From assembly GCA_964636505.1 (NCBI GenBank), contig CAZWRY010000004.1:4985-67449 (forward strand): a stretch of 62,465 nt of DNA, read 5' to 3'. The notes under the pieces are model-generated. The model saw only the letters and a list, made by a program, of their open reading frames with translations, was not told the origin of the DNA and searched no databases. Made by a program: the position numbers and the translations under genes. This DNA comes from an uncultured Bdellovibrionales bacterium. Its GTDB lineage: Bacteria > Patescibacteriota > Minisyncoccia > Moranbacterales > UBA2206. Shown in pieces: positions 1 through 62,465 of this stretch. Each line of letters starts with the position of its first letter. Positions within the stretch are counted from its first letter, which is position 1.

Positions 1-870
1 CCCCCTATAAGGTATTGCACTCCTTTTTATTAACTCTGTTTGATGTGTTTTAATCTCAACCAAACAAATTGAACTAATCATGCCTGCAGTTTTTAGAAGT
101 CCATCCGCCCTCTTACCAGAATTATTAAAATCACTACCACTTACCACCTGCTCGAGTTTTTTTCCCTCTAATGGAGAGTTAAAAATAAAATTCAACCCAT
201 ATCCAAATATCCAAGGATTATTTTCGAAAAAAAATTGCCATACATCCTCTTTCTTGCTCTTTTTCCATTCGTTCATTTGTTGCTCAAAAAATTCTTTGTC
301 CGTCAAAAGTCTTGAGAATATCTCCAGTTGTTTTTTTCTGTATCCTAATGCAACGATATCAGCTTTAGTAATTTTATTTTGAGCAAACTCGAAAAAAAAG
401 TCGAGGTCTGGATTTTTCGATAAAAACTCCTTAACCTTCCTTATTTCGTCGTCTTCGACTCTTGACTTGTCATCACTACTAAAATCCAAATAAGGCATGG
501 ACTCTATAAAATCCTTAAGTATTCGAATCTCAAATGGATTAAAGGAAAAAGATGTCTCAGATGAACCACTAAGAGATGAGAATTTTTGTATGACTAACTG
601 AATAATTCCCTTATTATCCTCAAACACTTTAGCTTTTACTTGTTGCCTGCCCTTATGCGTAACTCTCAGCACAGTTTCTCCCCTAAGACTCATCTCTGTA
701 ATACCATCTTCCCCATCAATCACCTTTGTTACGAATCTGAGACCCCTTTTCGAGCCATCAGGTCGCTTACCAAAAAAACGTTTACTTATATAAGTCTTCC
801 CTGTGAGCCTTCCTTTAAAATAATCAGCTTCTGTAAACTCATCTTCATTTTTGGAAATCCCTGGTGACAT
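1..870 (-). CDS. sduA: Shedu-family anti-phage nuclease (DUF4263), 5' part; runs off the window edge
   Basis: Manual translation from ATG at 870 gives 290 open codons: MSPGISKNEDEFTEADYFKGRLTGKTYISKRF...EDVWQFFFENNPWIFGYGL...GKRADGLLKTAG...ICLVEIKTHQTELIKRSAIPYRG. The WQxFFExNxWIFGYGL and D...EIK motifs match the Shedu PD-(D/E)xK core as I recall it. Absent from the ORF track because no stop lies in the window. Confidence 0.8.
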   Translation of the reverse strand, partial: MSPGISKNEDEFTEADYFKGRLTGKTYISKRFFGKRPDGSKRGLRFVTKVIDGEDGITEMSLRGETVLRVTHKGRQQVKAKVFEDNKGIIQLVIQKFSSLSGSSETSFSFNPFEIRILKDFIESMPYLDFSSDDKSRVEDDEIRKVKEFLSKNPDLDFFFEFAQNKITKADIVALGYRKKQLEIFSRLLTDKEFFEQQMNEWKKSKKEDVWQFFFENNPWIFGYGLNFIFNSPLEGKKLEQVVSGSDFNNSGKRADGLLKTAGMISSICLVEIKTHQTELIKRSAIPYRG

Positions 871-970
871 AATCTGAATGCATTAATAATAAGAAAAAGT
901 CAACTTTAATATAGCTATCCTAGTCCCAAAATATAAAAAAATCAAGTAAACATTCCATATTTCAACAAAA

Positions 971-1059
971 CAAAAAACACCTCATACGAAGTGCTTTCAG
1001 TCTACAGTAAGACGATAAAATTAATCGCCGCTTATTGCGATTAATCCTTTGTGTTTATT
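971..1059 (-). repeat. Direct repeat copy 1 (hairpins plus terminator-like end)
   Basis: Shares identical 21-nt (995-1015 = 2367-2387) and 26-nt (1023-1048 = 2395-2420) blocks with copy 2. Confidence 0.9.
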
Positions 1060-1119
1060 CCAAACCAAGACAAATTCTTAGAAAACAAAAGATTGAACAA
1101 CCTAATCAATTTCAAAATA

Positions 1120-2307
1120 TCACCAAGAAACATCCAATCCGTCTGCTATTTTCACAAGCGACTGTTTGGGCTTATCCAAATCCATTATGAATATTTCCCC
1201 TTTTTCTGAATATGAAGGCTGATTTTTATTGGATAAACTGAATAAGACCCAATTCGGATTTTCCGGATAAAACCATGCCTGATATTCGACAGAATATTGA
1301 TTTGAAATATCTTGTGGTAATTTTTCCTGAATCTTGCTCTCTATCTCTTTTAACTCATCTGTTTTTGTTAATTTTCCTGAAGTTGTATCATAAATCCAGT
1401 AAGATTGGACACCGGATGATGACCATCTATTATAATATAAAACAGAAATTTTTTCACTACTTAAAATTCTTCTTTTAGGAATTATTGAAGCGCTCAAATC
1501 TCCATCCAACCCAACGAGTGTTTTTTCCTTAAGAGATTCGATTGAAACTTTTTTTATTATAGACTTATCATAACCGTCAATTTCCAAATACCCATCATAA
1601 ACAAACTCTTCTTCACTAATCCATTCAACATATCTCCCTCCTTCAAATGAACCTTTTTTTCTTTTTTTATCCAAATCATATATGCTGATAGCCCCGACCA
1701 CATATGTCCCCGAATTAACAATCAGGTATTTTCCGTCAGGAGACCATGAGACAATCCTTCTCATCACAGGATCATCGGTATATATAGTGGACATACTTTT
1801 GTTATCTGAATTGAATATGCAAATTCTGTAATAATCTGAGTTATTAGCGTCATCGCTTTCATCTAGATCATCGCTTATTCCCTGCCCAGCGCAATCAGTT
1901 GTAGGATTATTGTGCAAGAAAGCAATTTTCTTTCCATCTGGAGAAATCAGAGGTTCCTCACCTTCACCTATTTTTTCGGCAACCTCCGAAACGCTTCTCA
2001 TGAAATAAATCTCCCCGTCCAATGCAAAAGCTATGCTCTTTTTTCTGATATATTCTGGCAAACTACTAACATCGAAATTGGCATTGGTATATTTCAAGAT
2101 TGTATCATCTGAAGTTTCGATTATACCTGCAGGTTCATTAGTCGTCTCAACCTGGCTAATTTCATTTACTTCCAGTTGCGAAATTGCCGAATTTTTTGAT
2201 TCTTCTTTATATCCAACCCTATCTCCAGTGTATATTAAAAATCCGAAAGATAGAGACAGGATAATTATAATTCCAATCGCCAACTCAATTGATACTTTCT
2301 TATTCAT
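1120..2307 (-). CDS. Membrane-anchored TolB/PD40-like beta-propeller protein
   Basis: ORF 1120..2346, likely start MNKKVSIE at 2307. N-terminal TM helix and SPDGK repeats (PLISPDGKKIAF, VSWSPDGKYLIV). TGnTATAAT at 2335-2343 upstream. Confidence 0.7.
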   Translation of the reverse strand: MNKKVSIELAIGIIIILSLSFGFLIYTGDRVGYKEESKNSAISQLEVNEISQVETTNEPAGIIETSDDTILKYTNANFDVSSLPEYIRKKSIAFALDGEIYFMRSVSEVAEKIGEGEEPLISPDGKKIAFLHNNPTTDCAGQGISDDLDESDDANNSDYYRICIFNSDNKSMSTIYTDDPVMRRIVSWSPDGKYLIVNSGTYVVGAISIYDLDKKRKKGSFEGGRYVEWISEEEFVYDGYLEIDGYDKSIIKKVSIESLKEKTLVGLDGDLSASIIPKRRILSSEKISVLYYNRWSSSGVQSYWIYDTTSGKLTKTDELKEIESKIQEKLPQDISNQYSVEYQAWFYPENPNWVLFSLSNKNQPSYSEKGEIFIMDLDKPKQSLVKIADGLDVSW

Positions 2308-2343
2308 ATATTTCAAAAATATTTTTATAATTAAATTATAACA

Positions 2344-2432
2344 CAAAAAAACACCTTTTCAGGTGTTTTCAGTCTACAGTAAGACGACAATAAAAATCGC
2401 CGCTTATTGCGATTAATCCTAATATGTTTATT
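2344..2432 (-). repeat. Direct repeat copy 2, ending in an intrinsic terminator (aaaacacc-tgaaaa-ggtgtttt-ttt)
   Basis: Matches 971-1059; hairpin plus T-run on the minus strand. Confidence 0.9.
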
Positions 2433-2565
2433 TGTTCTGAGCCATTGCTTACCCAATTGGTAAACAAAGTTTTACTTTGAGCCTAAGCTCAAGGCAAACG
2501 ACCGTATAGATTAGTCTGCTGTCCGAAGACAACAGAGTTCACCGTAACTCCCTAGAAAGGAGGTG
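2344..2565 (-). ncRNA. Structured non-coding segment starting with an anti-Shine-Dalgarno (CACCTCCTTTCTAGGGAG); resembles a 16S rRNA 3' end/trailer without the 16S gene
   Basis: Minus strand has CACCTCCTTTCT (2565-2554), then hairpins ctgttgtc-TTCG-gacagcag, ttgagc-ttag-gctcaa, ttacc-aatt-gggtaa, aatcgc-N8-gcgatt and a terminator. The identity is inferred. Confidence 0.45.
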
Positions 2566-2692
2566 TTTGAGAACGAATAGACTCGCGTAAAATCGGGCTT
2601 TTTTCTTCAGCTATTCCCTAGAAATAATTGTTAAATTTCACAGTTGCATTCTAGGATAGTATTGGGAAGTTAGCAAATTAGTTATCCCCTAT

Positions 2693-4639
2693 TTATTTCT
2701 GAAGTTTATCTATCGTCAGCGGACCGACAAACCCGGTTTGAGGCAATCCATTTTGAGCCTGAAATTTCCTTACCGCTTCAGTTGTAATCGGACCATAAAT
2801 TCCGGTAATATATTGAGAATCAAGCAATTCCAGCTGATTGAGTTTCTTTTGAATATTTTTGACTCCTTCAGTTGTCCCAGAATCAAAATCCGTGCCGTTC
2901 ACCAAGCCTCCGTTTTCGCTTGAACCGAAAGATAAGTTATCTAAATTTATTCGTTTATCAGCTTCTTCCGTATCAGCCCCTGGGTTAGTGACATATATTT
3001 TTCTCTTGTGATCGGTTTGGATTTCCATGAGTTTATCTAAGCAAAATTTAGCCACTATTTTCTGGCTGGATTTTTTGCTAACAGAGGAAGCTTTTTTGTT
3101 GCCGATTTTGACTTCTGCATCTTTGTCAAAATGTTTTCCTTTTATCGTAAGCTTGATCTTTTCACTGCAACTTCCATTATTGTCGATATATTTATATGCT
3201 TTCCAAGAAGTAATTTTTGCTTTTCGATCTTGTTCTTCATTTGAATTTGACTGATCTGCTTCATCTCCCTCATCCTCACCGGATTCTCCAGTCGTTCTGA
3301 AATTCCAAGTTGTTTTGTCGGAAATCCCGGCATAAAAATCAAAAGACTCGGTGTAAAAAGTGTCCGCATCGATTTGGATGTAAAAGTCGGTTCCTTCTTG
3401 AAAATTTTCGCCCGGATTTATTGTGACCAAATTTCCATCAATTATTACTGTACCTCCGATTGCTTGTTTCTCCCAGGTTTCACCTTCATCAGATGAAAAA
3501 TAGACATTTTCGCTAGAAAATATGGACAAAATAGATCCGTCTTGACTCAGTGCGCAGCCGCTCCACCATCCTGTATACAAATCACTACTCCAGTTTTCGC
3601 CTCCATCAATCGAAATAAAACTGCCTACGGAACCGTTAGCCAAAAGATGAGACCCGTTGTTATCCGTTGCGACATACCAGCCTTCAGACATTAAAGGAGT
3701 TGGGTCATTAAAATCCCAGTTTGATCCGCCATCGGTAGACACATAAACTCCGCCTCCGGTATTACTGACTGTTCCCAATATTATAGTTGATCCATCATCA
3801 TCCAGATCAGCCGATTGCCAAGAAAAACTATCGGAACTGGGAGGGCTGGGATTCAATTTGGTCCAAGAAGATCCTTTGTTATATGAAACATATACGCCTA
3901 CGCTATTATTGCTAGACCCTGCTAAAAGTACTGATCCGTCTCCATCAGAAGAAACCACATCCCAACTTTTGTCGGATACTCCGTTAGGAATAGATTCTGT
4001 CCAAGTCGCTCCGCTATCTTCGGAAATATAGACTTTGTCCTGCCAAGCTCCAACTATCAATACGGAGCCATCGTTATCGGAAGCAACAACTTGCCAATTT
4101 TTAGTAACTCCCTCTCCTGCCGGATATCTGGTTGTCCAGTGCTCACCTCCGTCGGTTGAAGTATAGACATAATCACCGTTAGCTACAGCCACCATTTTTA
4201 ATCCGTCATCGCTTATTGCCGCGCCATTCCAACTCGCTCCCTCAACAGGAGCCACTTCGGACCAGGAAGAACCTCCGTCGGAAGATACAAAAATCTTGCC
4301 TGAATTATCAGCCACAATCCAATTGGTGCCGTCGAGATCCGAAGCTACGCTTCGATAATCGGAACTTGAATTGACAGGAATAGTTTCTGCCGTTGAATCA
4401 TCGGATGCTTTTTTAATTTCAATATTTCCGGAATTCGTGGAAACTCCTTCCGAAAAAGTCATTGTTAAGTTTGAATTAACAGGAACATCAACCGCTCCGT
4501 CTTGGGGAGAATATTCAGTAACAGTCAACGCCGCGCAGACATTAGCTGCGAAAAAGAAATTGATCCAAAGGAAAGTAAGAGCAATTGCTGTAAAAATCGA
4601 ATATGCCAGAATACTTTTTCGGATATTTTTTGTTTTCAT
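2693..4639 (-). CDS. Secreted surface protein: Ig-like (Big_5-type) domain, BNR/Asp-box propeller, IPT-like domain and C-terminal peptidoglycan-binding domain
   Basis: Signal/TM segment, repeated SxDGGxxW Asp-boxes, and C-terminal GIYGPITTEAVRKFQAQNGLPQTGFVGPLT (PG_binding_1-like). Confidence 0.75.
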   Translation of the reverse strand: MKTKNIRKSILAYSIFTAIALTFLWINFFFAANVCAALTVTEYSPQDGAVDVPVNSNLTMTFSEGVSTNSGNIEIKKASDDSTAETIPVNSSSDYRSVASDLDGTNWIVADNSGKIFVSSDGGSSWSEVAPVEGASWNGAAISDDGLKMVAVANGDYVYTSTDGGEHWTTRYPAGEGVTKNWQVVASDNDGSVLIVGAWQDKVYISEDSGATWTESIPNGVSDKSWDVVSSDGDGSVLLAGSSNNSVGVYVSYNKGSSWTKLNPSPPSSDSFSWQSADLDDDGSTIILGTVSNTGGGVYVSTDGGSNWDFNDPTPLMSEGWYVATDNNGSHLLANGSVGSFISIDGGENWSSDLYTGWWSGCALSQDGSILSIFSSENVYFSSDEGETWEKQAIGGTVIIDGNLVTINPGENFQEGTDFYIQIDADTFYTESFDFYAGISDKTTWNFRTTGESGEDEGDEADQSNSNEEQDRKAKITSWKAYKYIDNNGSCSEKIKLTIKGKHFDKDAEVKIGNKKASSVSKKSSQKIVAKFCLDKLMEIQTDHKRKIYVTNPGADTEEADKRINLDNLSFGSSENGGLVNGTDFDSGTTEGVKNIQKKLNQLELLDSQYITGIYGPITTEAVRKFQAQNGLPQTGFVGPLTIDKLQK

Positions 4640-4731
4640 TTTTATTTTTCCCCGCTAATTTTAATTATTAAAATTTATTATACAATATAGATTATAACAA
4701 AAAATCAATTTTTAATAAAAAGGATGAACAT

Positions 4732-4970
4732 TTATTTGAGCCAGAAAAAGAACTTGTCTTTCACCATTTTCCTAAATTCTTCTACCAAAATTACTGAAAA
4801 AGCTATGCCGACAATAATCGCCCAATCCTTTCCATCCAAAGGAACTGTCCGCAACACCTTCTGAAAAAACGGATTATATACCGCCAATAATTGAAGTCCG
4901 ATTACGATACCAGTGGCTCCGACCAGAAATTTATTGGAAAACGGATTGGAAGTAAAAATTGATTTCACCA
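4732..4970 (-). pseudogene. C-terminal remnant of a cation-transporting P-type ATPase
   Basis: NPFSNKFLVGATGIVIGLQLLAVYNPFFQKVLRTVPLDGKDW matches the last TM helices of P-type ATPases. Everything upstream is replaced by the transposase region. Confidence 0.7.
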
Positions 4971-4974
4971 ATAT

Positions 4975-4995
4975 AGTAGAGGACAGTCCTCGACT
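4975..4995. repeat. REP-like palindrome with GTAG (aGTAGAGGACAGTCCTCGACt)
   Basis: Stem gagga/tcctc with a GTAG tetranucleotide, immediately after the transposase stop. Confidence 0.55.
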
Positions 4996-5002
4996 GAAAA
5001 AG

Positions 5003-5636
5003 TTATTCAATAAAAATGCCTTTAATTTTCTTCATATTGTCAATTTGACCTAGAGCGTACTTGAAATACTCTTTTTTATTTTTAAATTGTCCAAGAATAG
5101 AATCCCTCTCCAATATTAAACTCGGTTTTTTATTCGTATATTCCTTGAAGCTCGACCATGCGTATTTTTCTGTTTTTGAGAACCCATGAATCTCACAATT
5201 GCAATTAACATATGCTGAAGTATATAACAGTTGCTCATTAGTACTTATGTGCGTCGCCTTAAATCTTCCTTGAAAAATAACCCCTGAATGCTTATATTTT
5301 CTATTAAAATACATTGCATACCCGGTGCATATTTTTTTCATAAATGTGGCTACGCCGCCTAGTTTCCTTTCTCGGAGTATCGGAGTATTAGATGAAAATG
5401 ATTTGAATTCAAGCAATATGCTACGACGACAACGAGCCTCTCTTTTTCTTTAGGATAAGCATCTATTCCTGCCTCTCGCAAATCATTTATAACCCAACTT
5501 GGCTTTTCCGTATTGAAATCAAGTAATCAATAAAGCGCAGAAAGTCCTTTTCTTGAGTAAAAATATTTTTCTTTTCTACTCCGCGATTACAAATATGATA
5601 ATATTCTCCAATCGCAAATTCTATTTTCCTCCTCAT
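5003..5636 (-). pseudogene. REP-associated/IS200-like HUH (Y1) transposase with two frameshifts
   Basis: Three frames join into MRRKIEFAIGEYYHICNRGVEKKNIF.. / DFNTEKP..AYCLNSNHFHLILR (HUH) / ERKLGGVATFMKKICTGYAMYFNRKYKHSGVIFQGRFKA..YVNCN..WSSF. Shifts lie near 5520 and at an 8-bp tandem duplication (cggagtat x2, 5373-5388). Confidence 0.85.
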
Positions 5637-5696
5637 AAACAAATACCATCATTTCTTTTGTTTTTAGTCTAAAAAATAAAAAAAGTAAGCTCAAGG

Positions 5697-5768
5697 CTCC
5701 GCGACCAGGACTCGAACCTGGAACCAATTGATTAACAGTCAACTGCTCTACCATTGAGCTATCGCGGA
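5697..5768 (-). tRNA. tRNA-Asn(GTT)
   Basis: tccgcgatagctcaatggtagagcagttgactGTTaatcaattggttccaggttcgagtcctggtcgcggag folds as a cloverleaf; CCA not encoded. Confidence 0.95.
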
Positions 5769-5855
5769 GACTTAGTCTCACTTTTTGTTCTTGTATATAA
5801 GTCTCTTTCTATTATTTTTTAAATGATCGCTTCTTTGTATCGAAACTATCGCGGA

Positions 5856-5873
5856 ATCCGCCAACTGGCAGAT
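5856..5873. repeat. Imperfect palindrome ATCCGCCAACTGGCAGAT
   Basis: Variant of the perfect palindrome TCCGCCAGCTGGCGGA at 16475-16490. Confidence 0.5.
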
Positions 5874-5955
5874 CAATTTTCAAAGCAAAATCTATTATAT
5901 CAGAAAAAATAAAATAGGCAAGATTTTTAGGCCAAGCCTATTTTATCCAATTTTT

Positions 5956-7314
5956 TTAATAATCTTTGAGTTTTTTGACTGAAACATGCTCTCTAATTCT
6001 CTCCAAAGCCTTGGCTTCAATTTGGCGAATGCGTTCTCGCGTCACGCCAAACTCTTGACCAACTTCTTCCAATGTGTGCACTACTCCATCTTCAAGGCCA
6101 AATCTAATTTTCAAAATCTTTTGTTCTCTGGGCGTGAGAGTATCCAAAATTTCACCAATGTGATCTTTGAGTAATTTCCGAGAGGCCGATTGATTTGGCA
6201 TGATAGTTTCAGTGTCTTCAATAAAATCTCCGAGCACACTATCCTCCTCACTGTCACCGACAGATGTTTCCAGGGAAACTGTTTCTTGAGAAATTTTCAT
6301 AATGTGTCTCACCTTTTCAACTTCAATCCCCATTTCCACCGCGATTTCTTCCGGTAAGGGTTCCCGCCCCAAATCCTGCACCAAACGTCTGGTTACCTGA
6401 GTAAACTTATTTATCGTTTCTACCATATGCACCGGAATACGAATAGTTCTGGACTGATCGGCCAGAGCCCTTGTGATGGCTTGGCGAATCCACCAAGTAG
6501 CATAGGTTGAAAACTTATAGCCTTTGCGATAATCAAATTTTTCCACTGCACGAAACAAACCAATATTACCCTCTTGAATCAAATCCAGCAAAGACAGGTT
6601 ATGCGAACGTCCGACATATTTTTTGGCAATGCTCACCACCAAACGCAAGTTGGCTTCGGTCAATTTTTGTTTGGCTTGTAAGTCTCCTTTTTCAATTCTC
6701 TTGGCTAAAGATACTTCTTCTTCAGATTTCAAGAGATCCACTCTTCCGATTTCTCGGAGATACATTTGCACCAAATCAGAAGAAGCTTCTTCAATATCGC
6801 CAATCAAATCCTTTTTCTTTTTCTTGCCGGACTTTATTGAATCCATCTCTTCTCCAATCTTGTCCGTTTCCATTTTCAACATATCATCCGAACTCAAAAC
6901 ATTAATGCCAGTTTTTTCCATTCTTTCATAGAACTCTTCCAGCTTGTCTATGTTTTCTTCCGCATTCGGAATAGCATGCAAAATTTCATCTTCAGTAATA
7001 AAGCCTCTTTGTCTCCCGCGTACAATCAAATCTTCCAATAAATTCATTCTTTTCTTCTCGGACGCTTCTTTCTCTTCGGCTGTTTTGCGGACAACTTTTT
7101 TGATTTTTTTGATTGCTTTGGATTTCTTTTTATCCTTTTTTGGCTTAATTTTTTTGTGAATTTTTTTAGCTAGCTTTTTTTTCTCGGCCGGCTTTTTCTT
7201 GATTCTCTTGGACACCTTTTTCTTTACCGGTTTTTTTATCGCCTTTTTAGCCATTTTCTTGGCCCTTTTAAGCCTTTTTTTCTTTATTTTTTTAACCATT
7301 TTTTTAATAAACAA
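5956..7314 (-). CDS. rpoD: RNA polymerase primary sigma factor with Lys-rich N-terminal extension
   Basis: [40 protein letters not shown]; region 4 [20 protein letters not shown]. Confidence 0.97.
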
Positions 7315-7323
7315 AATTTAAAT

Positions 7324-9138
7324 CTATTCTTTATTTTTCTCATTGATTTCTCCAAGAATTCGGCTGGCTTCTTGGCACAAAAACGTCACTGCTTCCCTGT
7401 CTTTTCTTTCCTCCGCTAATTTCAGATCATGTTGGATTTTTTCCAACTCTGCTTTCTTGTTTTCTTTTTTGATTTCTTCCAGAATTTTCACAAATTCCTT
7501 TTCCGGATTATCCACCATGATTTCTTCAATATTATTATTCAAGTCAAACCGATATTTTTTTTCAAAAAATATTTTCTCTACTTTTTTTTTGTTTTCCTCT
7601 TGGCTGATGCTGGAAAGAAGATTATCTAAATTAAAACCGAGCTTCTCCCCGTTTTCAAGCATAAATTTTAACAAGGCCTCTTTTTGAAAAACAGGATTTT
7701 CTTTTTCCTCGTTAAAAGCTTTCTTCCAAACATTTTTATAAACCAACATAAGCCCAATAATTTCTTGGACTAGAGTTTCTTTCTTGGTTTTAGGAGAAAA
7801 AGTCTCCTCGCTTTTCACGCTTCCCCCTGAAGTGTTCGTTGTTGTACTCTTAATATTAGCTTTTTTGAGCATATCCGTCAATATACCTTCTTTCACTTCT
7901 ACAACTTCTGCTAGCTTCTTTAGCCAATGACTTTTGGTTATTTCATTGGTCAAATTCCCAATCATTTCCAGAATTTCATCAGTAATTTTATTTTTCCCTT
8001 CAACTTCTTTTTTGTTATGCTTGGTTAGATTCTTTTGAAAAAAATATTCCATAGCTTCTGTTGCACTTTCAATGGATTTTTTCATCGCTTCTGGATTATT
8101 TTTGGCCAGTTCTGCTACATCTTTTCCGGACGGCAGTTCAACTACTCGAGCTTGAACATCTTTTTCAAAACAGAGTTTCATGCTTTTTTTAGTCGCGGCT
8201 TCACCAGCATTATCCATGTCAAAACACATTTCAACTTTATTAGTGTATCTTTTGATAACGCCCAAATGATCACTCGTCAGGGCTGTTCCAGAAACAGCTA
8301 CTACATTTTTGAAACCTGCTTGATTGGCCGCCAAAACATCCAGATTACCTTCTACCAAAAGAACTTCATTTTTCTGTTTAATCTCACTTTTAGCTTTATC
8401 GATACCATAAAGAACCTTGCTTTTATGATAAACTTCCGTTTCCGGAGTATTAATATATTTGGCTTGTGATTCATCTTGTCCAGGAGTCACTCTGGCACTA
8501 AAACCGACTATCTTCCCATTTGTATCAGCCACCGGAAACATAATTCTTTCCCTGAACCTGTCATAAAATCCCGATCCGCCTTTCTTTTTTTCTGACTTGA
8601 CCAAAAGCCCAGCTCTTTCTATTTCTGGAACACCGTATCCTCGACTTGTTAAAAATTTCAAAATGTTCTCCCAGCCTTTGGGAGCATAACCCAAGCGAAA
8701 TTCTCGAATCGTTTCATCTTTTAATCCTCTATCTCGTAAATAGTTCAGAATTTTGACTTTGCCTGGACCTTCCCAAAGCTGATATTCATAAAATTTGGTA
8801 GTAATTTCCAAAATCTCAAAAATTCTGTTTTTGTTAACTTCTGATTTTCCATCATATTTTTTTAATTCAACTCCGGCCTTATCCGCCAAAAGCTTCAGAG
8901 CCTCTCTGAATTCCAGTCCTTCCATTTCCATTACAAAACCGAAAATGTCCCCTCCTTTTTGGCAGCCAAAGCAATGCCAAATCTGTTTTTCTTCACTTAC
9001 CATAAAAGATGGGCTTTTTTCATTATGAAAAGGACAACGAGCTTTGAAGTTGGTGCCCGCCTTGTCTAAACGGATATATTCGCCCAAAACATCGACTATA
9101 TTAAGCCTATTTTTGATTTCCTCGACATCAGAATTCAT
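7324..9138 (-). CDS. dnaG: DNA primase
   Basis: CPFHNEKSPSF zinc finger; Toprim EGNLDV and FDMDNAG. Confidence 0.97.
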   Translation of the reverse strand: MNSDVEEIKNRLNIVDVLGEYIRLDKAGTNFKARCPFHNEKSPSFMVSEEKQIWHCFGCQKGGDIFGFVMEMEGLEFREALKLLADKAGVELKKYDGKSEVNKNRIFEILEITTKFYEYQLWEGPGKVKILNYLRDRGLKDETIREFRLGYAPKGWENILKFLTSRGYGVPEIERAGLLVKSEKKKGGSGFYDRFRERIMFPVADTNGKIVGFSARVTPGQDESQAKYINTPETEVYHKSKVLYGIDKAKSEIKQKNEVLLVEGNLDVLAANQAGFKNVVAVSGTALTSDHLGVIKRYTNKVEMCFDMDNAGEAATKKSMKLCFEKDVQARVVELPSGKDVAELAKNNPEAMKKSIESATEAMEYFFQKNLTKHNKKEVEGKNKITDEILEMIGNLTNEITKSHWLKKLAEVVEVKEGILTDMLKKANIKSTTTNTSGGSVKSEETFSPKTKKETLVQEIIGLMLVYKNVWKKAFNEEKENPVFQKEALLKFMLENGEKLGFNLDNLLSSISQEENKKKVEKIFFEKKYRFDLNNNIEEIMVDNPEKEFVKILEEIKKENKKAELEKIQHDLKLAEERKDREAVTFLCQEASRILGEINEKNKE

Positions 9139-9187
9139 AGTTTATTAGTATAAAATAGAGTATATATACTATATTATAATATTTGGC

Positions 9188-9763
9188 CTAAAGCAAAGAT
9201 TTTTTGGTTCCCCTCATTTCTCTGATTATATCCTTGTAATCAGGTATGGTTTTAGCCACCAAACTCCAAAATTTCTGAGAATGATTAAATTCTCCCAGAT
9301 GACAAAGCTCATGTACGATAATATAGTTCGCAATTCTTTCCGGAAGCAGCGCAATTTTGTAATTGAAGTTTAAATTGCCTTTTCTGGAACAGCTCCCCCA
9401 TCTGGTTTTTTGATTACGGATGCTGATTCGCTTAAAATCAAAATCATAGAAACGATTAAAGTATTCGATTTTTTCACTAGCCAATTTTCTGGCAACTTCT
9501 TTGTATTTTTGTAATTCTCTTTTAGATCCTTGAGAAAAATATTGATTGCCGTGTTTTTTGAAATAGTTTAGCTTGCCCAAAATCCACTTGGCTTTTTCTT
9601 GAATAACTCTTTCGGCTGAACTTTCGCCAAAAAACAAAGAATTCGGCAATACGATTGTCACATTGCCATCGCAATTTATCGTAAGCCGCATTCTCCTGGC
9701 TCTGCGACTTCTGCGCAAAATATAGGCTATTTTTCCGCTAGTAGTTTCAATTTCTTTTTGCAT
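9188..9763 (-). CDS. YgjP/DUF45 (M48-like) metallopeptidase
   Basis: RNQKTRWGSCS and IIVHELCHLGEFNHS. Confidence 0.85.
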   Translation of the reverse strand: MQKEIETTSGKIAYILRRSRRARRMRLTINCDGNVTIVLPNSLFFGESSAERVIQEKAKWILGKLNYFKKHGNQYFSQGSKRELQKYKEVARKLASEKIEYFNRFYDFDFKRISIRNQKTRWGSCSRKGNLNFNYKIALLPERIANYIIVHELCHLGEFNHSQKFWSLVAKTIPDYKDIIREMRGTKKSLL

Positions 9764-9785
9764 GTATCCATTTTACCGTATAGAC

Positions 9786-9810
9786 AAAAAAACCGCCAAA
9801 TCTGACGGTT
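9786..9810 (-). terminator. Intrinsic terminator
   Basis: aaccgtca-gatt-tggcggtt followed by a T-run on the minus strand. Confidence 0.6.
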
Positions 9811-9825
9811 CAAATCTTAAAAAGT

Positions 9826-10113
9826 TTAGTTTTGGCCGGCAATCTTAGCCCTAGCCTGACTCAATCTCTTTTGCACCTCTTCTTCTTTGGCAAAAAGAAT
9901 GCTATTTTCAGCCAGTTTCCCTTTTTTGGCAATTTCTTCATCCGTCATGCCTTTTTCTTCCTTCATTCTGGCAACTTCGTCTTCGGTAAAAGTTACCTTG
10001 GGGTACTGATATCTTTCCAAATTAGGATTTAATATAACTGGTTTTTTTTCAACCGGCTTTTTCTTTTCACTGACTTTTTCATCGGTCTTTTTGAAGAATT
10101 CAAACATACCCAT
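9826..10113 (-). CDS. Hypothetical protein
   Basis: 95-aa ORF fills the gap between terminator and tRNA; no recognised motif. Confidence 0.6.
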   Translation of the reverse strand: MGMFEFFKKTDEKVSEKKKPVEKKPVILNPNLERYQYPKVTFTEDEVARMKEEKGMTDEEIAKKGKLAENSILFAKEEEVQKRLSQARAKIAGQN

Positions 10114-10188
10114 ATTCCTAAGTTTACTTATTTATATTTTAATTATACAATCTCTTTAAAAATTCTACAATTTTATTCCTTTATAGCT

Positions 10189-10278
10189 TGGCGGAAGCGG
10201 AGAGATTCGAACTCTCGATGCCTGTTAAGACATGCCACCTTTCCAAGGTGGTGCACTCGACCACTATGCGACGCTTCC
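10189..10278 (-). tRNA. tRNA-Ser(GGA)
   Basis: Anticodon arm ccacc-ttGGAaa-ggtgg, long variable arm, encoded CCA. Confidence 0.95.
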
Positions 10279-10321
10279 AAGTTTTTATGCCTTACTAAGT
10301 TTAAGGCAAATGGTCATATTG

Positions 10322-11425
10322 TCAATTCTTTAGATCATCCAGCGGCGTGGCTTCTACTTTCTCAATAATTTCTCGCATCATTTTCACCGTTTCTACCGGA
10401 TATTTACCATTAGCCGATTCTCCAGAAAGCATCACAGCATCTGCCCGATCAATCACAGCATTAGAAACATCAGAAACCTCTGCTCGGGTTGGGATTGGAT
10501 TTTCAATCATAGATTCTAGCATCTGAGTCGCTACGATTACCGGTTTATTTTTTTCTTGGCATTTAGTAACAATTTCTTTTTGATAAATGATTACTTCGCT
10601 CTGCGGAAGTTCAATGCCGAGATCTCCTCGGGCCACCATGACCATATCTGAAGCATCAATAATTTCATCAATATTTTTCATCGCTTCTTTCCTTTCAACT
10701 TTGGGAATGATTTTAGCCAAAACATTTTTGTTTGGAGAAAACTCCTCTATTTTTTCACGCAAATCCTGCAAATCTGTGGCATCCTTCACAAAAGACATAG
10801 CTACAAAGTCCACGCCCTTACTCAGAGCAAATTGCAAATCAGTCAAATCTTTTTTTGTTAGAGCATTAAGATTAATATCCGAATCCGGCAAATTAACGCC
10901 TTTATGATTTTTAATCACTCCGCCACTCAAAACTTCAGTCAGCAAGACCCCATTATTTTTTTCTCGCACAACCAATTTTTTACTGCCATCTTCAATCAGA
11001 ATTTCATCCCCAACTTTCATATCATTCGTGATACCTTCTTTATCCAAAAGAAGTTTTTTGTTATTTTGAGTTTGGTCATTAGAAATTGCCTGCCCGCTTA
11101 CACGGAACGCGGCCAGGGGAAATTGGAAATCAGGCGCTACTTTAATGTCACTCACCAAAATAAACTCACCTTTTTTAATTTCTATATCCGATTGAACCAG
11201 AGTTCTGATACGGGGTCCTTGCAAATCAGCGATAACATCAATTTTTTTGCCAATCTCTCCTGATATTTTTCTTATTAAGTCAATAATTCGGCCATGCCAA
11301 GCATGTTCATTGTGAGAAAAATTAAGCCGAGCCATGTTCATGCCTTCTTCCATAAGCTGACGCAAAATTTCTTCCGATTCGGAAGCTGGTCCAATGGTAG
11401 CTACGATTTTGGTACGTTTCATCAT
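10322..11425 (-). CDS. pyk: Pyruvate kinase, short form lacking the C-terminal domain
   Basis: [44 protein letters not shown]. Confidence 0.95.
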
Positions 11426-11473
11426 ATACTTTAATCAATTATTTGTTTAAACTCCTATACTCATAATAACTGA

Positions 11474-11505
11474 AAAACAGGTAGCCGTAAAAGGCCGCCT
11501 GTTTT
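11474..11505. terminator. Intrinsic terminator
   Basis: aaaacagg..cctgtttt inverted repeat. Confidence 0.6.
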
Positions 11506-11520
11506 CTATTGAAAAGATGT

Positions 11521-11898
11521 CTATTTTATAATTTGAAATCCGCCAATCAAAGGTAATTTTTTCATTTCACCCTTGGCGCCATGAATAATTCCCATAACAG
11601 CAAAGATAATGAGCATCAGCGAACCAAAAGGCAGGATAATAAACCAACCTAAAACAGGAATAATAGATCCGACAATGTTCACGGCAATGGCAGCTAAGAG
11701 TAAATTTAATTGCTGGTTGGCATGAAATTTGGCAAAAGGACTGTTTTTGGCATCCGATACCAATGGGATGAAGAATAAAATCGGAATAATATATCCGATA
11801 ATCGCCATCAGTTTATTTTTTTCAGCATCGGATGAGCTGGCTGTTTGAGCAACCGGCTGTTGTTGCGATTGTTGTTCTTGTTGATTTTGGTTTTCCAT
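11521..11898 (-). CDS. DUF4870-like membrane protein
   Basis: MAIIGYI..AKFHANQ..KLPLIG pattern with three TM segments. Confidence 0.75.
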   Translation of the reverse strand: MENQNQQEQQSQQQPVAQTASSSDAEKNKLMAIIGYIIPILFFIPLVSDAKNSPFAKFHANQQLNLLLAAIAVNIVGSIIPVLGWFIILPFGSLMLIIFAVMGIIHGAKGEMKKLPLIGGFQIIK

Positions 11899-11995
11899 TT
11901 ATCCTGTTAAATAAGATTTGAATCTCTTTGCGTAAGAGATGCAAATTTATTTGTAATTAATTATTATTTCCCCTTAATTTAAAATTTATTTTTTA

Positions 11996-12394
11996 TTATT
12001 TAAAACTTTTGATCTCATCCAGTATCTCCTCCGGAATCGGATTTCTTTTGGGGCTTACTCCCGGATATTTCCAGACACTTATTATTTTAAACTGTTTTTG
12101 ATTATTTAACAAATTTTTTTTATTTTGATTATTTTTGAGTTTCAAATTTTGAGTTCCGTGAATTTGGTACATTGCCCAAATTTCGCTAGACCAAGCCTTT
12201 TTTCCATTTTTGGTATTTGTTGAAGGTGGCTGCATAACTGCAATGGTATTTTCCACAATGCCCTCTTCAATTCGCTGCGGGTTTTTAATGACGCGCGTCA
12301 CCCTTTGCTGGCTCAAACCATAGAATTTCATCTTCATCAAAGAATGCTGCGTCCAATAATATTTGTCGGTTTTTTTGGAAATTTTAAACTGCAT
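11996..12394 (-). CDS. Hypothetical protein
   Basis: 132-aa ORF directly downstream of htpX. Confidence 0.65.
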   Translation of the reverse strand: MQFKISKKTDKYYWTQHSLMKMKFYGLSQQRVTRVIKNPQRIEEGIVENTIAVMQPPSTNTKNGKKAWSSEIWAMYQIHGTQNLKLKNNQNKKNLLNNQKQFKIISVWKYPGVSPKRNPIPEEILDEIKSFK

Positions 12395-12401
12395 AATCTA
12401 T

Positions 12402-13301
12402 TTATTTTATGTCCATTCCGCGCAGAGCCTTAACTCTATCTTCAATTGGTGGGTGGGTTTGAAAAAGAGAAGCAATTTTTTTGCCCTTAAAAGGATTAGC
12501 GATGTAAAGATGGGCAGTAGCGCGATTGGCAACTTCCAATTTTTCCGGATCAGCCGAAATTTTTTCCAAAGCTCGCGCCAAACCTTCCGGATATCTTGTG
12601 AGTAAAGCCCCATCCGCATCAGCCAAAAACTCACGTTTACGTGAAATAGCCATTTGAATAAGCATCGCTGCAATCGGCGCTAAGATTGAAAGAACTAGTG
12701 CAATAACTATCATGATAACTTGAACTTGGTTATTTTCGCTCTCGCTGCCCTTGCGGCCACCACCCCAAAATGTCCAGCTGCGAAACCAATCAGCGAGAAG
12801 CGCAATAAAACCAACCAGCACAACCACCACTGTGGAAAGCAAAATATCGCGATTACCAATGTGCGAAAGTTCATGCGCAATCACGCCTTCCAGTTCTGCT
12901 TTTTCCAATTTTTGAATAATGCCTGTTGTAAGACAAATGACTCCATGCTTGGGATCGCGACCAGTTGCAAAAGCATTGGGCGCACTGTCTTCAATAATAT
13001 ATATTTTCGGCACCGGAAGCCCAGCAGTGATACAAAGATTTTCCACAATATGATATATCTCTCTTTCCTCATCATGCGTAACTTCTTTGGCTTTGCTCAT
13101 GGCGAGCACAATTTTGTCGCTCCACCAATAGGAACCGAGGCTCATGAGAATAGAAAAAATTACGCAGCCATAGAGGATAGCGCTGTTATTCATGGCTCCA
13201 GCAAAAACATAGCCAACTCCAATCACAAAAACCAAAAAGCCTGTGATATATATCCAGGTTAAACGCTTATTTTTATCCGCTTGATTATAGAGTGTTGTCA
13301 T
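12402..13301 (-). CDS. htpX: Zinc metalloprotease HtpX
   Basis: PNAFATGRDP, HELSH, SRKREFLAD, THPPIEDR. Confidence 0.95.
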   Translation of the reverse strand: MTTLYNQADKNKRLTWIYITGFLVFVIGVGYVFAGAMNNSAILYGCVIFSILMSLGSYWWSDKIVLAMSKAKEVTHDEEREIYHIVENLCITAGLPVPKIYIIEDSAPNAFATGRDPKHGVICLTTGIIQKLEKAELEGVIAHELSHIGNRDILLSTVVVVLVGFIALLADWFRSWTFWGGGRKGSESENNQVQVIMIVIALVLSILAPIAAMLIQMAISRKREFLADADGALLTRYPEGLARALEKISADPEKLEVANRATAHLYIANPFKGKKIASLFQTHPPIEDRVKALRGMDIK

Positions 13302-13302
13302 T

Positions 13303-13872
13303 TTAAAATTCTACTTTAACAACTTCTTTTTCCTCTCCCTTAGCTTCAAAGAATTCTCGCTTAGTAAAATTCAGCATGCCGGCAAAAATATTGGTCGGGA
13401 AAACCTGGATTTTAGTATTAAATTCCATAACATTGCCGTTATAGAATCTGCGAGCAGCTTGAATTTTATCTTCAGTGTCAGTCAGTTCTCTTTGGAGTTC
13501 CAAAAAATTTTGATTGGCTTTTAAGTCCGGATAGCTTTCGGCTACTGCAAACAAACTTTTGAGCGCTCCGGAAAGCATATTTTCTGCCTCAACCTTGTCT
13601 GCGCCTGCGTTAGCTCCCATTGCCTTTGTTCTGGCTTCGGTTACTTTTTCAAAAACTTCCTTTTCATGAGCCGCATAGCCCTTGACGGTACTAATCAAAT
13701 TGGGAATTAAATCATATCTTCTTTTAAGTTGCACATCAATATCACTCCAAGCCTCATCCACTCTATTTTTTAGCCTTATTAAGCCATTGTAAATGGCAAT
13801 AACCCAAATTGCCAGCACGACTACAACAATGATTAAAATTAATCCTATACCCATTTTTTTACGCATAAACAA
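13303..13872 (-). CDS. lemA: LemA family protein
   Basis: DVQLKRRYDLIPNL, YPDLKAN, RRFYN. Extended -10 (TGGTATAAT) at 13917-13925. Confidence 0.95.
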   Translation of the reverse strand: MFMRKKMGIGLILIIVVVVLAIWVIAIYNGLIRLKNRVDEAWSDIDVQLKRRYDLIPNLISTVKGYAAHEKEVFEKVTEARTKAMGANAGADKVEAENMLSGALKSLFAVAESYPDLKANQNFLELQRELTDTEDKIQAARRFYNGNVMEFNTKIQVFPTNIFAGMLNFTKREFFEAKGEEKEVVKVEF

Positions 13873-14006
13873 CTTCCCTATAGCTTTTATGCTTTTAAAA
13901 TTATTAACTTAGTATAATTATACCATCCTGTCAGAATTTTTTCCACTTATTTTTTTCGCTAAATTGTGCTATTATTTAGAAAACATTAAAAAATTAAAAT
14001 AAATTT

Positions 14007-14447
14007 ATGTCAAACTTATCACCTTATTATGTTTTTATTCTTCCGGCTGTCGTCGGAGTAATTATTCAATTCACCAAATTTTGCCTCTATTGCCTGAAAC
14101 ATGGTTGGAATTTCAGATATATTATGACTCACGGACATATGCCTTCAGCCCACACCGGTTTTGCTATTTCTCTCATAACTTCAGTTGGTTACTTTGAAGG
14201 TGTACATTCCGGAGCTTTTGCCGTCGCTGTGGCTTTCGCTATCATTATTATTGATGACGCCGCCCGTTTGCGCATGTATTTGGGAGATCAGGGCCGTTAT
14301 TTAAATATGCTGATTGAACAACTGGAAATTGATAAAACAAAATTCCCACGCCTTAAGGAAAGAGTGGGACACAGAGTAAGCGAAGTAATTGTCGGCGGGA
14401 TTTATGGATTCTTTTTGACTATGCTTCTGATAAAAGTTCTCGTATAA
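14007..14447 (+). CDS. Divergent PAP2 family protein (DUF212)
   Basis: GHMPSAHT, DAARLR..G.Q, GHRVSEV. Confidence 0.85.
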   Translation: MSNLSPYYVFILPAVVGVIIQFTKFCLYCLKHGWNFRYIMTHGHMPSAHTGFAISLITSVGYFEGVHSGAFAVAVAFAIIIIDDAARLRMYLGDQGRYLNMLIEQLEIDKTKFPRLKERVGHRVSEVIVGGIYGFFLTMLLIKVLV

Positions 14448-15681
14448 CTTTTTTGTCGTTCCAAGGAATTCTTTTTTTGCCAATCGCCATGGTTTCTTCT
14501 GCGCCTTTGCCAGTTACCAACACAAAATCTCCAGGCTCTGCAATTTGCAGAGCTTTTTTAATGGCTTCGCGCCTATCCGGAATTGTCCAAAAATTTTTAC
14601 CTTCAATTTTATTTTTTATTCCACTTGTAATTTCATCTATTATCTGAAGCGGATCTTCATTGTACGGATCTTCGTTAGTAATGATAATGTGGTCAGCATA
14701 TTTAGAAACAGTATCGCCCATAATCGGCCTTTTACCGCGATCGCGCTGCCCGCAAGAACCGAAAACCGCAATAATTTTATTTTTTTGAATGTTTATTTTT
14801 TCAATGAACGCATAAAGCTTTTCTAATGAATCCGGTGTTAAAGCATAGTCAATAATAATACTCAAGCTTCTTTCATTTTCCACATATTCCATTCGACCCG
14901 GAACTAATTTTATTTTTTCCAAAGCTGATTTTATTATTTCAAGGCTTATCCCCTCAGAAAATCCCACACAAATCGCCGCCAGAGCATTTTCAACGTTAAA
15001 TTTGCCCAATAAATTTAATGTGAATTTTAAATTTTGAATTTTAAATTTTGAATTATTTATATTCAACTCAATTTCTTCAGCCTTTATAATTTTAAAATTC
15101 GTCATTGGAAATTTATTCGAAATTCTTGTGGAATATCCATAAGCATTCCTTGCTCCGCAATCCAAGAATCTTTCTGGTTTTTCCATGTCCAGATTAACAA
15201 TGGCCGTACTGATATTTTTAAATAGTTTGTATTTGGCTTGGCGATACTTTTCCATTGTCTCATGATAATCCAAATGTTCGCGGGTGATATTAGTAATAAC
15301 GGCAGTGTTATATTTAACCCCCCAAACTCGGTATTGATCCAAAGAATGAGAGGATGTTTCCAAAACCAAATATTCACATCCTTTTTTGACTGCTTTTTGA
15401 ATAAATTTTTGTACCGCAAAGCTGGAAAGAGTTGTAAATTTAGTTTTATTTACTTCCTCTTCACCATTCATTTTGAAATTTATAGTGGAAGCCACAGCCA
15501 CTTTTTTCTTTGCTTCTTCTAGAATTCTGGCAATCATTTGCACAGTCGTTGTTTTGCCATTAGTTCCCGTTACTCCGATGACTTTAATCTTTTTTGATGA
15601 GAACCCATACAAAATATTAGCCAAGACAGCTTGAAAAAGATGGTAAATATTTTTGATGGATTGTGGAATAAGTTTTTTCAT
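14419..15681 (-). CDS. murE: UDP-MurNAc-dipeptide amino acid ligase MurE
   Basis: GVTGTNGKTT, LETSSHSLDQ, TNITREHLDYH, PGRME, VFGSCGQRDRGKRPIMG. Confidence 0.9.
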   Translation of the reverse strand: MKKLIPQSIKNIYHLFQAVLANILYGFSSKKIKVIGVTGTNGKTTTVQMIARILEEAKKKVAVASTINFKMNGEEEVNKTKFTTLSSFAVQKFIQKAVKKGCEYLVLETSSHSLDQYRVWGVKYNTAVITNITREHLDYHETMEKYRQAKYKLFKNISTAIVNLDMEKPERFLDCGARNAYGYSTRISNKFPMTNFKIIKAEEIELNINNSKFKIQNLKFTLNLLGKFNVENALAAICVGFSEGISLEIIKSALEKIKLVPGRMEYVENERSLSIIIDYALTPDSLEKLYAFIEKINIQKNKIIAVFGSCGQRDRGKRPIMGDTVSKYADHIIITNEDPYNEDPLQIIDEITSGIKNKIEGKNFWTIPDRREAIKKALQIAEPGDFVLVTGKGAEETMAIGKKRIPWNDKKVIRELLSEA

Positions 15682-16688
15682 CAGAAAATTGATTTTATTT
15701 TTTGGATAATCCTGTACAGGAGATATATTTGCTGATTCAAGATTATATCATAGCTTCCTGAAAATTCAACCGGCTTGGTTTGTGGAGAAAAACCCAGCTT
15801 GAACTTGGTAATACCTGCCCAGGAGTTGGCTTTTTGCATTTTCACTCCCCCAAAATCATAGAGTTTGCATCCGTTCTTTTTGGCATCCAAAATAGCCTGC
15901 CATTGCAAAAGATAGGGTGCCATTACATTACGATATTCATCGTCAGTTGCTCCATGTAAATAAATGGCAGTATCTTCATAAAATACAACCAAATTAGCCG
16001 CAATAATTTTATCTCTATATTCTGCAACATAAAGTTTTATAATTTCTCCCGGAATAGTTTCCAACATTTTCTTATAATACTCACTGGCATGAAATCTTAT
16101 GTTTTTTCTTTTTTCCGTTAACTTAACTAGCCTAATAAATTCGTCTATATATTTTTTATTTTGGTCATTGGAAATTGGAGTTTGATTGGAAATTGGAAAT
16201 TGGAAATTGGAAATTACTTTCACAGAAACGCCTCGTTTCTGTGAAAGATTTATATTGTATCTTGTTTTTTGGCTCATTTCAGCCAAAATTTCTTCTTCTG
16301 ATTTAGAAATATCCATAATGAAGATTTCTTTCGGCTGCATATCATGCGGTGCTTTTCGAATTTTATATTCAGTACTATTTTTTATCAGGTTTAACATTTC
16401 TTCATTTTCTGGATCAATTCGAATCCAGCCAATGTTTTCTTTCTTGGCTAGAGTTAATAAAGTTGTCATTCCGATCCGCCAGCTGGCGGACGAGGAATCT
16501 AACTCCATAACTGGTCCGCGTGGACTATAAAAATACTTGCCTACTATTGGTAATTTGTGTTCAATAATGTTTGCCTGAAAATTACCCTCTGAAACAAAAA
16601 AAGTCCTCCGCCCAACGGCTGATTGAAATTTTCGCCATTCCTCAGATTGAAGAAAATTTAAATTGTTATTTTTTAGATTGTTTAGCAT
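15681..16688 (-). CDS. FemABX-family aminoacyl-tRNA peptidoglycan bridge transferase
   Basis: FLQSEEW, YSPRGPV, KTRYNI, YLHGA, YDFGG, FKLGF. Confidence 0.9.
   Translation of the reverse strand: MLNNLKNNNLNFLQSEEWRKFQSAVGRRTFFVSEGNFQANIIEHKLPIVGKYFYSPRGPVMELDSSSASWRIGMTTLLTLAKKENIGWIRIDPENEEMLNLIKNSTEYKIRKAPHDMQPKEIFIMDISKSEEEILAEMSQKTRYNINLSQKRGVSVKVISNFQFPISNQTPISNDQNKKYIDEFIRLVKLTEKRKNIRFHASEYYKKMLETIPGEIIKLYVAEYRDKIIAANLVVFYEDTAIYLHGATDDEYRNVMAPYLLQWQAILDAKKNGCKLYDFGGVKMQKANSWAGITKFKLGFSPQTKPVEFSGSYDIILNQQIYLLYRIIQKIKSIF
16465..16500. repeat. Composite palindrome inside the fem gene (GTCATTCCGA-TCCGCCAGCTGGCGGA-CGAGGAATCT)
   Basis: Perfect 16-bp palindrome 16475-16490 within attcc/ggaat arms. 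Confidence 0.75.
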
Positions 16689-16696
16689 AAATAAAG

Positions 16697-16732
16697 AGCG
16701 GGTAAAGAGAGTCGAACTCCTATCTCAACCTT
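16697..16732 (-). pseudogene. 3' half of a tRNA (Gly-like)
   Basis: aa-ggttg-agat-aggag-TTCGACT-ctctt-tacccgc-t gives an intact T-arm and acceptor 3' strand. The 5' half is missing here. Confidence 0.75.
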
Positions 16733-16755
16733 GCCTGCCCGTAGTGCTTCGCTTG

Positions 16756-16826
16756 AGCGAGATACCAGAATCGAACTGGCGCTTTAACCTTGGGAAGGTC
16801 ACGTACTACCACTATACTAATCTCGC
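16756..16826 (-). tRNA. tRNA-Gly(CCC)
   Basis: gcgagattagtatagtggtagtacgtgaccttCCCaaggttaaagcgccagttcgattctggtatctcgct folds as a cloverleaf. Confidence 0.92.
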
Positions 16827-16851
16827 ACATACAAAGCAGTTGGAGGGAACC

Positions 16852-16870
16852 ATGCCTGCCGGTAGGCAGG
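16852..16870. repeat. Palindromic repeat (a)TGCCTGCCGGTAGGCAGG
   Basis: Near-perfect inverted repeat abutting the tRNA 5' half. Confidence 0.75.
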
Positions 16871-16897
16871 GCATAATAGCCGCTATACTATACCCAC
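16871..16897 (-). pseudogene. 5' half of a tRNA (Gly-like)
   Basis: gtgggta-ta-gtatagcggctattat-g-c gives an acceptor 5' strand and D-arm; it pairs 7/7 (one GU) with the 3' half at 16698-16704. Confidence 0.7.
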
Positions 16898-16924
16898 AAA
16901 GAACGAGAAAAACTCGCCCTTGGT

Positions 16925-17515
16925 TTATTCTTGCGCTCCACCACCAGCATTCCCTGAACCAGAAGATACATTATTTGCGGATGTGTCTTCTGATGTGATC
17001 ACTGCGATTTGTGTTTTATCCTTGTTTGCTTCATCCTCACTTGCTCCCATGGTAACCATAACGCTAACCTGGCCTTTTTTGAAATTAAGTATTTTACCCT
17101 GCGTTCCCATGTCCGTTTCGTTTTCTTTTTGCCAACCACTCTTAGCCATTTCTTCTTTATATTTAATCATTGCTTCTTCTGGAGTAGTAGATGTAAGATA
17201 AGATATTGAATAGCTTTTTTCTGCAGCAGACCCGCTTATAGCAAAAACGACCTTTGCGTCAGAAAAAATAAAGATATCCTTGGGAAAATTTTCTGGAATT
17301 TTGACATTCTCGCCCGCCGAGAACGATCCGTCCTTGGTATCAATGCTCGCAGTTCCCTTACCTGTGTCAATATTTACCTTTCCGCCTGTTTGAGACTCAA
17401 TGGCCTTCTCCATTATTTTTTGGCCAATTTCTTCCTTGGATGGAAATGGCCAACAGCCCGAAAGTACTATAATAGCACCCAGGGCTACTGTCGCGAGAAA
17501 CAATTTTTGTTTCAT
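16925..17515 (-). CDS. Putative lipoprotein
   Basis: Lipobox-like IIVLSGC after a signal peptide. Confidence 0.7.
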   Translation of the reverse strand: MKQKLFLATVALGAIIVLSGCWPFPSKEEIGQKIMEKAIESQTGGKVNIDTGKGTASIDTKDGSFSAGENVKIPENFPKDIFIFSDAKVVFAISGSAAEKSYSISYLTSTTPEEAMIKYKEEMAKSGWQKENETDMGTQGKILNFKKGQVSVMVTMGASEDEANKDKTQIAVITSEDTSANNVSSGSGNAGGGAQE

Positions 17516-17561
17516 ATTTTTTTATTAATTATTATTCAAAAATAATCCCAAAGAGAAAGAA

Positions 17562-18134
17562 TTATTTTTTTCCTAAATTTTTAAGAGCCATCTTTATTCT
17601 CTCTCCCACCTCTTTGATATCTTTGGACACTGATTTTAAGGCTTCCCTTGCTTCGGTACCCGAATAGCCCATTCCGGTCAGAGCTTCAATAGCATCCAGA
17701 TCACTCACGGCACCCTTTTTTTCACTTTCCGGCATATCGGCAATTTTATTTTTGAGTTCCAAAATAACTCTCTCTGCGGTTTTCTTTCCCACCCCGGAAA
17801 CCCTGGTTAAAATGGATGAATCCTCATTAAGAATGGCCGTTTTAATTGTTCGTGGAGTAGCCACCGTTAAAATTCCCAATCCTGCCTTAGGGCCAATACC
17901 GGAGATAGAGATTAGAAGTTCAAACATTTCCAATTCCTCCGAAGATAAAAATCCGTACAAAGCTAGGGTGTCTTCTCTTACGTAGGTATGAATAAAAAAA
18001 TCAACCTCTTTTTGGCCGGCTAATTTGCCAAGCGCATAAGGCGTGGCAAAAATTTTATAGCCTATTCCATTAACATCTACCACAATATAGTTATCTTTGA
18101 TATATTCAATTTTACCTTTAATTTTAGCAAACAT
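17562..18134 (-). CDS. ruvA: Holliday junction branch migration protein RuvA
   Basis: VDVNGIGY, LYGF, ISGIGPK, GVGKKTAERVILELK; likely start MFAKIKG at 18134. Confidence 0.96.
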   Translation of the reverse strand: MFAKIKGKIEYIKDNYIVVDVNGIGYKIFATPYALGKLAGQKEVDFFIHTYVREDTLALYGFLSSEELEMFELLISISGIGPKAGLGILTVATPRTIKTAILNEDSSILTRVSGVGKKTAERVILELKNKIADMPESEKKGAVSDLDAIEALTGMGYSGTEAREALKSVSKDIKEVGERIKMALKNLGKK

Positions 18135-18254
18135 ATTCATGAAACATGAAACATACAACATTCAACAACTGGCTAGTAACTTTTTTCTCCTCATTATTTG
18201 AGTTGTGCTTTATATTGTATGTTATATGAATTATTTTAACATTTTCCCCAGTTC

Positions 18255-18283
18255 TTGCCAAAAAAAGAATGGCGTGTTATAAA
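18255..18283 (+). promoter_or_regulatory. Sigma70-type promoter for rpsT
   Basis: TTGCCA-17 bp-TATAAA. Confidence 0.55.
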
Positions 18284-18362
18284 AATAAAGCTAACTTAAA
18301 GCTCTCAATTAACTAAAAATAAGAATCCCGAAGGAACCCCTTTGGGACTAAAAACTACTCTT

Positions 18363-18632
18363 ATGCCAATCAAGAAATCAGCTAAAAAATATATGCGCGT
18401 AACCAAGCGCAAAACTGAAAAAAACAGAAAGATTAAAGGACAATTCAAGGGTGCCATTAAGAAAACTCGCGAATTAATCCAAGCAGGAAAGACGACCGAT
18501 GCCAAGGAATGGCTCCAAAAATCAATCAAGGCCTTAGATAAAGCTGCTCAAAAGAAAGTCATTCATAAAAATACCGCTGCTAGAAAAAAATCTAGACTCA
18601 ACAAATTCGTCAAAGCAGCTGTGAAAAAATAA
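18363..18632 (+). CDS. rpsT: 30S ribosomal protein S20
   Basis: MPIKKSAKK..IHKNTAARKKSRL. Confidence 0.96.
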   Translation: MPIKKSAKKYMRVTKRKTEKNRKIKGQFKGAIKKTRELIQAGKTTDAKEWLQKSIKALDKAAQKKVIHKNTAARKKSRLNKFVKAAVKK

Positions 18633-18639
18633 ATCTTAC

Positions 18640-18665
18640 AAAAGCCCGCCAAAAGGCGGGCTTTT
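18640..18665. terminator. Bidirectional terminator
   Basis: aaaagcccgcc-aaaa-ggcgggctttt between convergent rpsT and holA. Confidence 0.85.
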
Positions 18666-18683
18666 TAATTCTTGTAGCTTATT

Positions 18684-19661
18684 TTACAATTCAGCCACGA
18701 ATTTATCTAATGCCAAGTGAATATTTATTTTTCCGGTTTTTATTTGTATATCCAAATCAGATAATTTTTGATAGATAATTTTTAATTTTTGCAATGGAAA
18801 ATTTCTGGTTTGCATAAAACTTTTCCTAATTACAAAGGGATGCATCTTGGTTATTTTGGATATTTCATATTCATTGGAGTTATAATTTTCTCTCAGGTCA
18901 GCCACTTTTAAAAGGTTGCGAAATTGATAAATAAACATAGAAAAAATGTAAAAAGGATCTTCGCCTTTTTGCAGATGATTTTCTAAGAGCTTCATGGCTT
19001 CTTTTTTGTTTCCATTGGCCAAAGCATCAATAGTATTGAAAATATTAATATCTGTCTCGGCTCTGACAATTTCTTCCACATCTTTTTCACTGATTATTTT
19101 TCCGTCCGAAAAATTAACCAGCTTTTGAATTTCCCTGTCCAAAGAAAACATATTTCCACCAGTAAAAAGAACTAGCTTTTCCAAGGCGCTTTTAGACAGG
19201 CCGCATTTTTCATCCAAGATTTTTATTCTTTTCACAATCCAGGCGTTTAGTTTTTCTCCGTTTAGTTTTTCAAAGTTTTGTCTTTTAATTTTATCTCCCA
19301 ATGATTCAAAAAATTTAAATAGAGAGCTGCTTTTTTTGGGAAAATCTTTTTCCCAAAAAATTACCACCAAGTCTTCGCCAGCAGCCAATTCGTCTTTTTT
19401 TTTCTTCAAAAAATCCAGCATTTCTTTCTGATCAAAAACCGGAGCGTTGCCAATTAAATTCTTGACAATTACCAATCTCTTGGGCGCCAAAAGATTGGCT
19501 GTAGAAAAAACATTTATAATATCTTTGGTCTTGGCGTTTTCTTTAAAATCAAAAACAGACAATCCCGAAGAAGAACTGTCGCTACTCAGAAATTTGTTTT
19601 TTATTTCAATTGTTTTTTGGCTAGACCTGAAAGAGTCCGCGCCAAAAAGAAAAATAATCAT
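18684..19661 (-). CDS. holA: DNA polymerase III subunit delta
   Basis: MIIFLFGADSF, LDREIQKL, DIQIKTG pattern. Confidence 0.88.
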   Translation of the reverse strand: MIIFLFGADSFRSSQKTIEIKNKFLSSDSSSSGLSVFDFKENAKTKDIINVFSTANLLAPKRLVIVKNLIGNAPVFDQKEMLDFLKKKKDELAAGEDLVVIFWEKDFPKKSSSLFKFFESLGDKIKRQNFEKLNGEKLNAWIVKRIKILDEKCGLSKSALEKLVLFTGGNMFSLDREIQKLVNFSDGKIISEKDVEEIVRAETDINIFNTIDALANGNKKEAMKLLENHLQKGEDPFYIFSMFIYQFRNLLKVADLRENYNSNEYEISKITKMHPFVIRKSFMQTRNFPLQKLKIIYQKLSDLDIQIKTGKINIHLALDKFVAEL

Positions 19662-19762
19662 ATTCTCAGAATTTCTTGCTTCTCCTTTCCAGACAATGTT
19701 ACATCAAATATTTCAAACACTAAAAAACATTGAATGCCTAGTGAAAATTGAGAACTAAGAAT

Positions 19763-20863
19763 TTATACAGCTGGCGTCCAGCGCAAAGCCATTCCTGGAT
19801 CGATGATTTCTACCCATATTTGTCCCGGAACAAATTTAATCTCTTGCCCAGTTTCATCATAGAAAAACAACTTACTGTCAACTTTATTTTTATCCTTTTT
19901 CCAGGTTCCCCTATATTCCTTACCATTCATGTAATAAAAGGCGGAACCGGAATCGGCCTGATCAAACCAAGGGTCGCCAATTTGAACATTAACATATTGT
20001 TCGCCGACTTTTATCGGCGCCGCGTCAGCTATTAATACCGCAACATTCTTGGGGGCGATCCTTTGCTTATTGTTTCTGTCGTTATCAGCCGTGCCCCCCC
20101 AAGACCTAAAATATGAATTACTGGCCTTGTCATAGTCATATTCCACATCATACGGCTTGGCAAAAGCTACCCTTAAGTTGCCGCCACTTGGCCTTTGTTC
20201 AAGAGCTGCTTCGGCTTGATGGGGATATCCGGAGAATTTGTTCTCCAGACTGAATCCAAATTTTTCAATTCCCTCCAAAACGGAAGAGAACTTAGTATAA
20301 CCAGAATCAACTCCGCGCGCCATGCCTTCTTTTCTAAAACAATATTGGCCGGCAGATTTGCCTGCATCATTGTTACAATTAAGGTTATCTATAATTCCGT
20401 TATCCAAAAGGGCTTTAAATTCTTCTATATCAGCTCTGCCCCAATGCACATAAATAGAGCCGAGTCCCTTAGCCAAATGTACGAAGTCATGACGAGCGCT
20501 TCTTAGTGATCCAATTTCTTCAGGGCTATTGCAGCCATAAACTCCCATAAGTCTGGTTATGCTTCCATAGACAGCCGGCATTTCAATAACCATATCGGCC
20601 TGTGAAAGCCCGGCAAGAGGCCTGGCTGCCAAATCAGCCGGCTGCATAAAGGCGATTGAACGACGATTCCAGTTTTCACAAGCTTGCCCGGTAATGGGAT
20701 TTACATCCCCTTCATTGGCAATTGTATATTGGCTTTCTGTTGGCTGGCTTTCCAAATTTATTTTTTTGTTCGTTGTTTTGTTTCTGTTTTTAAAGAAATA
20801 AAAAGAACCGGAGACTATAATCAAAGCAATTAAAACGATAACTATTTTTTGTTTTGTGTTCAT
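19763..20863 (-). CDS. DUF3048 domain protein, membrane-anchored
   Basis: ARPLAGLSQADMVIEM, ITRLMGVY, IGSLRSARH; likely start MNTKQK at 20863. Confidence 0.85.
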   Translation of the reverse strand: MNTKQKIVIVLIALIIVSGSFYFFKNRNKTTNKKINLESQPTESQYTIANEGDVNPITGQACENWNRRSIAFMQPADLAARPLAGLSQADMVIEMPAVYGSITRLMGVYGCNSPEEIGSLRSARHDFVHLAKGLGSIYVHWGRADIEEFKALLDNGIIDNLNCNNDAGKSAGQYCFRKEGMARGVDSGYTKFSSVLEGIEKFGFSLENKFSGYPHQAEAALEQRPSGGNLRVAFAKPYDVEYDYDKASNSYFRSWGGTADNDRNNKQRIAPKNVAVLIADAAPIKVGEQYVNVQIGDPWFDQADSGSAFYYMNGKEYRGTWKKDKNKVDSKLFFYDETGQEIKFVPGQIWVEIIDPGMALRWTPAV

Positions 20864-20953
20864 GCTAATAATTTTACTAATTATTAATAAATTACCACCA
20901 TACGAATCAGACAACATTCGCATGTTCGTATAAAATTCGTAATTCGTAAGGAA

Positions 20954-21820
20954 TTACTTTTGGCAAACCGGACAAAAAAATACGCTCCTTTGTCCCAATA
21001 TCATACGCTTAACTATTGTACCACATTTAGGACATTTTTTTCCAGCTTTGCGGTAAACTTTCAGAAATTTTTGAAAATCGCCCGGTGCTCCGTTTGTATC
21101 ACGGTAATCGCTGTCAGATGTTCCGCGCATTTTTATGGCTTTCTGAAGGATTTTTTTAATACTTTTATAAAGATCTTTTTTTTCTTTCAAATTAAGGCTG
21201 CTTATTTTTCTCTGCGGCAAAACCCCGGATTCGAATAAAATTTCACTGCGATAAATATTACCAATACCACTTATTAATTCTTGTTCCATTAGCACCAGTC
21301 CGATGGCTTTTTCCTTTTTGCGATCCAATATTTCTGTAAATTTTTTGAAAGAAAATTCTAGGCTCATGGCATCCACTCCTAGTTTTTTTATTTCTGGAAG
21401 TTTGTTTATTTTTTGTTTATTATCGAGGAATATTTTGGCAAATTTTCTGACATCGGAAAATTCCATAGTTAGTTCTTTCTTGTTTTTTCTAAGCGTCCAA
21501 ATATGATGAATGTAGCTATTTACTTTATCCCTAAAATATTTTTGATCTTTAAGATTTAAATTCTGAGATTTTATAAGCAAGTGCCCTGTCATCTTGAGAT
21601 GAATATAAAGAGTTTTATCACCGGACAAATCAATGAAAATATTTTTGCCAATTCTCCTCACATTCAAAACTTTTCGGCTTATTACTTCTTTTTGGAAATT
21701 CGCCAACGTTTTGTTTTTTATAGCTTTTGGCCAATCGCTCCAAAAATCGACTATCGTATAGCCGACGATTTTTTGATTTAAATCTGAGATAATTGTTTGA
21801 ACTTCAGGTAACTCAGGCAT
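20954..21820 (-). CDS. mutM: Formamidopyrimidine-DNA glycosylase
   Basis: MPELPEVQT, HLKMTG, GIGNIY, C-terminal CPKC..CPVC zinc finger. Confidence 0.96.
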   Translation of the reverse strand: MPELPEVQTIISDLNQKIVGYTIVDFWSDWPKAIKNKTLANFQKEVISRKVLNVRRIGKNIFIDLSGDKTLYIHLKMTGHLLIKSQNLNLKDQKYFRDKVNSYIHHIWTLRKNKKELTMEFSDVRKFAKIFLDNKQKINKLPEIKKLGVDAMSLEFSFKKFTEILDRKKEKAIGLVLMEQELISGIGNIYRSEILFESGVLPQRKISSLNLKEKKDLYKSIKKILQKAIKMRGTSDSDYRDTNGAPGDFQKFLKVYRKAGKKCPKCGTIVKRMILGQRSVFFCPVCQK

Positions 21821-21897
21821 AACTCATGAAACATAAAACATGCAACATAAAACAAGGATTTTTTATGTTATATGCTCTATGCTGTATGTTATATGAT

Positions 21898-24588
21898 TTA
21901 TATTTCTCCCCAGCTATCCCCAACTTTTACATCCACGATTAGCGGCACGTCCAAAGCATAGACGTTTTCCATAATTTCTTTGACCTTCTGGGCCACATCT
22001 TCGGCTATTTTTTCTTTAACTTCCAAAATAATTTCATCGTGTACTTGCAAAACCATTTTAACGTCTTGATTCCCAGCATATTTCTCGGCTACTTTGATCA
22101 TAGCTAGTTTCATAATGTCCGCCGCGAGGCCCTGAATGGGCATATTAATCGCCATTCTTTCAGCCGCATTGGCTACTTGAAAATTGGAAGAATTTATTTC
22201 CGGAATATAGCGGCGGCGTCCCATTTCCGTTTCCACATACAAATTTTTCTTGGCAAATTCTTTGGTCTTGATCATATATTTGGCAATGCCGGAAAATTTT
22301 TGCATATACTCATCAATAAATTTTTTGGCCTCTTCCCTGCCGATACCAGCCGACTCTGAAAATCCAAAAACGCTCATACCATAAATTACTCCAAAGTTGA
22401 GAGCTTTGGCACTTCTTCTCATTTTTCCCGTCACTTGCAAAAGCGAAACTTTATTTATTTCCGCCGCTGTCGCCCGATGCACATCCTCACCTTCCAAAAA
22501 TGTTTTAATCATTTTTTCGTCTTTGCTCACATGCGCCACTACTCGCAGATCAATTTGGGAATAATCCGCGCTCACTAGTTTGTTGCCGTCTTCAGCCACA
22601 AAGGCCGTGCGCAAAACCTGACCAAGCTCAGTCCGAATAGGAATATTTTGCATATTCGGATTAGAAGAAGAAAGTCGGCCGGTACTGGTCACCGCTTGAT
22701 TAAAGTCGCTATGGATTCTGGAATTTTCATCCACCAAAATCGGCAGAGTATCCAGATATGTAGTTTTCAATTTAAAAAGTTCACGATACTCTTCAATTTT
22801 GTCTATAATCTTATGTTCTTTTCTGATTTTAGAAAGTTCACTGGAAGCTGTTGAATAGCCGGTTTTTATTTTCTTTACGTTTCTGGTTGGAATTTCCAAT
22901 TTTTCAAATAAAATTTCAGCCAGTTGTTTGGGTGAATTTATATTAAATTCCGTTTCAGATAATTCATAGATGCCTTTTTCTAAAGTTTTAACTTTTTTGT
23001 CCAGTTTTTCCGAAATGCCTTTAAAAATAATCGTATTAAGTTTTATGCCATTTATTTCCATCTCTGCTAGAACTTCAATGAGAGGCATTTCTACATTCAA
23101 AAAAATATTTTCCAAGTCTCTTCCCCCTTTTTGTTCAGAAGATATTTTTTCAATTTTTTCCGCGTAAATTTTTTCCAGTTTGAAAATATAGTCTGCTTTT
23201 CTGGCAAATTTTTCAGCTCTTTTTTCACTGGATTCAATCTCCAGACCCAACTGCCCAGAAGAATTTTTTTCTTCCACTTCCTCACCTGTTTCATCCAGAA
23301 TTAATTTAGCAAAGTCCATTTTACTGCCCGGATTCAGAACATAGGCCATCAGCATCACATCGGCTGTGAGTCCTTTATATCTAATCCCAAGCCTTTGAAA
23401 AATTTCAAAATCAAATTTCAAATCATAGCCGATTTTTTTTATTTTTTCATTTTCTAAAACAGTTTTTAATTTTTCAAAATTTTCCTTGGAATATTCAACA
23501 AAACTCACACGCCCAGTTTTCCAGCAAAAAGCGACTCCCTGAATTGAGCTGTCAAAATATTTTAAGCCGATTGTTTCCAGGCTTACAGCCAGTTCTTGTT
23601 GCCCACTTAGAAATTTAACATGCTCGTCTAGTTTTCCCGAAGTTATATATTCAAATTTAAAATCTTTTACTTCATTTTTTTCATTTTCGGGCTTTAGCTT
23701 AACCTGCAAATTTGAATCAGGCAATCTCTTGATTAGACTAAAAAAGTTAAGCTCCTGAAAAAGATCTACTAATTTTTCCCTTTCAAATTCACGCGTCACA
23801 GCTGCCGAAAAATCCAATTTAAGCGGAACATTTTTAACAATCGTAGCTAAATTTTTAGACATGAAGGCTTTCATCTTGTCTCTTTCTAATTTATCTTTAA
23901 CTGCGTCTTTGATATCCGCTAAAGATGTGTAAACATTTTCCAAAGTTTCATATTTTTTCAAAAGTTCAACGGCTGTTTTTTCGCCAATACCTTTGACACC
24001 GGGAATGTTATCCGAAGGATCGCCGCGAAGACCCTTATAGTCAATCATTTGATTTGGGTTAAGGCCAAAACGCTCGCGAACAGCTGCTTCATCATAGAGA
24101 ACCGCATCGCCCATGCCTTTGCGCAAAGCAAAAACTTTTGTTTTCGGACCAACTAATTGCAGGGTGTCCAGATCTCCAGTGACAATAATGTTTTCCACAT
24201 CTTCTCCTGAATTTTCCGATTGATAAACCATTGTGCCAATTACATCGTCCGCTTCATAGCCTTCTTTTTCATAAATGGGAATATTGAAGGCTCGCACGAC
24301 TTCTTTGACTCTGCCAATTTGGGCATAGAGTTCATCTGGAGCTTTGACTCTGGTCGCTTTATATTCCTTATATTCAGTATGGCGAAAAGTCGGGGCCGCC
24401 AAATCAAAAGAAGCCAAGATATAGTCTGGCTTCAAATCATTGATAACCTTAAGTAAAACGCTAGTAAAGCCATACACCGCATTGACTAATTCTCCCTTTT
24501 TGGTAGTTAGCGGCGGCAAAGCATGATAAGCCCTGTGAATAAGGGCATTCCCGTCGATTAGTACCAGTTTTTTAGCTTCTTTGCTCAT
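21898..24588 (-). CDS. polA: DNA polymerase I
   Basis: LIDGNALIHRAYHA, TGRLSSSNPNMQNIP, DYSQIDLR, QVHDE. Confidence 0.98.
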   Translation of the reverse strand: MSKEAKKLVLIDGNALIHRAYHALPPLTTKKGELVNAVYGFTSVLLKVINDLKPDYILASFDLAAPTFRHTEYKEYKATRVKAPDELYAQIGRVKEVVRAFNIPIYEKEGYEADDVIGTMVYQSENSGEDVENIIVTGDLDTLQLVGPKTKVFALRKGMGDAVLYDEAAVRERFGLNPNQMIDYKGLRGDPSDNIPGVKGIGEKTAVELLKKYETLENVYTSLADIKDAVKDKLERDKMKAFMSKNLATIVKNVPLKLDFSAAVTREFEREKLVDLFQELNFFSLIKRLPDSNLQVKLKPENEKNEVKDFKFEYITSGKLDEHVKFLSGQQELAVSLETIGLKYFDSSIQGVAFCWKTGRVSFVEYSKENFEKLKTVLENEKIKKIGYDLKFDFEIFQRLGIRYKGLTADVMLMAYVLNPGSKMDFAKLILDETGEEVEEKNSSGQLGLEIESSEKRAEKFARKADYIFKLEKIYAEKIEKISSEQKGGRDLENIFLNVEMPLIEVLAEMEINGIKLNTIIFKGISEKLDKKVKTLEKGIYELSETEFNINSPKQLAEILFEKLEIPTRNVKKIKTGYSTASSELSKIRKEHKIIDKIEEYRELFKLKTTYLDTLPILVDENSRIHSDFNQAVTSTGRLSSSNPNMQNIPIRTELGQVLRTAFVAEDGNKLVSADYSQIDLRVVAHVSKDEKMIKTFLEGEDVHRATAAEINKVSLLQVTGKMRRSAKALNFGVIYGMSVFGFSESAGIGREEAKKFIDEYMQKFSGIAKYMIKTKEFAKKNLYVETEMGRRRYIPEINSSNFQVANAAERMAINMPIQGLAADIMKLAMIKVAEKYAGNQDVKMVLQVHDEIILEVKEKIAEDVAQKVKEIMENVYALDVPLIVDVKVGDSWGEI

Positions 24589-24661
24589 ATGCCTATTATA
24601 CAGCCAAAAGAAGGTTTAATAAAGAAAAAATTATTGATTTTTTTCTAAAAAGCGGAAGAAT

Positions 24662-24853
24662 TTGGCAAAAAGAAGGGTGTTTAAGATCGGAAGCGCAGTT
24701 AAAAGTTGCAAGTTTGAAAAGATTGAGGATGTTGAAAAATGGTTAAGTGAAGATAGTAATGTGTGTGGAGTTAGTCTGAAATGGGCAGTTTTGGGAGTGG
24801 TGGTTAGTAAAATTTCATATATTTTTAGTTCTTACAAAACAAAGGAGGCGTAA
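24662..24853 (+). CDS. Possible small hypothetical protein
   Basis: 63-aa ORF in the intergenic gap; no recognised motif. Confidence 0.3.
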   Translation: MAKRRVFKIGSAVKSCKFEKIEDVEKWLSEDSNVCGVSLKWAVLGVVVSKISYIFSSYKTKEA

Positions 24854-24855
24854 AA

Positions 24856-25077
24856 ATGAAAAAGATAAAAAAGTTTTGGCATCGTTTGTCCCAGGAAGTA
24901 GTTGAAGTCCTGAGGCATAAGGGCGGACCGTAAGGAACGCCGAAGGGTAAGCGCGGTTACAATCGCTCTGCTAAAAAAATGGCAGAAAAACATAGACGGG
25001 CAGTGAAGATTCTTTTACCTGCCCGTTTTTTTATTTGCAAAAATTTTATTTTTCCAGAAGTTCAATATTTTGAATGA
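24856..25077 (+). pseudogene. Small basic ORF (ArfA-like candidate) with in-frame TAA at 24931-24933
   Basis: AAAGGAGG RBS at 24841-24848. MKKIKKFWHRLSQEVVEVLRHKGGP*GTPKGKRGYNRSAKKMAEKHRR; a terminator at 24994-25032 precedes the next stop. Confidence 0.5.
24994..25032 (+). terminator. Intrinsic terminator
   Basis: agacgggcag..ctgcccgttt followed by a T-run. Confidence 0.8.
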
Positions 25078-25837
25078 TCATATCTTTCAAAGGACAATCT
25101 CTGTCGTTCACTTCTGTTTTTTCTATTTTCTTGACCACATCCATTCCTTCAACCACTTCTCCGAAATTGGTGTGCTTGCCATCCAGCCAAGGCGTGCTTT
25201 CCGCTGTCACAATGAAAAATTGGCTGCCATTGGTGTCAGCACCGGAATTAGCCATAGCCAAAGAGCCCTGAACTAATTTATGTGAATTGAATTCATCGGC
25301 AAATTTGTAATCCGGTCCGCCAGTTCCCCATCTGCTCTTGGCTGTTTCATCTTTGGAAAGCGGATCACCGCCTTGAATCATAAAATCTTTGATAATGCGA
25401 TGAAATTTTGTGCCTGCATAAAATCCATCTTGTGAAAGCCTCAGAAAATTTCCAACTGTTATTGGAGAATCAGTATTGTAGAATTTTACCTTTATATCCC
25501 CCGCGTTGGTTTTTATTTTAGCCGCCGTATATTTTTTTACGAGTTCGCTATTGTCTGACATATTGTTGTTTTGATTAATTTGATTATTTGATTGAACTCT
25601 TTTATTTTGATCTTCATTTAAAGTCTCGCTTAGTTTTTGATTTTGTTCATCATAGGCTTTTTGAATATTTTGTTTGGCTGTCTGGCTTATTCCGGTCATT
25701 TGCTCCAAATAGCCTTCATTTTGGGGTGAGGATGTCTTGTTTGACTCACCTACATTGTCCAAAATTTCTTGAGACAAGGTGCAGCCAGAAAGAAATAGAA
25801 TGCCAACCACCAACATTTCTATTTTTATTTTTTGCAT
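25046..25837 (-). CDS. Cyclophilin-type peptidyl-prolyl isomerase, lipoprotein
   Basis: LFLSGC lipobox; FHRIIKDFMIQGGDP, SQFFI, WLDGKHTNFG. Confidence 0.93.
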   Translation of the reverse strand: MQKIKIEMLVVGILFLSGCTLSQEILDNVGESNKTSSPQNEGYLEQMTGISQTAKQNIQKAYDEQNQKLSETLNEDQNKRVQSNNQINQNNNMSDNSELVKKYTAAKIKTNAGDIKVKFYNTDSPITVGNFLRLSQDGFYAGTKFHRIIKDFMIQGGDPLSKDETAKSRWGTGGPDYKFADEFNSHKLVQGSLAMANSGADTNGSQFFIVTAESTPWLDGKHTNFGEVVEGMDVVKKIEKTEVNDRDCPLKDMIIQNIELLEK

Positions 25838-25840
25838 AAA

Positions 25841-26293
25841 TTATTTATTTAAAAAATTTATTTCCCTTTCATTTTCACTTATCCATTTGAAATTTATCCA
25901 GATAGAATTTGGAGGGATTATTTTTTGGATACGCTCTGCCCATTCAACCAAAATAATATTATTCGGATCATTAATCATTTCTTCCCAGCCTAAGCTTATT
26001 ATGTCTTTGGCATTCACCCTATAAGCATCCAGATGATATACATCTCTAAATTTTGGAAATTGGAAATTGGAAATTGGAAATTTCCTACTTTTGTAGTGCT
26101 TAAGCACTACAAAAGTAGGACTGGTATATGGTCCTTTGATTTTTAGTCCCTGCAAAAACCCTTGAGTAAAAGTGGTTTTGCCGGACCCCAATTCTCCGGA
26201 AAGACAGATAATTATTCCGCTCTTAATTTCTTGGGCTAATATTTTGCCCAATTCTTTAGTTTGTCTGAAGTTTTGCGTGATAAATTTTTGCAT
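25841..26293 (-). CDS. tsaE: t6A biosynthesis ATPase TsaE
   Basis: LSGELGSGKTTF, TSPTF, YHLDAYR, VEWAE. Confidence 0.95.
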   Translation of the reverse strand: MQKFITQNFRQTKELGKILAQEIKSGIIICLSGELGSGKTTFTQGFLQGLKIKGPYTSPTFVVLKHYKSRKFPISNFQFPKFRDVYHLDAYRVNAKDIISLGWEEMINDPNNIILVEWAERIQKIIPPNSIWINFKWISENEREINFLNK

Positions 26294-26370
26294 AAATCCA
26301 TATTAACTATAATTTGAAAAAATGAAAAGCGATGAGCTAAATAAGCCTCATCGCTTTCACAGGCGCCCCA

Positions 26371-26703
26371 TTATTCACAAGGCACCTGTATTCGTTTTCG
26401 CCCGGTCTGGCGAAAATCGCCGTACCGGTCAATGTATCCGACCGGTACTGTTTGAAAACATCTCCCTGTCGGCTGGGTACAAACCTCTTCCCGACTTTTT
26501 GTTGTCGCCTCAATAACAGACGAGACAACAACTGCCCCGGCAATAATTGCCAGGGGAACCCACGGGTCGCATCCGCCACCATGGTGGATATAAACATTTC
26601 CGCGATTATATCCACGGCCCGGGCCGTCTGCCAGCGCTGCCGTTGAAGAAATTGCAAACAGCAGCACTACAACAAAAAAAAGAATAAAGTTTTTCTTTTT
26701 CAT
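26371..26703 (-). CDS. Small secreted hypothetical protein
   Basis: Signal peptide ending TAALA, then Gly-rich, hydrophobic and Cys-containing segments. Confidence 0.65.
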   Translation of the reverse strand: MKKKNFILFFVVVLLFAISSTAALADGPGRGYNRGNVYIHHGGGCDPWVPLAIIAGAVVVSSVIEATTKSREEVCTQPTGRCFQTVPVGYIDRYGDFRQTGRKRIQVPCE

Positions 26704-26799
26704 GTTTTTTCCTCCTTTTTTTGGTTTCTATTTTAGTATACTATACTACACTAAAAATGCTTTTTGTCAAGGTAGATTTTTTATTTGATTTAAAAATAA

Positions 26800-26828
26800 T
26801 TGACAGCCTAAAATTGATTTGCTATCCT
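26800..26828 (+). promoter_or_regulatory. Sigma70-type promoter
   Basis: TTGACA-17 bp-TATCCT with upstream TG. Confidence 0.6.
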
Positions 26829-26856
26829 ACTCTACTATTTAATTTTATCCATTTCT

Positions 26857-27990
26857 ATGAGCCTGGAACCGATGGAACAATTTAAGCAGTTTTTGGAGAA
26901 GTCAAAGGATGTTTTGATTTTAATCCCAGAAAACTCAAATGGAGATGCTATTGGCTCAGCCTGGGCTTTGTATTTCTTTTTGCAAAAAAGAAATATAGAA
27001 GCAACCATCGCCGTTTCTGGCCCTGTTCCTGAAAAATATTCCTTCCTGCCACGTCCAGGAAAAATCCTAAGTGAAATTTCCGGCGCACGTGATTTTGTTT
27101 TGTCTTTTAACACCGCTTTTAATAAAATCGTTAACTTGCGCTCGGAAGAAACAGATGAAAAATTCAACATCTATCTGACTCCGGAAAAAGGCGCTATTGA
27201 TCCTCGTGATTTTTCTTTTATTTTAGCTAAATTCAAATATGATTTATTGGTTGTCCTGGATGCTTCTGATTTGGAAAAACTTGGAAAAATATATGAAACC
27301 AACCCCGATTTATTTTTTGAAGTTCCCATTGTTAATATTGATCACAAAAGCAACAATGAAAACTTTGGCCAAATAAATATTGTTAATGTAACTGCATCAT
27401 CTTCAAGTGAAATTGTTGCCACTCTTTTACAAAAAATTGATCTGGTTTCTATTGATAAAAATATTGCCGAATGCCTTCTGACTGGAATTATGAGTGCTAC
27501 CGAAAGTTTCCAAAGAAAAAATACCACACCCAAAACGCTTCTCACTGCTGCCACCCTCATGGATCAGGGCGCCGATCAGCAAGCGATTGTCAGATGGCTT
27601 TATAAGACACATCCCTTGCACATTCTGAAGCTTTGGGGACGTTCAATGGCAAAATTAAATTGGGACAGTCTTTCCAAGTTAGCTTGGACAACACTAACAG
27701 TAGAAGACTTCATTCAAAGCCGCTCTAAACCGGATGATCTTTCCCTAATTTTGGAAAAATTGCAAGAAAACTACAACGAAGGTAGGTTTTTTGCCGCCCT
27801 TTTTAATGACACCGCAGAAACCAGCATGGCTATTATTAAAAGTACTTCACCCGAAAATTTAGCTCAGCTCAATCAAGTCTTGCAAGGCGTTCTTGATCAG
27901 GATTATCTGAAAATCAATATTGCCTTGGGCAATTTGGAAGAAGCTGGTAAGGTTTTAAATGAAAAAATAAAAGAAATTACACTTTCTTAG
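26857..27990 (+). CDS. DHH-family phosphoesterase-like protein with degenerate motifs
   Basis: NGDAIGS, VVLDAS, NIDHK, ATESF. Confidence 0.8.
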   Translation: MSLEPMEQFKQFLEKSKDVLILIPENSNGDAIGSAWALYFFLQKRNIEATIAVSGPVPEKYSFLPRPGKILSEISGARDFVLSFNTAFNKIVNLRSEETDEKFNIYLTPEKGAIDPRDFSFILAKFKYDLLVVLDASDLEKLGKIYETNPDLFFEVPIVNIDHKSNNENFGQINIVNVTASSSSEIVATLLQKIDLVSIDKNIAECLLTGIMSATESFQRKNTTPKTLLTAATLMDQGADQQAIVRWLYKTHPLHILKLWGRSMAKLNWDSLSKLAWTTLTVEDFIQSRSKPDDLSLILEKLQENYNEGRFFAALFNDTAETSMAIIKSTSPENLAQLNQVLQGVLDQDYLKINIALGNLEEAGKVLNEKIKEITLS

Positions 27991-28109
27991 AATATTTTCT
28001 GAAAAATAAATCTGTCGCCAAGGCAGCTTTTTTGTTTTTTAATTTCTCTTAGCTTTTTAATCTTTTTTGTGTTAAAATAAAGCGGTAAAATAAAAATTAC
28101 AAAACAAAA

Positions 28110-31100
28110 ATGGTTAAAGTTGTCAAAACAAATCCCGCTCAGGCCACTCCGACCTGGCAAGATAAAAAAACCAAACAAACCCAAACTGTCATTTCCAAGC
28201 TTCGCCATAAATCCGAGGAAGAAGAAGCTTCTCTTTTTGCCGCCAAACTTGATTTGCCCTACATTGACACTAATCTCATCCCGGTCAGCAATGAAAGCGT
28301 CCGAACTATTTTAGAAGAAGATTCCAAAAGATTCAATGTGGTCGCCATCCAAAAAGACGGGAAACATGTGGCCCTCGCTTCCACCGACCCGACTAAAAAA
28401 GAAACTGCGGATTTTATTGCCAGAATGCAAAAAGAAAACCGCTGGGAAATGAAGGTTTTTGTCATTTCCCATTACAACTTGGAAAAAATCCAGGAGAAGT
28501 ACAAAACCATTTCCTTTGCTGACATTCTTTCTGAGCTCAGCATCAATCTTTCCGATTCAGAGCTGGAAAAATCCGGCCAATACCTGAAGGACCTTGTCGC
28601 TTTAAAGGAAAAAATTTATACCCTTTCTACTACGGAAATTTTAAATGTCATCATGGGCGGGTCTTACAAATTGGACGCGAGTGACATCCATCTGGAACCG
28701 CAAGAAAAAGATTTGCGCTTGCGTTATCGTATTGATGGCGTTTTGCATGATGTTATGACCTTACCCCTTGAATTTCATCGTTCAATTGTTTCCCGCATCA
28801 AAATGATGTCCGGCATGAAATTAAATTTGCGCGATATCGCGCAAGACGGAACTTTTGATATTCGCATGAAGGAAAAGAAGGTCGCCATTCGTGTTTCCAT
28901 CATTCCGGGAAATTTCGGCGAAAGTGTCGTTATGCGTCTTTTGGATCCATCCTCCATACAGGTGGCTTTGGAAAACTTGGGTATCCGAGGCTTGGCTTTT
29001 GAAGAAATAAATAAAAAAATTCATGCACCTAACGGAGTAATTTTAACTACCGGTCCGACCGGATCCGGAAAAACCACCACCCTTTATGCTATTATCAATA
29101 AATTAAACGACCCGGCAACTAAAATTATTACCATTGAAGATCCTATTGAATATGAAGTTAAAGGCGTTTCCCAAACCCAGGTAGAAAAATCTCGCGGTTA
29201 TGATTTTGCCGGAGGCCTGCGAGCTATCGTGCGTCAAGACCCAGATGTTATTCTGGTTGGAGAAATCCGTGATGATGAAACCGCCGAAATTGCTGTCCAA
29301 TCGGCTTTGACCGGACACTTGGTGCTTTCCACTATCCATACCAACAGTGCTATTGGAACTATCCCGCGCTTAATCGAAATGGGTATCAAGCCGACTCTTA
29401 TTCCGCCTTCTATTAATTGTCTTATTGGTCAACGTTTGGTTAGAAAGCTCTGTCCGCATTGCAAAGAAGAATATATCCCGGCTAAAGAATCTCTTGAGTC
29501 GCTCAAAAAAATGTTGTCTATTATTTCACCTAAAGCCAAGGTAGAAATCCCCAAAGAAATCACCAAGCTCTATCGTCCCAAGGGTTGTCCCAAATGCAAT
29601 AACCTAGGCTATAAGGGACGTATCGGAATTTTTGAAGTCCTGACAATCAACGAAGAAATTGAAAAAATAATCATTGAAATGGGCAGTGAAACTGATATCT
29701 CTCTGGCTGCTCTGGAATCTGGGATGATTACGATGCTACAAGATGGAATTTTAAAATCAATTGAAGGCATCACTTCAATTGAGGAAGTTAAAGAAGTTAC
29801 CGGAGAAGGCGAATATTTGCAAGATTTATATGAAAAATTAATGTCGCAAACCTTGGGCAAAGGCATTTGGATTACTCCGGAAGCTTATCAAAAAGCCCGG
29901 GAAAATATAAGCGACTTTAAAAAACTGCAAGAAGTTATTGACGGATCGGGAGTTAAAGAAATAAACAAAATTATTTTTGCGGCCGCAACTCTCCTGGGCA
30001 CCGGGGATATCCATATTGAACCAGGAGCGGAAAATGTCCACATTCGGTTTCGTATTGACGGCATTTTGCAAACAATTGTTAATATTCCCCTCACCGATTA
30101 CCCGAACCTTTTGGGAGAAATAAAAATTCTCAGCAATGTTAAAACTGAAGTGCGCCAAGGCGTGGTGGACAGTCGTTTTGCCATTCAGTTTGATGAAGAA
30201 ATTAAAGACGTGAAAGAAAGATCGGTTGATGTGCGTGTTTCTATAATCCTTGGCGGCTATGGAGAGACTGTGGTTATGCGACTTCTCAGTAAAGCAACCC
30301 AGGAATTGGATGTTAAAAAATTAGGCATTCGCCAACAAAATTTAGATAAGATTATTCACGAAGTCAGCAAACCGAACGGGGTCTTCCTTAATACCGGTCC
30401 GACCGGATCCGGAAAAACCACCACCCTTTACAGCATTATCAATTTTGTTAATAAACCGGAAATTAAAATCATTACCGTTGAAGATCCTATTGAATATCAA
30501 ATTGAAGGAATCCTGCAAACTCCAGTTAATGACAAAGAAGGCTATACTTTTTCCACTGCCCTACGATCACTGTTGCGTCAAAATCCAGACATTATGATGA
30601 TTGGAGAAATCCGTGATGATGAAACCGCACAAATTGCTGTTCAATCGGCTTTGACCGGACACTTGGTGCTTTCCACTATCCACACCAATAATGCGGCCGG
30701 TGCAGTGCAAAGAATGCTCAATATGGGAGTGTCCTCTTCTGATATCGCCTCTTCAGTTAATGCTTTCATGGCCCAGCGTTTGGTCAGAAAACTTTGCGAT
30801 TGCAAAAAAGAAGTTGAACTCACGCCAGAAGAAAAAACCAAGATTGAAGAAGTCTTGAAAACCATCTCGCCCAAAAGCGGAATTGAAATCCCTAAAATAG
30901 ACAGAGTTTGGAAACCGCAGGGATGTGAAAAATGTAACCATATCGGTTATAAAGGACGTACTACCGTGAGCGAAGTTTTTGTTATTGATAAAGATCTCCA
31001 GAATCTCATATCTCAACAAGCTATCACTTCCGAACTTAATGAAAAAGCGGTTGAAAACGGAATGATAACCATGGTTCAGGATGGTATTCTGAAAGTTTTG

Positions 31101-31148
31101 GAAGGTGAAACATCTTTGGAGGAAGTAGAGAGAGTAACAGAACTTTAA
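28110..31148 (+). CDS. Type IV pilus/T2SS assembly ATPase with two tandem PilB/GspE modules
   Basis: GPTGSGKTTTLY, EDPIEY, GEIRD and LSTIHTN each occur twice, with Cys clusters in both halves. Confidence 0.93.
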   Translation: MVKVVKTNPAQATPTWQDKKTKQTQTVISKLRHKSEEEEASLFAAKLDLPYIDTNLIPVSNESVRTILEEDSKRFNVVAIQKDGKHVALASTDPTKKETADFIARMQKENRWEMKVFVISHYNLEKIQEKYKTISFADILSELSINLSDSELEKSGQYLKDLVALKEKIYTLSTTEILNVIMGGSYKLDASDIHLEPQEKDLRLRYRIDGVLHDVMTLPLEFHRSIVSRIKMMSGMKLNLRDIAQDGTFDIRMKEKKVAIRVSIIPGNFGESVVMRLLDPSSIQVALENLGIRGLAFEEINKKIHAPNGVILTTGPTGSGKTTTLYAIINKLNDPATKIITIEDPIEYEVKGVSQTQVEKSRGYDFAGGLRAIVRQDPDVILVGEIRDDETAEIAVQSALTGHLVLSTIHTNSAIGTIPRLIEMGIKPTLIPPSINCLIGQRLVRKLCPHCKEEYIPAKESLESLKKMLSIISPKAKVEIPKEITKLYRPKGCPKCNNLGYKGRIGIFEVLTINEEIEKIIIEMGSETDISLAALESGMITMLQDGILKSIEGITSIEEVKEVTGEGEYLQDLYEKLMSQTLGKGIWITPEAYQKARENISDFKKLQEVIDGSGVKEINKIIFAAATLLGTGDIHIEPGAENVHIRFRIDGILQTIVNIPLTDYPNLLGEIKILSNVKTEVRQGVVDSRFAIQFDEEIKDVKERSVDVRVSIILGGYGETVVMRLLSKATQELDVKKLGIRQQNLDKIIHEVSKPNGVFLNTGPTGSGKTTTLYSIINFVNKPEIKIITVEDPIEYQIEGILQTPVNDKEGYTFSTALRSLLRQNPDIMMIGEIRDDETAQIAVQSALTGHLVLSTIHTNNAAGAVQRMLNMGVSSSDIASSVNAFMAQRLVRKLCDCKKEVELTPEEKTKIEEVLKTISPKSGIEIPKIDRVWKPQGCEKCNHIGYKGRTTVSEVFVIDKDLQNLISQQAITSELNEKAVENGMITMVQDGILKVLEGETSLEEVERVTEL

Positions 31149-31172
31149 ATTAGTTGATAGTTTTTAGAATTA

Positions 31173-31202
31173 AAAAACATCCCAAAAGATTGGGATGTTT
31201 TT
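31173..31202. terminator. Bidirectional terminator
   Basis: aaaaacatccca-aaagat-tgggatgttttt. Confidence 0.85.
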
Positions 31203-31211
31203 GTTATATGT

Positions 31212-31390
31212 TGTATGACAATAATCTGTAGACAAATCCCAAGACTCGGAGCCCCGGGGAAGGAACAGTGTCGAGGAGCAGTCCAGCCTAAACCAAACAG
31301 TCCGTATCTGGGCAAAAAAGTTCCCGAAATTGAGGATAAAAGATAGAGACCCCCAATTGCCTACAGTTTACTGCTAATCATCAAAAAACT
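31212..31390 (-). ncRNA. 6S RNA-like non-coding RNA
   Basis: Minus strand folds as a long hairpin: caguaa-a-cuguaggcaau pairs with auuugucuacag-a-uuauug using GU pairs, with a central bubble. Own promoter and terminator, no ORF. Confidence 0.55.
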
Positions 31391-31423
31391 AGCGCTAAAT
31401 GGCAGTATTTAAGATGACTTATT

Positions 31424-31452
31424 ACATTAGCACAGCTTTCAAAAAATGTCAA
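31424..31452 (-). promoter_or_regulatory. Sigma70-type promoter for the ncRNA
   Basis: TTGACA (31452-31447)-17 bp-TAATGT (31429-31424) with upstream TG. Confidence 0.6.
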
Positions 31453-31471
31453 GCCGTGTTAAACTGGGCTC

Positions 31472-32476
31472 ATGATAACAAATTCCAGCGAACAATTAGA
31501 AGATCTCAATTTGGATAACACTCTGCGTCCACAAAATTTCACTGAATATATCGGCCAAGAGAAAGTCAAAACAAATTTAGACATTCTTCTGAAAGCGGCC
31601 CAAAAAAGAAAAGATCCGGTAGAACATATTTTGCTTTACGGTCCAGCCGGACTCGGCAAAACGACTTTGGCTAATATTATTGCCAAAGAAATGGGTGTTA
31701 ATATTAAAACTACTTCCGGACCAGCCATTGAAAGAGTGGGAGATTTTGGTTCCATTCTTACCAACCTGCAAGATGGGGACATCTTATTTATTGATGAAAT
31801 ACATCGTCTCAACAAATTAATTGAAGAAGTTCTTTATCCGGCCATGGAAGATTACAAGCTGGATATCATAATTGGCAAAGGCCCTTCAGCCAGGACTATT
31901 CAGCTTGATTTGCCAAAGTTTACCCTCATCGGAGCTACCACAAAATTAGGCTCTCTCTCTAATCCCTTACGCAATCGTTTTGGCGCTACTTACCGCCTGG
32001 ATTTTTATAAAAATGCAGACATAAAAAAAATATTAGAACGTTCCAGCCGAATTTTAAATGTCCAGATTGAAGAAACCGGACTTGAAAAAATTGCCAGTTG
32101 CGCTCGTTTCACCCCTCGTGTCGCTAATAGACTTTTGAAACGTGTACGTGATTTTTCCGAAATAAAAAACTGTCTGTCCATTGACAGCGCTGTAGCAGGT
32201 GATGCTCTTAAAATGATTGATATTGACCATGTAGGCCTTGAAGATGTTGACAGGCAGATCCTTAGGACTATTATTGAGAAATTTGACGGAGGCCCCGTTG
32301 GATTGGGTACCTTGGCCGCAGCTACCTCAGAAGAAATCAAAACCATTGAAGATGTCTATGAGCCTTACTTGATCCAAATTGGATTTCTAGCCAGAACCCC
32401 GCGCGGCAGAATTGTTACCAAAAGTGGCTATGAACACTTAAATATCCCCTATCCAAACCAAGGAAGTTTGCTATAA
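31472..32476 (+). CDS. ruvB: Holliday junction branch migration helicase RuvB
   Basis: [35 protein letters not shown]. Confidence 0.97.
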
Positions 32477-32507
32477 TTAAAGAAAACAATTTTAAAAAAT
32501 AAAACTT

Positions 32508-32732
32508 ATGGTTTCCTTAGCCATCTTAGCCTTGTATGCAATTATTGTTTTTGTTTATATTATCTTGTCTTTTTTTATCGTGTATCACCTAGCTAACTTT
32601 TCCGTAAAGTCTTCTATTACCACGGTTATCCTGTTTTTTTTCGTTGCCATCTCAAGCGGATTATTAATCATCAATGCCGCTTTGTTTTTTTCTGTTGACT
32701 GGACATATCTTTTATCAAATTTTTTATCTTAA
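32508..32732 (+). CDS. Small membrane protein
   Basis: Two hydrophobic helices. Confidence 0.6.
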   Translation: MVSLAILALYAIIVFVYIILSFFIVYHLANFSVKSSITTVILFFFVAISSGLLIINAALFFSVDWTYLLSNFLS

Positions 32733-32741
32733 TTCAACAAA

Positions 32742-33323
32742 ATGAAACTGAGAAATCTTTTTGCCTATTGCTTTAGAGGACAAGAACACGGTGAGCCTAT
32801 TTTAGCCATCCTAAGACGCCACTGGTTCAATGTTTTAATTCAATTTGTACCTATTATTTTCTTAGCTGCGGTTTTGTTTGCCGGTCTATTTTATTTACCG
32901 GACATTTTTAACCTTTCCAACAATCAAGTTTTTCAAGATTTCTTTTATTTTTTAGAGAGTCTTTTGGCAATGTTTGTTTGTGTTTTATCTTTCTTGGTTT
33001 GGGTTGATTTTTATTTGGACACCTGGATAGTCACCGACAGAAGAATCATCAATATTGAACAAAAGGGTCTTTTTTCAAGAGTTAACAGTGAATTGGCCCT
33101 GGATAAGATCCAAGATGTTACCACAGATGTAACCGGTTTTTTTCCTACTCTTTTTAATTACGGCGATGTGTTTGTACAAACGGCCGCCGAGAAAGAGCGA
33201 TTTGTTTTTCGCAAGGTTCCCAATCCCTACAAAGTAAAGGATTTGCTGATGAAATTGCAAAAAGAAAAAGAGCATGAAAAAACCCAGAAATTTGAACACA
33301 TGCTTCATGAGCAATTAGGTTAA
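32742..33323 (+). CDS. Bacterial PH-domain membrane protein
   Basis: WIVTDRRIINIEQKGLFSR..KIQDVT..LFNYGDVFVQTA. Confidence 0.82.
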   Translation: MKLRNLFAYCFRGQEHGEPILAILRRHWFNVLIQFVPIIFLAAVLFAGLFYLPDIFNLSNNQVFQDFFYFLESLLAMFVCVLSFLVWVDFYLDTWIVTDRRIINIEQKGLFSRVNSELALDKIQDVTTDVTGFFPTLFNYGDVFVQTAAEKERFVFRKVPNPYKVKDLLMKLQKEKEHEKTQKFEHMLHEQLG

Positions 33324-33345
33324 ATTTTAAATATTCCACAGAACT

Positions 33346-35025
33346 TTGGAAATAAGGAGGGCCCCAAAAAGCAAAACTAAAAAATTGTTTCTTTTTTTGG
33401 CATTGCCAATTTTTTTGACGGTGTTTTTTGTTACTGATAAAAAAGTTTTGGCAACTGAACATTCTGTAATTATAACTAAAGTTTTATACAACCCGGCCGG
33501 AAGCGACAATAAAACTGATCCCGAGTCTTTTGAGAGCATTGTTTTAAAAAATACTTCCAGCAACAGCGTTGACATAAGCACTTGGGAAATAAGACTGGGC
33601 ACCTATTTTTCTCTTTCAAAAATAATCACGCCGGTTCCGGCCGGGAAAACCTTAACTATTTATTTAGGAACAGGATCTGACAGCAATTTGGACTTTACAG
33701 AAACAACGGAAGCCGCTCTGTTCGTAAATAAAAGTGGCAGCCAATTAGGAGACAAAAAAGGCGAAATTTCACTCTACAAAAGCCCTTCGCACACCAAAGA
33801 TATGTTAGTGGACTATGTTGCCTATGGAAACAAAAGCACTTCTACAAACTACGAGCAAGCCTTGCTGGCCAAGCTTTGGGCGATTGATGATTTCGCCCCC
33901 TTGGTGGAAGAAGATTGTTTCATTGAATTGGAGGAAAAAATAAAAAATAACTCTTCTGACTGGAAATCCAATTGCCCAGAGAAAAAAGAAGAAGAATCCG
34001 GGCCTATTAAGATTTCTTTGGATGATAAAATATACGAAAACATTTTTGCAGATTTTAAAATTTCAGGCCTTAGCCAAAGCGCTAAGGTTGTTTGGACATT
34101 TGGAGATAACCATAAAAGTTATAAGCAAAAAACACGACACAAGTACAACACAGCTGGAACCTATGCCGCCAGCGTTAAATATCCCAGCGGCAACCAAGAA
34201 GTAATTGAAAATTTCACCGTCATTGTTAAAAAAATTCCTCATCCGGAAGTAAAAATCATCTCCATTAATGCCAATCCCGCCGGAAAAGACGCGGACAATG
34301 AAACCATTATCTTGCAAAACAAATCCAAAAAGAAAGTTAATTTAAAGGGCTGGAGCATTGCTACTGGATGGAAAAAACTAGTCAACCACTCAATTACCAA
34401 AGATTTTGAAATAAAAAAAGGCAAAGAAAAAGAAATTACTCGAGAATTTTCCCTCTTTACACTAAACAACAAAAAGTCTGAAGTGGAACTGCGCTATCCC
34501 GACGGCAAGATAGCGGACAGCATAAAGTATAATAAGAAAAAAGAAACCGTTATTGAAGGAGAGATTTATCAAAAAGAAAAAGGTAAAAAATGGAAATGGG
34601 TTGCGCCTCCAAAAACGGCTTCCTTAGCTAAAAATACTGTCATAGATAAAAAAGATACTGAAAATATTAGTCTTCCGGAAAACAAATCCCTTCCTTTTAA
34701 CTTACCTCAAGAAATAAAGATTGAACCAGAAATAGACACAAAAGAAAACCAAAAAACTTCTAAAGAATTGCTCGGACACTTCTCCCCAAGAAAAAACCAA
34801 AAGCAAAACATTGAAAAGCAACTTTTGAGCTTTAATGATTCTAAGGCTAATCCAAAATTTACCCAAAAATTAAAGTCCTGGGAACAAGGCTTTGTTTTTG
34901 GCACTTCAATAACAAAAAATGCTCGCCCAAAAAACGATGAAGCTTTTCCAGAACACATTCTAAAGAGCTATTTTTACAAAATAAATTTATATTTAAACGA
35001 ATTTATCTTAAAACTTCAGAATTAA
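33346..35025 (+). CDS. Secreted lamin-tail-domain / PKD-domain protein
   Basis: ITKVLYNPAGSD..ESIVLKN; WTFGD..HKY..GTY; ISINANPAGKDADNETIILQN. Confidence 0.72.
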   Translation: MEIRRAPKSKTKKLFLFLALPIFLTVFFVTDKKVLATEHSVIITKVLYNPAGSDNKTDPESFESIVLKNTSSNSVDISTWEIRLGTYFSLSKIITPVPAGKTLTIYLGTGSDSNLDFTETTEAALFVNKSGSQLGDKKGEISLYKSPSHTKDMLVDYVAYGNKSTSTNYEQALLAKLWAIDDFAPLVEEDCFIELEEKIKNNSSDWKSNCPEKKEEESGPIKISLDDKIYENIFADFKISGLSQSAKVVWTFGDNHKSYKQKTRHKYNTAGTYAASVKYPSGNQEVIENFTVIVKKIPHPEVKIISINANPAGKDADNETIILQNKSKKKVNLKGWSIATGWKKLVNHSITKDFEIKKGKEKEITREFSLFTLNNKKSEVELRYPDGKIADSIKYNKKKETVIEGEIYQKEKGKKWKWVAPPKTASLAKNTVIDKKDTENISLPENKSLPFNLPQEIKIEPEIDTKENQKTSKELLGHFSPRKNQKQNIEKQLLSFNDSKANPKFTQKLKSWEQGFVFGTSITKNARPKNDEAFPEHILKSYFYKINLYLNEFILKLQN

Positions 35026-36588
35026 AACAAAAAGAACTATTAAACTGGCCAAATAAACCGCAAAAATCGGCCATTCTTGATATTTTTTTCTGTTCACAAA
35101 ATAAAATTGAATTAGTCCTAAAAAAACCGAAAGCCAAAAAATAATCTGATTTCCAATCAAAAGTCCGGCAAAAACATAGGCCATTAAAAAGCCGCCTCCG
35201 ATTAAAAGCTTTCCTCTCGCCAAACCCATCAGTACCGGTAAGGTTTTAATTTTTTCTTTTTTATCGCCCTCATAGTCTTTTATGTCAATAAAGTTGATAG
35301 CCAGAAGACAACTGAATAAAAATAATCCGCCCAACAAGAAAAAGTTATCAAATTTTTCTCCGAAGTCCTGAACAAACTTTAAAAAATATAAAATATTAAG
35401 GTTATTTAGACCATTGAAACCGAGAATGATCAGGGCCCACGAGTTTATTAAAATAGGCAATTTAGAAAGAAATGGAATTCTCTTTAAGCGCAGTGGAGGC
35501 ATAGAATAAAGAAAGTAATTTCCTATGCAAAACAATATTAAAAAGAAAACCTTAAAATTCACTGCCAATGCATAAGCCAAGGCTAGACACAAGAAAATCC
35601 AAGCCAGTTTTTTATAATCACTCAAGGAAATTACTGAACTTACCAATGGCCTGTCCTTGTTGCAAATTTTATCAATTTCAATGTCCGCCATGTTGTTCGT
35701 TATGGCGGAAAAAATTCCGGCAAAGAGAATGCTGATGAAAATAAACGGAATATAGAAAATATTTTCTTCACTTATAATCGGCTGGTTTTTTATTTCCAAA
35801 ACCCAAATGAAGCCCAAAACAAACATCAGCCAAAAATGCAATAGCCTCATGAGTCTGATGTCTTTGACCATACTCCAAAAAAAGGCCTTATTTCCAAGAA
35901 AAGCCAGGATGATTAGCCAGAGAAAACCCAAAAGCAGATAAAAATTATTAAAAAGAGTTTCCGAATACTTAAAAGGCAAATTAAGCCAATCAAAAAATAT
36001 TTTCATAAAGTAAGGACTGAGTGCGTATAAAAAAATTATCGTATAAATCAAAATGGTTCCAAAAATAATTTTAAACCAGCTTAGTCCTTTAACATAAAAA
36101 TATATTGCGATTCCGACAAGGACCAGGAAAATTTCTATTTTTAATCCGGGTGAAACCCCAAACTCTTGAAATTTACCAAAAAAGGTAACAAACCTTTCAA
36201 TAAGCGTTCCGAAGCTGCCATGATATTCAGGCATTAAATAGGTAATATGGTTTCCCTTCCCTCCTGTAATAATCAAATCTATAATCGGTCCCACAATTAA
36301 GACCACAAAACTAGAAAAAACCAGTTTAAATAAGGCTGAGATTCTTTCTTTGGTTAAAAAATAAAAAACAGTTACAAGGGTTAGCCCCAATATAGTATAA
36401 GACAAATAAAAATGCAGCAGCATTGATTCTTTAATCCAGGTGTTGTTGGAAAAAAACTCTATAAAATTTCTAAGCGTAACTGCTGCTAAAAAAGTAAAAA
36501 GAGCGTACCAAATCGGCAGTCTCGGATCTTCTAGTGCGCTAATGATTTTTTTGGCTAAAAATAGCCCCTTTTCAATAATTTTTTTCAT
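35008..36588 (-). CDS. UbiA-family prenyltransferase with extra N-terminal membrane domain
   Basis: NNMADIEIDKICNKDRPL and DIKDYEGD motifs; many TM helices. Confidence 0.8.
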   Translation of the reverse strand: MKKIIEKGLFLAKKIISALEDPRLPIWYALFTFLAAVTLRNFIEFFSNNTWIKESMLLHFYLSYTILGLTLVTVFYFLTKERISALFKLVFSSFVVLIVGPIIDLIITGGKGNHITYLMPEYHGSFGTLIERFVTFFGKFQEFGVSPGLKIEIFLVLVGIAIYFYVKGLSWFKIIFGTILIYTIIFLYALSPYFMKIFFDWLNLPFKYSETLFNNFYLLLGFLWLIILAFLGNKAFFWSMVKDIRLMRLLHFWLMFVLGFIWVLEIKNQPIISEENIFYIPFIFISILFAGIFSAITNNMADIEIDKICNKDRPLVSSVISLSDYKKLAWIFLCLALAYALAVNFKVFFLILFCIGNYFLYSMPPLRLKRIPFLSKLPILINSWALIILGFNGLNNLNILYFLKFVQDFGEKFDNFFLLGGLFLFSCLLAINFIDIKDYEGDKKEKIKTLPVLMGLARGKLLIGGGFLMAYVFAGLLIGNQIIFWLSVFLGLIQFYFVNRKKYQEWPIFAVYLASLIVLFVLILKF

Positions 36589-36742
36589 AGTCTTTAATCC
36601 TTTTAACTGAATTTTACCTACAACAATCCTATATTAAAAAAGAGTCTTTGTAAAACCTTTCTAAATAACCAAATAAAAAAATAATTGAAAATAAAGATTT
36701 AAGATGCTAGACTTTAATCATAAGCATTTTTATTTTAATTTT

Positions 36743-37456
36743 ATGTCAGGACACAGCCATTGGGCGGGAATTAAGCACAGAAAAGGACTTAATGACGCTA
36801 AAAAAGCGCAGATTTTTACTAAACACGGGAAATTGATTACTATTGCGGCCAAAACAGGCGGCGGAAAACCGGAAAGCAATTTTCAATTGCGCCTAGCTAT
36901 TGAAAGAGCCAGAGCAGAAAATATGCCCAAGGATAAAATAGAAAAAGCCATTCAGCGCGGTACAGGCGAACTTAAAGGACAAGCTGAAATTCAAGAAGTT
37001 ATATATGAAGCTTATGGTCCAGGACAAGTTGCCATGATGATTAAGGCCGCCACAGATAACAAAAATAGAACTTTGGGAGAAATTCGCACCTTGCTTACAA
37101 AAAACGGCGGGAAAATGGTAGCCGAAGGGGCCATCGGATTTCTCTTTAGGCAAGTTGGTGAAATTGTAGTTGAAATAAAAAACAATTCAGATGTTCTTGA
37201 AATGTTGGCCATTGAAGCCGGAGCCGAAGATACAGAAATAACTGATAAGTTTTTAAATATCTTCACGAAAGTTTCTGATTTGCAAAAAGTCAAAGAGGTC
37301 TTGGAAAAAGAAGGATTGAGAATTGAAAATGCAAGCTTAGCCTATGTTCCTTTGCAAAAAACTACTTTGAACGAAAAGAGCAAAGAAGCTTACGAAAAAC
37401 TTCTGGAAATTCTTGATGATCAAGAAGATGTAGAAATTATTTACGACAACCTTTAG
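36743..37456 (+). CDS. YebC/PmpR family protein
   Basis: MSGHSHWAGIKHRKG, YEAYGPG, TDNKNRT. Confidence 0.95.
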   Translation: MSGHSHWAGIKHRKGLNDAKKAQIFTKHGKLITIAAKTGGGKPESNFQLRLAIERARAENMPKDKIEKAIQRGTGELKGQAEIQEVIYEAYGPGQVAMMIKAATDNKNRTLGEIRTLLTKNGGKMVAEGAIGFLFRQVGEIVVEIKNNSDVLEMLAIEAGAEDTEITDKFLNIFTKVSDLQKVKEVLEKEGLRIENASLAYVPLQKTTLNEKSKEAYEKLLEILDDQEDVEIIYDNL

Positions 37457-37524
37457 TTATCCTGAACAAATCTAAGCTCTTAATTTTTTAATGTTTTAAA
37501 CATTAGAAATTTAAGCATTAAAAA

Positions 37525-38067
37525 TTGATTAAAAACTTAAAATTAAAAATTAAAAATTCTCCCGGAACTCTCCGGGTTTTAGGAGTGGATCCCGGCACCG
37601 CCACGACTGGCTGGGCCGTTCTTGAAGAAAAAAATGGAAGAGTACTTCCCGTGGCCTTTGGACACATCGCTACGCCCAAGGAAAATAAAGAGGAAGTCAG
37701 ACTTCTTGAAATTTCAGACGACTTGCAAAGCATAATCGAAAAATACTGCCCCCAAGAGGCGGCTATAGAACAGCTTTTTTTCTTCAAGAACAAGAAAACA
37801 ATCATCCAGGTCGGCCAGGCGCGCGGAGCTGTTCTCTTGACGCTTGAGCAAAAAAATGTTACTATCTTCAATTACACCCCTCTCCAGGTTAAGCAAGCTC
37901 TCACAGGATATGGCCGAGCAGAAAAGAAACAAATGCAATTAATGGTAAAGAATATTTTAAAGCTAAAATCCGTTCCTAAGCCGGATGATGTGGCAGATGC
38001 CATTGCTATTGCCCTCTGCCATCTCAATAGCCGCAGAATTAATTCTCTGGAAAAAACTGCTTATTAA
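37525..38067 (+). CDS. ruvC: Holliday junction resolvase RuvC
   Basis: LGVDPG, EQLFF, GQARG, KQALTGYGRAEK, DDVADAIA. Confidence 0.95.
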   Translation: MIKNLKLKIKNSPGTLRVLGVDPGTATTGWAVLEEKNGRVLPVAFGHIATPKENKEEVRLLEISDDLQSIIEKYCPQEAAIEQLFFFKNKKTIIQVGQARGAVLLTLEQKNVTIFNYTPLQVKQALTGYGRAEKKQMQLMVKNILKLKSVPKPDDVADAIAIALCHLNSRRINSLEKTAY

Positions 38068-38090
38068 TTTAGTTTAAAAAAAATAAATTT

Positions 38091-38744
38091 ATGGAAAACA
38101 TAAGCCCTTTAGTTGATCTTTTCATAAGACAAGGTGTTCCCCTGGAAACCGTTGTTTTAATTTTAATGTTTCCAATTATCGCAACTTTAATTGTTTTCTT
38201 TCGCCAAGTTTTAGGCATTAAAGCTTTTGGCATCTATACACCTTTAATCATCACTTTTGCTTTTTTGGCGGCTCATGATTTGCGCTATGGAATTGCCATT
38301 TTTATTTCGGTAATTCTTGTTGGCATGGTTACGCGTTTTTTACTTAAGCCCTTGCGCCTCCTTTACTTGCCGCGCGTAGCTATCATGCTCTCGGTTGTTG
38401 CTGCGGTCATGTTGGTCTTTTTGGCTTTTAGCGGTAGCCTGCGCAGAACAGGACTTGCCGCCGTTTCCATTTTCCCAATTTTAATTATGATAACTTTGGT
38501 AGAAAAATTTATCACCATCCAAATTGAAAAAGGCAACAAGGCCGCTGTGGTTCTGGCCATTGAAACCTTGTTCATTTCCATTATTGGTTATTTTGTTGCC
38601 AGTTGGAATTTTTTAATTCAATTTTTAGTTTCTTATCCCTGGATCGTTCTTCTTTTTCTTCCTATTAATATTGTTTTGGGGAAATGGACGGGACTTAGGC
38701 TTTCTGAATATTTTCGCTTCAAAGAAGTGATGAAAAAATTATAA
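38091..38744 (+). CDS. 7TM protein of the inactive-transglutaminase-associated family (membrane part only)
   Basis: FRQVLGIKAFGIYTP, LYLPRVA, FPILIM..EKF, GKWTGLRLSEYFRF. Confidence 0.82.
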   Translation: MENISPLVDLFIRQGVPLETVVLILMFPIIATLIVFFRQVLGIKAFGIYTPLIITFAFLAAHDLRYGIAIFISVILVGMVTRFLLKPLRLLYLPRVAIMLSVVAAVMLVFLAFSGSLRRTGLAAVSIFPILIMITLVEKFITIQIEKGNKAAVVLAIETLFISIIGYFVASWNFLIQFLVSYPWIVLLFLPINIVLGKWTGLRLSEYFRFKEVMKKL

Positions 38745-38765
38745 CTTTTCTCTTAATTTATCGCT

Positions 38766-40175
38766 ATGTTTGATTTTTTTAAAAAAAGAAGCGGGATACT
38801 GGGAATGAATGCCAGAAATCTTGACTATATTCGTCCTTACAACCTGAAAAGTGCCAAAAGACTCGCTGATAACAAACTTTTAAGTAAAAAAAAATTGGCT
38901 AAAAGCGGCATTTCCGTTTCGCCGTTGCTTTTTAAAATACGCAGCCGCGAAGAATTGGAAAGTTTTGACTGGAGCAAGCTTCCGGAAAGTTTCGCACTAA
39001 AACCTAACCGCGGATTTGGAGGAGAAGGCATCATTGTTGTCTATGGAAAAAAGAAAAACTCCGAAAATACCTGGATAAAAGCCGACAGATCAAAGGTTAC
39101 CGTTGAAGATTTAAAAAACCATATTCAAAATATCTTGGATGGAGCTTTTTCTTTGGCCAATACTCTGGACATCGCCTTTTTTGAAGAAAGAGTTAGGCTA
39201 AGCAAGTCTTTTAAGCCCTACACCTTTAAGGGCATTCCGGATATTCGGGTCATTGTTTTTAATAAAGTGCCTGTCATGGCCATGCTCCGACTTCCAACTA
39301 AAGAGTCTGGCGGCAAAGCCAATTTACATCAGGGCGCCATTGGAGTTGGCATTGATATGGCTTCCGGCATTACTACTTCGGCCGTACAGGGAAAAAACAA
39401 ATTAATTGAAAAAATGCCAGATTCAAGGATGTCCACCAGTGGGTTTAAGATACCTTTTTGGAAGGATATTTTGCTCTTAGCTGTCCGCGCTCAAGAGATA
39501 TCCAAGCTGGGTTATTTGGGCGTTGACATTGCTATTGACAAAGAGAGAGGTCCGCTTATTTTGGAATTAAATGCCCGCCCAGGACTTTCCATTCAAATAG
39601 CCAACTTGGCCGGCCTAAAAGAGCGCCTGAAAAGAGTTAGCGGCCTTAAAATCAAATCTCTTGAACGTGGCGTTCGCGTCGGCATGGATCTTTTTGGAGG
39701 AGAAATTGAAGAGGAGGTTGAAGATATCTCCGGACGCAAAGTAATCGGACCGATAGAAAAAATCAAGCTAATCGGAAAAGAAGGAAAAGAAATTGAAGTT
39801 GAAGCTAAAATTGATACAGGAGCTTTTTCTTCCTCTATTGACATAAATCTTGCTAAAGAGCTAGGCTTTCAAGAAATTATAGAAAAATTTTCTGAACTAG
39901 ACTTGTCAGAATATAAATTATTACCAGAAAATGAAGCTGTTATTAAAAAAGATGTGTTGGAAAAATATAAAAACAAGATTCCAGACCTAGAAGATGTGGC
40001 CGTTGTTTTTTCATCACACGGAGCATCAATTCGCCCAATAGTTAAGATTAACTTTATCATGGATAATCTGGAAATATTTTCCAGAATGAACATAATAGAC
40101 AGAAGTAATCTGAAATGTCCCGTTATTATCGGCAGAAAAAACCTGGAAAAATTCTTAATTGATGTAAACAAATAA
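38766..40175 (+). CDS. Alpha-L-glutamate ligase-like ATP-grasp fused to a retropepsin-like protease
   Basis: GMNARN..N, KPNRGFGGEG, PDIRVIV, ANLHQGA, LELNARPGLSIQIAN; C-terminal KIDTGAFSSSID..IIGRKNL. Confidence 0.85.
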   Translation: MFDFFKKRSGILGMNARNLDYIRPYNLKSAKRLADNKLLSKKKLAKSGISVSPLLFKIRSREELESFDWSKLPESFALKPNRGFGGEGIIVVYGKKKNSENTWIKADRSKVTVEDLKNHIQNILDGAFSLANTLDIAFFEERVRLSKSFKPYTFKGIPDIRVIVFNKVPVMAMLRLPTKESGGKANLHQGAIGVGIDMASGITTSAVQGKNKLIEKMPDSRMSTSGFKIPFWKDILLLAVRAQEISKLGYLGVDIAIDKERGPLILELNARPGLSIQIANLAGLKERLKRVSGLKIKSLERGVRVGMDLFGGEIEEEVEDISGRKVIGPIEKIKLIGKEGKEIEVEAKIDTGAFSSSIDINLAKELGFQEIIEKFSELDLSEYKLLPENEAVIKKDVLEKYKNKIPDLEDVAVVFSSHGASIRPIVKINFIMDNLEIFSRMNIIDRSNLKCPVIIGRKNLEKFLIDVNK

Positions 40176-40180
40176 GGCAT

Positions 40181-41194
40181 ATGAAAATATTAAAGAGTTT
40201 AAAAAAAATTACCCTAAAAAACTTGAATGAGATAGACTTTAAACATAAAAAAAGCACGGCAGAAGAACTGCTAAAAGCTTCTCTAAAGAAAAAAGTTGAG
40301 GTTTTTAGGGTTTTTGAAGACAGGTTTATTTTTATTTTAAAAAAGAAAGACAAGCTTTTTTGGATTAGTAAAGCGCTAACCTCAAAAGCAAACCCCGTAG
40401 GTATTAGCATCGCGCGAGACAAGAAGTTGACCACAAGACTGCTTTATGAAATTGGTTATCCGGTCGCCCCCAGCAGCATGATTTCCGATATTTCAGAATT
40501 AAAAGAAGCCATAAAAAAAATAAAATTTCCAGTTGTTATAAAGCCCTTGAGGTCTTTGGGGGGGAAGGGTGTTACCGTCAACATAAGAACAAAAAACCTT
40601 TTGTTTGATTCCTTTAGAATTGCTAAAAAGTTTGATAAAAAAATATTGGTTGAAAAACACATAGAAGGAGATTATTACAGGCTAACCTATATAGCTAACG
40701 GTTTTTATGCCGCAACCAAAAACATGCCTGCGTATATAGTTGGAGACGGGAAAAAAACAGCCAAACAATTAATTGACAGTGAAAATAAAAATAATAAAGA
40801 AAGAAAGGACAAGGGAAGATTAAAAAAAATAAAGATTTCTGAAAAAACAAAAAGGTTTTTAGCTACTTACGGATACACTTTTAGCTCTATAATACCTAAA
40901 AGCAAAAAAATACCTCTTTGTTTTAGCGGTTTTGATGGCGGAGAATATATTGATGTTACAAAAAACGTTCATCCTTATTTTATTAAAATGGCAAGTAGAA
41001 TTTCTAAAATATTGGACCTTCCCATAATAGGAGTTGATATTATAACAAAAACTATCAGCAAGCCACTTAATAAAACAGGCGGAGTGATTTTGGAAATAAA
41101 TGGCACATACCCCGACATTCAATTTCACAATATGCCAACACAAGGAAAGCCAATAAATTTGGCGCCAAAGCTAATTGATTGTTTATTTGAATAA
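40181..41194 (+). CDS. ATP-grasp ligase resembling the cyanophycin synthetase/GshAB ATP-grasp domain
   Basis: DKKLT, PVVIKP..GGKGV, YIVGDGKKT, GVDII, LEING. Confidence 0.78.
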   Translation: MKILKSLKKITLKNLNEIDFKHKKSTAEELLKASLKKKVEVFRVFEDRFIFILKKKDKLFWISKALTSKANPVGISIARDKKLTTRLLYEIGYPVAPSSMISDISELKEAIKKIKFPVVIKPLRSLGGKGVTVNIRTKNLLFDSFRIAKKFDKKILVEKHIEGDYYRLTYIANGFYAATKNMPAYIVGDGKKTAKQLIDSENKNNKERKDKGRLKKIKISEKTKRFLATYGYTFSSIIPKSKKIPLCFSGFDGGEYIDVTKNVHPYFIKMASRISKILDLPIIGVDIITKTISKPLNKTGGVILEINGTYPDIQFHNMPTQGKPINLAPKLIDCLFE

Positions 41195-41215
41195 TTTTTT
41201 AATAAAAACAATTCA

Positions 41216-42097
41216 ATGTCTCCTATAAACTTTTTAATAATAGGCCCTGATAATGAAAACACTTGGGATTTAGTTAATGAAATAAAAAAAAGAAAACATT
41301 CAGTCTTGTCTCTGCCAATAAAAGAAATTTTTTTTGAGTTTTCCAATAAAAAATTTAAGGCCTTTTGGAAAAATAAAGATCTTGATCTTTTTGATATCAT
41401 TCTTTTTAGGGGATATAATGAAAGCTTTATTGAAGCCGGTGTCCTGGCAAAAAAGTTTCTTGACGATAAAAAAACGGTGGTTGATGAGGTTATTGGCAAA
41501 GGATTTATTCCAGGCAAAACATTTGAGGCAAGCCGACTTATTAAAAACAAGCTCCGACATCCAAAAACATTGCAGTGTATTAACAGCTCTATTTGTACAA
41601 GTGTTCTAAAAAAAATATCTTTTCCTATTATAGTAAAGCCCGTCCACGGACAAAAAGGCAAGGATATGCATAAATTTAAAAACATCAAGGAAGCCGAGGT
41701 TTTTTTAAAGAAAAATCCTACAGGCTATTTAATCCAGGAATATTGTAAAATAGACGGGGATATACGTGTTTTTGTTGTAGGAAATAAGGTTTTAGGAGCA
41801 ATAAAAAGATTTGTCATTGATGGAGACTTCCGCTCTAATGCTTCCTTGGGCGCAAAGGCAAAAAAATATCCCGTAGACAAAGAATTGCGAAGATTGTCTG
41901 TTTCTGCAGCAAAAATAATGAAGTATGAAATCGCTGGAGTTGATATTATTAAATATGAGGGAAAATATTTTATCTTAGAAGTTAACTTTGCTCCCCAATG
42001 GCAAAAATTCAAAGAAATTACAGGCATTAATCCGGCAAAAGACATAATCAATTACGCAATAAGAAAATATGAAAAAAATAAAGGTAGGTTTTTTTAA
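41216..42097 (+). CDS. RimK-family ATP-grasp ligase
   Basis: PIIVKP, IQEY, DIRVFVVG, FRSNASLG, GVDII, LEVN. Confidence 0.85.
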   Translation: MSPINFLIIGPDNENTWDLVNEIKKRKHSVLSLPIKEIFFEFSNKKFKAFWKNKDLDLFDIILFRGYNESFIEAGVLAKKFLDDKKTVVDEVIGKGFIPGKTFEASRLIKNKLRHPKTLQCINSSICTSVLKKISFPIIVKPVHGQKGKDMHKFKNIKEAEVFLKKNPTGYLIQEYCKIDGDIRVFVVGNKVLGAIKRFVIDGDFRSNASLGAKAKKYPVDKELRRLSVSAAKIMKYEIAGVDIIKYEGKYFILEVNFAPQWQKFKEITGINPAKDIINYAIRKYEKNKGRFF

Positions 42098-43013
42098 GTC
42101 TCCGCAAGGAGTTTTTACCAAGAAAATAATTAAAAAAATAGAGAAAAAACTCAAAGAAAAAAACTTTATAGAGCTTTATACGGGTTTAGATTTTAGAAAA
42201 GGCCAAGTAATAAACGGTCGGGTCATAGTTGATGGCTTTGATTTAAATAGTCTGGATGTTTATTTTTGGCACGACGCCATAAAGGCGTCTGAATGGGATG
42301 GTGACAATTATTTTTTAAATGTTTTAAGAGCTCTTGAAAACAATTGCCTTGTTATTAATTCAAGTGAGGCAACTCGAACAATTAGCGATAAGTTTTTATC
42401 ACATAACCTTCTCCTTAAAAACCGTTTGCCTGTTGTAGATTTTGCCTTGATTGATTTTAACAGAAGCGCACTAAAAAAAATTTTTGGTCTTTTTGACGGT
42501 TCAATTGTCATTAAGCCAAGGTTTGGAGGTTGGGGAATTGGAGTAGAAAAAATATCTTCACAAAACGAATTGTTTAGCTGGTTCAACAAGACGAAAAAGG
42601 CTAAAAATCCACCGAAGCAAATCTTGATTGAAAAGTATTTTAAAAATGATTTATCAAAATGGATTGCTGTTGTTGTTTTGGGAGAAAAAATTCTTTTTGG
42701 TTATAGAAAAAAAATAACCACCGGTTCTGATTGGAAAATTTACGACCCTCAAAAAAAGGATGGCAAGGGAGCTTATTCTGAATACGTTGATCCTCCTAAA
42801 AAACTCAAAGAGATAGCCCTTGCAGCCAAAAGGGCTGTAAAAAAAGATATTGTGGGATTTGATTTTATTTTTACAAATGAAGGTTATAAGATAGTTGATG
42901 AAAATGGTCGTCCGGGTATTTATAAAAATTGTCTTGCTCAATGTAGGTTAAAAATAGAAGATGAGATTGCTAACCTGATAATCAACAAGGTGCTTTCTAA
43001 AAATAAAACATAG
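42069..43013 (+). CDS. Divergent RimK/LysX-like ATP-grasp protein
   Basis: DKFLS, VIKPRFGGWGIG, IEKY, GFDFI, VDENGRPG. Confidence 0.72.
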   Translation: MKKIKVGFFKSPQGVFTKKIIKKIEKKLKEKNFIELYTGLDFRKGQVINGRVIVDGFDLNSLDVYFWHDAIKASEWDGDNYFLNVLRALENNCLVINSSEATRTISDKFLSHNLLLKNRLPVVDFALIDFNRSALKKIFGLFDGSIVIKPRFGGWGIGVEKISSQNELFSWFNKTKKAKNPPKQILIEKYFKNDLSKWIAVVVLGEKILFGYRKKITTGSDWKIYDPQKKDGKGAYSEYVDPPKKLKEIALAAKRAVKKDIVGFDFIFTNEGYKIVDENGRPGIYKNCLAQCRLKIEDEIANLIINKVLSKNKT

Positions 43014-43052
43014 CTTTCTTGAAATTTTATCTTTTTTAGTTTATAATACGGT

Positions 43053-45569
43053 TTGACCCTTATGCCACACGTTTTTGTTTCATTTAAAGACCTAAAGGCT
43101 GTTTCCAAAAAAAACAAATGGAAGTTTTTTGGAATTTTGGCTGCTTATTTTTGCCTAGCGCTTTTTATTTTTGTTTTGGGCGTTTTTGTTTATTTTTATA
43201 AGGACTTACCTTCTCCGGGAAAAATGAATACTCGCTTTATAGCCGAGTCAACCAAAATATATGACCGGACCGGACAACACATTCTTTATGAGGTTCATGG
43301 AGAAGAAAAAAGAACAATTATTCCTTTTGACAATATTCCAGAAAGCGTCCGCTATGCGACAATTTCTTTGGAAGATCAGGACTTTTATTCCCACCATGGT
43401 ATAAAAATCTCTTCTATTATACGTTCGGCACTTAAAGATATTTTAAAAAGATCGGCCGCACAAGGAGGTTCAACCATAACCCAGCAGTTTGTAAAAAAGG
43501 CTCTTCTAACTGACGAAAAGAAACTTTCCCGCAAAATAAAGGAAGTAATCTTGTCCCTAGAATTAGAAACCAAGTATTCTAAGGATGAAATTTTAGAAAT
43601 GTATCTAAACCAAATCCCTTATGGTTCAAATGCTTATGGAATAGAAGCCGCTGCCCAAACTTTTTTTGGGAAAAACGCTAAAAACCTTACTTTGGATGAA
43701 GCTGCTCTTTTAGCTTCTCTGCCGCAGGCTCCTAGTTATTATTCTCCCAACGGTTCTCATCCTGACGCCTTGAAAGGTCGCCAAGAGTTTGCCCTCAAAA
43801 GAATGGCTGACCTGGGCTACATTACACCAGAACAAGCTACTGAATTTAAGCAGGTTGATGTTTTGGCTAAAATAAAGCCTTTTAGAGAGAAAATTGACGC
43901 TCCACACTTCGTTATGTACATCAAGGAATATCTTGAAAAAACTTACGGAGAACAAGCCGTTGAACAAGGCGGCCTAAAAGTTTATACCACGCTAGACTGG
44001 GATAAACAACAAATTGCTGAAAAGGCAGTTCGTGAAGGAGCAGAATCTAACGCTAAAAAATATGGTGCAAATAATGCTTCTTTAGTTGCTATTGATCCGA
44101 AAAACAGTCAAATTCTAGCCATGGTTGGGTCAAAAGACTATTTTGATAAGACAATTGATGGACAAGTAAATGTGGCTATTCGTGATCGCCAGCCGGGATC
44201 ATCTTTTAAGCCTTATGTTTATTTGACCGCCTTTAAGAAGGGCTACACACCAGAAACGCAGCTTTGGGACGTAGATACCAATTTTGAAACATCTGATGGA
44301 AAAACCTACAACCCAAAGAATTACGATGGGCAAAACAGGGGTCTCTTGCAAATGAAAAACACTTTAGCCATGTCCTTAAATGTGCCTGCCGTTAAAGCTC
44401 TTTACCTGGCTGGAGTCAAAGACTCAATTCAAACAGCTAAAGACATGGGCATAAACACGCTAAACGATCCGGATAAGCTTGGTTTGTCTTTGGTTTTGGG
44501 AGGAGGTGAGGTTAAGTTACTTGAACATACAAATGCTTTTGCCACTCTGGCTAACGGAGGGATTTTTCGCAATAAAACTGCTATTTTAAAAATAACCGAC
44601 GCCAAAGACAATGTTTTGGAAGAATATAAAGCCAGCACCGGCAAAAGAGTTGTGGAAGAAAAATATATTGCTATGCTAGATTATGTTCTATCTACAAATG
44701 ATCTCCGGGCACCCGTTTTTGGAAATAGCAATCCACTTGCTTTTAGCAATCGTCAGGTTGCCGCCAAAACCGGAACAACCAATGAATGGCGCGATGGATG
44801 GACGATGGGCTATACCCCCTCTTTAGCTGTTGGCGTTTGGGCCGGAAACAACAATAACTCGCCCATGGCCAAGGGGGCCGATGGCGTTTATGTTGCCGCA
44901 CCTATCTGGAGATCTTTTATGGAACAAGCTCTAAAAAACTATGCCAACGAAGATTTCCCTAAATATGAAAAAGAAGAAACAGGTAAAGATATTTTGGATG
45001 GAAAAATGGACCCTTTAAAAAAAACCGAGGTCTGTGAAATTAAAAAAGACAAATTTTGCCTGGCTACATCTTCTTGCCCAGATAAAAAAAGAGATGAAAA
45101 AAAGTTTTTTGTCGGACACTCAATTCTTTATTATGTTAACAAAGATGACCCACGAGGCAGCCAACCTAAAAATCCAGGCAGCGACCCTCAGTTTGAAAAC
45201 TGGGAAAAAGCTGTCAAAAAATGGGCTGTTGACCAAAAAGACATAAGCAAAAAAGATGTCCCGTCTGAAAGTTGTAAATCGGAAGATTTTGACGCAGTAA
45301 GCGTATCTGTGTCCATCTCTTCTCCAAACGACGGCGAAACTGTCACAGAAACATCTTTTTCTATTACCGCTAGCGCCTCAGCTGAGGCTGGCATCAAAAA
45401 GATTACTCTTTATATTAATGGCACAGAAATAACATCTTCAAACGACTCCTCTTTAAGTCATGTTTATCCTACCCCAAGCGGCGAAAATGCCTTAGACATC
45501 CGAGTTTCCGCTGAGGATAAACATGGAAACGGCGCCTCAGATTCCATCCGCATAAACACCAAGCTTTAA
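43053..45569 (+). CDS. Class A penicillin-binding protein (PBP1A-type) with C-terminal Ig-like domain
   Basis: EDQDFYSHHG, GGSTITQQ, RKIKE, YLNQIPYG; SSFK, SLN, KTGTT. Confidence 0.95.
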   Translation: MTLMPHVFVSFKDLKAVSKKNKWKFFGILAAYFCLALFIFVLGVFVYFYKDLPSPGKMNTRFIAESTKIYDRTGQHILYEVHGEEKRTIIPFDNIPESVRYATISLEDQDFYSHHGIKISSIIRSALKDILKRSAAQGGSTITQQFVKKALLTDEKKLSRKIKEVILSLELETKYSKDEILEMYLNQIPYGSNAYGIEAAAQTFFGKNAKNLTLDEAALLASLPQAPSYYSPNGSHPDALKGRQEFALKRMADLGYITPEQATEFKQVDVLAKIKPFREKIDAPHFVMYIKEYLEKTYGEQAVEQGGLKVYTTLDWDKQQIAEKAVREGAESNAKKYGANNASLVAIDPKNSQILAMVGSKDYFDKTIDGQVNVAIRDRQPGSSFKPYVYLTAFKKGYTPETQLWDVDTNFETSDGKTYNPKNYDGQNRGLLQMKNTLAMSLNVPAVKALYLAGVKDSIQTAKDMGINTLNDPDKLGLSLVLGGGEVKLLEHTNAFATLANGGIFRNKTAILKITDAKDNVLEEYKASTGKRVVEEKYIAMLDYVLSTNDLRAPVFGNSNPLAFSNRQVAAKTGTTNEWRDGWTMGYTPSLAVGVWAGNNNNSPMAKGADGVYVAAPIWRSFMEQALKNYANEDFPKYEKEETGKDILDGKMDPLKKTEVCEIKKDKFCLATSSCPDKKRDEKKFFVGHSILYYVNKDDPRGSQPKNPGSDPQFENWEKAVKKWAVDQKDISKKDVPSESCKSEDFDAVSVSVSISSPNDGETVTETSFSITASASAEAGIKKITLYINGTEITSSNDSSLSHVYPTPSGENALDIRVSAEDKHGNGASDSIRINTKL

Positions 45570-45576
45570 ATTTTTC

Positions 45577-45605
45577 AAAAAAAGCGTTCTTAAAACGCTT
45601 TTTTT
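45577..45605. terminator. Bidirectional terminator
   Basis: aaaaaaagcgtt-cttaa-aacgcttttttt between convergent genes. Confidence 0.85.
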
Positions 45606-45637
45606 GTTTGTTTATTTTGACACTTTTTTTGGCTCTT

Positions 45638-45928
45638 TTATTTTATTTTTATTTCACTTATTAAGTTGGAGCCCGCTCTCTCGTTTATTTTTCGCATAAT
45701 TTTTTCCCTGTTTAACAAAAACTCAGAAGACCAGTTTGGGTTCCTCACCTTAACAAAAAGCGTGCCGTCAGACAAGCGATCGGGTGATATTTTTTCAAGA
45801 CCTATTTTGCCAAAATATTCCAGAACACTTTCCCGAAAAACATAAAAAACAGACTCTTTGTCCACATCTGTTTTTTGGAACAAATATTTTTTCCCGTCTC
45901 CAACAAGATTTCTGAACGATCTTATCAT
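45638..45928 (-). CDS. DciA/DUF721 family protein
   Basis: GTLFVKVRNPNWSSEF..REKIMRKIN; located near dnaN. Confidence 0.7.
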   Translation of the reverse strand: MIRSFRNLVGDGKKYLFQKTDVDKESVFYVFRESVLEYFGKIGLEKISPDRLSDGTLFVKVRNPNWSSEFLLNREKIMRKINERAGSNLISEIKIK

Positions 45929-45929
45929 C

Positions 45930-46874
45930 TTAATTGTTTTTTCTTAAATAATTATATATGCTTTTGGCAGCAATGGCGCCCTCCGCTGCGGCCGTAATCA
46001 CTTGAAAAAATTTATTTGAACCGTCTGTTATGTCCCCGGCCGCCCAAATGCCCGAAGCGGAAGTTTGTCCATCTTTTTTAATTTTTATAAAGCCGGTTTC
46101 ATCTTTTTCAATGCCTAAGCCTTCAGTAAGATCTACTCTTGGATCAGAGCCACATTCAATAAAAACCCCGTCCAAATCAAGCGTTCCTTCTCCCTGATGC
46201 GCCTTGTCTAACCTTACGCCCTCAACTTTTTTCTCACCTAAAATTTCAACCACATTTAAATTGTAAAGTATTTCTATTTTTTCGTTTTTTTCTGCTTTAT
46301 TTTTCCAAAATTCCTCAGCAGAAAGATTGTTTTTTCTATATATTAAAAAAACTTTTTTGGCAATTTCTGATAAATAAACCGCCGCCGAAACAGCGCTGTT
46401 TGCTCCACCAATAACACAAATTGTTTTATTTTTATAAAAAAACCCGTCACAAGTCGCACAATAAGAAACTCCCTTGCCCAAAAAAGTGTCTTCCCCTTTT
46501 ATGCCCATTTTTTTACGCTTTGATCCTGTGGCCAACAAAATAGTTTTGGCTAATATTTTTTTATTCTCATTAAATGTTATTTCAAAAAAATTTTTTTCTT
46601 TTTTTAATTTTATTTGGCTAACTATTCCCGAAAGGATTTCTGTTCCATATTTTTTGGCATGTCCAATAAACCTTTGTGAAAGATTAGAGCCGCCTATATC
46701 TTCAATGCCCAAATAATTGTCTACCCAATGAGCCTCTGAGATCGTCCCTCCCACCAACCCGCCAAAAACAAGATGCTTGATGCCAAAACGAGAAGCATAA
46801 ACAGAAGCAGAAAGCCCTGCTGGACCAGCGCCGATTATGACTAGCTCATAAAAATTTAACTTTTTTTCTTCCAT
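45930..46874 (-). CDS. trxB: Thioredoxin reductase
   Basis: IGAGPAG, GVSYCATCDG, WAAGD. Confidence 0.93.
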   Translation of the reverse strand: MEEKKLNFYELVIIGAGPAGLSASVYASRFGIKHLVFGGLVGGTISEAHWVDNYLGIEDIGGSNLSQRFIGHAKKYGTEILSGIVSQIKLKKEKNFFEITFNENKKILAKTILLATGSKRKKMGIKGEDTFLGKGVSYCATCDGFFYKNKTICVIGGANSAVSAAVYLSEIAKKVFLIYRKNNLSAEEFWKNKAEKNEKIEILYNLNVVEILGEKKVEGVRLDKAHQGEGTLDLDGVFIECGSDPRVDLTEGLGIEKDETGFIKIKKDGQTSASGIWAAGDITDGSNKFFQVITAAAEGAIAAKSIYNYLRKNN

Positions 46875-46879
46875 ATGTT

Positions 46880-47155
46880 TTATTTTATTGCTTTTTCTTT
46901 TTTTAAAATTTCTTCCTTTCTTTTTTTACCCCTATTGTATCCCCCAGGCCCTCCATTAGACAAAACAACTCTGTGGCAAGGAATGTTTTTGTTGAAGTTT
47001 TTATTTAAGATATTGCCCACCGCTCGCCAAGCCAAAGGCTGACCAGCTAATTTAGCCACCTCCTTATAACTCCTAGTTTCACCCCTAGGAATTAGAGATA
47101 CCACCCGAAAAACCCTCTCTTTTAAAGGTTTTTTGCATTTTTTCATACATTGCAA
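46880..47155 (-). CDS. Methylated-DNA-protein-cysteine methyltransferase, C-terminal domain only
   Basis: IPRGETRSY, RAVG, PCHRVV. Confidence 0.88.
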   Translation of the reverse strand: MQCMKKCKKPLKERVFRVVSLIPRGETRSYKEVAKLAGQPLAWRAVGNILNKNFNKNIPCHRVVLSNGGPGGYNRGKKRKEEILKKEKAIK

Positions 47156-47161
47156 CCCCTT

Positions 47162-48319
47162 TTAGTTTTTAATCGGCATCACAATATAGATATAGTCTTC
47201 CATTATCTCTCCTTTTTTTTCACTCACTTCTTTTATCGCAACAGGCGATGTTTCATTATTAATTAAAATAGCTACCGATCTACTTGCAACAGAATTAAGT
47301 CCATCTAATAAATATTTTGGATTAAAAATAACCCTGTGGTTTTGTCCAACAATTTCAGCTTCAATTTCTGATGTATTTTCTCCAATTTCCGTGTTTTTAG
47401 CGCCAATAACTATTTTTCTTTGGTTTAAATTTGTTTCTAAAAAAATTTCACCCGCTTTACCTGAAGCAAAAACACTTGCCATTTTTACCGCACCCTGGAT
47501 AACTCCTTTTTCCAAAACAACTCTTGTTTGAAAGCTTTTTGGTAAGATGTGTTTATATTCAGGATATTTGCCGTTTATTAACCTTGAAACAATTTGTATG
47601 CCATTAATTTCAAAAAATATCTGACCATCTTCAATAGTTATAATCACATCACCCACCTCATTTGAAACCACCCTTAAAATTTCAGTAAGCGTGCTGGCTG
47701 GAATTATAAGGTTATTTATGTTTTTTATAAAAAGGCTGTAAATTTCCGTATTTTTATTTTTCTGTTCTAATTTAATCCTGTTTTCTGATAACCTAAAACT
47801 GTCCGTAGCCGCAAAAAAAACATTATCCTCTGTTAAAATAATGTTTACCCCAGTTAATTCCTGTCTAGTTTCATTAAAAGCTACACTAGGAAGAGTTTTT
47901 AAAATTATATTCTTTAAAATTTCACTTGAAACTAAAAATAGAAAATCTTCTTTTTTGGGTGGAATTAAGGGAAAGTCGTCTGCTAATAATCCCTTTATTA
48001 CAGCCTTTAATGACCCGCTAATTACCTTTAGCTCTTGGTTCACAGCTTCCAGTGTTATGTTTTCATTTTCTATTGGTAAATTATTAACAAAACCACTTAT
48101 TGTTTTTGCTGGTATGGTTATTTTTCCTGTTTTTTCTATTTTAGCGCCTACTTTTGAAATAATGCCTATTTCCAGATTGGTAGCTGAGATTTTTAAAATA
48201 TTATTTTCAGTTTCAAATAAAATATTATTTAATATAGGTAGTGTTGTTTGTTTAGAAACAATATGCTCCGAATTAAAAATAGCTTTTTTAAAATTTTCTT
48301 TAGTACAAATTAATTTCAT
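47162..48319 (-). CDS. dnaN: DNA polymerase III beta clamp
   Basis: LPILNNI, ATNLE, ATDSFRL, SRLINGKYP, VMPI. Confidence 0.97.
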   Translation of the reverse strand: MKLICTKENFKKAIFNSEHIVSKQTTLPILNNILFETENNILKISATNLEIGIISKVGAKIEKTGKITIPAKTISGFVNNLPIENENITLEAVNQELKVISGSLKAVIKGLLADDFPLIPPKKEDFLFLVSSEILKNIILKTLPSVAFNETRQELTGVNIILTEDNVFFAATDSFRLSENRIKLEQKNKNTEIYSLFIKNINNLIIPASTLTEILRVVSNEVGDVIITIEDGQIFFEINGIQIVSRLINGKYPEYKHILPKSFQTRVVLEKGVIQGAVKMASVFASGKAGEIFLETNLNQRKIVIGAKNTEIGENTSEIEAEIVGQNHRVIFNPKYLLDGLNSVASRSVAILINNETSPVAIKEVSEKKGEIMEDYIYIVMPIKN

Positions 48320-48565
48320 AAAATATTTAAGTTAAATTATTAGTTATTATTAAGAAATTGTTTTTTGTGGATAACTCTTTATTGGGGCTTTAAATAGGGA
48401 TAAATATTTGTGTGTGGTTGGGTAAAAAAAGAGTTTTTTTGGTTTTTTTGGGTGTATTATTAAAGATTAAAAATAAAAAAATAAAAAAATAACAAGAAAA
48501 ACAAAATATAAACACAAAAATATTAACTAAAAATAAGAGGTTATCCAATATTTATTCACAAATTA
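48320..48565. promoter_or_regulatory. Probable replication origin (oriC) with DnaA boxes
   Basis: TGTGGATAA 48366-48374, TTATTCACA 48552-48560, TTATCCAAT 48541-48549; very AT-rich; between dnaA and dnaN. Confidence 0.7.
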
Positions 48566-49951
48566 TTAACTTATTTTATACAACTGTTCTTTTAGGTGGG
48601 TGATTTCTTCTATTAATTTTTCATTAAACTCAAGCTCTTTTTTTATTTTTTCAAAAGCGTGCATGGCAGTGGTGTGATCTCTTCCTCCTAATTTTTCACC
48701 AATCCCAGGGTAAGAATAATTAAGCTCACTGCGCATAAGGTAAATAGCTACTTGTCTTGGTTTTACGATTTCTTTTTTTCTACCCTTAGTAATAAGGTCA
48801 TCCGGGCTGATGTCATAAAAATCAGAAACAACTCTAAATATGTGTTTATGGCTAATTCCCTTCTTTTTTCCGCTAGATACCAATTCTGATAAACAAGAAG
48901 AAACAAAAGGAAGGGTTAGCTTCTCATTGGACAACTGAGAAGAGACAAAAACTCTATTTAGAGCGCCTTCCAGCTCCCGAATATTATTAACAATATTTGA
49001 GGCGATAAACTCAAGGGCGGATAATTCTATGTCTAGGCCTAATTCGTCGGTTTTTTTTCTTAATATTGCCATGCGGGTTTCAAAATCAGCCCGGGAAACA
49101 TCAGCAATCATACCCCCCTCAAAACGCGATCTTAGTCTTTCTTCCAGTGTGGGGATGGCTTTTGGCGGCCGATCACTACTAAGAACGATTTGCTTATTGA
49201 GCTGATAAAGATGGTTAAAAATGTGAAAAAACTCTTCTTGTGTTTTTTCTTTTCCTGAAAGAAACTGAATATCATCAATAATAATTAAGTCTATTTTTTG
49301 GTAATATTCCTTAAATTCTTTTATTTTTTGGTTTTTGATAGAATCAATTAACTCGCCGGTAAATCTTTCCGATGTTATATATCTTACCCTTGTTTCTGGG
49401 TTTTTTCGTAAAACCTCATTACCGATTGATTGCAAAAGATGGGTTTTTCCTAGCCCAACTCCTCCGTAAATAAACAGGGGGTTGTAAATCTTGCCTAAAT
49501 TTTGAGAAACAACATAACAGGCCGCTCTTGCCAGTTCATTGCTGCCTCCAACAACAAAATTTTCAAAGGTATATTTTGGATTTAAGTTGTTTTCTTGGCT
49601 TATTTCAGCCACTACTGATTTATTTGGAGTTAAATTCGGAGTTTTTAGGGCTTTTTGCGGTGGTAAAACAGCATCAATGGAAGACTCCTTTTTAGGAATA
49701 AAAGAGTTGGTAATAATGGCGCAAGAAACATCCTTTATGTCGCTCTGAATATTGCGCAAAGCACGTAAAATATATATTTTATACTTGTTTTCAAGCCATT
49801 CTTTAGCAAAGCCATTAGGAACGCCAATACAAATACGACCCTCTTTATTCGTCAAAATACAGGTATTCTTAAACCAGGTAATAAAATTAGCCTTGGAAAT
49901 AGAAAGCTCAATTTCCCCTAAGGCTGCTCGCCAAAGATCTTCATTGGTCAT
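48566..49951 (-). CDS. dnaA: Chromosomal replication initiator DnaA
   Basis: YNPLFIYGGVGLGKTHL, IDDIQF, RELEGAL, GGRDHTT. Confidence 0.98.
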   Translation of the reverse strand: MTNEDLWRAALGEIELSISKANFITWFKNTCILTNKEGRICIGVPNGFAKEWLENKYKIYILRALRNIQSDIKDVSCAIITNSFIPKKESSIDAVLPPQKALKTPNLTPNKSVVAEISQENNLNPKYTFENFVVGGSNELARAACYVVSQNLGKIYNPLFIYGGVGLGKTHLLQSIGNEVLRKNPETRVRYITSERFTGELIDSIKNQKIKEFKEYYQKIDLIIIDDIQFLSGKEKTQEEFFHIFNHLYQLNKQIVLSSDRPPKAIPTLEERLRSRFEGGMIADVSRADFETRMAILRKKTDELGLDIELSALEFIASNIVNNIRELEGALNRVFVSSQLSNEKLTLPFVSSCLSELVSSGKKKGISHKHIFRVVSDFYDISPDDLITKGRKKEIVKPRQVAIYLMRSELNYSYPGIGEKLGGRDHTTAMHAFEKIKKELEFNEKLIEEITHLKEQLYKIS

Positions 49952-50193
49952 AAAAATAAAAAAGAAATTGCTTAGCTTGTAGTAAAAAGTATATCAAAAA
50001 GGATCAGGTATGGCTAGGTCCTGAAAGAGGATAAAGATGTTGATAATTTGTTGACAACTAACCTATTTTATAAAAAAAGCCAATTAAAAAAACTGGCCTA
50101 GAAAAAAGAATAATTGACTATTTGGGCAATAGTTGATAAGCTTTTAAATAGTTAAATCAGGTTAATAAACAGATAAAATTTTTACAAAAGCTT

Positions 50194-50331
50194 ATGAGCC
50201 AAACATATAAACCAAAAAGCACCAGGAGAAAAAAAAGACATGGTTTTAGAAAAAGAAACCAAACAAGTGACGGAAAGAAAGTCTTAAAAAGAAGGAGACA
50301 AAAAGGTCGAAAAAAGCTGACAACCGTATAG
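50194..50331 (+). CDS. rpmH: 50S ribosomal protein L34 (not in the ORF track)
   Basis: Manual translation: [45 protein letters not shown]. Confidence 0.95.
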
Positions 50332-50378
50332 TTTTTTGAGATTTAAAAAGAACAGCAAAAATATTTTTTTAAAGCTTA

Positions 50379-50705
50379 ATGTTAAAAAAATTAAGAAAAA
50401 AGGAAGAATTTGAAAAAGTCTATAAAAAAGGAATAACTTTTTTGTACGGGAATATTGTTATTAGATTTTTAAAAAATGGATTGGGTTTTTCGCGAATCGG
50501 AGTTGTCGTTAGCGGAAGATTTTCAAAAAAAGCGGTAGAAAGAAATAAAATAAAAAGACAGCTAAGATATATTTTTCAAAAAGAAAGGTTGTTGTTTGAA
50601 AAAAACATTGATATCGTTGTGCTGCCCAAAAAGGGAAAAACAAACTTTCGTTTGTTGCGAGAAAATACAGAAAAAGCCCTTAAAAAAGCCAAAATAATCA
50701 CTTAA
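50379..50705 (+). CDS. rnpA: Ribonuclease P protein
   Basis: RIGVVVS..KKAVERNKIKR; follows rpmH. Confidence 0.93.
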   Translation: MLKKLRKKEEFEKVYKKGITFLYGNIVIRFLKNGLGFSRIGVVVSGRFSKKAVERNKIKRQLRYIFQKERLLFEKNIDIVVLPKKGKTNFRLLRENTEKALKKAKIIT

Positions 50706-50715
50706 AATAAACAAG

Positions 50716-51495
50716 ATGATGGAATTTTTTGACCTCCTCGTTTACAATCCAGTTTACAATTTATTAGTTTTTGTGTACTCGGTTTTTTCCTGGAGAGATT
50801 TTGGCGTGGCGATTATTCTTGTTACTTTAATTATAAAATTCATATTAATACCTCTTAGCAAGAAACAAATTGAATCACAAAAGAAAATGCAAGAACTTCA
50901 GCCAAAAATAAAAGAAGTTCAGGAAAAATATAAAAATGACAAAGAAAAACAAAGCCGAGCTTTACTGGAACTTTATAAAGAAAACAAAACAAATCCGTTT
51001 TCCGGTTGTTTGCCGTTAATAATACAGCTGGTTTTTCTGATTGCCATATATCGGGTCCTCTTTAACATTTCAAACGCTGGACTCAAGGTTGATGTAAGCA
51101 CACTTTATTCGTTTGTTCCCGATCCCGGGCAAATTAATAAAATGTTTTTAGGGATAATTGACTTATCCTCAACTCTGAATATTGGCAGTCTGTCACTGAA
51201 AGACATGCCGCATCTAGTTTTGGTTTTGTTGGCTGCGGGTGCCCAATATTTTCAAACCAAGATGTTGATGGTTGCTAAAAAAGAAGAAAACAAAAATAAA
51301 AAACCAACGGAAAACACTGGAAAGCCCGATTTTTCAGAAATAATGACCAAACAAATGCTTTATCTGGGTCCACTTCTGACTCTTTTTATCGGAATAAAAT
51401 TTCCGGCCGGACTAGCTCTATATTGGTTTGTTTCAACGGGCTTTATGATTGTTCAGCAATATTATTTGAACAAAAAAGACCGAAAAACAGCCTAA
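50716..51495 (+). CDS. yidC: YidC/Oxa1 membrane insertase, short form
   Basis: MQELQPKI, NPFSGCLP..Q, PAGLALYW. Confidence 0.93.
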   Translation: MMEFFDLLVYNPVYNLLVFVYSVFSWRDFGVAIILVTLIIKFILIPLSKKQIESQKKMQELQPKIKEVQEKYKNDKEKQSRALLELYKENKTNPFSGCLPLIIQLVFLIAIYRVLFNISNAGLKVDVSTLYSFVPDPGQINKMFLGIIDLSSTLNIGSLSLKDMPHLVLVLLAAGAQYFQTKMLMVAKKEENKNKKPTENTGKPDFSEIMTKQMLYLGPLLTLFIGIKFPAGLALYWFVSTGFMIVQQYYLNKKDRKTA

Positions 51496-51583
51496 AGCTA
51501 AAAATAACTGTTAATTTTGATAGCTCCATATCTTTTAAAAGCGATAAAGGCCTTAAGGCAAAGATGTGGGGCAAAAGAAAACC

Positions 51584-52078
51584 ATGGAAAACCAGGAAAA
51601 CAATGCTTTAATCAAAGAACAAATAAAAGAAATAATCAAAAGTCTTGTTGAAAAAATGGGCTTTGTTTGTGATGTGGAGATATTGGATAGTCAAGACATG
51701 CAAAATATAGAAAAAAACCTTATTTGTAACATTAAAACTAAAGAATCCAACTTTTTAATCGGACAATATGGGGTTAACTTGCAATCTCTTCAGCACATAA
51801 GTCGTTTAATAATTAAGCGAAAAATAGAACAAAGGATCAACTTTGTTTTAGATGTTAATTTTTATCGTCAGGAAAAAAATTCTTCTATAGTAAGGCTAGC
51901 AACAGAAATGTCCGAACAAGCCTTAAGAGAAAGAAGGGCGGTTGTTCTTCGCCCAATGTCTTCATATGAACGAAGGATTGTTCACATAGAACTTAGCAAG
52001 AACAATCAAATTAAAACAGAAAGCATTGGGGAGGGAGAAGAAAGAAAGGTTGTAATAAAGCCAGCAGACCTAGCTTAG
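51584..52078 (+). CDS. Jag/KhpB-like KH-R3H RNA-binding protein
   Basis: LIGQYG..LQ, PMSSYERRIVH, TESIGEGEERKVVI. Confidence 0.88.
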   Translation: MENQENNALIKEQIKEIIKSLVEKMGFVCDVEILDSQDMQNIEKNLICNIKTKESNFLIGQYGVNLQSLQHISRLIIKRKIEQRINFVLDVNFYRQEKNSSIVRLATEMSEQALRERRAVVLRPMSSYERRIVHIELSKNNQIKTESIGEGEERKVVIKPADLA

Positions 52079-52091
52079 ATTTTATATTTTT

Positions 52092-53534
52092 ATGGCAGTA
52101 GCTAAAAAAATAGCGTACAATGTTTTGGTTAGTAGTGTTTCTAAGGCACTAGCGACTGTTTTAGCATTGGTTTCAATTGGTTTTATTACGCGCTATTTGG
52201 GCAAAGAAGGTTTTGGCGATTACGCAACGCTGCTGGCCTTTTTGTCTTTTTTTACAGCCATTGCGGATTTGGGGCTGTACCACATCTCAACCCGAGAGAT
52301 TTCTAGAGTTGGAGCCAATGAAGAAAAAGTTATTGGAAATATTTTTTCTCTAAGGTTAGCAGCCTCTCTTTTTGTGGTTATTCTTTCTCCTGTAATAATC
52401 TTTTTTTTGCCTTATCCTATCATAGTTAAACAAGGAATTTTTATTGTGGCGCTTTCTTTTTTATTTTCTTCTTCATACCAAATGTTAAACGGTGTTTTTC
52501 AAAAAAATTTGGCTATGGATAAGGTTGTTTTGGCCGAACTTATAGGTAAATTTGTTCAAGTGGGGGTTATTATTGTGGCGGTTAAGCTGAGACTTAACTT
52601 GCTTTGGGTTATCTCTTCGCTCCTTTGCTATATGGTGGTGAGCTTTCTGATTGTGTTCTTTTGGTCCAAAAAATATATAAGATTTAAGTTACAATTTGAC
52701 CTGAGCTATTGGAAAACTTTTTTAAAGGAGTCTTTGCCGATGGGGGCCGTAGCTATTATTACTTTCCTTTATTTTAAAATGGACACACTGATGCTTTCTT
52801 TTATGAAAAGCAACGCAGATGTGGGTATCTACAACGCAGCATACAAGGTTTTAGAGAATCTGACTTTTTTTCCGGCCATGGTGGCCGGGCTCATAATGCC
52901 CATAATGGCTAAGAATATTTTTTTAGACAGAAAAGAATTTGAAATTGTGGCCAATAAGATGTTTAAGTTTTTTTTAATAATTATCATTCCGTTAATTATT
53001 GGCGTTCTTTTTCTCTCTGACGGAATAATTGGCATTATCAGCGGATCCGGTTTTTCAGAATCGGCTAATGTTTTACGGATATTGGTTTTTGCTTTAGCTT
53101 TTATCTTTTTTGGACAATTTTTTAATACCATTTTAATTGTAGGGAATCTGCAAAGAAAGCTCATGGTAGTTTTGTCCTTAGCGGCCGTGGTTAATATTTC
53201 TTTGAATTATTTTCTTATCCCCCGGTTTTCTTATTTGGCTTCTGCTTGGACCTCGGTTATAACAGAATTTGTGGTGGTCCTTTTTACTTTTTTGATGGTT
53301 TTTATGAAGATTAAATACTTGCCTAAAATAGAAAAGTTTTGGGGACTAATTTTGGCCGGCGCCCTAATGGCAACTTTCCTTGCTGTTTTTAAAGAAATTA
53401 ACTTTTTTGTCCTTATTCTTAGCAGTGCAGCTTTGTACTTTGTTTTTATCTGGATTTTTAATGTAGTACAAACTTCCGAAATAATCAGTCTTATTAGCAA
53501 AAAAGGAATTCAAGAATATGAAGAGCTACCCTAA
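52092..53534 (+). CDS. Wzx-type oligosaccharide flippase
   Basis: RYLGKEGFGDY, DLGL, VGIYNAAY; many TM helices. Confidence 0.9.
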   Translation: MAVAKKIAYNVLVSSVSKALATVLALVSIGFITRYLGKEGFGDYATLLAFLSFFTAIADLGLYHISTREISRVGANEEKVIGNIFSLRLAASLFVVILSPVIIFFLPYPIIVKQGIFIVALSFLFSSSYQMLNGVFQKNLAMDKVVLAELIGKFVQVGVIIVAVKLRLNLLWVISSLLCYMVVSFLIVFFWSKKYIRFKLQFDLSYWKTFLKESLPMGAVAIITFLYFKMDTLMLSFMKSNADVGIYNAAYKVLENLTFFPAMVAGLIMPIMAKNIFLDRKEFEIVANKMFKFFLIIIIPLIIGVLFLSDGIIGIISGSGFSESANVLRILVFALAFIFFGQFFNTILIVGNLQRKLMVVLSLAAVVNISLNYFLIPRFSYLASAWTSVITEFVVVLFTFLMVFMKIKYLPKIEKFWGLILAGALMATFLAVFKEINFFVLILSSAALYFVFIWIFNVVQTSEIISLISKKGIQEYEELP

Positions 53535-54396
53535 AGTTTTTATTGTAATTTTAAACTATAATGGCAAGGATGTGATAAAGAAATGTCTCGCCAGCGTTTT
53601 TAAGGTTGATTATCCGAACTTTGAGGTTGTGATTGTTGACAACAATTCTTCTGACGGATCTTTTGAAATGGCCAAAAGCACTTTTTCCAAGGCTAGCTTT
53701 ATCAAAAATGAAGAAAACTTGGGGTTTTCTGCCGGAAATAACATTGGAATTCGTTTTGCCATTGAGAGAATGGCCGACTATGTCCTGATTTTAAACCCGG
53801 ATACGGAAGTTGAAAAAGATTTTTTAGTAAAGCTCGTAGAAGAAGGAGAAAAAGACAAAAACACCGGGATAATCAGTCCGGTAATTTTTAGTGAAGTCAC
53901 CAAGGAAGCATGGTTTTCCTGCGGAAAAATCAATTGGCTTAGAATGAGGTCTTGGCATGAGAGAGGCATAAAAAAAGAAGAGAGCTATCAAACAGAATTT
54001 ATCACCGGCTGTGCCATGTTGGTAAAAAAAGAAGTTTTTAAAAAAATCGGACTTTTTGATGAAAACTTTTTTCTTTACTGGGAAGACGTTGATTTTAGTC
54101 TCAGGGCAAAAAAAGCCGGGTTTAAAAATAGGACAGTTTCTTCCAGCTGGATTTATCATTCAGAAGAAAGCGAAAAAAATAACAAAAATAAGACCTATTG
54201 GCTGGTTTTTTCCGGACTTCTTTTTTTTGAGAAAAACACCCCTCTTTTATTGCGAGCCTGGGTTTCCTTGTTTGTTTTTTTGCGTAAAATTAAAAATAAA
54301 TACGATATTTTTAAAAACAAAAACGATGAAACGGCCAAAATGGTACGCAAGGCCTATGTTGATTTTGAGAAAGCAAAAAAATATCTTTTGTTTTAA
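53518..54396 (+). CDS. Glycosyltransferase family 2
   Basis: ILNYNG, VDNNSSDGS, NPD, FLYWEDVDFS. Confidence 0.92.
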   Translation: MKSYPKVFIVILNYNGKDVIKKCLASVFKVDYPNFEVVIVDNNSSDGSFEMAKSTFSKASFIKNEENLGFSAGNNIGIRFAIERMADYVLILNPDTEVEKDFLVKLVEEGEKDKNTGIISPVIFSEVTKEAWFSCGKINWLRMRSWHERGIKKEESYQTEFITGCAMLVKKEVFKKIGLFDENFFLYWEDVDFSLRAKKAGFKNRTVSSSWIYHSEESEKNNKNKTYWLVFSGLLFFEKNTPLLLRAWVSLFVFLRKIKNKYDIFKNKNDETAKMVRKAYVDFEKAKKYLLF

Positions 54397-54425
54397 GGCC
54401 AAGATAGAAATACTTTTAAACGATT

Positions 54426-55250
54426 TTGCTTAAACACTTAAAAGGAAAAATGTCTTTTTCGCCAAACAAAAAAATTTCCGTTATTTTGGTTAACTACAGA
54501 AGTGAAAAAAATATCTTCCGCTGTCTTTTGTCAGTTAAAAATTTTCTGCGAAATGTTGCGCATGAAATTATTATAGTGAATAACGATAAAGAAGAAGATT
54601 TAAACGAAGTTAAAAAAAGATTTGCAGAAATAACAATAATAAACCAAACAAAAAATATCGGCTTTGGAAGGGCGATTAATGTCGGGGTTGAGATGGCCAA
54701 AGGAGAAATCCTGTTTTTTTTAAATCCTGATGCGGAGATAGTTTTTGGAAAAATAGCGGAAGTTGCCAGAATCTTCTCAGGAGATAAAAATGTGGGTATT
54801 TTGGGTTGTCGGATAGTAAGCGAAAGGGGTCAGGTTCAGCCTTGGATTGCCGGAGTGGAAAAAACGTTTTGGGATCTTTTGAAAAACAATCTGGGCATCA
54901 AAAAAAGCCAGAAAATATGGAAAGCAAAACAAAAAACCAGGGCAGACTGGGTGGCGGCTACAGCGATGTTTATAAGGAAAGACCTGTTTAATTATTTGGG
55001 TGGCTTTGATAACAATATTTTTTTATACTTTGAAGATGTTGATCTTTGCGCTAGGGCTGCAAAAACGGGGGCAAAAATTATATTTTTTCCTGGCTTTATG
55101 GTGAGACATAAGGGCGGAGCCAGTTTTAAGGATAAAAAAGCTCAAAAAAAATATTACTATGCTTCTCAGGAATATTATTTTCAAAAACATTGCCAGAAGT
55201 GGGAAGCTGTCATTATTAAATTAATTGGGAAAATTTTTTATGCCATATAA
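54426..55250 (+). CDS. Glycosyltransferase family 2
   Basis: LVNY, NPDAE, FLYFEDVDLC; likely start MSFSPN at 54450. Confidence 0.9.
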   Translation: MLKHLKGKMSFSPNKKISVILVNYRSEKNIFRCLLSVKNFLRNVAHEIIIVNNDKEEDLNEVKKRFAEITIINQTKNIGFGRAINVGVEMAKGEILFFLNPDAEIVFGKIAEVARIFSGDKNVGILGCRIVSERGQVQPWIAGVEKTFWDLLKNNLGIKKSQKIWKAKQKTRADWVAATAMFIRKDLFNYLGGFDNNIFLYFEDVDLCARAAKTGAKIIFFPGFMVRHKGGASFKDKKAQKKYYYASQEYYFQKHCQKWEAVIIKLIGKIFYAI

Positions 55251-56508
55251 ATTATTTTTATTTGTCTGTGTTCTCTTGCCTTTTCAGGTGGCGCTGAATC
55301 CGGCGGAAGGAATTGATTTAGCTTCAATCAGGGTTCTTATTTTGCTGATCTTTTTTCTTTGTCTGAGTGAAGGATTAAAAAAGAAAAACATAAGAATCCC
55401 TTTTAATATTCAAAACGGACTGATTTTTTCTTTCCTTTTTTTTAATGCCCTGTCTTTTTTTGTGGCCAGAAACAACGATTGGTCATTAAGAAAATTACTT
55501 TTTCTTTTTTCTGTTTTTCCGATTTATTTTGCCGGCGTATATTTAATTAATAACAGGGAGAAGCTTATTTCAATTGCTAAAGCCATTGTTTTAGGCGGGA
55601 CCTTAGCAGCAGTTTTGGGTATAGGCCAGTTCTTTTTTCAGTTTATTTTTGGATTAGAAAAAGTATATAAAATTTGGGCAGACCATGTTATCGTGCCTTT
55701 TTTGGGGAAAAATTTTTCTGAGGCTGTCTTGCAAAACCCAAGCTGGTTAGTCAATATTTCAAGAGAAACATATCTAAGAGCTACGGCTACTTTTCCTGAT
55801 CCGCATATGTTCTCTTTTTTCTTGGGAATTGTCATAGCATTTGTCTTGGTGCTCTTGCTAACAGAAAAAAGAAAGGTGCTTTATGGTTTGGCCTTAAGCG
55901 TTTTGCTTGTTGCTGATGGGCTTACTTTTTCAAGGAGCGGGTATTTGGGGATTGTGGCGGGAGCAATCTTTCTGGTTGTTTTCTTTTGGAAAAAAATGCG
56001 TTTGCGAGGTAAAGTGCTTTTTCTTTCAGTTTGTTTTTTAGCAGGACTTTTTTTGGCAACTCCCAATCCTGTTTCTGTCAGATATGTTTCAATTTTTAAT
56101 TTAAAAGAAGGCTCCAATAAAGGAAGACTTGAGATTTGGGAGAGAACCTCGGAAATTATAAAAGAAAAACCGCTTTTAGGGGTTGGGATTGGTAATTATC
56201 CTCTTGAAATTAAGCCTACGGCGGCCTACAGGGAGCCTTTCTATGCTCACAACACATATCTTGACATTGCTGCGGAGACAGGGGTCTTAAACGCGTTTAT
56301 TTGGCTTGGAGTGCTTTTCTTTTTTTGGCGATCTTTTAAACAAAAAGCCCAAAAAGACCGTCTTTTTTTGGGCTTAGCTTTTGGAGTTGTTGTTTTTGCC
56401 GTTCAGTCTTTAGCAGAAACTGCCCTTTATTCTCCGATTATTTTAGCTCTCTTTTTAATTTTATTGAGCCTTGATAACATAAAAGAAAATGAATATAAGT
56501 GCAATTAA
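55225..56508 (+). CDS. O-antigen ligase family (Wzy_C) membrane protein
   Basis: TFSRSG, PLLGVGIGNY, YAHNTYL..E.G. Confidence 0.85.
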   Translation: MGKFFMPYKLFLFVCVLLPFQVALNPAEGIDLASIRVLILLIFFLCLSEGLKKKNIRIPFNIQNGLIFSFLFFNALSFFVARNNDWSLRKLLFLFSVFPIYFAGVYLINNREKLISIAKAIVLGGTLAAVLGIGQFFFQFIFGLEKVYKIWADHVIVPFLGKNFSEAVLQNPSWLVNISRETYLRATATFPDPHMFSFFLGIVIAFVLVLLLTEKRKVLYGLALSVLLVADGLTFSRSGYLGIVAGAIFLVVFFWKKMRLRGKVLFLSVCFLAGLFLATPNPVSVRYVSIFNLKEGSNKGRLEIWERTSEIIKEKPLLGVGIGNYPLEIKPTAAYREPFYAHNTYLDIAAETGVLNAFIWLGVLFFFWRSFKQKAQKDRLFLGLAFGVVVFAVQSLAETALYSPIILALFLILLSLDNIKENEYKCN

Positions 56509-57685
56509 AATAAAATTTTGGCAATTATTTACCCTGGAAAACTGGATCTATGCTTCCCTTTTTTTTCTGCCGAGTTATTTAATAAAGATAAAAATCCAAA
56601 TATTTTCTACTAATGTTTGGGAAATGTTGGTGATTACAGGGCTGATAATTTGGTTTTGGAACAAAAAGTATTCTTTTGATTTAGATAGTAGTTTCCTTTT
56701 AAGGTACAAAAAATATTTTTTGCCTGTCGGACTTATTTTTACTGGACTTTTTTTGGGTACCTTTTTGAGCGGAAGTTGTTATTCGGGAATCGGGATAATT
56801 AAGGGGTGGTTTATTATCCCGATTATTTTTTTGTTTCTTGCTTCAGAGGCTTTGGAGGGGGAAAGGTTAGAAAAAATGTTTCAAGCTTTCTATTTTTCAG
56901 CATTAACTACAGCTGTAATTGCTGCGTTTTTTTGGTTTTTTGGACAAACGACATTTGACGGCAGACTTAAATCTTTTTTCAATTCACCCAATTATCTGGC
57001 AATGTATCTGTCTCCGGCGATAGTTATCGGAGCGGTCCTGTTTGAGAAAAAAAAGGTTTTTTATTTTGTTTCTTTGTCTTTCATTTTGGCAGTATTTTTT
57101 CTTACTTATTCTTTTGCTGCGTGGGGGGCCGTCTTTTTTTCTGTCGGAGCCATTTTTTTGCTAAGGGGCAAAATAAGCAAGAAAAATATCCTGGCAATTG
57201 GAGCCGTTTTGGTTATTTTGGCATCTTTTTTTGTGTTGGAATTAAAGGCTAAAAAAATGGAAGATTTCATTTCTTTGGATAGCCGATCATCTTTTTCTTC
57301 ACGGGTAATGATATGGAAGACGGCCGAAAGGCTGATTAAAGAAAATATTTTTTGGGGAATTGGTCCGGGAAACTTTCAAAACAAATATTTGGAATACCAA
57401 AAATATTATCCGGCCTATTTGGAATGGGCAGTTCCGCATCCGCACAATATTTTTTTGACTTTCTGGCTTTATTCCGGACTTTTGGGGCTGATTGGATTTC
57501 TGTTTTTGCTCGGGATGTTTTTTTGGGAATTTTTTAAAAAAGAAAAAAGCGCCACGAGTTTTATGGCGCTGGGTATTATGTTGATTATTTTAATTCACGG
57601 TCTTTTGGATACCACCTATTTTAAAAATGATTTAGCGGTAATTTTTTGGTTGACTTTTTTGGGAATGATGAAGGCAAAAGGTTAA
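56489..57685 (+). CDS. O-antigen ligase family (Wzy_C) membrane protein
   Basis: SPNYLA, WGIGPGNF, PHPHNIFL. Confidence 0.85.
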   Translation: MNISAIKIKFWQLFTLENWIYASLFFLPSYLIKIKIQIFSTNVWEMLVITGLIIWFWNKKYSFDLDSSFLLRYKKYFLPVGLIFTGLFLGTFLSGSCYSGIGIIKGWFIIPIIFLFLASEALEGERLEKMFQAFYFSALTTAVIAAFFWFFGQTTFDGRLKSFFNSPNYLAMYLSPAIVIGAVLFEKKKVFYFVSLSFILAVFFLTYSFAAWGAVFFSVGAIFLLRGKISKKNILAIGAVLVILASFFVLELKAKKMEDFISLDSRSSFSSRVMIWKTAERLIKENIFWGIGPGNFQNKYLEYQKYYPAYLEWAVPHPHNIFLTFWLYSGLLGLIGFLFLLGMFFWEFFKKEKSATSFMALGIMLIILIHGLLDTTYFKNDLAVIFWLTFLGMMKAKG

Positions 57686-57688
57686 AGA

Positions 57689-58816
57689 TCAAAGGGAGAT
57701 TTTATAGAGCTTTCCATCAATGCGATTTATGAAAAAGAGGAAGCTTTCATTGGAGTTAAGAAAAAAGTCGGTTGCATCAAACTGGCCTTTTATTTCGTTT
57801 AGATCTATAATTCTGGTTTTTTCTCCAGTTGTGATGTCTACTCTCCAAAAGGTGTCGGCTGTTTTTATTTTTCCGCTCATATAGTCATTGGGCAAAAGGG
57901 CGTTTTCCGGAATAGACCCGGGCAAAGCGTAATAAATTGTCTTGTTATCTTTAGACCAGATACATTTGGAAACAAAAGTGGGAATATCTAGATTTTTTTG
58001 GTTTTTGCCCTGGCTGTCAAGGACAAAAAGAGATGTTTTTGTTCCGTCTTTTTTGTCAGAACTGCTAACCAGAATGTGCGTGCCATCATTGCTCCAAAGA
58101 TAATCTGACCCAAAGCTGCCGCTAAAAAGAATTCTGGTTTCTCCGCCGGCGATTGAAACGGTACCTAAAATTGTTTCTGTGGAAGCATCAGGGGCGTTCC
58201 AAATTGAAATTAAGCCGGATCTGGGAATTGGAGCAAGAGAGATGTACTTGGTGTTAAGGGGGGTTAATTTTGTCCAATTTTTTCCATCAGGGTCGGAAAG
58301 ATTTAAGGAGCCTTTTTTTTCTATGGGATCAAAATATTTATAAATTATTTTGGAGTTATTTTGCCAGGCGACCGTATCAATGTTTCCGCTTAAGACGCTG
58401 CCGGAAGACGTCTTATAATCATAAACACTAAATTGGTAATAACCGCTTGGGAATTTGGTTTTAGCGATAACTTTTGTTTTGTCCGGTGACCAGCTGATAT
58501 TTTCCAGGCCTACCAGAATTTTGTCGGAGAGCGTTTTTTTATTTTGACCGCTTAGGTCAGACTCATAAGCGCGGCCATCATTTTTTGAGTAATATTTAAC
58601 GCTGGTGCCGTCATCTGAAAGAGTTGGCGCCAAAACAGCCACTTCAGAAATGGCAATTATGGGACCGGCGCCCTTATTTACAGAAATATCGGTGCTTTGT
58701 GTTTTGGGACCGGAAGGCACATCTTTTTTAAAAACGAAAAAATATATTCCTCCAAAAAAAAGAATAATTAAAAGCAAAGACGAAGATGTGATAAAAATTT
58801 TCTTAAGCAGAGACAT
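57689..58816 (-). CDS. Membrane-anchored TolB-like beta-propeller protein
   Basis: N-terminal TM; WSPDK, WSNDG, WSKDN repeats. Confidence 0.7.
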   Translation of the reverse strand: MSLLKKIFITSSSLLLIILFFGGIYFFVFKKDVPSGPKTQSTDISVNKGAGPIIAISEVAVLAPTLSDDGTSVKYYSKNDGRAYESDLSGQNKKTLSDKILVGLENISWSPDKTKVIAKTKFPSGYYQFSVYDYKTSSGSVLSGNIDTVAWQNNSKIIYKYFDPIEKKGSLNLSDPDGKNWTKLTPLNTKYISLAPIPRSGLISIWNAPDASTETILGTVSIAGGETRILFSGSFGSDYLWSNDGTHILVSSSDKKDGTKTSLFVLDSQGKNQKNLDIPTFVSKCIWSKDNKTIYYALPGSIPENALLPNDYMSGKIKTADTFWRVDITTGEKTRIIDLNEIKGQFDATDFFLNSNESFLFFINRIDGKLYKISL

Positions 58817-58817
58817 A

Positions 58818-59306
58818 TTATTTATTTAGCTTATTGTTGCAAAAACTGAGAGGAAAAGAGCTCCCTGCTAAATCCGGGTTTGTTCCATAGGGTACTTTTT
58901 CTGAGACAGAGAGAAGGCATGCCTGTTCTTCTGAAATACCCAAGAGTTCTAGAAGTGTTTTTTCCGCTTGTTTTCTTGATTCTTCAAAATTTTCCCCAGA
59001 TAAGCTTAAAGCGAAACTTTCCTTATCGTCATATTTTAAATAAAAAATAGTGAAATTTTGTGATGACTTTAGTATAGTTTGTTCGGGGCCAGTGTCTTCT
59101 TCGGCAATTTTTTTGGGGTTATTTATGCTTATGTTTGCTTCGGGTGTCCTTATTATTTTTTTGTCTGGAAGCAAAGATTTGTCCAATATTTCATCTTTAG
59201 AAATGCTTTTTGATTTTTGATAATTCATCATTAAAAGCACTGAAAAAAGGAAAATAAAAATAATAAATACTATTACGGAAATAAGTATAATTTTATTTCT
59301 TTTCAT
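58818..59306 (-). CDS. Membrane-anchored hypothetical protein
   Basis: N-terminal TM; operon-like spacing. Confidence 0.65.
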   Translation of the reverse strand: MKRNKIILISVIVFIIFIFLFSVLLMMNYQKSKSISKDEILDKSLLPDKKIIRTPEANISINNPKKIAEEDTGPEQTILKSSQNFTIFYLKYDDKESFALSLSGENFEESRKQAEKTLLELLGISEEQACLLSVSEKVPYGTNPDLAGSSFPLSFCNNKLNK

Positions 59307-59352
59307 AGTTTTTAAGGTTATTTTGCGCTAAAAGCGGAAAAATTATTAAAGT

Positions 59353-60243
59353 TTAAAACTTACATTTGCTATTTGCTCCCCAGGCTCCCCAGCTAGTCCC
59401 TTTCTTTGACAATTCAACAGCCTTCTTTATATTTGTCGTTGGATTTTTGGCTGCCTGAACACATTTTTCATAAAGAGCCTTATTTTTTATTACACAGCTA
59501 TGATTTTTAGCAGTATATGGCTTATCAAAAGCATCAGGACAGTTATAGCCACCTATTTTATTACTGGATATATTGATTTGAAACAGTCCCCAAGAGACAG
59601 CTTCTCCTCCAGGTTGGCATTTATCTACTGTACTTGGAATAGAAAGTCCTCCGCTTTCAACATTGCAAATACTAGAGGCTTTTGTTGCATTGTCTCCGAA
59701 ATAAGGCTTAAGTATCTCCACTGTGCAGCCGTTTGATGTGTCTGGTTTGCAAGAGCCACCACCAGGAGTTTCTCCTGGAGATGAAGGTGTTCCTGTTGCC
59801 ATAGGCTGAAGCCTTTTAATTTTTACTAAATCGGGATTGATGAAATAAAGAATTAGGTAAGAGGCCATGGCTAAAATCAAACCTATAATAGCGTCAGTAA
59901 TAACCGTTTTGGCTTTTTCCATAGAACTATTATTGCCGGCCGCTGTCATGTACATATAGCCTCCAACAATTATCATCAGCATGGCACAAATTCCAACGGC
60001 GCCAATGCCAAACTTATAGATAGCGTTTATATAGCTGTAAAAATCCGTCGGTTTTCCTTGTCCCGGTATTTCTTCCATGGGCGTATAGGCACTGCCTCCG
60101 GAAGTGCTAGTTCTTTGTTCGGAGGGTTTATATGGCGCTTCCAGGGCCAGAGAAATATTCTTTTCGCTTAAGATCAAAGCCGAAGCAATCAAAAAAAGAA
60201 AAAAGAGAAATATTTTTGTTATGTTTTTTATTTTTTTAGTCAT
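59353..60243 (-). CDS. CPR-type (TrbC/VirB2-like) pilin fused to a lytic transglycosylase-like domain
   Basis: MLMIIVGGYMYMTAAGN..AKTVITDAIIGL..LYFINP; then VESGG, GLFQIN, NP..NI, W.AW. Confidence 0.7.
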   Translation of the reverse strand: MTKKIKNITKIFLFFLFLIASALILSEKNISLALEAPYKPSEQRTSTSGGSAYTPMEEIPGQGKPTDFYSYINAIYKFGIGAVGICAMLMIIVGGYMYMTAAGNNSSMEKAKTVITDAIIGLILAMASYLILYFINPDLVKIKRLQPMATGTPSSPGETPGGGSCKPDTSNGCTVEILKPYFGDNATKASSICNVESGGLSIPSTVDKCQPGGEAVSWGLFQINISSNKIGGYNCPDAFDKPYTAKNHSCVIKNKALYEKCVQAAKNPTTNIKKAVELSKKGTSWGAWGANSKCKF

Positions 60244-61697
60244 TATTTTTTAGGAAAAAGAGATAAGAAAAAATAACTAGAAAAAAGAAGCAAAAAGCTT
60301 ATCAGGACAAGTTTCACCAAGTAAACCAGGTGGGAAGGCGCATTGGAAATTAAAGCAGCTAAACCGGTCTTTTTTTTGCTTTCAGATGAAGAGTCTCCCA
60401 AATCTTGATCAGAAGAAGATAAAGCGTTGACGATGCTAATATTTATTGTAGCATCAAGTTGTTTTTCATAAAAATCATAAAGCGAAAGTCCCCAATATTT
60501 TTGCAGCGCTTTTTTAGTTGCATTGTTTGGAGTATAGAAAGTAGAAAAAGTGACATCAAAGGAGTATCCCTCTTGTGTGTCGGCCGGGAAAGAGATGGTT
60601 CCATCGTCATTTATCACAACTCCGTATTCTTTGTTTTCTATGACAAGTCCGTATAGGCTGGAAGACTCTTTGTTAATTTCAGTTTCGTCAATGGTCCAGG
60701 AAATATTGTTGACATCTTTAATTTTAACATTTGGGGTGAGCTTGACGGTGGAACCGGCAATCGCTTCAAAATCGGTTGTGCTGTAATCAGGCGTTAGGTT
60801 ATCATCCAAATCTTTGAAATAGCCCAAAAGGATCGGAGCGCAAGTCGTTTTATCCAAAGATTCTATTACGGCTTTTGGCTCGGAAACGATCAACTCGCGA
60901 TTAAAAGTAACTCTTTTGCCGGTACTTTTAACGGTAGCTGAAATAGCTATGTCATATGTTTCTTGATCGTTCTTTAGAATAGGAAGAAAAGCTTCATTTG
61001 CGTTGCACTTTTCCAGAGGGCATTCAAGATATTCAATTTGTTCTCCGTCAATTTTCCAGAGAAAATCGCTTAAGTTTGAAGAATCCATTTTTAGTCCGAC
61101 AATTTCCCCTTTCGGAACATAACAGGGTACGCCCTCTTTATTTTCACAAATAACATCTTTCATTTCCAAGTTTTTCTTTTCAGGGCTATCGCTTTGGGCC
61201 GAAACAGAATAGACAGACAATTCATTGAGAACGGAATTTAAAGGGATAACAATGCTTGCTTCGCGTTTATTTGTTCTGCCGGAATCGGTTTTCTCTTGTA
61301 TGTTTAGCTTTACTCGGATATAGCGCAAATCTTCGTCTTTAAAAGCAAGTTTAAATTTTAGTTTATTAAGACCATAGCCGGACATATCACTAACGTTGGG
61401 AATGTCTTTTTTTAATATTTCTTCCCAATCGGAAGGATCTTTTTTTTCTGTGCTTCCGTAAACCCTCCAAGTGTATTCTAGGTCATCGCTACTTTTAGAG
61501 GCCAAAACATGAGAAGATATCGTGATTTCCATCGGATTGTCCGGATTATTAAAGGGATTTTTGGGTGAGTAAAAAAGGGAAACATCAATTCTTTGATTTT
61601 CTATAAGCGTGTAGCCGCTTTCTGCCCTTGTTTTGCTTGTTCCAAAAGCAATTAAAAGCAAAAAGGCAAGCAGAAACAAGGTAAAACTTTTTTTCAT
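60243..61697 (-). CDS. Secreted protein with C-terminal membrane anchor, beta-rich hypothetical
   Basis: Signal peptide, C-terminal TM, Ig-like spaced Trp motifs. Confidence 0.6.
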   Translation of the reverse strand: MKKSFTLFLLAFLLLIAFGTSKTRAESGYTLIENQRIDVSLFYSPKNPFNNPDNPMEITISSHVLASKSSDDLEYTWRVYGSTEKKDPSDWEEILKKDIPNVSDMSGYGLNKLKFKLAFKDEDLRYIRVKLNIQEKTDSGRTNKREASIVIPLNSVLNELSVYSVSAQSDSPEKKNLEMKDVICENKEGVPCYVPKGEIVGLKMDSSNLSDFLWKIDGEQIEYLECPLEKCNANEAFLPILKNDQETYDIAISATVKSTGKRVTFNRELIVSEPKAVIESLDKTTCAPILLGYFKDLDDNLTPDYSTTDFEAIAGSTVKLTPNVKIKDVNNISWTIDETEINKESSSLYGLVIENKEYGVVINDDGTISFPADTQEGYSFDVTFSTFYTPNNATKKALQKYWGLSLYDFYEKQLDATINISIVNALSSSDQDLGDSSSESKKKTGLAALISNAPSHLVYLVKLVLISFLLLFSSYFFLSLFPKK

Positions 61698-61701
61698 ATT
61701 A

Positions 61702-62361
61702 TTATTTTAAAATAAAAATTAAAAATGATTCAAATAAAATCATGGAAACGAGGCCGACAAAATAACTTAGCAAAACTGAACGGGTTTTGTATACAAGAAT
61801 CAAACTAAGGAAAGCCAGGATGAGCAACGGAAACATTTGCCATAAAGTCATTTTTTGAAAAAAAAGAGCCAGATAATAAAGAATAAAAGTCAAAGCAATG
61901 GCCAAATATCTTATTTTTGAGGAGAAAGAATAAAGAACAAATCCTTTAAAAAAGAATTCCTGAATCAAAAACAAAAAATTAAAAGCAATTAATTCGTAGA
62001 AAAGAAAAGAGCTGAAATTATTTTGGATGGAAGCAGAGAGGCGATAGTGCAGTTCAAGGTCGGTAAATTTTATGGCAGAAAAACAAAGAGCTGAGAAAAC
62101 AATCAGAACTCCAGCTGCCCAAAAAAAGTCAGTCTTTTTCAGCGGCAAGCTAAAGCCAAATTCAGACAAGTTTTTTTTGAGAATTGCCTTTATATAGATA
62201 ATTGGGACCAAAAACAGAAAAAACAAATATTTGCAAGCTTTTTGAAAGTAATCATTGGCCGGAAATTCTAGGAATAAACCCAAGCAAACAAAAATGACAA
62301 TAGAACTTATCAGTAATTCTTTCCAGGCGAAATCTTTTTTTATTGGGCTAAAATTAAGCAT
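61702..62361 (-). CDS. CPBP/Abi-like intramembrane protease homolog, degenerate
   Basis: QEFFFKG in place of EE..FRG; multiple TM helices. Confidence 0.55.
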   Translation of the reverse strand: MLNFSPIKKDFAWKELLISSIVIFVCLGLFLEFPANDYFQKACKYLFFLFLVPIIYIKAILKKNLSEFGFSLPLKKTDFFWAAGVLIVFSALCFSAIKFTDLELHYRLSASIQNNFSSFLFYELIAFNFLFLIQEFFFKGFVLYSFSSKIRYLAIALTFILYYLALFFQKMTLWQMFPLLILAFLSLILVYKTRSVLLSYFVGLVSMILFESFLIFILK

Positions 62362-62465
62362 AGGCTTGTTGAGTTTTTTCTTGTTGTTTTTTCTCTTGAT
62401 TTTTTTCTTTACGCTCCATTAAAACCATCAAAAAGGCAATAATGACGACAATTGTTTCAATAGGT
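62354..62465 (-). CDS. 3' end of a membrane protein gene entering from outside the window
   Basis: Open frame PIETIVVIIAFLMVLMERKEKNQEKKQQEKTQQAYA* ends overlapping the next start. Confidence 0.5.
   Translation of the reverse strand, partial: PIETIVVIIAFLMVLMERKEKNQEKKQQEKTQQAYA

Follow-up and report, generated by a model that had tools for sequence, protein, structure and literature searches.

Five neighbouring genes (g1-g5), located within a 62,465-nt stretch of DNA (the window), encode a 7TM protein, a ligase::protease fusion, and three accessory ATP-grasp ligases, and are read here, with about even confidence, as a RloBCA/RimBK-type system in the form that it takes in Patescibacteria (CPR), in which membrane-held ligases and a trimming protease serve Glu-rich alpha-peptides. 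As part of the same joint reading, and with equal confidence, the accessory ligases may vary this membrane-associated product. The core pair (7TM protein and fusion) is fixed in at least 41 dereplicated lineages, extra ligases follow it almost always, and the accessory set is exchanged by recombination; moreover, alignments show that the predicted active-site residues of the g2-g5 ligases and protease are conserved across their families. As originally predicted, a peptide system of several ligases that carries its own trimming protease is still the best reading of the locus. Ligase exchange between lineages offers a new handle on what the little-understood RloABC/RimBK-type system makes.

Organization of the locus

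The ORF check revealed five intact, co-oriented ORFs (Table 1), agreeing in coordinates, strand, and intactness with the tightly spaced genes originally described. The gaps are 21 nt (g1-g2), 5 nt (g2-g3), and 21 nt (g3-g4), whereas the end of g4 overlaps the start of g5 by 29 nt. Per-gene HMM searches, of the kind proposed with the original prediction, bore out all of its domain assignments, and such low E-values on five neighbouring co-oriented ORFs far exceed chance. The gene for PBP1A starts 39 nt after the end of g5, and the promoter-like site in this gap is weak evidence because the regional count of such sites equals the shuffled expectation. The hairpin downstream of PBP1A is the first strong terminator-like structure on the + strand since yebC, with none between on that strand.

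Table 1. Features of the g1-g5 locus (positions in the window)
Feature	Position	Strand	Model match or remark
g1, 217 aa, RloB-like 7TM module	38091..38744	+	PF14402 7TM_transglut, E 2.6e-32
g2, 469 aa, RloC-like ATP-grasp ligase and retropepsin-like aspartic protease	38766..40175	+	
g2 ATP-grasp domain, residues 17-292	38814..39641	+	PF14397, 233.6 bits
g2 acidic interdomain linker DLFGGEIEEEVEDISGRK, residues 308-325	39687..39740	+	
g2 retropepsin-like protease domain, residues 327-468	39744..40169	+	PF05618, 34 bits for the isolated domain
Catalytic DTGA of g2 protease, residues 350-353	39813-39824	+	
Left recombination breakpoint, in protease domain just after DTGA, ~codons 359-368	39840..39870	+	
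g3, 337 aa, stand-alone ATP-grasp like cyanophycin synthetase G domain	40181..41194	+	cassette slot 1
g4, 293 aa, RimK-family alpha-L-glutamate-ligase-type ATP-grasp	41216..42097	+	TIGR00768
g5, 314 aa, divergent RimK-like ATP-grasp, rare family	42069..43013	+	RimK family, only 81 bits
Promoter-like site, TTGAAA-17 nt-TATAAT, 11/12 matches	43019..43047	+	in the 39-nt g5-PBP1A gap
PBP1A, bifunctional transglycosylase/transpeptidase	43053..45569	+	TIGR02074, 515 bits; right border of cassette
Terminator-like hairpin, 13 pairs and T tract, 3' of PBP1A	45576..45606	+	

Core pair of a 7TM protein and a ligase::protease fusion

The g1 protein matched the RloB model only at its last 200 positions (308-507 of 508), in line with the absence of the extracytoplasmic transglutaminase domain from g1. 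Its seven hydrophobic helices have a predicted topology with the N-terminus out and the C-terminus in, ending in a conserved basic cytoplasmic tail (GLRLSEYxRF), and of the 43 columns invariant among 33 orthologues, many fall on the predicted cytoplasmic loops and the tail. In one relative (L012), a PKD domain occupies the place of the transglutaminase domain of the RloB-type 7TM protein.

For g2, the PF14397/TIGR02291 match (E 1.8e-89) spanned residues 7-294, and K79, R161, D254, E267, N269, and D350-T-G-A were invariant across 42 family sequences. The TIGR02291 score (299.9) was slightly under its cut-off (314.2), and scores were far under the RloA and RloB equivalog cut-offs. The RimK-type model gave 51 bits (cut-off 143), assigning the fused ligase to the RloC type and not the RimK type. 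In the AlphaFold2 model (pLDDT 80), Foldseek matched the N-terminal domain to RimK/ArgX/LysX and the C-terminal domain to phage acid protease and retroviral proteases. The Glu-rich linker DLFGGEIEEEVEDISGRK between them is near-invariant (kept in 26 of 26 aligned lineages) and predicted to be disordered, with pLDDT <50 at residues 314-325. No signal peptide was found in g2, indicating a cytoplasmic protein.

The protease-domain profile matched PDB 9G58, 9G59, and 2PMA (E 5e-10 to 3.5e-6) with the K-x-DTGA, RP, and DR motifs aligned. In RloA, K46, R114, and R137 coordinate polyglutamate, and both arginines are required in vitro and in vivo (PMC12239564). K348, R423, and R446 of g2 align with these three residues, and the two arginines are 23 residues apart, as in the RloA-like structures 9G58/9G59, so that the g2 protease keeps the residues with which RloA binds polyglutamate.

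The architecture is no oddity of one genome, as might have been thought: thousands of fusion homologues were found at 67-77% identity to g2, and in Patescibacteria the norm is this fused, cytoplasmic form that lacks a transglutaminase.

Accessory ATP-grasp ligases

The g3 protein was matched by the cyanophycin synthetase model (positions 160-471) with 247 bits and by the C-terminal half of GshAB with 135 bits. Like CphA1, it spans the entire G domain (Gcore, Glid, and G-omega), and of its family-invariant residues K81, K121, R167, D286, E305, and N307 the first five correspond to CphA1 K220, K261, R309, D431, and E450 at nearly identical spacing. In cyanophycin synthetase, the G domain extends a peptide by one amino acid at its C-terminal backbone carboxylate (PMC9427784), a chemistry that fits the role proposed for g3 below; the G domain of CphA1 and the ATP-grasp half of GshAB/GshF are the closest known relatives of g3. 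Unlike CphA1, g3 is without the N domain (polymer anchor) and the M domain (Arg ligase), and the Asp-recognition motif PGFRMH reads PDIQFH (G456 to D312, R458 to Q314). Because of these absences and changes g3 is not a cyanophycin synthetase, and with the Asp-recognition residues of CphA1 changed, its amino-acid specificity is not assignable from CphA1.

The g4 protein is a bona fide RimK family member (TIGR00768, 147.2 bits, cut-off 143.4), with Pseudomonas RimK as its best PDB match and the canonical catalytic residues K101, K141, R184, R206, D243, E255, and N257 invariant. The g5 family is rare, no more than 15 representatives out of 1.84 billion reaching E<=1e-30, with K108, K149, E188, D265, D277, and N279 invariant. 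Alignments agree with the motif remarks made originally, namely W198-I-A in place of the D-I-R of RimK and g4, and D277-E-N279 in place of E-x-N. Both canonical arginines are replaced in g5 (W198 and K214/K223), the FRSN arginine of RimK and g4 being a lysine, so that g5 could be non-catalytic or perform other chemistry. As to a loss of catalytic residues, which would have spoken against the original prediction, g3 and g4 keep theirs, and the replacements in g5 are family-conserved.

Distribution and coherence of the module

Between one and four extra ATP-grasp ligases lie directly 3' of the core in 33 of the 35 lineages (among the 41) with sufficient downstream sequence, and in most cases PBP1A comes after them. 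The three ligases were also found with the trio elsewhere, the neighbourhood survey recovering the g3-g4-g5 order in two other lineages (L052/L053 and L056/L057), and the five-gene cluster was not found characterised in the searchable literature.

These data bear on the possibility that the genes are not one system, g4 being an ordinary S6-glutamylating RimK and g3 and g5 unrelated ligases beside the 7TM/fusion pair. In favour of it, g4 passes the RimK family threshold, E. coli RimK works alone, and Patescibacteria genomes are compact, so that tight spacing is common. Nevertheless, this reading is very unlikely given the regular position of the extra ligases behind the fusion and the S6-ligase equivalog model, which gave g4 only 72 bits where the cut-off is 331. 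Moreover, all g4 homologues whose context was looked up, down to 37% identity, lie in the corresponding locus, including two looked up independently; the 29-nt g4/g5 overlap is found in three lineages (the window, L054, and L056); and the unit of exchange described next couples part of the protease with the slot-1 ligase.

Recombination of the ligase cassette

Ligase presence is patchy among close relatives. Compared with its closest relatives (L019, L028, and L003), the window shows 80-100% amino acid identity up to g2 residue 360 and 19-33% thereafter, and DNA identity falls from 70-88% to 33-53% at ~39,860, the left breakpoint thus lying near nt 39,850. Between the window and L054, g3 and the C-terminal part of the protease are swapped as a single unit. 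Likewise, this protease part is correlated with the slot-1 ligase when the g2 ligase domain is controlled for (partial Mantel rho 0.39, p ~0.0005). Protease type and ligase set covary imperfectly, one g3-g4-g5 set accompanying two different types of protease C-terminal part, and physical linkage instead of co-adaptation may underlie the signal. The ligase set forms a recombination cassette exchanged between lineages, a result new in this analysis.

The three ligases were originally described as more AT-rich. Their GC is indeed lower (0.32 in each, where the genes of the window average 0.367, sd 0.039), but the shift is mild (z about -1.1 for GC, -0.8 to -1.6 for GC3) and within the normal range of the window, the core gene dnaN being lower still (z -1.8 for GC, -2.8 for GC3). 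This composition, together with the patchy occurrence and an AbiEii toxin gene carried in the L006 cassette, could be taken to indicate a recently imported island for secondary metabolism or defence. Such an origin is highly improbable, as g3-g5 orthologues, where present, are 57-80% identical to the genes of the window, in line with the flanks, all relatives are Patescibacteria with the cassette at the same chromosomal site beside oriC, and PADLOC defence models matched none of the five g1-g5 proteins. The mild AT-richness is no demonstration of gene transfer from elsewhere, and the pattern is better accounted for by recombination turnover among related lineages than by distant import.

Comparison with known systems and proposed function

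A trio of 7TM protein, ATP-grasp ligase, and aspartyl protease was reportedly predicted as a module by Iyer et al. in 2009. The same trio is present here, as originally noted, but it is no longer a mere prediction, since hybrid RimBK is known and RloABC of Pseudomonas aeruginosa was characterised in 2025 by genetics and structures as a retropepsin-like osmotic-stress-tolerance system (PMC12239564), whose proteobacterial form also fits the original remark that the trio is usually unfused and has a transglutaminase domain. Like RloABC, the locus combines a PF14402 7TM protein, a TIGR02291-type ATP-grasp, and a PF05618 retropepsin-like protease in adjacent, co-oriented genes, with the DTG active site and the polyglutamate-coordinating lysine and two arginines conserved. 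Unlike RloABC, its 7TM protein is without the periplasmic inactive-transglutaminase domain, its protease has no signal peptide and sits at the ligase C-terminus via the conserved acidic linker, further ATP-grasp ligases stand behind the core, and scores are under the NCBIfam equivalog cut-offs. The hosts here are Patescibacteria, whereas 96% of RloB hits are Proteobacteria (PMC12239564). The Pseudomonas protease is secreted and that of g2 cytoplasmic, so that the two systems may follow a different logic. Within the Rlo system, the effect of losing the proteases is suppressed when rloB or rloC is lost as well, indicating that the protease removes a product of the ligase and the 7TM protein.

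RimB both enhances the synthesis of poly-alpha-Glu by RimK and shortens the chains made, and the RimB-RimK hybrid protein RimBK from Desulfotalea psychrophila is proteolytically active (PMC11957791). Shared with this system are the pairing of a cytoplasmic retropepsin-like endopeptidase with an alpha-L-glutamate ligase (in RimBK as a single fused polypeptide), a RimK family member (g4), and the logic of a protease that trims oligo-Glu and modulates the ligase. However, the domain order is reversed (the protease is N-terminal in RimBK and C-terminal in g2), the fused ligase belongs to the RloC type, the locus always includes a 7TM partner, and ribosomal protein S6 is not known to serve as its substrate.

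In the proposed mechanism, each ligase would activate a carboxylate as an acyl-phosphate and then add one amino acid; the carboxylate is most likely the C-terminal alpha-carboxylate of the growing peptide, the group used by RimK and by the G domain of cyanophycin synthetase. Glu would be added by the RloC-like domain and g4, and other residues would be added, or other positions acted on, by g3 and g5, yielding a short Glu-rich alpha-peptide, free or acceptor-attached. Since retropepsins all dimerise, the fusion would work at least as a dimer, and its protease, which keeps the basic residues of RloA for polyglutamate binding, may cut the chain for length setting or recycling. The part given to the 7TM protein is purely conjectural: it might dock the machinery via its conserved cytoplasmic face and present or pass the product to the envelope. 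As ligases are swapped together with the presumably specificity-bearing part of the protease, the product would differ from lineage to lineage.

A related reading, which overlaps the above, is a free poly- or oligo-amino acid without acceptor (poly-alpha-glutamate or cyanophycin-like) that acts as a reserve or osmolyte, is stored or exported via the 7TM protein, and is mobilised by the protease. RimK together with RimB yields poly-alpha-Glu in free form, both in vitro and in vivo. For g3 the closest match is cyanophycin synthetase, with a further match (120 bits) to the ATP-grasp half of the enzyme for the osmoprotectant N-acetylglutaminylglutamine, and the Rlo system is linked to osmotic stress, its authors raising polyglutamate homeostasis as a possibility. 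Yet the missing N and M domains and Asp-recognition residues of g3 argue against it, and storage leaves both the ligase shuffling between close relatives and the constant 7TM partner unexplained, making it rather improbable.

PBP1A, originally noted as following directly, is a conserved neighbour: it comes next after the cassette in every Moranbacteria-type locus, and in L060 the 7TM-fusion-ligases-PBP1A block is intact though both outer flanks differ. A functional link of the module to PBP1A is possible, and the ligases might modify a peptidoglycan precursor by adding side-chain or bridge residues to the lipid- or nucleotide-linked stem at the cytoplasmic face, the modified precursor then being polymerised and cross-linked by PBP1A, with ligase sets giving lineage-specific cross-bridges. 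ATP-grasp ligases acting on stem peptides exist, such as Ddl and the D-aspartate ligase of Enterococcus faecium. Furthermore, Pseudomonas rlo mutants show altered cell shape, hypo-osmotic death, and beta-lactam sensitivity, for which the authors suggest a peptidoglycan link, and a Shewanella RloB mutant over-produces vesicles. On the other hand, the protease keeps its polyglutamate-binding residues while no oligo-Glu run occurs in stem peptides, Ddl and pseudomurein-ligase models matched marginally (16-41 bits against cut-offs >=243), a promoter-like site separates g5 from PBP1A, Paceibacteria-type loci have the module and extra ligases with no PBP1A <=10 kb downstream, and conserved gene order near oriC alone could account for the adjacency. 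The stem modification suggested originally draws on position and nothing beyond it, and is regarded as unlikely, if still worth weighing, beside the preferred reading of trimmed Glu-rich alpha-peptides.

The preferred reading also resembles the writer/eraser logic of tubulin tails, where TTL/TTLL ligases are opposed by MATCAP and other carboxypeptidases; both comprise several ATP-grasp ligases of differing specificity and peptidases undoing them. This is an analogy only; within the window no tagged protein, substrate, or acceptor was found, and none of its ORFs has an acidic C-terminal tail. A MATCAP-like gene is absent from the window, whereas related cassettes often contain MATCAP/QEGLA-type peptidases (PF08014) and also TTL-like ATP-grasp genes.

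Organization and chromosomal setting of the predicted operon

The five ORFs of the predicted operon were confirmed, all of them on the + strand, and comprise a 7TM protein (g1), a fusion of an ATP-grasp ligase with a retropepsin-like protease (g2), and three accessory ATP-grasp ligases (g3, g4, and g5). Intergenic gaps of 21, 5, and 21 nt separate g1/g2, g2/g3, and g3/g4, respectively, and g4 overlaps g5 by 29 nt. The yebC and ruvC genes lie upstream in the same direction, with 23 nt between the end of ruvC and g1. A promoter-like site (11/12 matches) was found inside the short g5-PBP1A gap, the regional count of such sites being equal to chance expectation.

Positions of the g1-g5 genes and of neighbouring features in the window
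Feature	Position	Strand	Remarks
1012-aa protein	28110-31148		GspE/PilB-like
LTD-domain surface protein	33346-35025	+	
526-aa polytopic membrane protein	35008-36588	-	UbiA-type C-terminal half
g1	38091-38744	+	217 aa
g2	38766-40175	+	469 aa
Interdomain linker DLFGGEIEEEVEDISGRK	39687-39740		g2 residues 308-325, between ligase and protease domains
g3	40181-41194	+	337 aa
g4	41216-42097	+	293 aa
g5	42069-43013	+	314 aa
PBP1A	43053-45569	+	starts 39 nt past g5
Terminator-like hairpin	45576-45606	+	3' of PBP1A; first strong one on the + strand
dnaN	47162-48319	-	
dnaA	48566-49951	-	
AT-rich gap	49952-50378		
rnpA	50379-50705	+	

An AT-rich gap is flanked by dnaN/dnaA and rnpA, and the minimum of the cumulative GC skew falls at ~47-50 kb, indicating that the g1-g5 locus probably lies ~5 kb from the replication origin. 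The PBP1A-DciA-...-DnaN-DnaA arrangement also occurs in two of the collected related loci, L054 and L056, and in L063 up to dnaN, where the fetched stretch ends.

A fused, transglutaminase-less relative of RloABC

The combination of 7TM protein, ATP-grasp ligase, and aspartyl protease had been described in the original prediction as a predicted module; the trio is indeed the same, although it is no longer only predicted, as it constitutes the rloABC operon of Pseudomonas aeruginosa (PMC12239564). The secreted RloA proteases cleave Glu runs of at least 8 residues, with K46, R114, and R137 coordinating polyglutamate and both arginines being needed in vitro and in vivo (PMC12239564). A triple protease mutant is misshapen, sensitive to cell-wall antibiotics, and dies in low-osmolarity medium, and these defects are suppressed by deletion of rloB (7TM-transglutaminase) or rloC (ATP-grasp) (PMC12239564), so RloB and RloC produce the material that RloA eliminates. 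In the related Rim system, which is cytoplasmic, RimB both shortens oligo-Glu chains and promotes the formation of poly-alpha-Glu by RimK, and a natural RimB-RimK hybrid (RimBK) with the protease at its N-terminus is active (PMC11957791). The effects of RloABC and RimBK include cell shape, osmotic survival, beta-lactam sensitivity, biofilm formation, and vesicle production, and a Shewanella RloB homologue influences vesicle formation.

The g1 protein matched PF14402 ("7TM usually fused to an inactive transglutaminase"; E 2.6e-32, 112.7 bits), and its match to the NCBIfam RloB model (86 bits vs. a cut-off of 900) was confined to the last 200 positions (308-507), indicating that g1 is the 7TM module alone, in contrast to RloB, which carries both the 7TM and the transglutaminase parts. 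The presence of seven hydrophobic helices, together with a strongly basic tail at the C-terminus, suggests an N-out, C-in topology, and most of the numerous invariant polar residues map to the loops and tail predicted to be cytoplasmic. The single-sequence structure model of g1 reached a pLDDT of 65 and a pTM of 0.39, and a lenient Pfam scan yielded no credible hint of a transporter or CapC-like protein. The long 7TM protein of the related locus L012 (L012:1392-2945) had been expected to contain a transglutaminase domain; it instead contains a signal peptide as well as a PKD domain in its N-terminal part, at the site occupied by the inactive transglutaminase domain in proteobacterial RloB, implying that the outward-facing module of the 7TM protein is interchangeable.

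The ATP-grasp domain of g2 was covered over its full length by TIGR02291 ("alpha-L-glutamate ligase-like"), by far the top match (E 1.8e-89), with a score slightly below the cut-off (299.9 vs. 314.2 bits). The C-terminal protease domain alone matched PF05618 (34 bits vs. a cut-off of 27). Across 42 g2 homologues, K79, R161, D254, E267, N269, and D350-T351-G352-A353 were invariant. The AlphaFold2 model (mean pLDDT 80, with linker residues 314-325 disordered) matched RimK, ArgX, and LysX in Foldseek with its N-terminal domain, and phage acid protease (target-normalised TM-score 0.75) as well as HIV and HTLV proteases with its C-terminal domain. A sequence search of the PDB with whole g2 gave no match, whereas a profile of the protease domain matched the solved PF05618 proteins 9G58, 9G59, and 2PMA (E 5e-10 to 3.5e-6), with alignment of the K-x-D-T-G-A, R-P, and D-R motifs and an arginine spacing of 23 residues in both. 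Moreover, K348, R423, and R446 are the counterparts of RloA K46, R114, and R137 and were invariant in every protease type examined; the substrate of the g2 protease is thus most likely acidic and Glu-rich. With its retropepsin fold, DTGA active site, and polyglutamate-coordinating basic residues, the domain qualifies as a PF05618 retropepsin-like peptidase.

The architecture nevertheless differs from both known systems. RloA is a separate secreted protein with an N-terminal signal peptide, whereas the g2 protease is the C-terminal domain of a cytoplasmic ligase and lacks a signal peptide. In RimBK, RimB precedes a RimK-family ligase, whereas in g2 the ligase comes first and its domain scored only 51 bits on the RimK family model TIGR00768 (cut-off 143). 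Stand-alone retropepsin-like paralogues were detected directly downstream of the fusion in three loci (L012:4332-4802, L017:7131-7664, and L042:5298-5831), without a signal peptide; the copies in L012 and L017 thus likewise differ from RloA. A split protease gene in L012 and L017 proved to be wrong, the fusion being intact in both and the paralogue additional. Since retropepsins act as dimers, heterodimers of such a paralogue with the fused domain are conceivable.

The linker DLFGGEIEEEVEDISGRK between the two domains of g2 was almost invariant in all 26 diverse lineages aligned and more conserved than the neighbouring folded parts, despite its predicted disorder. This linker is similar to the presumed Glu-rich substrate of the protease, but it contains only three contiguous Glu residues. 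Runs of 5-6 are required by RimB (PMC11957791) and of 8 by RloA (PMC12239564), so self-cleavage of the linker is not implied. A role as a pseudo-substrate, a tether, or a primer-like element is possible.

Distribution and an exchangeable ligase cassette

Homologues of the fusion number in the thousands (~465-480 aa, 67-77% identity), and the named ones were assigned to Moranbacteria, Parcubacteria, or Patescibacteria. For the survey, 65 loci were gathered and reduced to 41 lineages at 95% g2 identity. Several of the MAG records (L002, L003, L004, L014, L018, L019, and L022) are titled "uncultured Bdellovibrionales" or "uncultured Gammaproteobacteria" despite a typical Patescibacteria locus, and these titles are probably taxonomic mislabels. 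The string of yebC, ruvC, 7TM, and fusion genes was near-universal, and one to four extra ATP-grasp genes directly followed the fusion in 33 of the 35 lineages for which 1 kb or more was available downstream, the exceptions being L012 and L018. No description of this cluster in Patescibacteria/CPR was found in the searchable literature. The locus is an RloBC(A) module that occurs across Patescibacteria in a fused form lacking the transglutaminase, with a cassette of shuffled ligases behind the g1-g2 core.

The cassette families included CphA-G-like ligases of two subtypes (~316 and ~337 aa, mutually only 23-29% identical), RimK-like ligases plus two further RimK-like groups, a 318-aa TTL/ATPgrasp_ST-like family, the g5 family, and MATCAP/QEGLA-type metallopeptidases (PF08014), together with YdjC, glycosyltransferases, and, in one instance, an AbiEii toxin. 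At least six families of ATP-grasp proteins and two of peptidases replace one another in the same slot. MATCAP/QEGLA genes (PF08014, TIGR02421) lie beside cassette ligases at L006:14375-15691, L007:12461-13804, L011:9808-11131 (apparently split into two ORFs), L013:11515-12879, and L017:8522-10138, and represent a second kind of "eraser" beside the retropepsin. AbiEii genes (nucleotidyltransferase, type IV toxin-antitoxin) were located within the cassette at L006:16444-17160 and just upstream of yebC at L058:1369-2088, hinting that the region tolerates insertions.

The possibility that the three extra ligases never co-occur with the trio elsewhere does not hold, as the order g3-g4-g5-PBP1A was also found in L052/L053 and L056/L057. 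The other CphA-G subtype precedes g4 and g5 in L054/L055 and accompanies g4 in L058, while three RimK-like genes, including a g5-like one, were found in L060, in which both outer flanks are different yet the 7TM-to-PBP1A block is intact. In addition, two g4 homologues (49% and 37% identity) from independent look-ups were also situated within this locus.

Predicted properties of the accessory ligases

The g3 protein covered positions 160-471 of the 862-position cyanophycin synthetase model, corresponding to the whole G domain (247 bits vs. a cut-off of 850), and its top PDB matches were CphA1, CphA2, and GshAB. The g3 family keeps K81, K121, R167, D286, E305, and N307, the first five of which correspond to TeCphA1 K220, K261, R309, D431, and E450 with near-identical spacing. 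The motif that recognizes the incoming Asp, PGFRMH in CphA1, is PDIQFH in g3, so g3 probably adds a residue other than aspartate. An assignment of g3 as a cyanophycin synthetase (N, G, and M domains) was rejected because only the G domain matched and the Asp-recognition residues are not conserved.

The g4 protein exceeded the cut-off of the RimK family model TIGR00768 (147.2 vs. 143.4 bits), had Pseudomonas RimK as its top PDB match, and belongs to a family keeping the canonical RimK residues K101, K141, R184, R206, D243, E255, and N257. It is not assigned as an S6--L-glutamate ligase, scoring 72 bits on the RimK equivalog NF007764 (cut-off 331). The g5 protein was a weak RimK-family match (81 bits) from a rare family (15 representatives at E<=1e-30 among 1.84 billion proteins). 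This family keeps the ATP lysines K108 and K149, the hinge Glu E188, and the metal site D265...D277-x-N279, and has W198 at the D-I-R arginine of RimK and K214/K223 around the position of the second arginine, in agreement with the earlier description of g5 as divergent at these positions. As the replacements are conserved across the family, g5 appears to be an altered rather than a decayed enzyme. Assignments of g3-g5 as D-Ala-D-Ala or pseudomurein ATP-grasp ligases were rejected (top Ddl-model scores 16-41 bits vs. cut-offs of at least 243), as was a defence-system reading, since PADLOC gave no match for any of the five proteins.

Recombination within the protease domain

By flanking genes, the closest relatives of the window were L019, L028, and L003 (7TM 83-86% and PBP1A 82-83% identity), which have a single 316-aa ligase in place of the three in the window. 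Compared with these loci, g2 was 80-100% identical up to residue 360 and abruptly only 19-33% over residues 361-469, and DNA identity was 70-88% up to ~39,860 and 33-53% past it, the break being located just after the DTGA motif. Over the same C-terminal stretch (361-469), the more distant L052, L002, and L004 were 57-73% identical to the window. Furthermore, L054 was unrelated to the window from at least 39,830 (the start of its contig) to ~41,200, covering the C-terminal part of the protease and g3; from the beginning of g4 onwards, across g5 and PBP1A, identity was 70-90%. The exchanged unit therefore comprises the ligase in slot 1, the position of g3, and the portion of the protease that bears specificity (helical insert, flap, and later strands). 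Recombination among relatives is well supported, and the breakpoint documented within the protease domain separates the catalytic motif from the substrate-binding elements.

Across 21 lineages, protease C-terminal identity tracked that of the CphA-G-like ligase with the g2 ligase domain controlled (partial Mantel rho 0.39, permutation P ~0.0005), and the reverse partial correlation was not significant in the same lineages. This covariation may be owed in part to physical linkage. There is only partial support for a strict co-adaptation of the ligase set with the type of protease: the partial Mantel test was significant, but the g3-g4-g5 set was found together with two protease C-terminal types.

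The original prediction had also noted that the three ligases look more AT-rich. Their GC content was indeed lower (0.32, ~1.1 sd under the window mean, with GC3 0.8-1.6 sd under the mean), but the shift is mild, and dnaN is lower still in both measures. Composition was rejected as a sign of foreign origin, the signal lying inside the range of the window. Where orthologues exist, g3-g5 were 57-80% identical to them, similar to the flanks. Composition and orthologue identity fit turnover among related lineages rather than import from a distant source.

Proposed function and significance

Residue conservation supports a g2 protein that would both make and cleave alpha-linked oligo-glutamate. In the proposed mechanism, the ligases would act at the membrane to assemble an alpha-peptide rich in Glu, the fused protease would dimerise and trim this peptide, the 7TM partner would dock the machinery and may hand the product outward, and the accessory ligases would vary the product. 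The initial interpretation as a multi-step peptide, polyamide, or envelope-modification system is partly supported. Candidate tagged proteins with acidic C-terminal tails were not found among the proteins of the window. Gene position and phenotypes support a peptidoglycan connection of the module, but such a connection is a poor fit for a protease adapted to oligo-Glu, and the data do not require it.

A more far-reaching reading, which we consider unlikely, is that the locus would be a recombination-shuffled envelope "peptide code", in which combinations of ligases write lineage-specific hetero-peptides and each set is paired with a matched, specificity-bearing half of the protease. The target would be either a surface polymer passed through the 7TM protein or a precursor of peptidoglycan that is delivered to the adjacent PBP1A, providing episymbiotic Patescibacteria with a variable surface for host recognition or phage evasion, and the Glu-rich linker would be a built-in pseudo-substrate or self-processing site, comparable to the release of retroviral proteases from their polyprotein.

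The fused cytoplasmic ligase-protease offers a simpler reconstitution and a handle on the product and substrate of RloABC and RimBK. The cassette variants constitute a natural combinatorial experiment, and comparing products across them would show what is built, while the conserved PBP1A neighbourhood is a place to look for the acceptor. Moreover, a system thought to be largely proteobacterial is extended to a major uncultured radiation, where it forms a core gene set beside the probable replication origin.

Other genes of the window

Further upstream, the 1012-aa protein contains two separate stretches matching models of the GspE/PilB ATPase of type IV pili and type II secretion, and apparently arose by tandem duplication or fusion of this ATPase. 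The polytopic membrane protein, whose C-terminal half is a UbiA-type prenyltransferase, is encoded convergently with the LTD-domain surface protein, with an overlap of 18 nt, and the LTD gene upstream of yebC is conserved in L056 and L058 as well.
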